In this document: one piece after another, positions 1 through 64,000 of the stretch
How the letters are laid out: each line of letters starts with the position of its first letter
How positions within the stretch are numbered: the first letter of the stretch is position 1
Assembly: GCA_030704615.1 (NCBI GenBank)
Contig: CM060734.1
Location: 35,898,001-35,962,000 of the forward strand
Reading direction: 5' to 3'
DNA: 64,000 nucleotides
Source of the DNA: Takakia lepidozioides
Taxonomy: Eukaryota; Plantae; Bryophyta
The notes under the pieces: generated by a model
Databases searched by the model: none
Told to the model about the DNA's origin: nothing
Seen by the model: the letters and a program-made list of their open reading frames with translations, nothing else
Position numbers and translations under genes: made by a program

Positions 1-868
1 TCAGAGGTGACCTTAGTGGAAGGTTTAGCGGCTTTCATAACGTCGCTAGATGCAGCAGCAGTCTGTGTACCTGCATAACACTTCCTCCCCTGTACTCTAA
101 TGGAAAACCTTCTAACAACGCCTAAATGCCGGATCGAATTTGGCGCAGGCGGACTCCGAACGCTGATGGCTTGAACAGCGACACAGTGAGAAGACGAATG
201 AAGACCAGAGAAAGCCGCATAAACTCTCGAAAACGCACAAGAATTGGGGCGGATGACAGCACGATGGAACCCGTTGCTAAACCCTACCAACTTCCCTTTC
301 AGGAAAGGCACAGCAATGGCTATGCCTGTCATTGAACTCTCGCCTTTCCCACCACGGCCTCTTCTGTGCAGATACCACGATAAATACAGCGACGACGCTA
401 TCACAAGGTACATTAAACAGACCCCCTCCCGTGCACCAGCAGAGCTCCCGCACACGAGACGCTCTGACATCGCCTTCGCACTCTGCAGCTCGCGATTGCC
501 CAGGAACACGACGACCATAACCACCTCACTTTTCGTTCGTCCCTTCCACTTCCACCCCCTCCGTCCAAAATATTTTTCTCGTTCGTTCACACCAAAAATC
601 TTCTTTAGGCCCCGGCGAATTTCCTTTTTTTGGCGAATTCTCGCCAAATGGCGACCTCAAAAAATAAAAAATAATATTCTGTCGCAAATTCCCTGTTTTT
701 TCATGGATGAAATCGCCAAATTTCTCCAAATAAAGATAAATTATGAATCAATTTGCCAAATATGGATGGATTAAAGTACGGATGAGGATGATTCTATCCT
801 AATTTGAATGGATGAACAGAATGTATGCCTATTTTTTTGCAAAACTCTGTAACCACTCGTGCTATTTT

Positions 869-1097
869 TATTTTTTATGTTTTTAATCTAAAAGGAAACC
901 TGGGAGCGACAGCCCACAATTCAGGTCCTTGAAAAAATTAACCCCCTTTCATTCATGGGCAATGAGACCTACAGGACGATCAACGCCCAGACATACTGTC
1001 ACGAACAATCCCACACACGGGGCAGGGAGCGGGTTTGAACCCCGAACCACCAGGGCGACACACTGTGCACAAACCAGCTGAGCTACCTGCCGATATG
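869..1097 (-). mobile_element. tRNA-derived SINE with 11-bp target-site duplication
   Basis: The minus strand reads GGCAGGTAGCTCAGCTGG (A box) ... GGGGTTCAAACCC (B box), then a body and an A-rich tail. The direct repeat cgtgctatttt flanks it at 858-868 and 1098-1108. Confidence 0.85.
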
Positions 1098-1839
1098 CGT
1101 GCTATTTTCCAAATTTCAAAAATAACGCTTAGGGTTGCTAGCCTGTTGCTATTTATCACATTTATTTATCTATTTATTTAATGTATATATATATATGGCG
1201 GGGTTGAATGGGAAAATGGGAGAGAGACTGCGAGGGTCTCGGGCCCGCGACGGTCTCGTGGGATTTGACGCTACGCAGCGCAGCGCTCGAGCGCGCTCAT
1301 AAATCCAGCGTCTCGCACTAGAACCCTAATACCTTGTAAGCTGATCGGCCCTTGGGATTGCTGCTCTCGCAAGCCCCATCCTCTATCCCTTCCCCATCCC
1401 GTCTCAGTGCTAAGGTAGCAGATCATCTCATCTGGATCGAGTCGGGTTGCTGTCTTGTGTTTCTCTTAGCTTGTGCTGTAAGTGATGACCTGTGTCCATC
1501 CTTCCTTCCTTATCCGCTCGCAACTTTCATGTTCATTTTCGTCGTGAAGGCTGTTGTGGTTGTATTGATTTGGCCGTGTTCATGTGGCTGAATCCTCTTG
1601 GTGGGGGTCTGGTTGCGAAACAGGTTGTGTATGAGAGAGAATTTTGAGGGACGGCAGGATATGGCCTTTGTCGTGAATCTTATACGGCTCCAGATATGAT
1701 GCATGCGTTTGATTCTGCATCAGTCTGCATGCCGTGTCGTGGTTTAAGAGATCCAGTTTGGGTATTCTCGGTGCTGTTCCAGGTGAGGAAGTGAAAGAGG
1801 GCTTGACACTCAAGAAACTGCAAGGGGATTGTCGCTGCG

Positions 1840-3947
1840 ATGTCTGCGGCAGTTTGTGGCAAGCGGTCTCTGTTTGACGATTTGCACGGTTCTCCCCCAA
1901 TAGCCAAGCGCCTGCGCTGCTCCCAGGGCAGCTCTCCCATCCGCTTTCCCAGTTCGACCTCACCGAGTACCAGAAGTGGCACTCCCTTTGAGGCCTGCCT
2001 GGAGGCGGGGTCACCCCGATCCCCCTCCCTCTTGTTGGACGAGTCCCCTTTCCTGCAACTCCGTTCTCTCTTTCCTGACATGGATGCACAGGTGTGTGTC
2101 CGTAACATCTTTCAGTGTTTCCGATCTTCAGACATAATCACCGCCGGATCATTGCCAGTGTTGTCTATTTCTCTTCCTCTCGCTTTATATGCTGGGGTAT
2201 TGAAGTTGCGGCGGGGCTTGGGAGTTTTGTCTCGCTGCAGCTAGTGGAGAGAGTGCTGGAGTCTTGCGGAAACAACCTGGATTCGGCCATCAAGAGTTTG
2301 AATGACTTGCGTCTCTCGTCCTCTGAGCGGACCTTACCTGCTGGTCCCCATACAGGCCAAGAGACTGTAGATACTTCTGCCGCGGGGGGCTCCCATCATG
2401 GTGTGTATGCAGTTCACCCTTGTTGTGGAATTGAGCGTGATGAAGAGAGCTGTAGGATCCTATAGAGACCAATTAAAGTACTTCCCGCGTAGGCGATTTG
2501 ATATCAATTGCTGACTCAAAGTCTCTGTTTTGTTTCAATGTGTAATCAGGGGTTTTGCAGCCGCCACCGAATTCTGATCAAGTTGGGGAGAATCGACAGC
2601 AGCAGCAACAACCAGACGCTGCTGCTGCCCCAGTGCAATTAGAGGGTATGGAATGGGTGGAGTTTTTGGTGAGGGAGATGATGAGTGCCACTGACATGGA
2701 TGATGCACGGGCACGGGTAACTCGCGCCCTGGAGGCATTTGAGAAGACGGTGTCCTCTCGAACTGGGGCCCTGGCAGAAGTTCTTCAGAAGGTGGGCTAC
2801 TTTCAGTGTACAATCAAATTCTTTCTCCTGATTTGACCAATTAGTTTTTCTGTAGCCATGATGCCATGGCAAGAAGATTCTTATGAATTTCGGCTTGGAA
2901 CTGTTGAACATATCACAGCTAGTTGTGGTTGTACATGTTTGTTTTTTTCCTGGTGTATTTTACTGACCTTGGAAAAAATGAATTCCAGGACAACTTGACC
3001 ATGAAAGAACAGCTCCAAGGGTTGCTGCGCGATAACCATATTCTCAAGAGGGCGGTAGTAAAACTCAATGAGCGCCAGCTGGAGCATGATGAGCGCTGCC
3101 GTGAGCTTCAACATACCAAGCAGCTTCTTGCTCAATACCAAGAACAGCTGCGGACTCTGGAGGTTATTTCTGTCACTAAACTGAAATTTAAACTCCATTT
3201 TCTGATATGAAGTCCGGGGTAAAGAGCGACCCTCTTCAGAATCATCAAGGACATAGGCCCTACACCTCTGTTCATCAACTTTCAAAATCTCGAGGCGGAA
3301 CAACCCTGGGGTCTAATTGCTGGGCAGCTCACACAGCAGATTGATGCTTGTGTGAAGGGGATTTCTAGAGAAATTTGGAAGGGCCAAACCTATTGTTCAT
3401 ACCAAGGTAGGTCTCAGATACTGGAGTGAGCCCCTCACAAGGTAGTGTCTGTTCCCTCTTGTTATGCCTAAAACTGGGCGGGGTGTCTATGGCCACAAGG
3501 CGGTGGCAAACAACCGCTCATGAGTACAATTTGTCTCCGTGGCACAACACCAGGTCAAGAACAGTCCAATGAACATGTTCTCGCTGATACGCAGTTGCAT
3601 ATGAGCGATTCTCCTGAATTTAAAATGGGGGACCTCCTTTTTGGTCCAGATCACACTTGTGTGCACACATTAAGTCGAAAATATATCATATAGATTCGAG
3701 AGATGAGGATTGCTTGAGGAATGAGGAATTCCAACACCACCCACTCTGCCAGGAAGAGGTTGTGGGTGTGGGGTTGTTTTTAGCTGAATTTAACATACAG
3801 AGTGTCCTGAGTCTGTTCCACCGTTAAGAAGTCTGATATTTTGGGTGGACCTTTTTGCAGCTGAACAACTATGCCCTCACCTTGCACCTTCGCAAAGCTC
3901 AAGAAGGGAGCTCCATGCCAGGGCGCTTCCATCCGGATGTGTTTTAG
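1840..3947 (+). CDS. Ubiquitin-binding CUE-domain protein, 5 coding exons (1840-2091, 2241-2400, 2550-2791, 2989-3162, 3861-3947)
   Basis: Plant CUE-family signature: MSAAVCGKRSLFDD...LRSLFPDMDAQ|LVERVLESCGNNLDSAIKSL...EWVEFLVREMMSATDMDDARAR...LNNYALTLHLRKAQ...PGRFHPDVF*. GT-AG introns have consistent phases. Confidence 0.9.
3194..3513 (+). repeat. Dispersed intronic repeat, copy 1 (last intron of CUE gene)
   Basis: Colinear similarity to 6418-6744, e.g. tgctgggcagctcacac, ttgttcataccaaggta, tactggagtgagcc, tagtgtctgttccctcttgtt. Confidence 0.85.
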
Positions 3948-5026
3948 GTAGCTGATTTGCTGCGGTCACTCATTTTGGCCGGCATGATGGAAATACTCTG
4001 GAGAGTGGAATAAACAGAAAAGCCCAACAATGGTCCTGCTCTCTCACAAGACAGTTACAGTGGCCGTGGGTTTCCAGGAAGTGTAGTCTGAGATCTCTTA
4101 GTTTACGAGCTCTGTCAAGGCTGTAGGGTGGCCACAGGGCTAGTGCTTGGGAGATGTCACTTGTCAACAAGCAGAGCCTCATTGCTTACTTTCTTGTGGA
4201 TTTGTATCATAGACTGTTATCGGCATTGGCTAGCATCGCCAATTATCACCTGTGTTTCACCATATTGCAGGGGGGGTTGTCTCTTTTTCAACCCAATAGG
4301 TCATTGCCGAGGAACTGTCTGATGAGATGCCCATACATACGTGATTGAGTTCTCTTTCTCCTCGTCCATGACCTCAAGCGTGTGTTATATAAAGCTTTTG
4401 ACACATGCTTCAATAGTGATTTTTGTGAGATTTCGAATAATGCCTGTAATATGAGCATGTCAGCAAGCTCTCTTGAGGCCCAGGCTTGTCATTCATAGTT
4501 GAACACTCCACATGCAATCATTCATGTATCGGGAGAGCAGCGAAACTCCTGCCCTTCAATCAATTTCCTGCAGAATTTATAACTCAATTTTCTCATGAAC
4601 ACTAGTGGAAGGTTGCTAACAAATTCATAATGCTCCCTTTTAGCCCATAACTTAAGCACATACGTTACATTGGGCTTCATTACCAATCCATCCCTTCAGC
4701 CAATTCATGTGACAGAGTATGATGGCATTGAGGTGATGAGACAGACAGGCCAAGTATGAGCCAATGACAAGCACAAGGGAGGGTGACATGGCAAGCGCAA
4801 GGGAGGGTGACATGGCAGTGAAAGGGAAAGGGAGAGTAGCGAGGGATAGATGGGAAATGCCACGGAGAGGGTGTAGGTGGATAGAGCAGCGTGGAGCGCT
4901 ATCCGTTGGAGCTAAGCTATGCCGCTGTCTCTTCCTGCTCGCACTCGTGCCTCGCCTGCTGCCTTGCGAGACAGGGCGTGCCTGTGATCCTGCAGCTGGC
5001 CTGGCCCAAGAGGCCGTAGCAGTTCA

Positions 5027-8000
5027 ATGACAAGCATAGGCACTGCCGCTCCCTTCTTGAAAGCTAGTTTGTTAGGTCATACCAGCGTACCCTGCTTGCA
5101 TACAACTGCTGCTGGTGTCGCTGTTGGATTATTAGATGCTGAAAAACTCCCGCTAGTATCCGTAAAGAGAAGGTTCAATGCGTGTAGAGACAGCGCTGCC
5201 GAATGTAGTGAGGTTGCCAGAATGAGTAAAGGGAGCGGGGCTTGTGTGAGTGCTGGGGCCGGAGCTTGCACGAGTTATAAATTTGTGAATAATCGTGAGA
5301 ATTGGAGACTACAAGGTGAAAGGCAATGGTGCATAGGGTTAGATGGTGGCGTGAAGGGGGGGGGTAGGCTTGCTTGGAAGGAAGGGAGCTTCAGGGGCGG
5401 CGATTTGAGCGGCCGATGGAAGGAATTGGCGGCGAGACACAGTAGAAGGTATGAAGTCAGAACTCCCCGTGCAAGTGGTGATGGAAATGGCGAGAAGGGT
5501 AGTGGAAAGACTACCACGACTGCTACGGAGGAACCAGAGAAGGACCCCAAGCCAACTCCATCATCCCCTTCGTCTCCCTCGTCCCCAGCACCGGTATGTT
5601 GAGTTCCCATTGTCAGAGATGAGTACAATTTCATCAGGGGATAGTGCAGTGTGGAATGACCTCTGTCTTCCAATGCTCATATGGGCATATCCTTGATAAC
5701 AGAGAGTTCTTTAATTGGGATATTTTCTAGCAGGCCGTTTAGTTGTGCAAGGCACAAAATCTGCTGAAGGACTATGTCCTCCACTCCCTGCATTGGCACT
5801 CATAACCTTGCTCCTCCTCTCGTCATTTTATGCCACACATTTTCAATCACTGACGTGCACACAGTAGTGCATTTCTTTGCAATGGAGAGCACTGTGTGAA
5901 CACAATGTATCCCCTGGTTGATGTTTATTCTACAATGCTCCTTAGTTAGAGTGGGTTAGTAGAGTGGGTGTGAGGTTCCAAGTCTCTGACCACCAACCTT
6001 CATTAAATTTTATGTCTCTTGGGACTGGCTATCTTGGCTAAGCTCATGTATCACTACTTGCCACCGCAATTGCAGTGTCTTTTGGCTCGCCCATGGCAAT
6101 TTCGGGCTACATTTCGAAACCCTAGGAAAGTGAAACCCCTCTTTGAGCTTCCAGTGGGCAGACTATGGTCTTAGTAGGATGTCGTTGCCAAAATGTGCTA
6201 GGAATGGGCACTGAGTATATTCTCTCGTGGTGCCCGAGGCTACTACACCAGATTCCCGTCAGAACTGTACCTTTGGACCGGATGGTACTGGGATGGGAGA
6301 CCTCCCGGGACGTCCCTGTGCTGCACCCTAAAAGAAAATAACTCGGGGAAGGGATTCAGATGCAGAGAGGAAAGGGGAGATTGTCAAATGCCCAATGGGA
6401 AGGCGGCGTGAAGACAATCCATTTTCTGATACAATGTCTTGGGTATTCTCAGCAGAGAGTGACCCTCCTCAGGATCATCAAGAACATGGTCCCTGCACCT
6501 CTGTTCACCACCTTTCAAAAGCTCTAGGCTGAGCAGCCCTGGATTTTGTGGGGTCTAACTGCTGGGCAGCTCACACACATCAGATTGGTGCTTGTGTGAC
6601 AGATTTCTAGGGAAATCTGGAAAGGCCAAACCAATTGTTCATACCAAGGTAAGTCCTACATACTGGAGTGAGCCTAGTGTCTGTTCCCTCTTGTTTCGCC
6701 CATACTGGGCGCGGGGTCTATGGCTACATGGCCATGTCAAACAATGTTGCATAAGTACATTCTCTCTCTCTCTCTCTCTCCCTCCATTGCATCTTCTCAC
6801 CCAGCACATCTGACAAGCACCCACCACATTTTGAAACCTACGTGTCCACATGTGCAAGTTTGTGCTTCTACCTCATCTTCTAAAACTCCTCCATCAACTG
6901 CATGGAGCATTACTCAGATGGTCCACAATTGAAGGGGCTATTTGAACAGGATTTACTCTTACCTCTTACAGGGTTATGGAGAGACAGATGGGCACAGCCG
7001 CTTTCGGCAGCCAGTGATAGTGGTTCATGGCCCATTGTGGCCGTTAGGGTTGAAGCTTGAATTCAGCAAATGGAGTGTTGAGATGATTTCTCTGAACAGA
7101 TGTTCAAAGGATTGCAAAGGATTTCAAGTTCATCACAAATTGCAGAAGCAAATTCACAACTCTCAATTGGATTTTTACCTCTATGGTAGTATACAACTAC
7201 CACTATTTAGCATTTACACCCCTCAGAAACATCATTCAAATGATGTTGTGTTTGTGGCGATCAGATGATGGTAAAGCCAACTCAATCTGGCTAGTGCCAA
7301 TCTCGCGTTTCAATGCTGAAATGTATTCCTCCTACTCCTTCATCCATTTTAGCATCATCTTGCTTATCCTCTGCCGGTCCTCTTTTCTCCTGTGTACGTA
7401 GCAAGCCCAAAAATAGATTGCAGAGACCAGTGTGGTACTACTGACCTTGTTTTAGCAGTGATGGTGGTAGTGACTTTTCTGGCCCAGAAGCTTACATGGT
7501 TGTGCCTTAGATGGGGACCTCAAGGCAAAGAATGGTCTACTTTGCTTTGTGTCTCTTTTTGTGTTCTTGGTCAGCTGTAAACAAATGTTGCCTTCAACAC
7601 AAAGTTGTGCACCATCCTCAGCATTTTGTTGGATCTGCAAAGAGTGTGTGTGCTTCAGGACTTTATTGGTACAGTGATGCCTTTCTAAGAAGGGGTCGTC
7701 GTGCAGGCGGAAAATGCACACCAGTCAATCCCTGTCAATGTGCAACTTGATGCATTCCGTCTTATGGAATTGATCGGTCCCGAGAAAGTTGACCCCGAGG
7801 ATGTCAAAGTTCTGAAGGAGAAACTATTTGGATATACAACATTTTGGGTCACTGGTCAAGAGCCATTTGGCGACCTAGGAGAGGGCGTGCTTCTTCTTGG
7901 AAATCTAAGGGGGAAGAGAGAGGAAGTCTTTGCCAAACTACAGCGGGGTCTACAAGATTTGCTGGGACGGAAATATAACATGTTCATGGTGGAGGAACCA

Positions 8001-10819
8001 AATGCGGAAGAAGAGGATCCCAGAGGTGGCCCTAGGGTTAGCTTTGTGTTGTTGAGAAAGGAGGTGTCAGATCCTGGCCCAACCACGTTGTGGCAGTACG
8101 TGATTGCTGCTGTTCTCTGCGTCCTTACTGCAGGCTCATGCCTTGAACTTGGGATTGCCACCCAGGCAAGTCGCATTCCTCAACCCCTAGTTTGTGTGTG
8201 TCAAGTCTGACATGGATATGATCCATATTTTGATCGGTCATTCCATTTGTGCAGCTATCAAGGCTACCACCAGATGTGGTCCGCTATTTTACAAATCCAG
8301 AATCTATGGACCCCCCTGATTTGCAAGTACTGGTCCCTTTTATCGACTCAGCACTGCCCCTTGCCTATGGTGTCTTTGGCGTTCAGCTATTTCATGTATG
8401 TATTCTGCTTCTTTCTCTCTTCAGCTCCTTTGTTCTTTTTTTTCAGCGGCTCACTTCAGTGTGTGCATGTTTACCTGCATGTCTTATCCCCTTCTCTGTT
8501 AGTTTGGTAGTTTCTCTTTTGAGCAAGCCTTGAGAAATCGCAGCCCCCGCATTCTGTGCATTTGTGTATACTCGTGGAATTCAGGCTTGTTAGTCACTCT
8601 GTCCAACTGTTGGTTAGACTGACACCAAGTCCCAAGCTGGTACCAGGTGGTGTAAGTTCTGTACATATGTGGACGTGGTGAGACATACCTATGCTTTGGT
8701 GGAGGTTTGCAGGAGGTGGGACATTGGCTGGCAGCAGCCCCCAGGAAAGTGAAGATTGGCATTCCTTACCTCATTCCCAATATCACACTTGGCAGCTTTG
8801 GTGCTGTCACCCAGGTGAGACTTCTTTCCATATGTTCAGAACCCAACCCTCCTGGATCTCTCTCTACACCTCTTGGTGGTCACAAGCCTGTAGGAGGCAT
8901 GGAGAGCAAAGCAATATCCTCTTGTGTAATCTGAGTACTAAGCTGATGAATTGTGTAAACAATGCTATGTCTGCAGTTCAAATCCATCTGCCCAGACCGC
9001 ACAGCCAAATTTGACATATCAGTGGCAGGTCCCCTCGCGGGAGCAGTTCTGTCTTTCTCCATGCTTGCTGTGGGTCTATGGCTCTCTGTGAGCCCGGAGG
9101 CAGGTGACGAGCTTGTGAAAGTGCCTAGCCTCTTGTTCCAAGGGTCACTCCTTTTGGGCCTTACCAGCCGAGCGGTCCTTGGTTACAAGTATGCCGCGCT
9201 CCTCTCTCTGCATTCTTCTAGGGGTTCAATGCTAGCAGGAATTATTGTGTCAAAACTAGAGAAATAGGGTGTATATCTCTCTTTTTTTTAAAATTCTCTG
9301 TTCTGTTGGGCTCTTGCAGTGCAATGCATGCGGCAACTGTGGCAATCCATCCCCTGGTGGTCGCTGGGTGGTGAGCAATCACAACTAAGAAAAAAGCTGG
9401 TTTAAATCATATTATTGAACACCCTTTTGTTTTGCTGCTGTTTGTCCCCGTTTTATGCTGCTCTGCAAGTAAAATTTCTCTTCTTGCGTGCTTCTTGTAA
9501 ATGGTTGGGTTGGGGGTTGATTCTTTTCTACTGGTCAATGAAGTAAATGATAGTGCAACAAATATTGAAAACTTTCTACGCAATGCACTCTGCTTTGTTG
9601 CTGGGGTCTGAGCATGTAGCAAGGCTTCTGAGCCTTTTGCAATGCTGAAACATTGACCATGTTTCAAGTGTGTTCTTCTCTGAAGCGGTATGTTGATGGA
9701 AGTGCAGGTGTGGATTGACCACGACAGCTTTCAATCTTATGCCAGTGGGTTGCCTTGACGGTGGTCGTGCCATGCAGGTTTTTTTAGCCCATCCTTCTAC
9801 TCTTTGTAAATTTTTGACTGGGAAGTAGGGAAGGAGGCAGACCAATCTGGTTCAAGATGCAAAACACTCTTACACATTTCCGAATTTGTCGTTCAATGAA
9901 GTTCATGTGGTCCACTTAGATCAGGAGTTGAAAGTGGTTGGAAGTTTTCGACTGGAAGTAGGAAGGAGGCAGACCAATCTCATTCAAGAATGCAAGACAC
10001 CATATGCATTCATGAATGTGTCATTCAATGAAGTTGTCTGGTTAGATCGTTACCACTATCTTTCTCCACGACTTAGATGGAGGGATGCAGTTGTCAAGTA
10101 TTGTCATGACTCCTGCTGGACAGAAAATAAGAGAGATATTCTTGTGTGAGCTTCCTCTTCTCCAAGGTGTTTAAATGCATGCTCATGTGTGTAACAGGCG
10201 GCATTTGGGAAGACTGTACTGAACATCTCAGGCCTGTTGACATACTTGCTTCTTGGAATCGGCGCGGTACCTATCCTACCCACCATTCCTGCTCTGTATA
10301 CAAGGCTATAGTGAGCATGGTCCAAATGTCTCCACTCTCTTTCATCTTCCCACCTGTCTTCAGAACACTCAAATAAACAAGTTCAATACTAGTTAACTGC
10401 TTTCTGCAATGTGTGCAGCTTGGTGGCCCTCTTTCTTTGCCGTGGGGACTATACATCCTCATTGTTCAGGTGCGCATTGCCCCTGTTACAGAGGTCGTTG
10501 AATATTGACAGATGTGTTTGACATTGCACTAGAAATCATAATGGGTATCAGTGCTGTTTTTCAGCCTCTAGTTGACACTCCTGCCAGATGAAGAAAGAGT
10601 TCTGTGAATGGAAGAAGGGTGGACTACATTATGTAACATACTTTCTAACATGTGCAGCGAGCGCCAGAGAAGCCTGCTTTGAATGATGTGGCAGAAGTTG
10701 GTTCGTTGAGGAAAGCTGGCCTTTCAATAGCTCTTGTATTTGTACTGGCTATGTTACTACCTCTCTGGGACGGCCTGGCTGAGGAGCTTGGAATTGGCCT
10801 TGGTACACCTCTTTTTTGA
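5027..10819 (+). CDS. EGY1: Chloroplast M50 (S2P-like) zinc metalloprotease, EGY1-like. Exons about 5027-5593, 7707-8165, 8255-8395, 8713-8814, 8977-9188, 9320-9370, 9708-9777, 10198-10266, 10419-10469, 10658-10819; an extra small exon in 5594-7706 is possible
   Basis: LMELIGPEKVDPEDVK...LFGYTTFWVT, H|EVGH zinc motif, IPNITLGSFGA, NLMPVGCLDGGRA and C-terminal LAEELGIGLGTPLF*. N-terminus resembles a transit peptide. Confidence 0.9.
6229..6329 (+). pseudogene. 5S rRNA pseudogene (internal deletion) in EGY1 intron
   Basis: aggctactacaccagattcccgtcagaact...ctttggaccggatggtactgggatgggagacctcccgggacgtccctgtgctgcaccc aligns by eye to bryophyte-type 5S rRNA. The A-box region (gcagttaagcg) is missing and an A-rich tract follows. 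Confidence 0.85.
6418..6744 (+). repeat. Dispersed intronic repeat, copy 2 (EGY1 intron)
   Basis: Colinear similarity to 3194-3513. Confidence 0.85.
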
Positions 10820-11070
10820 AACTTTAATCATCATCTAAGTCTTTTAATTTCAATTCATATGTTAAAAGAATCAGGTAGTTATGCTTCCAATGATCATGTT
10901 GGCTTTAGATTACATTCTTTACAAAAAATTCCCTTGATGTTTTCTATTTAAAATACCAGTGAGTTTAGGCATCAATTTCGGGAATAAAGATGGGGCCAGC
11001 TGCCAGATCTGCATAGACATCACGTCCATGTGTTAACTTTCAATGTTTGTAAACCCATTCTGCAAAACAC

Positions 11071-11202
11071 TTGAAGACCCTGTCCTTAAGAAATGACCAG
11101 ATTCTTCTTGAACATGGTTTAGAGAACAAAGACATGTTTTGAAGACCCTGTCCTTAAGAAATGACCAGTTTCTTCTTGAACATGGTTTAGAGAACAAAGA
11201 CA
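11071..11202. repeat. Tandem duplication, ~68-bp period, 2 copies
   Basis: ttgaagaccctgtccttaagaaatgaccag(a/t)ttcttcttgaacatggtttagagaacaaagaca occurs at 11071 and 11139. Confidence 0.9.
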
Positions 11203-12513
11203 GTTAGAGATTTGGAGTGCTAAAATGACCTCTGGTCAACATTGTGCTATACTACGATTTTTGGGCACAAAGTCACCTCCAAGTCTGGCATTGAAGCACA
11301 GTAAAAGCACAGTTGACAATCCGAGACTCAACTTGTATCCGTGGTACAACTCAAAGGCACACAGTACTTAATGCTGGAGCAACCTCTTCTGATACAGCCC
11401 CATGCCTGCATGCTTAGGTGGAAAGTGGAAAGTATGCTGCTATAGGAGTATGCCAGCAAAAGATTCTTCCCATATATGGAAAGATGCTGATGCACAGTCC
11501 AATAGCAATGCTAACAAAACATGCAAAATTGAAGAGGGAAGGCGTAGTAGTGAGCAGACACAATCTCTTCTCCTACAATGAGAGGGGCTTTCTTATCAGC
11601 AACGTGCCACTCGCACAGAGAGAACACTCCAGCCGAACCGGGCAATAAGGCCCACATCCTTCAGCAGATACTACCCGGGCTGTCCACTCGATTCCTTGCC
11701 ATTTATAAAGCGACTTTTCTGTAGCAGCAGTCCAGAACCAAATAGAGTTTGAGCTTGATGAGTCTCAGGGTGCGCTCTTGCATAATTAATCAGTCTTGGA
11801 TTTTCCTCATGCTCTGCAAATCACCATGACTTCATATCCAATGAACGACGCTGCTGCACCACTCTGGTGAACACATGTCACAAAGCTTTTGGAATCTCCG
11901 ATGTCAAAAACTTCTTAAAAGTCAATATCCACCAGTCAATCTAGATCCCACAATTTGACCTTCAACGAAGTTCCACTATTTGCTGATGGAAAGAACCTCA
12001 TGCTCCTGCTTTTTGCATAAATGTCAACAACGTATTCTCCAAAGGATACCACACATAATTCCAATTCCAATTCCAATTCCAGCTCTGTCACTACAATGAA
12101 GGGGAGACATCTCAAGTTCATGTCGCCTTTCACTGGTCAAATCTTTCCATTGTACACCAATCACCACACACGTTTGCACAGTCAACACCATCTCCTACAG
12201 TGAGTCTTCCTAAATCAAGACTAATATCCTTGAATGTACAGTGGCAGCAGTATTGCAGTACTGGATGATATGCTTGTCCATGGTAGACTGCCAAGTTTTC
12301 AATTGAACACAATGCAAAAGATAATGACCCAACAGACAGCTGTCTTTGTGGCATCAAATGACAAGGGAGAACGAAACTCTTTTGAGACACAAGCCATGGG
12401 AGAAGATATTACCACACACAATTTGATAATCTTTGATCTTGGGCTTGAAAGCTTTTCTTGTTGTCTGTTTTTCACTATTGTCAGTCCACAGCTTCGTCCC
12501 AGCCAGAATATCT

Positions 12514-15508
12514 TCAAAAATCAAGCGGAGAAGCAGCATTGGCTGGCCTGCCACAAATAAGACCAGCGGCACCCCCATTTCCCGCGTCTTTGCCAGTGGC
12601 ATCAACAGGCGCAAAAACCAATCGCTCCAGGACTAACCTCTTCTTACGCACCACTTTCATAGCATGGGTTGCAGCCTCGGGAATGGCTGGCACCTGACCA
12701 CATGCCCAAAATGACATTAGGAATCCCAGAATACCAGCTGGGAACTTTTACAGAAGCTGGGATAGGTCAAAGACAGTTCGAATTGAGATGTCTCTCTCAC
12801 TGCAACCTTCAGAACAGAAATGTGAGTTCACAGTCAGTGCACCAACAATCTATGAGAAATGTCATGAGATGCAAAAGCTCCCCACATGAAAAATCATGTT
12901 TCCAGAATGAGTGTGTGACAACCCAAAGACAAAAAACAAAAAGGAGCACACACCTGGGTGTTAATTGAGGCCAGCTTGTGGATGCGAAGAAAGCCCAAAA
13001 TGTCTTGGTAGTCTGTGAGCATGTCAGCCATTGTCTTGTCCTCATCTACCACAACAGAAGCACACAGTCCCTCAATCTATGGTACTTTGAGACCTAGAAC
13101 TTTTTCTCATTTTGACCAAACCAGCTGGATGTGAGTTTGGCATGAAATTGCAAACCATCTCTCAACCATGTTGCATTCACTCCAACTGTGCTAATCGGTT
13201 TTGCCAGTTTCTACAACATACTTTCACCTCTTAGCACAAGAGAAACATCCACTCACATCCATAGTTTCATTTTTCATGATGCTATGGTCATTCGAGTCAC
13301 ATTGGCAAGCCAACACATTGCATGCAATAAGCAACAAACACCCCGTACTCCCTAACCATCCAAGAGGAGCCACATCTGGCAAACAGCACTTAGCAGTTGA
13401 ACCATGCTGGTAACACTTGAAGAGATGGAAAGATAGCTCACCAAGAACAGCCTCCACAGAGAGTAAAATGTCAGCAAAATGTTGCCACCGAACTGCCATC
13501 GAAGGCTTGAGAAGCGCTACTGGAAATGTGACTATTGCAACTGCACTTGCAGCACGAAGCATGCCCTTGAGCGCTTGCAGAAATGACAGCATTTCCCAAT
13601 CCTAAACCTCCCTTCAACATCGAACAAAAATCCTCGTAAGAATTGGGGAAAATCTATACCGCAACATATTGCAGAGATCTGTAATTTATTCCTTTCAGAG
13701 CAAAAAGAGAGGACAAGGATTGCTGACCGTGCATGAGTTCATGCATTGTGGAGCACACAATGACTGAAAAGCCAACCGGCCCACCTGTTGAGCTTCTCCT
13801 GCTGGCCTGCCAGCCAAAAAACCTTTTATTTTTCACTTCCAGGCAAAGAATCTTGATCCTCAATTTGCGATTTGCGGCTTCCGCATGACAAACCACAGAA
13901 GAAACCATAGATAACTCAACATACAGAATGCAGGTCATTAGCTCAATGGCTTAGCTCAATGGCTTCCATGTCAGGGCTTCCAAGGGCTCAGAGAACAGCC
14001 AAATTTCTTTTCATACAGCAGTTTCTTTCCATCATGCTGCCAGAAACTTGGTATGTTGTCCAGGCCCACCAATGATCTGCATGCGCAGAGAGCAAGGAGC
14101 CTCCATGAGGTGATGGGAAAGTTAAAACGTACATGGAAACCATGACATTGCAGACCTTATCACTACATATGCTGGAAATGCCATTCCGGTCTCTCCTTAG
14201 ATATTCTCTAAACAACATACCTGGCCAATTTGGCAACGAAGTCCTTGCAATGGTCACGCAGGGTCGCCAAATGTACACCCTCTCCAAGGCTGTGGCAATC
14301 TACCATAGCCCTAGTCAGCATGGTACGCTCCATGGGCTTCCGCATATCAAACATGTTGCAAAATTCATAACCAGCACCTGCCCAGAGGTTTCCGACATCA
14401 GTAAGCACGAACAACTTTGATTTAGACAGCATGTAAAGTAGGATGTAGGACCAAGCATGTAGAAATTTTTTACTGTGAAACTAAAGCCAACCACCTGGGA
14501 TAGAGTGGTAAAAGGAAGATGAGGTCGGGGACCATGAGTGGGTGGCCAGCTCTTGCTGCCGCTGCCTCCGCTCCTCCAGCGCCTGCTGCTCATTCAGATA
14601 CCGCCGATACTGCCATGCGATTCTTAACTCCCCCTGCCAACACAAACATTCGGCACACCATTGTTTGATGACATTAGTTACTGACTGCCGGCAACCCATC
14701 TACCCACAACTCATATTTGAGATCTTGCTAACGCGGTAACAACCATGAGGTAGACTGCAGATGTGGTGTGTTCTGGAAATTTAAAACCATAAACCCTAAA
14801 CCCTTGCCCTATTACAAGACGATGTCAATATAGGTACCAACAAACCTGTGTGTTGGTGTCTTGGGCTTCACTAGCCCTGCCTTTGCTTTCCTTTCCGCTA
14901 GCTATGGCTGGCAACGTGCCAAGGAATGCCTGTGGTGAAGGGAGCGGGCTGGCAAAAAAGAGAGGTTGTGCATGTGCAAGCCCCTGGGCCATGAAGTAGC
15001 GCAGTAGCAGCATATGGTGCGGTGCCTCAATGTCCTCCATGACCATCACCAACCCTCCAACTGGAATCCCTCCTCCAATTATCTGTGAGACTTTGTCAAG
15101 GACAAGTCCCACTCTTGTTCCTCGTAATCCCAACGTGTACACATATAAACCAACCCTTTCAAAAAGTCTGCTCCCATGACAATATGCATAAAGAACAAGT
15201 ATTGGGCCGTGCTTCAAAACTGCGCCAATTTTCCATTGAAAGGTGGACACGGATAATACATAAAACCTGGAAGAGAACAACTCAGACACGTGCTTACAAG
15301 CACCATCATCAACGTTACATGTCCATTTCCAGAACGCAAAAACCTTCCAAACCATGAGTGAGACGAAAGAGAGGATATGATCAAGATCAGAGAGGCCCGA
15401 AGAAACAAGTGAGACACCATGGGAGCCAGGCCTTGCTCCCACAGATTGCACGTAGCCTGCGGAAGCTGAAGGCCCCTTCCTCGTGAAGCTCCTGCTCTTC
15501 CCCTCCAT
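12514..15508 (-). CDS. ELP4: Elongator complex subunit 4 (PAXNEB family), 8 exons: 15508-15379, 15084-14846, 14633-14495, 14377-14221, 13806-13728, 13601-13442, 13045-12954, 12693-12514
   Basis: [80 protein letters not shown] and C-terminal PLDF*. Phases are consistent when intron 1 is read as AT-AC. Confidence 0.92.
15085..15378 (-). other. U12-type (minor spliceosome) AT-AC intron 1 of ELP4
   Basis: Minus strand: donor ATATCCTCT at 15378, branch point TCCTTGAC about 10 nt before acceptor AC (15086-15085). Splicing restores the conserved DLDQIIGGG. Confidence 0.9.
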
Positions 15509-16776
15509 CGTCTCCTCGCTCCTCCCTGTGAATTCTATGCCTCCTATGGAATCCCCAAAAGCCCACAATAGCAGCCCAGGCCAGGCTTGGAAAAGCCCGG
15601 GCCAATATTCTCTAGCCTAAAATAATATTCTCTACCCCGGGCTTAAGATGCCAGAATCCCGGGACAAGACTCTCAGGCCGGTGCTTGCAGTGAGATACAT
15701 GGATCATGTCCCCTTCCCCATAAAAACTGGAAAATGTTTTTCTTTGTAATTCAATGAATACATGCAAGCCCTGCCAACTTAAGTGTAGTTACAAATCGTT
15801 TGTAAAATGATTGACATAATCTGGAAGTTTGAATACTAAGTAAATGGGTTTATGTCGGTCCAACATGCTTCTTTTGTTCCACACAAAAATGAGATGAGAG
15901 TTGCACTTTCTCATAAATGAATGAAGTGAGTGAGATATTGTGTTGGGTTTGTCAAGATTGATATTAAAATCTCCGATAAAAATCGTTCGATAATTTTTGG
16001 TGCCCGATCATATAAATTTTGCAAATTTTGCAAAATATTGTGAACTAGAGAAAGCGGAGGTTTGTAAATTGCAATGGCATGTAAAGCTATGCGAGAATTT
16101 AGATTGAAAGACGCATCAATGAATTCTACGCCGTTGTGTGTTACTTGCTCTTATAGATTGATGGTCATCACACAATTCAATTTATAGGATAACCAGCAGC
16201 TGTATCAGTGTGTCGATGTTTCTGTAACAAATGGTCATGATTTTATATTGTCTATGTACAAACTTCACTCTCTTGAGCCCTAAAAAATCTCAATCTTCAA
16301 TTCGCGCGTTAATTTATGCACATACAAGTGTTTGTAACAAGTCATCAGGGACGGGGACGGGGGCGGGGGTAGGAGCAAGGTTAACCGCCCCAAAATCATA
16401 CAAAAGATCTCGATTGCATATAATTGACATTCTGATAGAGCCCACCCCTGAAGTGCAATATCCGCATGGGGAAGAGGCTTCTTATTTACGCTAGTTGTGG
16501 CTGGCGTCATATATGTATATATATATTCTTTAAAAGACCCTCTTTATCAAAGAGTGTGGTAGATCAAAAGACGATGCCACCTCAATTAACTCGCCACATG
16601 ACATTTTAGGGGTGAAATTTGTCCAATGGCAGAACCTTAAGGCTTAACCCTTAATTTCCCAAGCCCTTTTTGGAGTTTTTAACAATTTTGGGTACCTAGC
16701 TGCAGTAAATTGCCCACAGAAACCTACCAATCATCCATAGATTCCAACCATATAGAAGTGGGGCCAGCTCATTTAT

Positions 16777-17440
16777 CCCTTAAACGACCACTAGGCCCAC
16801 AATGGGCCGTTGAAAACTTTGAATATTAATAACTTTTTTGGATTTTGGGGTTTTTTGGTGAAATCTACGCCATTGAAGGGGGGCTGAAGTGGAGCGCCAG
16901 GATCTTTTTGCCGATTAGGGAAATTTCATGTTAGGGCAAAGTTATGCTCTTTCGCGCGTGAATTCTTGCTTCGCGCGTTTGGTCTCTCTTGCTTGCATGC
17001 TTGTTGTAGGTATCCGTTATGCCGTGTGCAGGTGTCGTGTACAAATCTACCCCCCCAACTTTGACCAACTGCCATCTGGTGCCTATTGGGCGAAATCCAC
17101 CTTATTTTCCTGCATCACGTGGAGGATGTCTCCTGCTTGAAGTGCTCCAACTTCCAGATGAAACAGAGTTCATCCCGTCAGCCAAAATATGATTTTTTAT
17201 TATTATTTTTTTTAATTTTAACCACATGTTGGAAAATTGGGCCCCACTGTCAACGGGCGCGTTTTGGCAGATCTGCGCCGATTGGCCCGCAATTTGGGTA
17301 GTACCTACAGGTGTTAGGATGGCCACGTGACCTCAGGTCATTTTTGGGAAATCTTGAAAACTCGCTGCAAACTATTGATTTTCCTCCAAGGGGGTCAATT
17401 TAGGAGGAAAAGTCAAACTACCCCACTGGTCATTTAAGGG
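16777..17440. mobile_element. Non-autonomous piggyBac/Pokey-like DNA transposon, TTAT TSD
   Basis: TTAT|CCCTTAAACGACCA ... TGGTCATTTAAGGG|TTAT: 14-bp TIR with 1 mismatch, CCC/GGG ends and a 4-bp direct TSD. No transposase ORF. Confidence 0.7.
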
Positions 17441-17526
17441 TTATGCACAACATATCAAAAAAATGAGCCAATTCCATTTGTGGGAATTGTGAGATTATAA
17501 CATTGGCCCGAACCTCAAATTTCAGG

Positions 17527-18430
17527 TACTAGAAAGAAAACGCGAAATAACCACTCTGTTAACCACTCATTTTGAGTGGTAAAAGACACTAAACCACTCT
17601 GGTCCCAGAGTGATGAAGAACCAGTGGATTAGGACAAGTAAGTGGTAAAAGACATTACGTGGCACCCGTGGTTAGGAACGGTGGTTCGAACCACTCACAT
17701 CCGGGTCCACCTATTCGCTGACGTGTCATAGTAGTAAATTAACCACTGTGATGTGTAAACTCACCACTGTGACGTGTCACTAAGGTAAACCAACCACTTA
17801 TGACTCGTCACAGTGGTAAACTGACGTGTCGTAGTGGTAAAGTAACCACTTCCGTTTTCCAGTGGACACGTGGAAGTCGGTGGTCCGTGGATGATATTGG
17901 AGATTTATGTCAACATGTGGCGACACTCTCAGCATGGACACGTGTCCTGTGTCGGTGCTATGAAATGGATGGAATGAAAATTCAATGACTTCCGAAACCA
18001 CTTGTTGAGTGATCGCGAAATAACTCACAGAGTCATTCTATGAAAACTGAGAATATACAATATCACTCAAACCGTGGTTATGTGAGTGGATGACGTCTCT
18101 CAGCAGGTCATTGGAATGATTACCCATAGAGTGGTATGTAAGCTGTTTGAATCATCCATGGTGTCTCTCTGAGTGGGAACTATGGATTGGAATGATTACT
18201 AACAGAGTGGTGTGTAAGTGATTAGGAATACTACTGGAGGAATTCATACCACTAATACAGTAATATATAGATGATTACTTATACCACTGCAGGAGTGGTA
18301 ATGGAGGCAATTGTGTGTATTTGGCTACTCTCACAGTTTTAAATTATACCATTATTACAGTGACGTGCAAGTGATTAACATGACTAGATGAACACATACC
18401 ACTAGCGTAGTGAAAGAAGTACCATTGGGG
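17527..18430. mobile_element. Probable CACTA/EnSpm-type terminal region with subterminal repeats
   Basis: Starts TACTAGAAAGAAAA, close to the CACTA(C/G)AAGAAAA terminus. Followed by many ACCACT/AGTGGT motifs in both orientations. The partner end was not found. Confidence 0.45.
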
Positions 18431-18639
18431 ATTCAAGCTCCACAAAATAGAATAGAATCCCAGAGAGTAAGTGTTGGAACACTGTCAACAAAATCCAGCC
18501 ATGATAAAAGTCTGAGCCTAACTTCTACACGGCGTCTCCGCATGCATGTTAGGAACACTGAACTGCTTTAATGCCTTCTTCTCATTGCCAACAATGTCTA
18601 CCCCCGGGCGAACGAAATTGTAAGTCCTCTTCATGTTCT

Positions 18640-18790
18640 TCTCTGGCCAGGGCTGCCAGGCTCACATTTGATGTAGATGTACATTAGGGGAAATGTTCAT
18701 AATGACATCTGGTACAATTCCAGCTTTGATAATGTTACCATGAACCTCTTTGCCCCTTCCCAGGGCTGCTAGGCTCCCATATGCATATTA
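18640..18790 (-). pseudogene. PLS-class PPR gene fragment
   Basis: Translates AYGSLAALGRGKEVHGNIIKAGIVPDVIMNIS, then after a frameshift LMYIYIKC. This matches an L/S-type PPR motif junction. Confidence 0.65.
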
Positions 18791-19608
18791 CAAACACAAA
18801 TGAACATGACCTGGTCTCGCTTCATCCCTTCCCATATCATTTGCTCTTAGGTTTCTAAAGCCTTAATCCCATACCCATGCTGCACATACCTTGCAATCAT
18901 GGCACTCCAAAACACCACATCGGCTCTCTTGATCATTTTTCAGAAGTTGTGGTCATGGTTGAGGTGCCTGATTTTATCAACTGTGTCGCTGCAGCTGCTA
19001 CCTTTAGTTGACCATCTACCCATGTAACAGGTTTCTTGTAGCTATTGATCCACATGGAATCATAGGTAATCTGGAGCTTGAAGTCCGGCCCTCTGGGATG
19101 AATCTGGACCCACACTCTATCTATGCTCCTTCAGCTATCTATGCCGCTGCACAAATCATGCATACATCTTTGTCTTGCTGCTAGCACCTGACAATGACAA
19201 CCTAGATTTGTTCTAGGAAACACCCAACTCAACTTATCACTATAGTCAATTGCATCTGCTACTTGTCTGCCCCCTATCCCACCAGCTCCGCTCGTCATCG
19301 TACATTGAGAAAAAATCACACCTTGCGATCGCAGTTGTCCCACCATCGTGCACACCTTCATGCCCCGATTCTAGGTCTTGAGTCCCTGTCTGCCCCCTAT
19401 CCCACCAACTCCGCTCGTCGTCTCTCATGATCAGACTCGACACTATAAGAAAACAAACACAGCTCTGTCATGTTTGTCTCTCACGATCAAACTCGACACA
19501 AAGAAAACAAACAGATGTCACAGTGGCAAGGGAGACAAAAAAAACGCTAAGTCCCCTCTACTCATGACTGGATGGATGAATGTAGCAATAGATGGATGGA
19601 TTTTGGGT

Positions 19609-22600
19609 TGTCATGGTTTTATTTGTGATTAGTTAGAAATAGTTATTTCTAGCTAATTAGGACATTATACATTTATATTTGTATTTTGTTGGCATTGGGA
19701 CTTCATTTGGTTCCATGTGCCAAGTGAGGTGGCGAACCTCACTTAGAACATGGGGAGGTTATTTCCACGTGAGACGTAGGCAGGCTCGTCTTCTTCTAGT
19801 CGAGCCTCCCGATGCCTCTCTCGCCGCCATAGCTCTAGTTCTTGAGATGGAGAGTGGGTGAGGTCTGTATGGTGGAGTCTTTCAGCAAAGGTGCCGTTGG
19901 CTTGACTTATATAACGTGATAGAGTGGTTTCTCCTCTTTTCACCATTTCCGTATCACTAGAAGAAGACCTGCTTACATCTATGAGTGCAAGGTGTTAGCA
20001 TAGTTAGCACTTGTGTGTGGAAGAGAGCTTGATAGATAGCTCTTAAGATACAAGGTGTTGCAGGGTTTGCAAGAAGAAAACCTTGTTGTGTTTATGTACA
20101 AGAGGAGGTCTTCAAGGAGAGCCCCATTGGAAAGTTTGAGAGCTTGTGAAGAGGCTCTTGTTCTGCAAGTGTTGCAGGGTTTGAGGAGTTCAAGAAGAGC
20201 TCGGGTGTTAAGAAGTAAGCGGTGCATGAGTGGAGCATGGTTTCAGCTTGTGGGAGTCTTCAACTTCAAGCTTAGGAGAGCTATGAGTGGAGGTAGATAT
20301 CTGATTTCTCTTTGGGGCAGAATAGTGTATTTGTAGAGCATGCTTTGAGTTGGGGTTTCATCCAACTTGGGAAGAGCATGTCTATGGAAGTGACAAGTGC
20401 AGGGCTGGATTAAGAGCTCTAAGAGGTGCACTATGGCCATGGGAAGGAAGCACTATGAGTGCATGCGATGGCTAGAAGAGGGTATGCCATAGAAAGCTCA
20501 ATAGCTTGTTCTATGCTTGTTTCAATAAGTTCTATAGAGAAAGAGAGCTTGTTATGTGGCAAATAGCCTGCTCAGGGAGTTAGAGGTACTCTTGGTGGTC
20601 TATTGAGGCTCAAGAAACCAAGAACAACACCTCTGGTTGCTCCATAGAAGCCATAGCTCGTTGCAGCAATCGCAGAGGCAAAGCGGCGCAAATCCTAGCT
20701 TGGGAACGCGTGGGAACGCTTGGGAACGCGTGTGAACTCCTTGGGAACTCGTGGGAACGCATAGGAACGCGTGGGAACATTGCCCCAGAGTTGGGAGCAC
20801 CACCATTGTCCAATCGGATGAACTATTGAGCCAGTGGATGAACTATCGCGCTATCGGATGAAAAATCGCAGCGACGGATGAAACTGCGTCAGCGGATGAA
20901 ATCGTGGCAGCGGATGAACTATCGCGCTATCAGATAAAAAATTACGGCGACGGATGAAACTGCGTCAGCGGATGAAATCGTGGCAGCGGATGAACTATCG
21001 TGCCATCGGATGAAAAATCACGGCGACGGATGAAACTGCGCCAGCGGATGAAATCGCGCCAGTGGATGAAATATCGCACTGATGGATGAACTATCGCGGC
21101 AGATGAAGTATCGGACCCATGGATGAGAAATCGCGGTTTTGGATGAAATTTGGTCAGTGACGGATGAAAAATCGACTGACTATGGATATTTTTGGAGCCT
21201 TCTGGGGCCTGCTTTGAGGACTATTTGGGGTCTATTGAGGCCAATATCTTGCAGGTATTGGGGCCTGCTTGAGGACTGTTTGGGGTCTATTGAGGCCAAT
21301 ATTTTACAGGTATTGGGGCCTGCTTGAGGACTATTTGGAGTCTATTGAAGCCAATATCTTGCAGGTTTGTGGAGCCTGCTTGGGGCTGTTTGAAGGACTA
21401 TTTGAGGTCCTTCGAGGCCAATGTTTTGCAGGCCTGTGAAGCCTTGTGAGGGCTGGTTGGACTTGGAGGCCCATATTGGGTAGACTTATGGAACTTTTTA
21501 AGAGCTCTTTGGAGGACTGTTGGAGGTCCTTGGAGGCCAATACTTGGCAGATTTGAGGAGCTTCTTAAGGGCTGTTGGAGGACTGTTGGAGGTCCTTGGA
21601 GGCCATATTGGGCAGGCTTGTGGAGCCATTGTGAGGGCTGGTTGGAGACCTTGGAGGCCACTAATTGTCGGGCGCCTAAGGCCTTTTGGTGGACTGTTTG
21701 TCCAAGTTTGCGAACTTCTTGAACCTCGATGGATCTATGTGAGAAGCTGATTGAGGGCAAATTTCAGAAGTTCATGGCAATAATTTGAGGGCTCTTGAGA
21801 GTTATTTGAGAGGTTCTTTAAGGATAGCCTTGTTTATTGCTCAAGCAAGAGTGAGTGTGAAGATATGGGGAGTAATGGGATGAGAGCATTCTGGGCTCAG
21901 AGATTGTTTTAGCTTATCTTATCTATTATCTTCCATCATTCTTGTAGGCCAAAGTTTTTCCGTAAGCGGAGGCAGAGCTGGTTTGGATAGAGATTTGGCC
22001 ATCTTGCAGGTTTATTGAAGTTGCAAAGAGATCGATTGATTTAAGCTGTGGGAGGTGTTGTTGTTTGAGTTTCCTGTGTTTGGATCCTCCTCCCACACAT
22101 GCATGCTTGACTGTGCGCCATGCTAGTTTGGTTTGGGCGCTTGCTTTTATAGGTGGTTGTGCCGGAAATATTGTGGCCGGCCAATCCTAGAGCATGCTGT
22201 CGGTGGTGAGGCTGGGGTGATGACCAGCAGACCATCATTGTTTCTCTTATGGTGAGGCTGGGTTGATGACCAACAGACCATAGGAGTGTCTGCGGTGGAT
22301 GCAGGTGCAGGTGCAGGTTCAGAATAGGAACCAAGTATTCCAAACCATAAGCCGCAACAGGTTCTCTACCCGGTTACCTTGTGGAAAGGAGGATTAGAGA
22401 CGAGTTGATAGCCGGTTTGAATGTGAGTTTTCATCATGGAGGTGCCACCAGTTGCTAAGGAGAGTGCCGGTATGAGCACTAGCGATACTAGTGGGTATAC
22501 AAGACGAGGTGTGCGGTTTAGGCCACCTTCACCTTCAGTATCTTCTGAGGAAGGTTCAGACTCAGAGTTAGGAGGATTCTCGCCGAGGGTGCAAGTCATT

Positions 22601-24977
22601 TCCGTGCCATTGTTGTGGGATACGATGGAGGAAATGTATGGAGCTACCAAGGGGCCACGTCGATACTCGGGAGCTGTGGGCACCATCGAGCTTGATGATT
22701 TCATACAAGAGTTTGATAGTTGGTGTGATTTGCAGCAGATGCGCAATCCACAACTGTTTACGCCTTTTATGGCGTGGAAGGGGCTGTTTCAGCACCTTGA
22801 AGGGCCGCCTATGGATGACTACCATGAGTTTAGGCGGGGAAATGAGGTGGAGATTGAGAAGTGACGACAATATTGGTCACCTGACTATGTCTCCATCACT
22901 AGAGGCACAAGGGCAGCGGCGATACCAGCAGCTACACCAACATCCCCAACTGCAAGCACTAGTAGTGGGACAAGTAAAGATGGAGTTGGGAAATCCACTC
23001 AAGCTCCTGCTGCAGCACCAGCACCCGTGCCTGCCTTTAACCCAGTTATGGAATTCTTCGAGGAGTTGAGGAGAAACTACCAGGGAATAAGGACGGAGAA
23101 ATTACGGAGCTTGCAAGAGTTCCAGCGCAAGCCTACTGAGAGTTTGAGAGAGGCTTACACGCGCATGAGACGATTGATAAATGTAACCCAAGGGGTTACG
23201 GAAGCTCAAACAGTCCAATTCTGGTATGGGATATTGGACAAGGAGCTAAGGAGAAGGGTGTTGGATGCAACTCTCCTCCAAGTAGACCAACCCACCTTAG
23301 CAAACGTGTTTTTGCTGGCAGAGCGGATAGAGCTCAATATGGTGGAGGAGCGAGTGGTCATGGTGGGGTTTGGTAAGGAGACACAACGAAGTGGGGCTCC
23401 TAGCCAATAACAACCACTACCCCAACGTGCTCAAGGCAACAAGGGGGCTCAGGCGAAGCCCAGGGAAGGACATAGAGGATCTCAATTGCAGAGGTTACTT
23501 CCTTCATTCTTAGGCCAACAACAGTCGAGTGTGACATGTTGGGATTGTGGAGGACCCCATGTTAAGAGAGATTGCCCGGAGAGAGGCAAAGGGCCGGCAC
23601 AGGCACAGCCTACACAACTACAGTGTGGGCATTGTGGCAAGTATGGGCATGAAGAGACCCATTGTTATGACTTGCATCCTGAGCTACGGCCAGGCCAGTT
23701 CCAAGGGAACAATGGTGGCCGAGGACGAGGCAATGTAGTCCAAAGAGGTAGAGGAGGCAGAGGTCGTGGTGGAGGTCGTAACCAGAACCAAGGAGCACAA
23801 GGTCAAGGTCAAGGTCATGACCAAGGCATGGTGGATAGGCTTGCCCAGCTAGAGTAACGTCTTGCTACCATGACCACTACTAATGTGGCGTCAGCTCCAA
23901 GGCTTGAGGTTCAAGCCCCACCTGCACAACCTCTTATGCCTAGGGAAGACCAGATTGGTATGGGCTTCATGTGTGGAGCCGCACTTGCTGGACCATTGCA
24001 TGTGGACTCTGCAGCTGCTGTCACTCGAGCAGCAATGCGTGCGCCTGAGCCACAAAGAGGGGAAGCAAGTCGACAGACAAGGCTTCCACAGTCTTTCACA
24101 TTGGCTGAGACAGTGCCAACTACGCTATCGATGGTACCCGCTCGCCCAAGTGTATCAAAGGTAGAGCCACGAGTGCCAGTGGGGAGAGTTAGTGTGGCTC
24201 GGGAAATGCCAGTGGGTGGTGTTGCAAAGCAGGGTGCAGCCAATACATTATTGGGGGCGGCTACGGCGGTTTTCCAAGCTCCATTGTTTTCTGCGATGAC
24301 CATTGCAATGCCGGGAATTCGGCTAGCTGCTGTGTTCAGATAATGTGCAGTGCATGGATGTCATGGACTCAAGGGTGAAGATAGCCACAGCTGCACCATA
24401 GCAAGCGACAGCTGCAAGGTTGCAGGAGTTGTCAGCTAGACCAGCCATTGAGCGTAGTATGGTGACTCCTGGGGTAGTCCTGGTGTACAATCAGGATGGT
24501 GTGTTTCAGTTGGGTGGCCCAGCCGGGAAGAGGTATAGGCCACTACGGGTCTTGTTGGACTCGGGAGCACAGCCATTGATGTTGGGAAGAGCAGCAATTG
24601 CAGGTTTGGGCCTTACTGAAGCGGATTTGGAGCTTTTGGGCGGTTCAGAGAAGGCACGAGGGATTACACGTCATGAGCTCTTCATTCGATTGCAGCCGGA
24701 TCATCCTACGGACGGCTCAGTCATGAGAGCTAAAGCCATTGCTACGAACGCGATGTCTTATGATGTGCTTGTTGGTGGGGCGGTGTTATACCCCATGGGA
24801 TTCACTCTGGACTTTTGGGAGGAAACGACATCCTACAGGCCGGAATGGCAGTCGAGAGATGGTCGACGTGCACTGCTCCCAGTGCGGTTTATTGGGAATG
24901 TAGCGGTGGATCATAGGAACATGATGCCCACATTTCAGCTGGAAGGCACTAGCCCTTGTGGTGAAGAGATACCATAA
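19609..24977 (+). mobile_element. Truncated LTR retrotransposon relic (Ty3/gypsy-like): long repeat-rich leader, gag and aspartic protease; RT/RH/INT absent
   Basis: Gag ORFs 22436-23857 are broken by stops (retrotrans-gag-like QRKPTESLREAYTRMRRL; zinc knuckles CWDCGGPHVKRDC and CGHCGKYGHEETHC; RGG tract). Protease VLLDSGA...YDVLVG lies at 24420-24977. The left boundary is tentative. Confidence 0.75.
20698..21660. repeat. Three adjacent tandem arrays in the retroelement leader
   Basis: TGGGAACGC units (20698-20780), (C/T)GGATGAA-core ~17-19-bp units (20815-21170), and ggggcctgcttgaggact/ggaggccaata units (21200-21660). Confidence 0.85.
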
Positions 24978-25268
24978 GTTTCGGGAGAGGCGTCATACTT
25001 TTTTTGCATCCCTCTATTAGAACGGATGTAGTACCATGCCTGAGCGCAAAAAAAGTCAAGATTCTCATGAATACACAAACGAAGTTGTCATGCTCTAAGT
25101 GGTGTGATTTTGAGAGAGGGGTGGCATGGTAGCCAAGACCAAGGGAAAAGCCTGATGAGCGCTGAAATGTTACCGGTGTAAAAATTCTGTTGGGACCTTC
25201 AGGTTTGACATCCTACTTCTAGCATATAATGCTATATAGGCACCACTTCTACATGCAATGTCTCTGGC

Positions 25269-25668
25269 TTACTCCAAGGTGTGAAGAGTTGCGGTTTTGA
25301 AATCGTTGCTGAAGACAACATGGAACATTTTGGCCTGGACGATGGGCTTCATTCTGAAGTCGACGGTCACATATTCCACAACGACATTATCCTTAAGGAG
25401 CTTGTTGTAGATGCCACCTGGAATGAATCTCTACGTGCTCCTTCAATTTGGCTCCATCTCTCATAAGCTCAAAAACCCCAGCTGCATGGAAATAGCAAAT
25501 AGTCCCTAAAACTGCAGTCCTAGGAATGATCGTACACGTTGCTCTGTAAAATTCATTCTGATATTGACGTTCATAAACCATATTATCTGTAGCGTTCCGA
25601 GACTCAGATGATTCCAGCCGACTGGGGTTAATCATTTCAATCACTCGACGGACGATGCCAACAAACAT
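25269..25668 (-). pseudogene. Crinkler (CRN)-type restriction-endonuclease-fold effector relic
   Basis: Across frameshifts it reads YERQYQNEFYRA...DYLLFPCSWGFELMRDGAKLKEHV(E)RFIPGGIY...YVTVDFR...FHVVFSNDF. Confidence 0.7.
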
Positions 25669-26029
25669 TCCTTCTTAATGCTATCAGAAATTGAGTCATC
25701 ACTGCATTACAGCTGACAAAATAGAAACTGCCTATGCAAATGCAATGGGAAGCTCAACCAGCCCCCCTCTTTGATAACTTGGCCCCACTGCTTTATTAGC
25801 TGCTGTTATCTCATGATCACTGAGAGACGAGCCGAGCACACGCTCTTTTGGCGACAACTTTCTCAGAGTGATCTCATGGATTCTGCATTATCTCATTCCT
25901 TAAAGCTTGCCCTAACTTCAACAGACTGCGCAAAGAGGAGAGAGAATCATAAAAGCTCGATGATAACAACAAGTTGTGTGCCTTCTCCACATGGCGGGCG
26001 GCTAGTACATTTTGAAAGCCTTGTTTAAT

Positions 26030-26810
26030 CAACCAAAACCCCCCACCTTATAATAACTCGTTCAAAATTGTTGTTGTTACGCTATCAATCCAACTAGATT
26101 CCTACCCACACCTGGATCACCACCACATATCATTACGCCACCAGTTACATTGACATGACCCACCTACTAGTATATTATAGGCACCATACCAAAATCATCA
26201 CTACCAATCCAACCCGAATGCACTCACGCCTCTATACAAACATATACAACCCATTATACCACCCATCCCAAGGGGTCGTTTTTATTCCCAACCTTAGTCC
26301 GCTCAACATTGTCGACACCACCCACCCACCATCACAACATACGCAACCCTCCAAGACATCTGAAAACACTAACATTATTACGATGTGGGGATATTCACCC
26401 CAATCTCGGTCCTCCCAAAATTATCACTGAAATCATCACCAACATGCATGTTGAAGCCCAAGATAGATACGACATTTATTTCCAAAACAGCACAATTTAT
26501 CTTGCCCACATATACCAACGTCTCCACGAACATTTCTCCCTTTACCTCCCAAAAACCAACACTACAAACAACCGCTCTCCCGCAACCTTTGATATCGCTA
26601 CTTCCCTCTACCCGGCAGTGGCAAAAGCAAGCTACAACCTCAAGGCCTATCCTACCCATCATCTCCTCATTGCCTACATTGTCAATATCTCCCCTCTACC
26701 TATTATCTGCAATGAGCACATGCAAACTCACCACTACCCCTCAGGATTAGATACCCTCCGCAAACTCAAAAATCTACCTCCACACCCATTAAGGGAACGA
26801 CCACTTAACC
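26030..26810 (+). mobile_element. Non-LTR retrotransposon-like fragment with 2A-like motif
   Basis: Strongly A/C-skewed strand. ORF 26309-26869 contains LLRCGDIHPNLGP at 26375-26413. Confidence 0.5.
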
Positions 26811-28392
26811 ATAGATTTGTGGGCCCGTATGGTGGATGTATAGAAAGAGCTTTTTGGTATGCAATATAAAGACGTAGATAGGTAGAAATATATAATATAA
26901 AAGTTTGTCAAATATTTAGAAAAGTTATACCGGGAGCAAACAGACTATTCGGCGGAAATTAAATTATTTCTTAAATACCAATTGTTTTGGATAATCTGGA
27001 GACATTGAGCTTGAATCCATCTAGAATTATTAGTCACGAAGCCGGATCAAATTTTTTATGGTCAAACCCCTTGTGGAGGGCAACATCCACCCAACAAACC
27101 ACACGCCTATCATATCATTCACATCTCTCTATAGTTATATTTAAATAAATAACACACACATATATATTTTGATTTGATGTGATAGTTGTTTTGATTTTCA
27201 TATTATTTTAAATATGTAAACCTACAAAAGTGGGTGGACTCGGCCCTCAATATCAGTTTTATTCAAAGGGGTTTAGTTTTGTATTTGTAATAAGATCCAT
27301 TAGGTAACGTGGCTAATAACCAATTGCATAGATTCACCTTCAAATAAATGGTTCTGAATGTTATATTTAAATATAGGCATATATTAGTCATTCTTTATAA
27401 TTTCAAATGATGAGTACAATGTTCAGGTTGCAGACTTAGCCTTCACTTCTCCATCCACCCCTCCAGATCTACAAGAATTAGTCAGGTGTGACAGAGATGT
27501 GTGATAGACAGTAGAAGAAGAAGGAAGGAAGCTGGGTAGATCGAATTGTAGTAGCGAAAACAATATAGATAACATAAGGTGGAGGGAAAAAATTTACACT
27601 AGTTTGTCAACATAGTGGAAAAACTTGTATGCTAAAACTCTTTTGGTTTGGAGTAGAAACTTGCCTGACAAATAAGTTACTTTGAGTAGACAAATCATAA
27701 GCATTGTTGTTAAATGGAATACTTATGATAAATCAAAAGGTTCTGTTGAGTCAAGTTCAAAAGCTCAAAGCGTTAAAGTATTTGTACTTGAAGTTAATTT
27801 TTAAGAGTATACATCTTTTGAAATATTACATATATTATTATATTTTATCATTTTCTTTACACTTCCATTGTATTTTGATAATTGAGAGATATATATATAT
27901 TTTAATATAATGTTATATAGGATATTGACCAGAATTCCTATAATGAGTATGATGATGTCAAGAGGATTGCAGACAATGGAATAATATTCAACACACAACA
28001 ATATGACGTTGTAGTATAATGTTTTTTTTAATACAGCTCATATATTTAAACAAAAAATATATGTTCTTCTTGTACTGAAGCTACAAAACAACGACCCGTA
28101 ATGTATACTTGGAAGATGTATATGTGGGTCAGCCAATTACAAACGTATCCTCCCAAAACAAATTTGTCGTGTGTCAGATATTTAATGTGCACTTCGTAAA
28201 TCATTATTGGCAAACTATAACAGTGTTACTATTTTCAAAAATTTAATCTTCATATGATATGCAAGAAATAATTACGGTCATTATTAATACTCGATATAAA
28301 AATAATTTATTTCTTTTGAAATTATATATAAAACTCATTCATTGATTACTATTACAAATACAGTAACACAATTGTTATTTTTATTTTTCTAG

Positions 28393-28581
28393 GTCATATT
28401 TATTTTGGGGCCAAGATCATGCGATGTGAAAACTTTGGAGAAATTGTTCAGAGCAGGAATGACAATTGCACGATTTGACATATCACATGGCCCAAAAGAT
28501 CATCTTCAAGAGGCTCTAACAAATCTCAAATCTGCTATGATGTCTACTCAAATTATGTGTCACGTCATGTTAGATTCTAAG
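28393..28581 (+). pseudogene. Isolated exon encoding a diverged pyruvate kinase N-terminal (barrel) segment
   Basis: VIFILGPRSCDVKTLEKLFRAGMTIARFDISHG...EALTNLKSAMMSTQIMCHVMLDSK, bounded by AG and GT, resembles plant cytosolic PK (TLGP...LEKLLRAGMNVARFNFSHG...CAVMLDTK). No further PK exons are in the window. Confidence 0.8.
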
Positions 28582-28779
28582 GTACATACTCTCACCATAC
28601 AAACATAATTAAAATTATCCAATGCTTTTATAAATTGATATTATATATTTATAATGTGATTATTACATCATATTATAACTTAAGAATATTATGTATTTTA
28701 TCTAAGACAAATAACGATAAATACACCTTAAAATATCAATTATATTTTCTTATTTTATTAATTAATATAGTGGTATTTA

Positions 28780-31376
28780 TTGTTTGTCTATTTATTAATG
28801 AAGAGAAAAACTATTCATTCCTCTCAAAGTGATAATACTAGTTATCATGAAGACGAGAAAACCAATTTACAACATTATTCAAAGATGGATATAGGCAGCC
28901 AAACCAACTCTGAAAACTTACATTTCACCTCCGAAATTGACTCTCGAAAGCCCAAGGCTCATTTGCAAGATAATTACAAGTGCTACCATTGGATTCCTTG
29001 CGTTCCGCATTCTGCTTCTAGCATATCTGTGTCTGAATCTCATGAGGCTGTTAAGACACCTACACAAGACAATCAGAATATGATACTACTTCTAATAAGA
29101 ATATTGTTTATGATGTTAGCAAGAAGATTAACGCTACTCCGACTCCTACATCTAATGACACTACTTCAATATCTAGTAATAGCATTCAATGTGACACGTC
29201 AAAGAATGCTTTTGCAACTGAAAAATTCATCGCAGATAATCCAATTATTCTTGATACTAAAGACGACCTTTTTTTCCAACAAACCGATGTCAACATCAAA
29301 TATAACTAAAATGTCTAATATTGATGTATCACCAAATAATGATACCATTGTTGAATCACCCATAAGACTTACTCCCACAAAAAATGATGACGATTTTATT
29401 TCTATATTCATGCAGCAAAATATTGAAGAAATATCATCAGAAAAATATAATATAAGCTCAATAGATATTGATGACAACCCTCATATCCTAATAAATGCAA
29501 GTTATGCACTCCAAGAGACTAGTAGCATAGATTCGTCCACTCATGATATAGATTCACCTCATTTTCAAAGAAAAAGCATTAGCCTTGATACACCCAAAGA
29601 TGTTACATGTGTTATCCCTAGTAACGACACTCATTCAACTAATTGGTCTGACGTATCATATGGTGTTGTGGCAAGGAGAAATACAATCATAGTTGACAAA
29701 ACTATTGAGGATGATACATCTAAGTGGACATATGTATCATATGGTATTGTTACTAGAAAAGATGTCAATAACATCTCAGAAAGATTGATTTATGATGTTA
29801 CAAACTCTATCTCTAGTGTCAATATTGGTTCCATTAATACACAATATAATGACGCAGTCCAAATAATACCTATTGACGAGAGTATTAGACATCATGTAGA
29901 GTACAATTCTATTGGAAATCCTTTTGATTTGCAAATCCAACAAAATATTGGTGATGTTGAAAATGACACTAATATAGATCGTACATCTAATCATGATGAT
30001 ATCATAACCGACACCAAGGAAATGACTGATACTTCGGAAAATATAGTGAATGTAGAATCTACACCTATTAATAGTGTGACAACTGTAATCAATATCCATG
30101 ATGAGATTATTGATGGTATTCCAGAACTTACACGATCAAATAATGTTGTTAATGATTGTTGTTGTATGCATAACACATTGAGTGTTGCCACATATCCTAT
30201 TGAGGATATTATTGATGATGATAAAGATACCAAAATGAACATTGACGTAGTAAAAGAGAATATCAGTATTCCTCTACATAGTATAAATAATTCTGTCAAT
30301 GATACTAGTGCGCTTGGAGATTCTAACAATCGTGATTTAATGTCTAAATGGTCATATGTGTCTTATGGCATCGAGAAGAAACTTATACTAACAAATCTGA
30401 AGAGATAATGTTACCTATTGATCACCCTCCTGGATGGTCCTATGTTTCATATGGTGTGGTGTTTAGAAAGAGCATTGTTGATGTTGATATACCCGAGAAA
30501 ATGATTGAAGCTCCCAGTTTACCTACAATTAGTGACAATAACGACCCTACAAGAGATAGTGATACCCCCGAACACTTTGTATTTATTAATAACAATATTG
30601 ATCATGACATGATATCTACACCACATATTGATACATTCTATGAAGAAACTGCATCTACTCATGACATGGGTGCTCATGATAATACCGTAGTAAATGTCAA
30701 TCCATCTAAACAGAACGTGGACATCACTAGTAATATTTTTGATGATAGTCATACAAATTCATCTCAATATAGTAAAATATCATCTACAGCAATGGACCGT
30801 CTCATTCATAATATACATCCACCCGATGAGACATCTCATACGCTTAACACTGATACACTAAGTTCAAATAATATGGACAATAACAACATAACATCTCCCA
30901 TTGATATTACACCAAATGTTAATGACACATGTCAAATAAATACTTCACCAGAAAGTATTGTTGCAAGTCCTCAAGATAATAAAACGTTGAATTCTAGCAT
31001 TATAAAAAATATGGGTTTATTTGGAAAAACAACTATAGGCCCTTCTTCTACAAGGGAAGCTTGTATGATTTTTCCTAACAAAGTTGATGGCAAGGTACCA
31101 AATTTTATTGTACTTTTAAGCATTATAACGATTAGCATATTGATTATTTTATTTAGAATATATATACCTCAATAACCACGTAACATTTTTGCATTGACAT
31201 AAACTTTATCAGGTCACATATGTAGCTCTTCCAAGCAAGACAAACGGCAAGGTATGTTTTCATTGATTTATATTACTTGATTAAATACTCACTCATATAT
31301 ATATATGACACTCTCTTTTTGTTGATAGATTATCTCAATTATTACATCAAGAAAGATATTATTACTATTTTCTTAA
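28780..31376 (+). pseudogene. AT-rich, frameshifted low-complexity (S/T/D/N/I-rich) gene with four W-S/T-x-V-S-Y-G repeats; probable 3' exons 31213-31251 and 31329-31376
   Basis: ORFs 28780-30408 and 30348-31175 are joined by a frameshift. Repeats start at 29644, 29725, 30349 and 30435. Donor at 31095 and AG/GT-bounded small exons follow. Confidence 0.55.
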
Positions 31377-34300
31377 AAATGTGAACAATTTTTATCACTT
31401 ATTTGTTATTGCCAGACATCATATAATAAAATAATAAAAATTAATTTAGTCTATTGACATGAATGATGTATTGTACGCCATACTATTACATATCTAGTAA
31501 GACTTCCAGTTGCTTTTGCAATGATGTCATATCTAATTAGGTCAATATCAGGTCTAGCATGCATGTATATTTGGTTTAATCTCATCCAGTTCATGGTAGA
31601 GTCATTACTAATTTCAAATTTCAATGGTTGTTCTTTCACAGGAATATAAAAGAAAATACACAGTTCTAAGGGCTAGGCATAAAAGACCAGAAAAATGCAA
31701 AGGTTTGATTCTTCAAACAACTGAAATATGTTTTGTGTTTTTCTCGTTTGCATAATATATCTTTGTTCCGAAATTTTATTATTATGTCGATTGTAAAGTG
31801 ATTTTAAAATGGTTGTCGACTTGTCAAAATGCAGATTTTGAACATCTTTTCAAGATTACTGAGGTCCTGAAAAAAGAAGGATTGGAAGAGATAGAGCGGC
31901 ATTTGCCATAACTTTTTTGTGGGTTATTCCTGGGCATAAAAAAACCCTGGATTTTAATGATTTTGCAATGTATTCAGAATGGGTACGAATTTACGCTCCG
32001 CATTAAGCTAATAACTTTGGGGGTAAATATAATGATTCTTTGGGCCAATCAAGAATTTCTTGCTATTACGAATTTGTACACACTTTACTTTTTACTTTTT
32101 ACATACTTGTGCACATTGGATAAATTTATGCAACTCCAACAAAAAGTTGCACAAATTTCTTTTATGTTAATTTAGAGAGTTTGCCTATTTATAAAATATT
32201 TTGCAAAGTCGTAAATGGAAGCCATTGAGGTTTACATCCAGGGATGAAGCACATAGCTAACGGCTCTATTTGTTCTTTCCCTTTTAATGCACCACGGCTA
32301 CGTTTGGAATGATGGAAGGAAAGGAGGGAGGCCCACACAGTGTATGTAGCCAATTCTTTTTGCCAGTTATCATTCTTTTGACGATCATGCTATGATCCCT
32401 CAGCGTATGAATTTCATCCTACTCACTAGGTCGTGGCCCTGTCTGCTATCATTTATAGAGCTAATGACATGATCAATAGATCAGTCACCCCTGCTAGGTG
32501 TGGATGTCCCGCATTGGCTTAGGCCTATGTCGCACATAGGGCCAAGCAACATTGCCCCTGATGAAGGATGGGATTCATGAACAAAGGTCCTGGAATGTTG
32601 GAGGATACCTGCCCCCAACTCAATAACAGCTACTTTGTTTGCTGTAAAAGAAAATGAGATGCGGAGAGAACTGTCACTCTGGATTCTGGACTAAGTAGGA
32701 ACATGCGAACTATTATTTGAAAGTTGAAGGAACCAAGAGTTTTGAACATTTATATAGACACCAGTCTGGGCTTAAATCCCAGCAGCTCCATATTGTCTTT
32801 TCTTTCCACATTCATCTGGCGTACTTCTTATGGATGCTATTCATATGCTAGAATACATGGTCAATGGTTGGTGCGTTGCTTCTTCACGGAGGGTGGTGCT
32901 TAGACAGACATATCTGCAGCCCTACTTGTCTGGGAAGTCAGGTCGTAGAGATACACCTTGGAATCATATGCAAGCCTATCTGGGTAGGCAGCTGTGGGGT
33001 GTCTTTTGAGTGAAGAGAATTGAGGGGGGGGTCTCTAGAGCAGGCAGACAAAGGTCCTTATGGAAGCTTCCCCACTGCACAGGCTACTTAACTCCCATGA
33101 TCCTGCAATTCCATATTGCTCTTCATCCCAAAGTCAACCAAAAATAGAGTATGGTTACTGCAAAGAAAAGATAAAGAATTATCCTTGTAGACTAAAGGGA
33201 CGGGAAAGATATAGAGAAACAAAGCTTAGGAAAATGGCCAAAAAAACCGCAAAAAGATAGGGGACTGCAACAAACTAGGTGTAGATGAGTCACCACAATT
33301 GAGTGCCTCGTGCAGATAACCTGAGACACACATTCTTGGTCTATACTGTAGACAAGCAGTCTCAGCCTATAGATTCACAAAATGCAGGCCAGAAAAGAAG
33401 GTGATGCTCTATCTCCACTTTTCACATGGTGGAAGCTTTACAACCCTAGCTTTACAAGGATTGTTAAATCCATCTACCAAGAAAGTGGAGATTGCTGAGT
33501 CTGAAAGCATCAAATCCCCTAGAAATTGGGAGAGAGATGTGTTTCACACACTTCCCAACATGGAGATTGGTTTGGCTGTGGAGGGACGCATTATACATAA
33601 TCCCCCCTTTCATAATAATAGAAAAGTACATGCTGTCTCATCAGTGGAAGTATGTTCTCGAGACAGTAAGGTCAGATCTTCCCACTGTCTTATCAAGAAA
33701 CGACCATGGACATAATCTCAGAATCAAACTCAGTTTTCTATATAGGTGACTGTCCCCATAACACATTGCCACAGTCTTTGTTGTGCCACAACACAAATTC
33801 ATAAGGGACGAGTGGCTTTCAAAATCAAGGCACAAAGGAGATGGCCTCCATGCTCTTGGGAATCACCATGACCATCAGAACAACCAGGCCACTCCATTCA
33901 GCAGGTTGGCATGGATAAATGGTTAATGGCAAGTTCTGCCAATCTTCCTGAGTAAACCACTTCAAGTTATGTTGAGATACCATATCTGTTGGGACAACTG
34001 CCTAAAGTGAGGCTGGAGCCAAACAGATCCTTGTCAGTGTTCCCCGTGTTCCCCGTCTGGGAAGTTGCTTGGTTGTGATGAGTAAAAAGGGGTCCTGAAG
34101 TTCAATTGCCAGCATGCCACTTTGTCCTCGCACGGTATGAAGTATGAACGGCACTTATTGAATAGGGGAAAACTTTCCTAGTAGGCCACATGCCTCTATA
34201 TGTCATTCTTCGTCATTCAAATACTCATTTAGCTCCAGCATTTTTTACGACAGGAGTTGTAGGATATCCACGTCCCCTTTGCAGCGATGATGTCGGCCTC

Positions 34301-34598
34301 GTCAGGCTCATAATTAGACTACCTCATAGGATTTCGCCGGTTCTTGCAAACAATTGCAAAAGTTGACCCGCAAAAACAAGGCACAACAAAAATCCAGCTG
34401 TTGTACTTGAAGACTGCCTTATTTGACTGAGATACTCTCACACAAACCGTGCCACTCAACCAAGACTAGACTGGACCAGACATCCAGTTGTGCGTATACA
34501 GGACAACGTCATGCGTGACGCATCCTTAATAAATATTCACATCCAAACCGCTAAACTCTCAATGAACCCCCGTGAAGGCTTAAACCTCATACCAGGGA

Positions 34599-34925
34599 TT
34601 AGGCAGAAGCACCGGATCTGTAATTGTAAAGCTTTCCGATGACATGCAGCGCAGTAACAAAACCGATAAAGCAGAGGCTCATGACCAACACCACAGTGGG
34701 GGTGATCTTGAGGCCGGGGGCATCATCAGTGTAAAACCGCAGCATATTACTGCCACCTCCTCCAAATCCACCACTTCCTCCCGAAGAAGCCCTTCTCCTA
34801 CGCAGCCCTGATGACGGCGCACTGCCTCTAGGAGCAGCTCCCGCAGGCCCAGCCCGCCCCGCCCCTGCCCCTGTCCCTCCCTTCGAGACTGTGGATGACG
34901 CTTGACTTTGTGATCCTCTCGCCAT
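34599..34925 (-). CDS. SEC61B: Protein transport protein Sec61 subunit beta (intronless CDS)
   Basis: [39 protein letters not shown] signature. Confidence 0.96.
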
Positions 34926-35304
34926 AACGTCGGACCTTACTCAAAACACTCTTCAACCCTCTACCAATCCTGACCAGAATTCAAGTGCGCTTCCCTCATT
35001 CCCAGTTCCCAATCCCTATTGAGCAAAAGCAGCGAGAGAGACGAGGGAGGAAGGAAGGACAAGAACGAGACGAGGCTCGAGGGCAGACGGTCTCATGTCC
35101 ATCCATCCATCAAGATGACAAAAAGTTGGATGACTTGATATACGATGAAGCTTGGCTGGATATGGTTTATCGATGGCCAGGTCAATTGGATGAATGTGGA
35201 CTAATAGACGAATGAAAACAGCTGGCCACTCGAGATGGACGAATAGCGGGCCTAGGACGTGAAGAATGGACGAACGAAAATGGCTGTCTGTGCGAGAAGC
35301 TAAA

Positions 35305-35390
35305 TTAGGGTTTATGATATGAGGGATAGCAGGACCGAACGATCTGAAGGCATCGACGGCCATTAAAGCTCAGGATTGCGCCCTATAAAC
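35305..35390. promoter_or_regulatory. Telo-box (TTAGGGTTT) and TATA-like element in the shared Sec61beta/RPS27 upstream region
   Basis: ttagggttt at 35305-35313 and tataaa at ~35384, followed by a pyrimidine tract ctctctcttt. Telo-boxes are typical of plant ribosomal-protein promoters. Confidence 0.55.
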
Positions 35391-35524
35391 TAGAGCTTAG
35401 GGCCGCCTTCACTCTCTCTTTGGGCAGCGCCATAGCTGAGCGCTTCCCTCCTCGTTGCTCTTTCGCCCTCCTACACTCTTCGTTGCAGGAGCATCAGTAA
35501 GTGTGAAGACGCACAGCAAGCAAT

Positions 35525-37364
<1,840 letters not shown>

Positions 37365-38195
37365 AAGACCAATTGATGCTATAGTCTGTCAGAGATCTGT
37401 CTTTCGCAATTATTTTGTACCTCTCAATGTATGGGAGCTGACTTTGAGATGGTGTCACTGAGCTGATCCAATGCGGCCACAGTTGTTCATCTTTGACTAA
37501 ATCTTTCACGAGCTGTGCCATTAGTAAAGCTCTTATATTGTTGCATGCGGTTGTGATTAATGATGCTAAGTTGTAGTCCAATTCAGCAGGTACTGTATTC
37601 TTCAGTGCCATCCTGTGGTCATAGGGGCAGAGATGTGAATGCATGCTGTGTCAGAAGTGGAGATTTGATCTACAAATTGTGGACACCAGACCAAGATATG
37701 GGAGAATCCATTCTTTGTGGTGGAAAACAAGACAAATTTGTTGTGGCAAGGAGGAATTGCATATGGTGGTATGACAAGCAACTTGGTTCACCTCCAATAA
37801 ACTGCAGATTATTTGTGGGTACTAGACGTGCAAAAAGTTATGTGCTCTACCTGTTGGGCTGTAAGAAAAAATCTCTAATGCATTCACCAGCAACCAACTG
37901 AGAATTTCGATTGATCTCTGTTTCCTTTCTGCCTCTTCCCGTGGAATAGGGTTAGGGTACCAAATATAGCTAATGTTATATGCTGATAATCTTAGCAAAC
38001 AAGTGAGCTCACCTCAGAGCTCAACTCAAACTTAATCATGTTTTTCGGACTTGTTTTGAGTCAGTTACGATTTTTCATACCATCATCGCACTGAGAGCAT
38101 GACCAGCAGTAGGGTTTTTTGGCGCTCTATAGAGCGGCAGTTTAGTGAGCGACTGCTGGTCATGCCCTGAGTGCCACCCGTGATTCTGGGTTTAA

Positions 38196-39313
38196 CCCCT
38201 AAAGGACTAGCCCCAATTTTTGGGTCCACCCCCGAAAAATTGACCCTTCCCCACTAAATAATTTATATCTTGAGATTTCCTCAGGCCCTGTAAAACTGAC
38301 CGTTGTAATATATTCCTACCTACCCCAGCTATGACCACAAAAAGTCTGGTCCAAATGGACCGGCCGGATTGCAAGATTATAATGTTGAAAGTTGGGCCAA
38401 AAACAAATTTCTTATTTACAATGGGGTTAAAAACACAGCTTTTCTTATAATTTCCCAGTGAATTTTTTTGACATGCCACAAACCAGAATCTTGTACCCTC
38501 CCAGGTAAGACACCTGACATGTTCTCATGTGGGCTGCTTTGTATGGCCAATTTGGGGGGTCAAATTTCCCAATTTCAAAGGGGCAAGCACAAAACCGTAT
38601 TAGAAAATTCTCCCTAGGCCTCACTGATCTGGGTGTTCCCCTTGTGTTACGCCCTTACGGCCCAATGGAGGTTATTTTTTCCTCCTTTCTGTCCTCAATT
38701 TTGACTCCTTATTAAGTAAAGTTTTTTCAGGGCCCTGTCCCCTTTATTAAAAAAAAGAAAAAGAAAAAGAAATCGGTGAAAAGAGCTGAACCGTTGAATT
38801 GTCAATTGCTCCGGTTGTACTGTAGTGGGCAGGTTTGTGTAAGCACTTTCGCGCCAATCAGAGCTTCCCTTCATATGATTTTGCCCCTGCCCATGATTTC
38901 TCCATGTGCACCTATGTTTGCCTATACTTTTTGGCGAGTGGCCCTAAGGTATGTGGGTTTTGGGGGGGGTGCCTTTGCCTTTGCCTGCCAATGGGGGGCG
39001 CTTTAGGGTGGAGGGGGCGCAATAAAGGGTGTTGGGAGACACGCCACCCTGCGCAAGGGGGGGGGGGGGTTGACACGTAGGATGGAGGGCAGGTTAGCTG
39101 CCCAAAATGGGGCTGAAAACCACGAGTGTGGCAGAATCTAGGTGTTCCACGTGGCTGGGGCAGACCCAATGACGAATTGGGAACTGCCACCTCATAGCTG
39201 ATGCGATTACCTATATGAGCCTAAACATGCCCAAATCAGGCTTAACCCCAGTGATAACCAGACATTTTTCTAAACCTAACCGACCCAGTTTGGGTCGCTT
39301 CGTCCTTTAGGGG
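38196..39313. mobile_element. Non-autonomous piggyBac-like DNA transposon, TTAA TSD
   Basis: TTAA|CCCCTAAAGGAC ... GTCCTTTAGGGG|TTAA: perfect 12-bp TIR with TTAA on both sides. No transposase ORF. Confidence 0.8.
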
Positions 39314-40177
39314 TTAAATCCTGCTACATTGTCAGGTGTGTTCTGTTATTCTCCCCTGTCCCATTGGCAGTGACCCTTGAGCCTTGTGCTTGGCGCCTCA
39401 TGGTGAGGTGAACTTACTGTGAAAGAGGCTATTTTCTTCTCTCACTATAAGGGGCTGATTTGAGCTGTCGCTCCCAGGTGTTTCCCTTTGAAAAAATATA
39501 CATAATTTCTGCCTAGAGGGGCAGAGAGAGAGAGAGAAGACTCCGGCCGAAGCCGGCGTAACTAAGAGCCACTTTGCCTTGCGGATACTGCCCTCTTTCG
39601 GGGGTGGGCCTAGAGGGGCAATACATATACCCTAGGGGGTGAAGAATGAACGCGGAAACAACCAGTGTAAGTTGGACCCGTATATAGGTCTGGGGCGGGT
39701 GTCAACTAAGATAAGGATAATGGTATGAAGGATCATACCAGGCGGGTACGTTCAAGGGCAAGACCCGACAATGCCCTGCTGGGGGAGGGTACATGGACTT
39801 TTAAAACCCTAGCGCAAACCAGACCAGTCCGGGCTTCTTCCTTGCGCTACCACTCCAATACCATGTATGCGTTGGCTGGGGGAGAGAAGGGAGAGGATTT
39901 AGGGTAGGATTTAGGGTAGTTTTCATTAAGGATACTAATTAGGGATGCTAATGTGTTTGAAGAGGAGTAGATGAAATGCAATGTGTTCTTTGAAATACTA
40001 GTTTCACTTTTTGACTATCACAGCTGCTAGTTAGAAAGAACTGGCAGAATGTAATTTGGATGTACTTGAAGGTGATACCAGACCCTGGCACATACCAGGT
40101 TGGTATGCCTTTTAAAAATTTGTTTTATACCATACCAGTCAGATTTTCAGTTTGATACCATACCATATACCATACCA

Positions 40178-40512
40178 TGTAGTTGTAAATACTGCATATA
40201 GAGTATGGTATGAGGTTATGTCACTGATACGTTGAATCTTATTGCTGTAGTTTCTTGGTACATGGATCGTTAGCCAATGATCAATATTTTTGGCATTGGA
40301 AACCATTGCAGGTATATAACGTAAATCCATGACAACGAATAGTTACTTGTATGTAGTGCAAGAGTTAGCTGAGGCTCATGGCATGAGCCGCAATGCAGTT
40401 TGAGTATGTATGTGTGATCACGTGATCAATGATAAGTCTGATTCCCTTGTATTCATATACCGGAAGAGTGTAGTGTGATTTGTGCATGAGTAAACAGCCG
40501 AGAGTTTCAACA
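40178..40512 (+). repeat. 5' LTR of copia element
   Basis: Direct repeat of 44815-45147, about 95% identical by manual comparison, with TG...CA ends. Confidence 0.95.
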
Positions 40513-40526
40513 GGTTATGGGCCCAC
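40513..40526 (+). promoter_or_regulatory. Primer-binding site of the half-tRNA-iMet type
   Basis: GGTTATGGGCCCA immediately follows the 5' LTR, as in the Drosophila copia PBS. Confidence 0.8.
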
Positions 40527-40783
40527 GTATCACTTTCATGAAAGTTGTGCCGTGATAAGAAGTGATATGAGCATCGACTCTATGTCTACAAAGTTTGAGT
40601 CAAGAAAGTCGTCGTACTTGTGTCTGTGAGGTCAAGTTGTCATACCTACATGTATGAGAAGTCAAGTTCCACACTTGCATTGTGAGGAGTCAAGCTGTCA
40701 CGCTTGTGTAAGTTGTTTTTCTGTTTGAGTGCTGTAGGTGACTCTAAATTTCGGAGAGAGAGGTTTTTTTTTTTTTTCCAGTC

Positions 40784-41686
40784 ATGGGAGAATCAAAGGA
40801 GCTTGGAAACATTCGTATGTTCACAGGGCAGAATTTCCATATGTGGAAATTTCAAATGACGGCTCTGTTTTGAGGAAGGGAACTGATGGACGTGATTGAC
40901 GGTACCAGCGTGAAGCCCGCAACATCGAATGCTGAGGGTCTTGGCCTATGGATCAAGAAAGACAATCAAGCTGTGAGCTTGTTATGTCAGGCCATGGATG
41001 AGAAGACCATGAAGGGTTTTATGGGCAGCAAGACATCAAAGAAAATTTGGGACAAGCTGCAAGAGCTGCATGATCAGCATTCCCAAGAAAGCATGCACCA
41101 CGTTCAGCAACGGTTTTTTGATATTACCATGGAGGAAGACGACACCATTGCTGAGTTCTTGGGCAAGATTCAAGAAGCTCAATGTGAGCTGGCCAACCTT
41201 GGTGATAACACCTTCACTGACAATACCGTGATGGTGAAGATATCAGCCAATTGCCAAGGTGTTATGGACCGTTCCAGTCGTCGTGGGAGAACGTGCCTGC
41301 AGCCGATAGAACAATCAGTGTCATGACTGGGCGTCTAATTAGAGAAGAAGCAAGAATGCACGATATTGTAGTTAGGACAGGAAGCAAGAACGGAGGTGCC
41401 ACAGCTAATGCTGCCACGTTCAAATCAAAATTTGGATTGTCCAATGGATGACCTTCGCTCACCCCGGAGCAGTGGGAGCAGAGAACAAAAGAGATTGCTG
41501 AACGGAAGAAGTATACCACTTGCTTTAATTGTGGCGAGCCTGGCCATTGGTCACGAGAGTGTCGCAATGAGAAGAAGACTCATGAAAAGGCAGAAGAGTC
41601 AAAGGGTGCATCAACTGTGAAAACTCACCGAGCTTTCATGGCAGCAGGCCCTGGGCCGTGCTCATATAACTGGTACATGGATAGTT
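40784..41686 (+). pseudogene. Copia gag and start of protease (broken)
   Basis: FTGQNFHMWKFQM, KKIWDKLQ, CFNCGEPGHWSREC zinc knuckle, ending at WYMDS. Contains stops and frameshifts. Confidence 0.88.
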
Positions 41687-44269
41687 GATTGAATCTGTCA
41701 CGAGGCAGCGCTTTTGTAAGAACGTCGGCAACCTGATCAATAGTTGAAATGTAAGTGAGGCGGATCTCGTTGGTTGTCTCTGCTTCACGAATCTTGTGGA
41801 ATTTAACGTCAATATGTTTTGTGCGCCTGTGAAACTCATGATTACGAACAAGCCGAATGGCTGCTTGGTTATCACTGTACAGGATGGTCGGTCCTGCTTG
41901 GAAAAAACGCAAATCATGCAAAAATCTGCGTAACCAGATGATTTCTTGGCTTGCGAGATGAGCAGCAATGTACTCAGCTTCGGTAGTACTGGTGCCACAC
42001 CACAGGTCCTCCGTTGAGCATAAGAACATAGCCAGAGCGTGATTTCTGTCATCCAAGTCGTCTGCATAGTCGGCATCACAATAGGCCACAAACTGATTTG
42101 CATTGGTCCCGAGAGCACTAAAGGTGATGCGCGTTCCGGGAGAGCCGCGGAGATACTTCATCACACGTCGAAGTGCACCAACGTGAGGGACCTTTGGGGA
42201 CTCGCAAAACTTCACAGCATGTCCAACTGAATAAGTGACATCCACACGAGTGCCTTGACTCCACCACATTAGATTGCCAACACAAGACTGGTAAGGAAAC
42301 TGATCATCTGGCTCTCCTTCGCTAGAGACAAGCTCCATGCAGCTGTTTGGATCAGCGGGAATGGCAACTGGGGCGGAGTCTTCAAAACCAAATTTGGCCA
42401 GAACACGTTCAATATACCGCTGTTGATCAATGCAGATGGTGCGGGTGAAACGGTCACGATAGATATTCAATCCAACGTATATCTCAAGATGGCCCTCTCT
42501 GATGCTGAAGGCTTCCCTCATTTCATCTAAGACGTGGACAATGAGGCCATTCTGGACCCTGCATGTAAGGCCGTCATCGACAAAAATGCAAAGAATCAAG
42601 TGAGGGTCGATACGACTCACATATACACATGGATCAACGGTGTAAGGAACAAGTTGATGATTGGTGAGAAAACTGTTGAATTTTCGGTTCCACACACGTG
42701 AAGATTGTTTGAGCCCATAGAAGGCCTTCTTCAAGCGGCAGACTTGTTGTGGGTGGTCTTCATCAATGAAACCAGCTGGCTGCTTCCTCATCAATCTCTC
42801 CATACAAGAACGTTATACAAACATCAAATTGTGTAATTTCCATGTCCTCTGCAGCAGCCAAAGAGAGGATGGTACGGATTAAATCAAACTTGACCACTGG
42901 GCTATATGTTTCCGTATAATCCAGCCCCTCCTTTTGGGTGAAACCTTTTGCAACTAGACGAGCCTTAAAGCGTGCCACAGTCCCATCAACGGCCAATTTA
43001 ACCTTATACACCCACTTTGAACGTACCACCTTGCGTGCTTTGGACAAATCTTGAAGCACCCAAGTATCATTAGCAATTAAGGAATCATATTCTTCTTGCA
43101 TGGCGTTGATCCACTCCTTGAGACGTGATTGCTGCATCGATGTGGGTAGGCTCATCCGGTACGTTGATGCGACCGGTGGCAACGTTGCATGTGTAACTGC
43201 CTTTTCCAAAAGGGATGACCCAGTCGCCATAACGTGTGGGTGGGTGACGGTTGCGAGTGACACTGCCATCAAAGCCATCATCATTGGGCACAATGCTTGT
43301 TGGCGCTTCATCTGCATCAAATGTAGTAACCTCCGGTGGCGTGATGTGCTCAGGGTTGTCTGGGAGATCAAAAACTGCAGGTTCAACTCCCACTGCAAGC
43401 TGTTCCTCCTCCGCTACGTCATGTGGCAGATAGTCTCCCATTGCGCCCATGACCGCGCCTCCCACTGGTTGTTGTTCGAAAACAAGTCCGCTCAACTGGA
43501 CTATCGAAGAGTCAAGTTCGTCTGCATTGTCTCCCGTGGAGACGCTCTTCTCATCAAAAATTACATGACAACTTTCAACAATGCAGTGAGATTCATTATC
43601 CCAAAGGCGATATGCCTTACTGGTTTCACTATAGCCCATGAGAATGCAATGCTTGCTCTTATGGTCCAGCTTCTTGCATTGCTCGTCTGGGATGTGCACA
43701 TAAGCACTTGATCCGAAAATGCGAACATGACCCACTGATGGTTTTACTCCGTACCAGAGCTGGTATGGTGTGATCGATTCAAGTAAACGAGACCCAGTTC
43801 TGTTGAGCAAATACACAGCCGTATGGATCGCTTCTCCCCAAAAACGAGGGTGAACATTGCTCTCATGAATCATGCTTCTTGCGGATTCAAGAATGGTCCG
43901 ATTGTCCCTCTCCGCAACCCCGTTCTGTTCTGGCATGAATGCACATGGCTTCTCGTGCTTGGCATTTTGAGTGTCCATGTATCGCTCAAACTGCTCATTG
44001 CAGAACTCGGTTCCTCGATCAGATCTCAAAAACTTGAGATGATGTCCATTCTCTCGGTGCATCTGGCCCAAGAAGCGCTGCAAGCATGCTAAAGCAACTG
44101 TTTTTCGTTTGATACAATATATAACTCGAAAACTAGAATAATCATCCTTAAAGAGAGCAAAATACCTTGCTCCTCCGACCGTGGTGACATTGATAGGGCC
44201 ACACAGGTCACAATGAACGAGATCACTGATGGCTTTGCTCTTTTCCCGCTCGCTAGGGTCATCCTGTAC
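41684..44269 (-). pseudogene. Copia integrase-RT-RNase H, inverted relative to the LTRs
   Basis: LVHCDLCGP, LRSDRGTEF, PEQNGVAER, FKARLVAKGF, IFVDDG, YSDNQAA, DQVADVLTKAL. Confidence 0.92.
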
Positions 44270-44814
44270 GCTCAAGGAATAGGCGACATTGCATTCAAGA
44301 CCTGGATAAATGTGATCGAGAATATTGGCGTCCTGAAGGATGTTATGCATGTTCCTCGACTTGGAAGAAACCTATTCTCTACATCACAAAGAGTCCAACG
44401 CGGAATAAACACACTGCACACAACTGGAGGGTGTAGTCTTTTTGTTGAAGATGAAGTTGTCATGAAGGGTGTTGAATATGGAGTATACAAGCTCCTCATG
44501 ACTGTTGTGCTTCCTTCGAGCTCCAGTTAGCAGCATACCTTCTCTGCCAGCGTCATTGGAATCCAAAGCAAAAAGGAAAAAGCACGCAAACACTTGATAC
44601 CTGGCCCATGGAAATGGTGCTCGGTGACTCTTTCGGTAGGCACAACCGATGCAAAATTGAGGCTGCTCAGTTCTCTCACTGATGATCAGACCATCAACCA
44701 TATCACGAGACTCCATGTGTTTGATCATGTTGTGGTGAACATGACCAAGTCGTCTGAAGATGTTGCTGGGTCTCTTCGAGCCACCTCTGTCTCCAACCTC
44801 ATCCTGAGTGGGAG

Positions 44815-45147
44815 TGTAGTTATAAATACTGCATATAGAGTACGGTATGAGGTTATGTCACTGATACGTTGAATCTTGTTGTTGTAGTTTCTTGGTACAG
44901 GGATCGTTAGCCATGATCAATATTTTTGGCGTTGGAAACCCTTGCGGGTATATAACGTAAATCCATGGCAACGGATAGTTACTTGTATGTAGTGCAAGAG
45001 TTAGCTGAGGCTCAGGCATGAGCCGCAATGCAGTTTGAGTCTGTATGTGTGATCACGTGATCAATGATAAGTCTGATTCCCTTGTATTCGTATACCGGAA
45101 GAGTGTAGTGTGATTTGTGCATGAATAAACAACTGAGAGTTTCAACA
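44815..45147 (+). repeat. 3' LTR of copia element, preceded by PPT gagtgggag
   Basis: Direct repeat of 40178-40512. Confidence 0.95.
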
Positions 45148-47228
45148 TACCAGGATGTCAAATTTACACATCATTTGATACCAGTACCATACTGGCTTGA
45201 ATAATTCAACTCTACCCTAATACCATTACCCCAGTGGTGTAAAAAAACCATGATTACCAGTCCAACATTGGAAACAAATAGTATAAAGTTAACCATGGTT
45301 GAAGAAGCGTTAATAGCAAGTACCGTTGTCATGTTATGTTGTTCAAATTATGATATATAAATAAAGGTGAAAAAAGACAAATTAATGGGTGGATGTGAAG
45401 TACCGACGAAATGAATGGCGACAATATCGGATAATGAATCTAACGGTGGTGGTGCAATTTGTTCAGTAATCCAATTCCACGACCTAGAGTTTGAGGAAAA
45501 CTTACCAAATTTCCTCTCAATGCGCGTTTGGTGGGTGCCCATAGCTCTCGTGGGCATAGTACTTCTCGCCCTCAACCCCATGCCCTATCTCTACAAACAT
45601 CTATTCCCTTACCCCCCCCACTTATTCCTCCCAACCCCATGCCCTATATCTTCACCTCACACCTACGACTTTCTCTCGGGCAAGAAGGAAAATGACATGT
45701 CCTCAATAACCACTCGCCATTAACAACAATTGCATTCAAAGCACAATCATAAACAAACTCCCCTAATTAGATTGAAGTATACTCAACAATCTAACATGAA
45801 CTTATGTTTAGTGTATAACAGTTGACAACGACGTGTATCAACCATAGTCCATATGAGTATCAGGTACTATATTGGGGGCTTTAGAGGTGACAGAATAGGT
45901 CAACAGTTGGTTATAGGCCCCCTTACCCAACTAAGAGCCGCTTTACACATGCCACAAATGAGTACCCAAAGTGTGGTGGTCATTGTGCATTGGACTAATT
46001 TGGTCTTTAGACCCACTTTATTCCATGGAAAACTCAATGTCAATGGGACTCCAATTCGCCCATGTGGCCAATTGCAGAGGACAAAGTTTGGATCCCATGT
46101 TTATGCGGAATGGCCAACAGAGAATCTGGGCTTTGCCATTGTTCAGCTAAGCATAGCAACACCTATTGGGCCAAGCGATTTGGTTACCATTAATAGTAAA
46201 CGGCTAAAGTAAAAAAGCCTCAATAATAGTGGGTGGACAGTTTACACTTTACACTAAGGGGGTCAGTGAAAATAGTTTGATTGCTCATTTCATGGCCTTT
46301 GCCTAGAGATATCCTAGCCTGTGCCTATTCGACACAGTTGAAATTTTCTCTGTGGAGCAGGCAAGATGGTTGAGTGTGCATTCACTGCCTCCACATAACC
46401 ACATCCTGGGTTCATCAATTCTAAGTTCAACATGCGCATTCATTGGCTCTACACAAGGTGATAAACAGAGAAAGTCTCAAATGTGACATAAATTTTGCCT
46501 TCTAATGTAGAAAATTTATGTCCATTCAGTGTTTTGTGCAAAAACGTGGAGCTTCCAACATCTTTTTCCTTTTAAACTGATAGCACACTCTGGATGATGA
46601 GGAATCACGTGGCATGGATGGAGCATACAAGATATGCAAAAGCCTCAAGTGCACGCGAAATGTTGCAACGGAGAATCTGCATGCATGGGGAAGGAATGTC
46701 ATGGGCATCAATGCAGCAATTGAACTCTACTCTGACCTAGACCTCCAGATTGCCAGACACCCATGTTTCACCCAGTATCTGATCATATGACAGACAGAAG
46801 AACCCCTCTGCCAATATTAGTCCCCAATTGGTAGCTTAGAGCCACTACCATCCTTTACTTGTAAAAGTCATTGACTGTCCTTCGATGAAATTAGGGCTCT
46901 TGCATGAGAATAACTCAAGATGACATGGCCATCTGATGCATTATGTCCTTCATTGCAACATTATGGCAGTCGCTAGTATGTCCACCTCAACCAAATGATC
47001 ATTTGACATAAATTGGTGTTAAAAAGACGTCACGAAAGGTGCGCCTATGTCATGTTGTCCACATTAGTGTTCCTACAAGCATGAGTCAAACAACATTTGA
47101 CAATGTGCCAGTGGAGCAAAACAGAGCTTACTTTTTTGAGGCTCTAAATTAGAGTAAATGAATTGTGGACTAACCTATTCACAGAGTTGAGTTACAATGA
47201 TCCCGGGAATCTGGTGCACACCAAATGG

Positions 47229-50200
47229 TCAGGTCTTATGGAGGATGTACTTGACTGCCTCATAAAACGACACAACAATGCCCACAGAAGGGCCTGCTCG
47301 TGCCACTCGGGGACCTACTCCTGTGAAGAGCCCTCGCACCCCATCCTTCCTGCACCACAGAACCCATGCTCCATCATATGAAACAACCCTCCACCCATTT
47401 TTTGCCTTCCACATGTAAATTCAACATTTAGTGGCACTGCTTTGTTTCAGTCAAAAACGAAGTTTAAACACCCAAAAAAAAGAACATAAACTGTGCCCAG
47501 GAGCTTACCTCCATATTTCAAGCAAAACCTGTCGAGTTGTCATCTTCATGGCCTTCAAAGGATCTTTCTGCAACATAATGACTCGGACATTGCAATTTGT
47601 GAGTTCAATAGGCCTATTGCAAGTACAGCAAATTTCAGAAATGAGCTCGCTGCTACCTATGCAGGTTCATCTAGTAAGAACCATTGTCAAGATGGTCAAC
47701 ACACCCGTGCAGCCTTTAAGCCTAATCATATGCTTCAAAAAATCCAGTCACTGACAAATTGGCTGACATGACAACCTCAGTAGCCATAGAAGTGACAGAA
47801 ATTGCAAGGGGGAACCTACCTCAATCTGGCGTCGTGTCTTAGCGACATCCAGAGGGCAGGTGACAGCTGCTGCAATGCTGCCAGCAAGTACACCTGCTGA
47901 AAAATTAGCTCCCACTACAGTGGAAGCATTTGGCTCTGGCCCTGCTTTTATGAGTAGGGACTGCCTTACCTGCACATCCAGTTTAGGGTAAGATTACCCG
48001 ATTGTCCTAGATTAGCTACAAATAAAAAGGTTTAGACTGACAACTCTCCTACCTGCTCCACACATCATGCAAAGCTGAGAATAAAATACACCACTTAAAA
48101 CTTCATGGTCACAATTCCAGGCAAGGGCAAACACTACCGTTGGTATCCAGGCACTGCAGCCAAAATCACTTTCACTACAGTCATAAGCCAGCCTACATCA
48201 TCTACCCACAAGCTAAGTGGCTAGCAGCTCAAAGAGACTGCCACCGATCCCACAGGTTGATTTTCTTGCTATCAAAGTGAGCTGCTAACAAGCTTCTGAG
48301 CATGCGCAAATTTACTAACATTTCAATCCGGATCACACCTTCCATTGCAACTGAGATACTACCCAGAACCGGAGGAGAGGCCAGGTAGATGAAATTTTAC
48401 AGGCTCCAAGGTAGTCCAGCAGATGGCAGAGAAAGGAACATCCCGTACTAATTGAGCGCCGACTCCTGTCCACAGCAACCGAATTCCCTGCACTGTTCTC
48501 CCAATCCTCCAGCAACCCACACTCCTATGTGAGATACTTTTCAAATGAGGCATCATGGAAATCTCTTGCTGTGGCTAAGAACTTCCAGCATAACCTCACA
48601 CCTCAGCTACAGGACCTGAAACTACCCCTGTGGAGACTGCTTCCAAGCTTCCAGCTATGTACAAGGTTGTACCCAACCTTTCAAATGACTTTTCTATACA
48701 AATACCATCCAGCAGTTCTTCCTAATTTAACTTTTTACTATACTCTATGGACCAATGTGAACTCAGATTAAATATGTCTGTCATGTAACTTAATGGGCAC
48801 ATCCATCAATCTTCTCATACATCCCAGTTGACATAATCATTTTCTGCCCTAACTCAGTAAAGGACACTACAAAGATTGCGGCGAATATGCTGGCAAGGAT
48901 GACTAATGTGAAGACTCAAGCCTGACACCAATGTAGATGAGGATCAGAGAGTAGCTATCAAGTGGGGATGTGGACGCATGGGAAGATGATGAATGCTTAC
49001 AGCGACCCCCTGGCACACCATCAACAATGATGGGAGCACCGCGAAGAACATCCCACATCCCGGGCAGTGTTCCACCCCTCACTCCCTTGTGGGCCTGCAT
49101 GTATCCCACAATGGTCATATCAGAAGGGAAAATTGATTAAAAACTCCAATAGCACAAAAGCAAAAAGAGGCGTAATCAAACTTTTCGCTATGTAGCTGCT
49201 TCAAGTTAAAATATAGAAGCCTGGCCAAGCTTCCATTGTGGTCCTCCACCGCCTGTTGCTGCTTCTTGGCCTTGGGGGTTACCTTTCACTCTGCTCAGTG
49301 TGTTACAATTGGAGTATGATCTAGGGTCTTGCCCATTTTCTCTTCACAAAAAGAAAGAGGAACGTAATACAGAAGTCTTTAGGACTCCCAAGGGCTTATT
49401 TATTCCAGGCATCTGCCCTCTTGAGACATTAGATTTTCCAGTTTTCTTGAGGTATTACATAAAAACATTTTCCTACAAAAGTCCTCATGCATCTTGCCCC
49501 TTTCCCACAGAGAGAGAGAATGTACTCATAAGACGTTTGCCGTAGCCTTGTGGCCGCAGAGAGAGAGACAGAGAGAGAGAGAGAGAACTACCTGCATCCG
49601 TGTCCTTGCAAGCTCAATAGGAGAGCAAACAATACAAGCTATTGATCGTGCAATCGACCCTGCTAGCAAAGGTGCATATGGCTTCAAACGCAACCCATGC
49701 TCCTCTGAATATCTCTCTATTTTTTCCCGAAGTATGTCGTAAAACGGCAGATATATACCCACCTGTCCAGCAATAATTCCAACACAAGCAATCCCCATGA
49801 ATCTCTGCTTTCTGAAAAGAGCTCTGCAACATGAACTGCACGAATTTCTTTCTAATCCATCCATGTGTCCTGGGACGCTCATGAACTGGCGAATGCAAAG
49901 TTCACTGGCAACACATGCAAGTGATTAGAAGCTTCACGACAAGGATGATTCTCTTACGGTGGGTACAGCAATAGCAAGGGCTGCATTGGTGCCTCTCCAG
50001 AGTCGGAAGAATCCCTCCTGCACAGATAAAGGTTCTTAGGAGAGAGTCTATACGCTGGAAGTATGCCAAACATGAATCTTTTCATCCCTCAGTATACAGC
50101 AGAATTTCCATAAGCATGCCAATCAAAATTTCACTAGCTGCCAGGAGTAGACTTCACTTCTCTCCAAGAGGCATGTACAACAGGACAGACTTGATGTATC

Positions 50201-51651
50201 AATATATGTAAGTAATTTCTCATTTGGTGGACCATCTTCAAAGGGCCAAACTATGCAAAGAGAGATAAAGCTCAAAGTGCAAGGGAGACAGGTGGGCGTA
50301 CTCAATAGACCAGGTCTACTGTAGCCATCTGACGATAGGATTGACATCAAATTGACTACACACCAACCTGCCGGACAACATTCTGAACCACATCCCATGT
50401 GCTCTTGTACTGGAAAGGTCCTGGAGGTGGGCATACAGGAGCCACTGCTGCATTGCCAGTTCGGGGACATGTGGGAGGACATCGTCCATCTACCGCAATC
50501 TGTGGGCAAACCAGGTTAGTCAGTGAATCCTGTTCCACCATACAACTAGACAGATATACCCCAAAACTCCTCCACCATCACCAGGTTTTCCCCACATTTG
50601 AGTGCCTTGGGACAATGCAAGCCATGGGAGAGGAACCATGTATTCTGTTACCCTAATCCTGAATTGGTAAGAATGGAATGTCACCCAGATTTGATATTTG
50701 ACTTACACTTGAGAAGTGGCTCAACATGCTCATACTCCCTGGATGGAGCAAATGTTTAGGTGCTCCAATCAAATTGATTAATTGGTGGAACCTCTTATGC
50801 TTGAAGCACTCTCCATGAAACTTCAGACAAAGGAAAGGTGCTTGGAGCGAAAAAAATAAAACCCATAACTGTTCAATAAGTTGGAGGCAGCCAACCCACA
50901 TCATGTAAGAAAACCTTGTGACCTGCCAACTTGCCTCACTACCTTGCCTGAGCCGAGGGGTTCCATGGCGCATGCCATTCTGTCATGGTAGGCTACTCCA
51001 GCTGCCTGCGCTTGCAATCTTGTCTGCAAAACATATCCACCAATGACGGTAACATCGAGCACGTTAGAGCCTGTTTTATGCTGTACGTTCTCTATTAGAA
51101 AAATATAGGGAAGTCCAAAGTCTTCTCCAGCTATTAAATTTCTAGGAATCACTCGTTACCTCTGCCCTATCCACCCTAATTTCGAGAGAGCCTGGCTCAA
51201 AGCCTGCACTGATGCGTCTCTCTAGGGTAAAAGCAGTGGAATAATTTAAGCAGGGATCGGTAGCCATTTCAGGCTGGCGCAAGTACAGCCACAGACAGGG
51301 GTAGGAGCGAACGAGAAAGAGGGAGACCTTGGCAACATCCAGAGGATTCACGATCACAGCTGAGATAATCGCAGCAGCTGCTGCAGAAATGGCCCTTTCC
51401 CTAAAATCAATAGGTCTTGGTGAAGGTTCTCCCACATCGATCCGGGTGCACTCCGTCATTCGTCGTATGCTTCTCAATTGGCCGAAGGGTCCTGGACTAG
51501 ACAACTCTTCTTGCCTCTCTGATGCATGCGCTGAATTCACTGCAGCAATCGATAGACCATCGACCCTCAATTGTTGAATCAGAAAGGATGACAAAGATTG
51601 GGACGGCTGTGCGGGCGCCCCCATTGCCGAATTCCCACCCCTTTCATTCAT
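47229..51651 (-). CDS. MTM1: Mitochondrial carrier, MTM1/SLC25A39-40-like; exons 51651-51328, 51023-50943, 50529-50368, 50017-49958, 49762-49592, 49094-49001, 48492-48401, 47969-47820, 47567-47509, 47349-47229
   Basis: Three carrier signatures: [22 protein letters not shown] and [11 protein letters not shown]. Also [10 protein letters not shown] and [19 protein letters not shown]. Splice phases are consistent; the start codon is tentative. Confidence 0.9.
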
Positions 51652-52058
51652 CACCTGTGCGCCCTATCTATCTACCTACACCGACGCTTCCCAATGACCT
51701 AGATCTCTTCAATGACTCAAAATGCGTCGCTACAACGACCCTGTACCACCGCAGTCAGGATTTGTGAAGCTCGGAAGCTCCAGCTCAAAATCTTTTGAAG
51801 CACCACAGACGCCAATCCTTGGGAGCGCCAGCAATTCAAACGCACTTTCTCATACTGTGGCAGTCGTCCTGCTAGGGTTTGCTTTGCACACTGGCCCGCA
51901 TCGTCCAGGCGCCCTCTCCTTGTGATGCCAGCTGCAGCCGTGTGAGACCTGCCACGTCGCCTGTCGGGGGAAAAGAGACTCAAAAGAGCATTTTTTTCTT
52001 TTTGCTTACAACAGGGGACAGTGGCCCTGATGAGAGCGTTAACTTTATATTCTTGTAC

Positions 52059-52221
52059 TAAGAAACAAAAAAAAAACAAAAAAAAACAAAAACCAATAAA
52101 CATAAGAAAATTAAAAAAATCTATGAAATGAACATGTCATAAGTAGAATCCAGGTCCCTGTTCATTTCATAGATTTTTTTAAATTTTCTTATGTTTATTG
52201 GTTTTTGTTTTTTTTTTCTTA
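52059..52221. repeat. Long inverted repeat (hairpin), ~55-60-bp arms, 24-nt loop
   Basis: aaaacaaaaaccaataaacataagaaaattaaaaaaatctatgaaatgaaca is the near-perfect reverse complement of tgttcatttcatagatttttttaaattttcttatgtttattggtttttgtttt. Confidence 0.9.
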
Positions 52222-54448
52222 CCCCCTAAGACATGAAGCCTAATACTTATTTTGAGCTATCTCTTCGTTTTTAATACATGTAAATACCCAACGATAAAAC
52301 TCAGGTTATAGTTCAATTAGATAAGATGTGTTAAATATGTTTCTAATTCAATTCTGATTTCACCCTTATCTATATAATCTACTCTTTATTCAAACATATA
52401 CCTTGGACTAGATAAGGCCTATCCATGTCCTACTTATATATACCGTATCCCCGTAAAATAATATACCTAACGGGCCGAATGCAGGTCCACACTATGGTTG
52501 TTATTTAAACCATCCCAATAGGTGTGAATCAGGTAAATGCGGTTTTGTATATACCGTGGGGTGACAACTAGAAGTTATTTACAAGATATACAATTATATG
52601 TTATCATAAATGACTTACTTCATTGATAATCCTTTAGGAATTAATCTAGATTATGTGAAATAATTCAAGATTGAAAAGGTTAGTTTACAATCCAACTTGA
52701 GAGGGATTATTGCATAATAGAGGATTATTCAAGTTATTCAGTGTTATTGAGTCTCCATGGTGTCTTAGAGCTTTGTATCATTCTCATTTATAAAGTGTTG
52801 GCTTTGCCCAAGAATTTAAACAAAATAGAGCCTGGATGTAAATAAGAAGGGGAGGAGATATTACCTCTAGTTTTATCATAGCTAGAAGTTAACAATAATT
52901 CCGGTAGCATGTTTTATGTTCTAAATATGGTTGTTTCCACTTTTCCACCGCTATGGCCCAACATCATCACAATTCTAAGTCCACATGTCGCTTCAATTTG
53001 TGAGCATCTTCTACTCGATTTCATGCCTTTCTCCCCTTCCTATCACTTTTAGGTTCTCTACCTACTGGGTGGCGCTCTTCTCAATAGAGATGAATTTGTC
53101 AAGCATGGCTACCAACCCTTTCCATACTATACCTTTCAAAGTCAACATTATAATTGAAGCTCACATTTGTAATAATACTTTTAAGGTTGATCCCCTTCCC
53201 CTCCCCTCCTCTTTCATATCCACCATATACAAACAACAATTCAAATACGCCACGACGATACTTCAATAGCACATAAACCAGCCACTTGTCTGCGTAGAGA
53301 AGAACTTATTGTTTGGAACGGAATTCAATATGCTGAATCGTTTGGCAAAATCATAGAAAAATCTTTCTTCACGGAAGACATGTTAAATTCAGAGTATTTG
53401 CTACAGTCATCGTGATTCATTAGTTGATTTTATTTTTTCGGATTTTGTTCCACTCTAATTCCCAAATCTCACAAAGGCTTCCTCCCATTTCTTTAAATTT
53501 TCTTTAAAAAATCCCAAATTTTATGTTGGGGATTACAATTAGTTCCTCTGTCCATTGATGGATGAAATACCAATTTTGCTGTAAGAATGTATTGTTGAGG
53601 ATGGTGTGATCCTCTTATACCCTTTGTTTGTCCACAAGACCATTGCAAGATATAAAGATCAATATGGCTACATATGTATTGACAATGGAAAACAAAGACC
53701 ACAAACTTTACACACCACCCAAAAATGAGTTGTTCAAAACCACAAGTCTAGACAAAAAGAAAAACTTTATAACTTTACTTCTCTCACATAAATATTATAC
53801 ATTTTATTGGCTCTGTCCCAATTTACTTGGGATAGAGGCATTGTGGGGACTCCTTATGAGCGGGTATAGGGTGGCCAAAATTCCAAAAAATGAACTGAAA
53901 ATGACAGTTTTTCATTTTTTTGGGATGAAAAGACACGTGTCAGCAAGTTTAGGACTTAGGAAAAAGAAAAAGAAACCATAATCTAACCAAGAGTAGCACA
54001 CTATGCCATGATTGTTCTAGTGGTTATCATGAGTGCTCTTAAGACTTTCTATTCTAAGAGGTTGTGGGTTCAAAACTGCCACACCCTATTTTTTGGAACA
54101 AACTACAATTTCCTCATTGCCCTAAGATTCTTTAGGATTGTTTAGGGTTTCGCATTCATTTTCGAGCTCATCTTCTTCGTTTTTGCTCTCATCTTCTGCA
54201 CCATCTTGTCGTCTTTCTCCATGACCTACTCGTAAAGTAGGCGGCGCATTAAGTAACCTATGGAGCGGCGCAGTTAAGGCGCACATGGAGCGGTTTCATT
54301 CTTCCAAAGACATTTTCTTGAGGTCATCCAGAGGCAATCCAAAACGGATTCCATAGCTACATTTGTGAGTGTAAGCTTGCTCCCACTCCCTCTCTCTCTT
54401 TGCATCCTTCACCCTCTAGTCCGTGTTGTGGTAGCAGTTGCTTTCACA

Positions 54449-55835
54449 ATGTCTGATGTAGCACCGAAGGAAGGCAGGATAGTAGTCACAGTGAATGACT
54501 TGAATTATGGAATCCAAGATGTTGCCTTTGAGGCGAAAGTGTTGAACAGATATAGCACCTTTGATCAGATTGCCAACAAGACCATGGAAGATCCAGGTTA
54601 TGTTTACTTGCACTGTGATTTGCTAGATAAGACAGCCTTGACCACAGTCACTTTGAGAGTGAAGTCACCCTTTATAGAAATGCATGAGCACTCTTTGCAA
54701 AAGGGAATGTATGTGAGGGTGGAAAATTTCGGGATGGACTCAAAATCCAAAAGAGGTTTTGAGAAAGGCGATATGTATGTGGTCATAACAGTTGAGTCAA
54801 CCACAACCGTGCCTTCAATTCCTACCTTTGAACCTGAGTTGATTCCCATGTTTTTCCACACGAATTCCATAAGAGAGTTCCGAGCCTCTCTTCAGAATTG
54901 GGCATGTGTCACCCTTGCTGTCATTGTTACTGCAGTAAGGGGGGAGGACAAGATACGAAGGGTGAAAAACAACTAATGATTGCAGATGAAGAGGGAGAAT
55001 TTGACCAGGATGTTCATGCTATGGGGAGGAATTTCAAAACAGAATATGATCAAATCGTGGAAGCATACAATGCTGGCCAGTGTGTTATGGTCATAATCAA
55101 GAATGTTACAACAACGTCCAAAGGAGATCGGCATTTGAGAGCACAACCCCACACAATTTTCAGCAGGGTTGTTGATGAAAGCGTTCGAGCTCGTCTTCTT
55201 CATTTGCACAACAAATTTACCAGTACTCAGCCCACAGTCAGAGAGGTAAGTCATTATATCTTCCTTTGTTTGTATTGAATTTTTTGCTATCAATTCTAGT
55301 TAATCTGTACCTTATTCTAAAATAATGTAATCCCAGATTTTCTCAGGTTATCCGGGTGCTGTCCATACTCAGCCCTGCTGCCCCTCCATTTCAGAAAGTA
55401 TGTGAGCACTGTCGTGTATCAAATATCACCATCTCTCCGACCGGCGATGTTCATTGTAACGGCTGTCGTTTGAAAACAAAGTTCACAAGTCAGGTTTTCT
55501 CCGTGCCTCCATTGCAACCGACACTGAACCTGTGTTGCTAACCATTGAGGGCAAATGGCTCGAGGCAATCGTGCATATGGTAGAATCCGAGTTCCTCAAT
55601 TTTCCTCGTCCAAAACAGGTTCAGCTCCTCAACAGAATTCACATTCGTGGTAAATTTCAGTTGAGCCCCACATCTGCCCTTGATGGTTTTCAATAGGACA
55701 TTCAACAATCAATCCTTAAAACAGATTTTCCTGTGGATTTGGATGTAACCCCTTTGGTAGCTCGTCCTGGTCCATCGAAATTAGGACCATCTGATGATGT
55801 GCAACACGATGTGAAACGCAAACTTCACTTTTAAT
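54449..55835 (+). pseudogene. RPA70-like OB-fold ssDNA-binding protein (Helitron cargo), frameshifted; intron about 55246-55346
   Basis: OB-like segments (FEAKVLNRY...LHCDLLD...LQKGMYVRVENF), a C4 ribbon (CEHC...CNGC), and position upstream of the Rep-Hel gene. Confidence 0.6.
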
Positions 55836-56368
55836 GATCTGGAATCAATTTCCAGTCAGAAAACCTCCTAAACACTTGGTGTTTTTGAAAATAATTTTTA
55901 GTGCATCATCCTTGCTGTTCTCTTCTCTTTGAGATAAGCAGCTTGTGATGTGAAAAACTTTTATATTATAATTTTGTAGCCCTTACTATAGTATTTTTCC
56001 CATTGTTGTTTTCAGGGTACAAAGAAAGGTTTCGTATTATATATAGTTTTCATTTGTAAATAAGTTCTTTGTACATGGTGGTTTTCACATCATCATATGT
56101 GATCAGTTTTCAACAATTCAAATGATATTCTAAGCGGTTATATACACAAAGCGGTTTCTATGTAAGCGGTTTTTATGTAAGCGGTTTCTATTAAATGGTC
56201 AAACTTATTCAAACCCAATCTTTATTGACAAAATACAGTTCATATTTACATTCATTTTTTAATTGGTTGCCGGGCAATATTTCAGTTCTCGGTCTAGTAT
56301 CCAGTTTTCAAATCTAGTTCTTAAATTTAAATCTAGTTCTTACATCTATTTAATTAAGATTCATAATA

Positions 56369-58418
56369 ATGGGCACAATTACACCGGATCTTCTTCATTC
56401 TTCATTTGATCATGTCTTACATTCATCTGGACTTCGTCTAGTTTCAACATATAAATATGAAGTAGGCAATTGTCTATTTGATTCTATTTCTTATCTATTA
56501 TAAAATGAAATGTCGTCTCTTCAATTGAGGCAAAACAGTATGACATATTTAAGTCAATGTTTATTATTAAATACAGAGAAAGCCCAACAATGTCGCATTC
56601 GAGAATTGAATCCAGATTTTTTGTTTGATTTACATCAAGGTGCCGTCTTAAATGAACATGAATATGTGAGAAAAATGTCACAAAGTGCTACAATTGGAGG
56701 TCTGTGGGGAGATTTCACTTCAATTTTCTGGATAGCAGAATATTTACAAAGGCCAATTTACATTTGGAATAAAGTATCAAAACATATAATGTCTCGATGT
56801 GGAATGGATTTTCAATCTAGCCCCTTACATATAGCTTACAATGGTCAACATTTTGAACCAATTGAGTATGCCAATGATGCACCTACGTCTCTACCTTTTT
56901 CTCAAACAAATGATCCTCAAGTAATCATAAATTTGGATGAATTTCCATCTCTCTCAGAATCAACAACACAACAACCATCTAGTCAATCTCCACAAACAAA
57001 GTTACGTTTCACTTGGAATGAAAAATTAGACTCTACATTGATGGACCTTTTGAAAAATAATTCTACTTCACAATTGGATTATATTGCCCCACTATTCAAC
57101 ACTTTTTGCAATACAAATATTACCCAAAAACAAGTTAAAAACAGTATTCAATACATTAAAAGAAAAATGAAACAGTGTCCCTCAGGTTTCATCTCCACCC
57201 CTTACAATTTCCATTCCAACAAGTCAACAAATTCCTAATATGCAATTGTCACACTCCTCTCCAACCATTACTTCCAATCCCACACAAGAAAAAATAAATA
57301 AATAAATCGATTGGACACTTTATGACAACAAATTTTTTGAATTATTACAAACTTGTCCAAATCTACCTTATTCTACAAAAGCATCCAAATTCATTAACAT
57401 GTTTCCAAATATTTAAAAGAACAATGTCACAAATTATTAATCACATGAAATATTTATATAATACAAATTCAAGTAAATTTGTCACCAATAGTGGTGTCCC
57501 TCAGGTTTCGTCTCCACCCATTTTAATTTCCATTCCAACAAGTCAACAAATCCCTAGTATACAATTGTCACACTCCTCTCCACCCAATATTTCCAACCTC
57601 ACACAAAAAAGAAAAAGAGAATATTTTGATTGGGCAGTTTATGACAACAATTTTTTTGATTTATTACAAACTTATCCAAATCAACCTTATTCTACAAAAG
57701 CATCCAAATTCATTAACATGTTTCCAAATATTAAACGAACAATATCACAAATTATTCATCACATGAAATATATATATATATATATATATATTAAAAATTC
57801 GCATAAATTTGTTACAAACAACAAAGTTCAATCACCATATATTGAATGCACTTCGGATGAGATCAAACAACCACCTCATGTGCAACAACATACTGAAACA
57901 AATGAACATGCACATAAATCAATATACATTGATATCTATAATGAACAAATTCAAGATGTTCCTATAATTCCTTGTTTTTGTTGTGAAAGGTTGTGCTTTT
58001 TAAAACAACTAAAATTTCTTTCAAAAAAATTGTCAAAAAAACTTTCCGTATACTTTCAAATTCAAATAGACCCTACATTATGCATATGTACAAGTTGTCT
58101 ACGTAACATTAATGAAGATAAACCGCCTTTGTATCAAGTATCAAATAAAATTTCTAGAAATAAAATCATTTCATCAGTCCAAAAACTAACACAATTAGAA
58201 GAATTCAAAAATTGGGCAACGCTTTTCTTAATGCTCAACAAATGTCTGCTCAACTTGCTGCTTATCTTGTGCTTTCTTTACCGTTATATCATTCATCTCG
58301 AGCTTTTAAATTTATAAACATTTCTCCTTATGAAGACCGTGCTTTTGTGTTAAAATCACAAGCCGCATTGAATCAACTAGAACCAGATTCAACTGATATT
58401 ATGTGTTCATCAATTGCA
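56369..58418 (+). pseudogene. Helentron Rep-Hel N-terminal part: OTU protease, Myb/HTH-like repeats, Cys-rich region, Rep C-terminal fragment
   Basis: GNCLFDSIS (then a premature TAA at 56501), LWGD and YNGQHFE form the OTU motifs. Also PCFCCERLCF...CICTSC...LTQLEE and KLGNAFLNAQQMSAQLAAYLVLSLPLYHSSRAFKFIN. Confidence 0.8.
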
Positions 58419-58468
58419 AAGTTAGAGCTTTAGGGCGTGAACTGACAGATGAGATGCCGCAGAGGTAG

Positions 58469-58600
58469 GACACATGAAAACCATCATGACCTAGAGTGGG
58501 TAGGCTGAATGATGGCTTTCATCCAATTCAGGCAGAGGCAAGACACATAAAAACCATCATGAACTAGAGTGGATAGGCTGAATGATGGATTTCATCCAAA
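58469..58600. repeat. Short direct repeat, 2 copies (~73-bp period)
   Basis: gacacat.aaaaccatcatga.ctagagtgg.taggctgaatgatgg.tttcatccaa occurs at about 58469 and 58542. Confidence 0.8.
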
Positions 58601-59600
58601 TGATTGTGATGATTTCCTTGATTCAAACTCAAACTCAAACTCAGGCCATGAAGACCATATGTGCCCCAAGAAAGCCCAACTTTCGATTGACTCATTGATT
58701 TGAGCAGGAGATTATAACCAGGGCGGGTCCAGCTCCTTGCATGCATACAATCTTTATGTGACATGTTGTTCTCTCATTTCTTATAAGTTTTACTTGCACT
58801 TAAACGAACCGGACAAACCGGACGAACTCAAATGGAAATATTCTCTAAGGAAGTTCCCAGACACAGGAAGATTGTAGGTTAGAATGAAAGAGAAGAAGAT
58901 ACGACGAATAAAGGGAAAATGTAGTTTGTTGTAAATTCTATTATACATGACTAAACAACACACATTTCAAGGGTAAATCATCCCATGGTTTTATATTCTC
59001 AATAGATACATGATGAAATGATCAAGAATGTATTTGATCATTTTGTAATTTGTATTTCTTCAACAACATTGAATCTTGAAGTTCCGTTAATTTCTATGAT
59101 GAGATATGATTTCCACTTGAAACAGATGGACTGATGGAATCAAGGTGTAACCATCTTGGTTCAGTGTTCTAACAACTAATCATATCTTGGTGGTCAATTT
59201 TTTTTACCTTAACATGTAATAAGATGTGTACGTATCCATAACAATTTAGTTATTTGTCTCTGTTTTTTTTTTTGGATGTTATTCTGCAAAGTGGTGACAA
59301 AGCCTATGAGTACAAGACTTCTTCAAACAACTTCAATACATTGTCTCTCTCTTCTTTATGAGGATAAGAGATATTTGGCAGCACATCTACATGTTGATTT
59401 TTTTCTTTTTGGGTCTCATAGGCTCTACTAAATATTTGGACCCTGAAAACCATTGAGAATTGTGTATAACGATCAAAACAAGCAGCTCCTCCACGAGAGG
59501 CTCTGTCCTAAAATTGTGTGTTATGTGAAATCTTACCAAAAAAAGAGTGTGAAATCCTACAAAGAAAAAGAGTAATCGTCATTGTTAAGATTGATCGTGT

Positions 59601-60374
59601 CTAGGTAAATAAAGATGTTAACGGTTCATTGATATATATTGGAAGTGTGTTTGATAGTTTGAATACAATATAAATTGGTTTGTGGAAATCTGGCCAATCT
59701 GCTTCTGTCACACCAGATTCGCATTCATTTCCAGGGACATTTGCCCATATGTGGTCTAGTTGAGATCCAACTTTTGTGGTGCTTCCACTAAACTGCGACT
59801 TTAATTTGAATTTATCCATGAAATCCAACAGTTGTTGTTTGTTTTTTGCATGGTTATTGTCTTCTAAAATGTCAACATTAAAATCCCCCAAAATGATAAT
59901 TGGACAATATTTGGGCGAATTTTGTATTAGAGCTTCAAGTTTGCTTGGGAACGTAGAAACTGTGCATGAATGAGCTCTATAAACAAATACAATATGTATT
60001 GTTTTTCGTGTATTGGTATTGAATGTGGCTGCTATGAATTCTGAGCCATTACTGGTTGTTGTATTGAAAAAGTTTAAGTTAATATGTATGTCATACATCA
60101 TCATTAACCCATGACCGTCATGGATTGAAACATATGAATACTTGGATGAATCTATGAATTTGTGCACATCGGTTGAGGAGTAGTGTATTCTTGTTTCCAT
60201 AAGACATGAGATGTGAGACATTTGGAGGTTATGATCATGGTTAATGTCTTCATAATGTAAAGTTTTTAATTGAGGAATATATGGTTTCCAAGTTGCAGTT
60301 GTTTTTAATCTTTTCATTTCTGTATGTACCCTTGGATCCACATAGAAGTTTTCATGTTGGAGAGGAGGCAACAA
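59601..60374 (-). pseudogene. AP-type (EEP) endonuclease domain at the Helentron C-terminus
   Basis: CLMET, VYRAH, ILGDFNVD, SQLDHIW, WPDFHKP. In frame after helicase motif VI apart from one premature stop. Confidence 0.85.
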
Positions 60375-62274
60375 AAATAGTTTTTCTTTTGTTCAAATGC
60401 GAGACAAAGCTGTATATGTTAGACCATGTTTTTTGACATTGGTAGGATCAAAGACTAGTTCATCCAGTGACAATCCTTCCGAGCGATGGATTGTTCTTGC
60501 TGCTGCAAGTTGAATTGGAAATTGTATTCTTGTTATGGTATGTGATTTTTACCGACTCTTATATCTTTGATAATAGGTTCAATTGGTGTCCATTGAGATT
60601 CAATGTCGTTAGTGAACAAATAATTGAATTTTCTCTTGTTAGTGTTCCAATCTTAGAGTTTTGAAACGCTATCCATATTATGGTTTTGTCACAATATGTT
60701 GTTGATGCTTTAAATATGCCGTCAGCTCCATTCACAAGACCATCAGATGTTGTGTAATTTCCAGCACATAATTCTACTAACATATTTTTTTTTATATGAA
60801 TTGCAGAATGCAAACCTGCGGTTTTGCTTGGATCGTTTGGAAGTTTGTAAGATGGCGGACATGATGAGTGATGAATGTCCGTTGCTTTGAAAACAAATGT
60901 GGGACCTGATGTATTAGCGAACACAGTTTCATTGTGTTTTCGTACGAATCTATTTGTATAAAACAAATATGGAATGATGAGATCTTTGGGTGGTTGTCGA
61001 TAACAAATTGAATTTATGAATTGTATATCTTCTATAGTTTGTAGTGATGTACGGAATCTATTCAAAGTTTCTATGAAAGGCATATCAGATTGTCTCATAA
61101 CTTTGTTTAGTTCGTAGCAATGGACATTTGTTTGCCAAAAATTTGGTGCTAATGCGTTAACATTGTCATTTATGTTTAAAAAGATCCAACTATCTTTCAC
61201 GGGGGGTGCTTGATAAAAATCGCCCGTCATGATCATATCAAGATTACCAAAGAATTTATTTTGTATATGTTTTATGGACCTTAATCGATTGTCTATAACG
61301 TTTAACATTCTAGCACCAACAAGTGATATTTCATCTATCACAACAAGTTGTAATTGTTCATATCGATTTGTAAGTCTATTTAATGAGTCTGATGATAGGT
61401 TTGGCAAATTTGATAATGATTGTTGAACAGGTATGTTTAATGCGGAATATATAGTCAAACCATCAATATTGAATGCAGCTTTACCTGTGGATGCCATGAG
61501 CAGAGCTTTGGTTTTCGTTAGGTCTGAGGATATATTTTTGTTATATAATCGCAATAAGCCTTGAATTATAAGTTTCAATATAAAAGTTTTTCCAGTTCCA
61601 GCACCCCCCGTGAGATACAAGCAAATTGGTGAATTAGGGTGCAATTTTTTCCTATGCATAATATCATCAAAGATTAGTCTTTGTTCTTCATTTAATTGTC
61701 TAACTAAACTACGATATTCATATTCGTCCATCATCATGGAATAGTCGGTTTTTGTGAAAATGTCATCTTCCGACATTTGCGACTTTTTATTAGTGGTTGA
61801 TTGAATTACAAAATCAGATCGTAAATCATATTGTTCAATATTGATTGTGTTTGTAATGGGGATTGAAGCATGTAAATTATTCGACTCACAATCCATGTCG
61901 TCATTCCAAATATTAGATGTATGCGATGATCTAGGTTTTTTTAAATCATTTACTTCCTCTATATCTGGATGTGACATTTTGTAGCTGAAAATAGATCTAA
62001 TTTTAGAAATTTCATCTTGCACTTGACAATATGCATCATACCATGTAATATTGGTTTGAAGTTGGGAATTTTCTGAGCCTCTAAATGGTGAATATAATAG
62101 AAGTTGTTCTCTTGACCAATTTTCAATATCTTTATGTTTGTTATAGTTAACAAACCTGATAATTTTGGGTTTGCGACATTTCGAGATTTTATTGTTTTTT
62201 ATGTTCATAATAGAGGCAAACTCAGCTAATGAGAATGATTCATAATGAGTAGCCCGGTTAATATATTTATCTGC
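60375..62274 (-). pseudogene. PIF1-family helicase of Helentron (frameshift near 60600)
   Basis: GGAGTGKT, VIDEIS, GDFYQAPPV, VMRQ, GLVNG, then FPIQLAAARTIHRSEGLSL and YTALSR in another frame. Confidence 0.9.
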
Positions 62275-64000
62275 TGCTTTTCTTCTTTGACTGCTGCCAT
62301 CTCCCTCATGTTGGATTGGGAATTTTGAGATCTTCAAACGAGCCGTCCTCACAATAATGGATCACACACTGCCACTATCATCTTGACAAATGCTCCTATG
62401 CCTATTCAATTCCCACGGTTTCTCAAATCTTTATTGAGACGTATCCTCACCACCTCCCTCTATTTTCAAACCAGCCCAACCGCTCCTAAACGATGCAAAA
62501 TATTAACCATGATCCACAAGTTGGGCTTTGGTACACCCTTTCTCCAATATACAAAGTCCATCTTGTCGTGGCCCTTCAAGTGTGTGGACAACAATACTAC
62601 CCATGGCTCCTTCCAACTACACATGCCCAAACAAGTTGTACCCATATGGTATAAATCATTGAATATATTGTCCAAAGGCCTACAAAACCTTCAATATTTT
62701 AAACAATCATGGTAGATGCAAGACTCTATGAGTCTGCATCGGCTGAAGAGCAGAGTGTAATAGACAATCGAACCAACAATGACCTCACATTCTTCGATTT
62801 GTGCCCCAGATTTATATTCTCCTCTCGATGAGAAAGCTCGACTGAGAGTGCATGTCAAGTCTAGAGATATAAATGTAAATCAGACAAACCAGTAAAATTT
62901 CATTCTTCATATACTGCCCACATGGTTCATCCATCACTAATCTCGACTTTCTTATTGGCATCTTCGAAGTCAACTTGTTCCTCCCTACACCCACAAATGC
63001 TTGTTCGGTTTAACGAGTATCACATGGGAGAACATGTGTGCATTTGAGGATTGGAGAGAACATAACCACCGACTATTGGGTGACATTTCATAATCTCTTG
63101 GCAGACAGAAAGTGTAAATTGAGCCTTTTCCTTCTATCGCTTATACTAATGATACAACAAGATGCCCGCTTCTTGAATCACTTGTTTACTATTACTTTTT
63201 AGAATTTAAGCAAATGTCTCGCTTATTATCAGCTTGCACCTCCTTTCTGTTTTGTCTACATGACATAGGCAAAGCAACTCTTCTTTTGTACAACAAACTT
63301 CTTGTACTTACTCTGATGCATAGTGGAATAATGGACTTGGATAGTGAAACTCATGGACAATATTGTTGGGCAAATATCAACAACACCAAAAGTTGCGCAA
63401 GCTACAACCATAGTGCATGTCTACACCCCACTATATGTCTAGACTATGTAATTCTTCGTAAAGTCGACTTTTCTTTATATCAACATGCTACAACAATCCT
63501 AATTAGAAAAGTAAAATTGGTTATTACATATTTCAGACAGTACATGTCAGTTAAACAACAAAGATTGATGCAAAGGTTTCAAAAGATGACATTAAGTGGT
63601 TCAACAAATATGAATGTTATAGCTTTAAATGATATTGTTTTGAAGAATTATAATATGTATGAACATGTATTTAATGCTCATATTATTTTGTACATAACTT
63701 ATTATATAAGAATATCAACATAATAATGAAGAATAATGAACAACAGTATTGATGAAAATTTGTGTAATCTCAATAGTGCAACGATTGTTCATATCAATAA
63801 CAAATTGGGTTTTATTGGAATATACGTTGAGCACATCAATATATTAAGCAATGTAGGTTATTTTGTTTTGTTTTCTTTGTCACGTTGAGATATCCCAGAT
63901 CGCAAGGTCTTTGCTCAAGTTCTTAATACCGTTGGAAAGCCATTGATAAGAGGCGGTTTCATAAATTATGGACCTATGATGTGGGAGATATATAATGTCA

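Follow-up and report, generated by a model that had tools for sequence, protein, structure and literature searches.

A Ty1/copia element of Takakia lepidozioides with its interior in five shuffled pieces, probably the product of one break-and-rejoin event

How does the interior of an LTR retrotransposon come to lie in five pieces on alternating strands between two LTRs that are still in place? The question is raised by a Ty1/copia element of 4.97 kb (40178-45147) in a 64-kb stretch of DNA from Takakia lepidozioides, which was analysed as a whole and is referred to here as the window. The interior of the element reads A(+) D(-) B(+) C(-) E(+), where the letters give the order of the pieces in a colinear copia element. 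The ends of the element are made up of the following features.

40173-40177, no strand: 5' copy of the target site duplication (TSD), TACCA, by direct reading
40178-40512, plus strand: 5' LTR, 335 bp, TG..CA, 95% identical to the 3' LTR
40513-40525, plus strand: PBS-like sequence GGTTATGGGCCCA, immediately 3' of the 5' LTR
44815-45147, plus strand: 3' LTR, 333 bp, beginning with TG and ending with CA
45148-45152, no strand: 3' copy of the TSD, TACCA, by direct reading

The two LTRs are in direct orientation and differ by 15 substitutions, of which 12 are transitions, and by two 1-nt indels, a divergence that suggests an age of roughly 2 million years for the element. The 5-bp TSD is present on both flanks of the element but is weaker evidence than usual because ATACC is common in the 5' flank and a chance match is not negligible. 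A polypurine tract (PPT) adjoins the 3' LTR. In a self-comparison of the window the two outer LTRs were the sole repeats within the element, and neither a second copy of any element part within the window nor internally duplicated DNA within the element was found.

Between the LTRs the interior was divided into five pieces, listed here in the order in which they stand in the window. Profile positions refer to a profile of colinear copia polyproteins that is described below, and L006 is the closest colinear relative that was obtained.

40513-41685, plus strand: piece A, leader, gag (Retrotran_gag_2, zinc knuckle CFNCGEPGHWSREC) and protease start, ending at WYMDS (profile 6-288)
41683-44263, minus strand: piece D, integrase core, SH3-like domain, reverse transcriptase and RNase H (profile 473-1312)
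44264-44605, plus strand: piece B, protease barrel (C-terminal two thirds) and linker (Pol_BBD 37-80/81, profile 320-405)
44606-44756, minus strand: piece C, GAG-pre-integrase / integrase zinc-finger region (profile 425-473, E=2e-9)
44754-44814, plus strand: piece E, final polyprotein residues, (L)KMLLGL..., stop and PPT GAGTGGGAG (by comparison with the end of L006)

Piece D spans (VQ)DDPSER to RFNQL and its high-coordinate end is placed only within 44258-44269. Piece B spans (ILYA)QGIGD to TLDTW with a start placed only within 44261-44276, and piece C runs from RRLGHV to CIGCAYRKSHRAPFP, ending at APFP. The present domain order is accordingly gag and protease start (+), RNase H, reverse transcriptase and integrase (-), protease end (+), pre-integrase region (-) and C-terminal end (+), and the element as assembled does not carry gag-PR-INT-RT-RH in that order on one strand. 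All of the copia-type components (gag, protease, integrase, RVT_2 reverse transcriptase and RNase H) were found by Pfam and polyprotein searches, and the copia order returns only once the rearrangement is undone. The element is therefore a rearranged member of Ty1/copia and not a member of a different family.

The division into five pieces was obtained from several comparisons. Pfam places gag on the plus strand and rve, SH3_retrovirus and both RVT_2 halves on the minus strand. Pol_BBD is matched in part (positions 37-80 of 81), on the plus strand at 44213-44530. Copia polyproteins were gathered by a HMMER search of a whole library with the 392-aa RT-RNase H ORF of the element as query, and a profile HMM with 1321 model positions was built from 30 full-length colinear copia polyproteins. 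Each stop-free peptide was run separately against this profile, and the pieces were likewise aligned individually. The matches to the profile were as follows.

41485-41685, plus strand: piece A, profile positions 217-288
44261-44506, plus strand: piece B, profile positions 320-405 (E=1e-13)
44758-44606, minus strand: piece C, profile positions 425-473 (E=2e-9)
44257-41679, minus strand: piece D, profile positions 473-715, 811-930 and 932-1312 (E=4e-90, 3e-56 and 2e-136)

The pieces tile the model without overlap, with A reaching up to position 288, B covering 320-424, C 425-473, D 473-1312 and E the last ~9 positions. A tblastn comparison with 12 full-length references agreed for every one of them: gag and the start of the protease at 40.8-41.685 kb (+), the protease end at ~44.26-44.55 kb (+), the pre-integrase region at 44.755-44.61 kb (-) and integrase through RNase H at 44.25-41.68 kb (-). 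The individual alignments upheld the boundaries within 1-3 residues; these breakpoints were drawn from proteins that are at most 50-54% identical, at which level slivers of a few bases displaced by serial inversions, or a small filler, would escape detection. Across these alignments the five-piece scramble is genuine and far exceeds what chance would produce.

A 4.6-kb Logan contig (L006) is the closest colinear relative that was obtained; it is 47-49% identical to the element and carries two ORFs, an 818-aa gag-PR-INT and a 509-aa RT. Its order is ...YWFVDS / GCTEHM...AMLQV / HGIGD...SLDTW / HRRLAHV...NPFP / TNEPRTKAQLPGDLIH, with the terminus ...PRDKFERMRQMIGL, and its polyprotein ends in ...PRDKFERMRQMIGLTARE followed by a stop. 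A tblastn search with this contig gave a map that agrees with the profile map and with those from the 12 references. In the piecewise alignment the pieces of the window start and stop exactly at the corresponding segment points of the contig, and piece C shows 53% identity to its residues 436-482. The relatives L001-L006 and all of the full-length polyproteins mapped onto the element (12/12) are colinear; every relative that was reached thus has the order A-B-C-D-E, which is therefore taken as ancestral. No copy of the same family was found in public protein collections by HMMER and word search, where the best protein identity was 50-54%, and an exact-sequence lookup of three ORFs of the element, all of them spanning junctions, returned no record elsewhere.

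The junctions were examined for losses and for shared sequence. About 32-36 protease codons are gone between WYMDS and QGIGD, including the remainder of the DSG active-site motif, and tblastn and profile searches for the lost segment across the whole window gave chance-level matches only. The His codon between B and C was destroyed. The D/B junction may lie anywhere in 44258-44272 (an uncertainty of ~12 nt), and the overlaps at the junctions, as read from codons, amount to 0-3 nt. Microhomologies of 3 bp at A/D (AGT) and C/E (CTG) are plausible from the codons. Inverted or direct repeats at the breakpoints were limited to chance-level matches of 10-24 nt, none of them at a junction, and no palindromes were found. 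Further damage consists of two in-frame stops and one frameshift in gag (piece A), a frameshift near 42790 in the reverse transcriptase and a double indel at 42048-41992 in RNase H (both piece D), and a frameshift near 44510-44530 in the linker of piece B. Several stops and frameshifts have thus killed the copy as well. An earlier note made from the DNA letters had described intact LTRs and a TSD around a five-piece interior arranged as A+ D- B+ C- E+, and both descriptions agree with the 335- and 333-bp LTRs, with TACCA on both sides and with the map from Pfam, profile HMM, tblastn and piecewise alignment. It had also stated that the peptides rejoin almost exactly in the order A-B-C-D-E with part of the protease missing. 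The tiling bears out the rejoining, and the missing part is here put at ~32-36 codons.

The number of steps that separate the present from the ancestral organization was derived from the adjacencies. The ancestral adjacencies A|B, B|C, C|D and D|E were replaced by derived ones that join the end of A to the end of D, the start of D to the start of B, the end of B to the end of C and the start of C to the start of E. By our own derivation the adjacency graph forms a single cycle over the four adjacencies with a DCJ distance of 3, and the single cycle means that no fewer than three two-break operations are required, in accordance with the minimum of three inversions with breakpoint reuse given in the earlier note. 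A path of three inversions exists, in which the second and the third step must each cut again at the junction that the preceding step had formed. Ancestral breakpoints number five in 3.1 kb, and the fragments are in shuffled order and orientation. One event with four to five breaks is the most economical solution because three two-break steps would reuse breakpoints.

The most satisfactory explanation, and one that is probably correct, is that an ordinary copia copy was scrambled by one complex double-strand-break event after which the ends were joined. The interior of the element would have been broken at four or five places over 3.1 kb, and three or four of these breaks would have clustered near the protease/integrase boundary, in a stretch of ~600 bp. 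The fragments would then have been religated by non-homologous end joining as A, inverted D, B, inverted C and E, with the loss of a ~100-bp fragment from the protease active-site region and of at most a few bases from the remaining ends. A single simultaneous event with 4-5 breaks and the loss of a ~100-bp fragment would explain the whole arrangement at once, and the absence of internal duplicates in the self-comparison indicates that content was conserved and not copied. The anatomy of the element, the tiling of its pieces and the loss have been demonstrated, whereas the single event, the end joining and the timing are our inference. Most likely the event took place in the chromosome after insertion, which appears simpler than an event before integration. 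The locus is best read as a repair scar of a known kind, unusually tidy and without function, and neither as a new type of element nor as the outcome of a dedicated process. Of the mechanisms proposed in the earlier note, shatter-and-religate is thus favored by parsimony and by the tiling without overlap, multi-template switching is disfavored by the presence of each segment exactly once, and nothing in the data points to its further suggestions of extrachromosomal cDNA or a TE-inactivating repair process.

Several other explanations were weighed against a single chromosomal event. The scramble could predate the insertion if a progenitor copy or its cDNA was rearranged and the resulting non-autonomous element, mobilised in trans, integrated normally. 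Such a history would fit the intact LTR ends, PBS, PPT and 5-bp TSD around a scrambled interior, as well as the undisturbed leader and gag region, which is the usual site of packaging signals. It nevertheless seems unlikely: neither the window nor the public protein collections hold a second copy, and it requires a transposition step on top of the same multi-break event, which is no gain in simplicity. For an event in the chromosome to fall wholly inside a 5-kb element is also not improbable (~0.2 given overlap), and the confinement of the breaks to the element is unremarkable because a shuffle is visible only inside coding sequence. Three successive simple inversions that were repaired separately (B-C-D, then C-B, then C) suffice by our own derivation to produce the present order, but the second and third would have to re-break a prior junction within the ~10-nt resolution of the map. 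By our own estimate the chance of re-breaking two junctions within ~10 nt is ~(20/4300)^2 under uniform breakage, and the breakpoints lack inverted repeats or palindromes of the hotspot type, which makes a series of inversions distinctly unlikely. Replicative template switching, either by FoSTeS/MMBIR at a fork or by strand switching of plus-strand cDNA, would have copied A, inverted D, B, inverted C and E in turn. The 3-nt overlaps suggested at two junctions would suit switching that is primed by microhomology, and one segment is missing. Copy-based mechanisms, however, yield duplications, triplications and arbitrary segment ends, whereas here each segment occurs once, three boundaries lie no more than 1-3 residues from another segment's end and there is no duplication; moreover, reverse transcription from RNA templates of one polarity makes no inversions. 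Template switching is accordingly considered very unlikely, and breakage followed by end joining is favored over it because copying has no reason to produce segments that occur exactly once with coinciding ends.

An assembly artefact, in which the segments of a locus that is in truth colinear were flipped by the assembler or polisher, is improbable to about the same degree as template switching. The window contains no Ns or gaps and the junctions carry no repeats of the kind that makes assembly graphs ambiguous. Known long-read chimeras are fold-back duplications, and conservative flips in place (150 bp, 340 bp and 2.6 kb) are unlike them; a real loss of ~100 bp also goes with the shuffle. Least probable by far is an origin of the pieces from several family copies, nested or adjacent, or as a product of suicidal autointegration. 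Nesting is frequent among copia elements, and in plants autointegration of such elements is a source of inversion circles (PMC7197481), but both routes require LTR sequence at an internal junction and none is present, the two LTRs being direct and outermost. Autointegration was rejected on these grounds, given that no internal junction carries an LTR end and that the LTRs are neither inverted nor single. For nesting, independent fragments would tile by chance at three boundaries with a probability of ~(3/1321)^3; a nested second copy was rejected on the lack of extra internal LTRs and on coding fragments that are complementary and non-overlapping. The tiling and the lack of extra LTRs effectively refute an origin of the segments from different nested elements, which the earlier note had named as an outcome that would speak against its reading. 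Homologous recombination between inverted copies was rejected on logic, as it leaves each element colinear.

A scramble by one break-and-rejoin event has counterparts among known systems. The element resembles chromothripsis and chromoplexy in its clustered breakpoints, in the random order and orientation of its fragments, in the loss of one fragment, in its conserved content and in what looks, from the codons, like little or no homology at the junctions. It differs from them in its tiny scale, with fragments of ~100 bp to 2.6 kb from 3.1 kb of one transposon, and its origin in a single event is suggested by parsimony and not by copy-number states or reads. In autointegration, as described for Ty1 and for SISYPHUS of Arabidopsis, LTR termini are joined to an internal target and circles with inverted LTRs result (PMC7197481). 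The present element shares with such inversion circles the inversion of part of a copia-type interior without host sequence, but its LTRs are direct, terminal and enclosed by a TSD.

On this reading the locus offers a codon-exact example of kilobase-scale, multi-break end-joining repair in a plant germline and may serve as a teaching case. For annotators of transposable elements it is a caution, in that such a copy would be split into several fragments on opposite strands. In addition, the locus could be a single trace of something that affects the whole genome of Takakia lepidozioides, a high-altitude, UV-exposed moss: a tendency towards small, conservative, in-place inversions and local shatter-and-rejoin at a rate far above that of other plants. 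Clustered DNA breaks that arise often and are mended by end joining would lie behind it. This broader reading is speculative and on balance doubtful. Should such scars prove unusually common in this genome, they would provide a direct read-out in the sequence of the history of break repair under extreme radiation stress.

A final observation concerns the priming of the element. No tRNA genes were found in the 64-kb window, and a second PBS-like match at 45909 has no LTR context and was taken as a chance match. The PBS-like sequence next to the 5' LTR seems complementary to the anticodon stem-loop of the initiator tRNA-Met, which would point to half-tRNA priming. Priming of this kind is known from Drosophila copia and yeast Ty5, and the element resembles both in that its putative PBS appears to match the anticodon stem-loop and not the 3' end of the tRNA.

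The scrambled Ty1/copia element (40178-45147) is bounded on both sides by ATACC-rich, microsatellite-like sequence (40100-40177 and 45148-45200), in which a similar motif, TTTGATACCA(T/G)TACCATA, is found in both flanks. The element is located within a local repeat, and for this reason the 5-bp target site duplication (TACCA) carries less weight as evidence. Within the 392-aa RT-RNase H ORF, which belongs to the minus-strand piece D of the interior, approximately 19 codons of the RNase H region (41992-42048) fit the copia profile (an HMM built from 30 full-length copia polyproteins) only in a different frame. Two compensating indels at this location keep the ORF open and destroy part of the RNase H domain.

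The primer binding site GGTTATGGGCCCA (40513-40525) displays an apparent complementarity to the anticodon stem-loop of the initiator tRNA-Met, as opposed to the 3' end of that tRNA. It suggests the same half-tRNA priming mode that is used by Drosophila copia and Ty5 and, if true, would serve as a lineage marker for the element. The nearest proteins to this lineage share only about 50% identity.

No sign of flipped exons was found among the exons of the host genes near the element:

14825-15568, minus strand, PAXNEB/ELP4 exon within one ORF
47229-51654, all minus strand, mitochondrial-carrier gene exons located immediately downstream of the copia copy

The window contains an AT-rich block at 52000-64000 (30-35% GC compared with 43-50% across most of the window), inside which lies a Helentron-like transposon, and a second AT-rich block at 26000-32000 (30-36% GC) with two very long ORFs:

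60559-62352, minus strand, PIF1-type helicase ORF of the transposon
59601-60374, minus strand, APE-type endonuclease ORF of the transposon
56510-57238, plus strand, weak match to an OTU protease in the transposon
28780-30408, plus strand, very long ORF with abundant WSYVSYG-like repeats
30348-31175, plus strand, very long ORF with abundant WSYVSYG-like repeats
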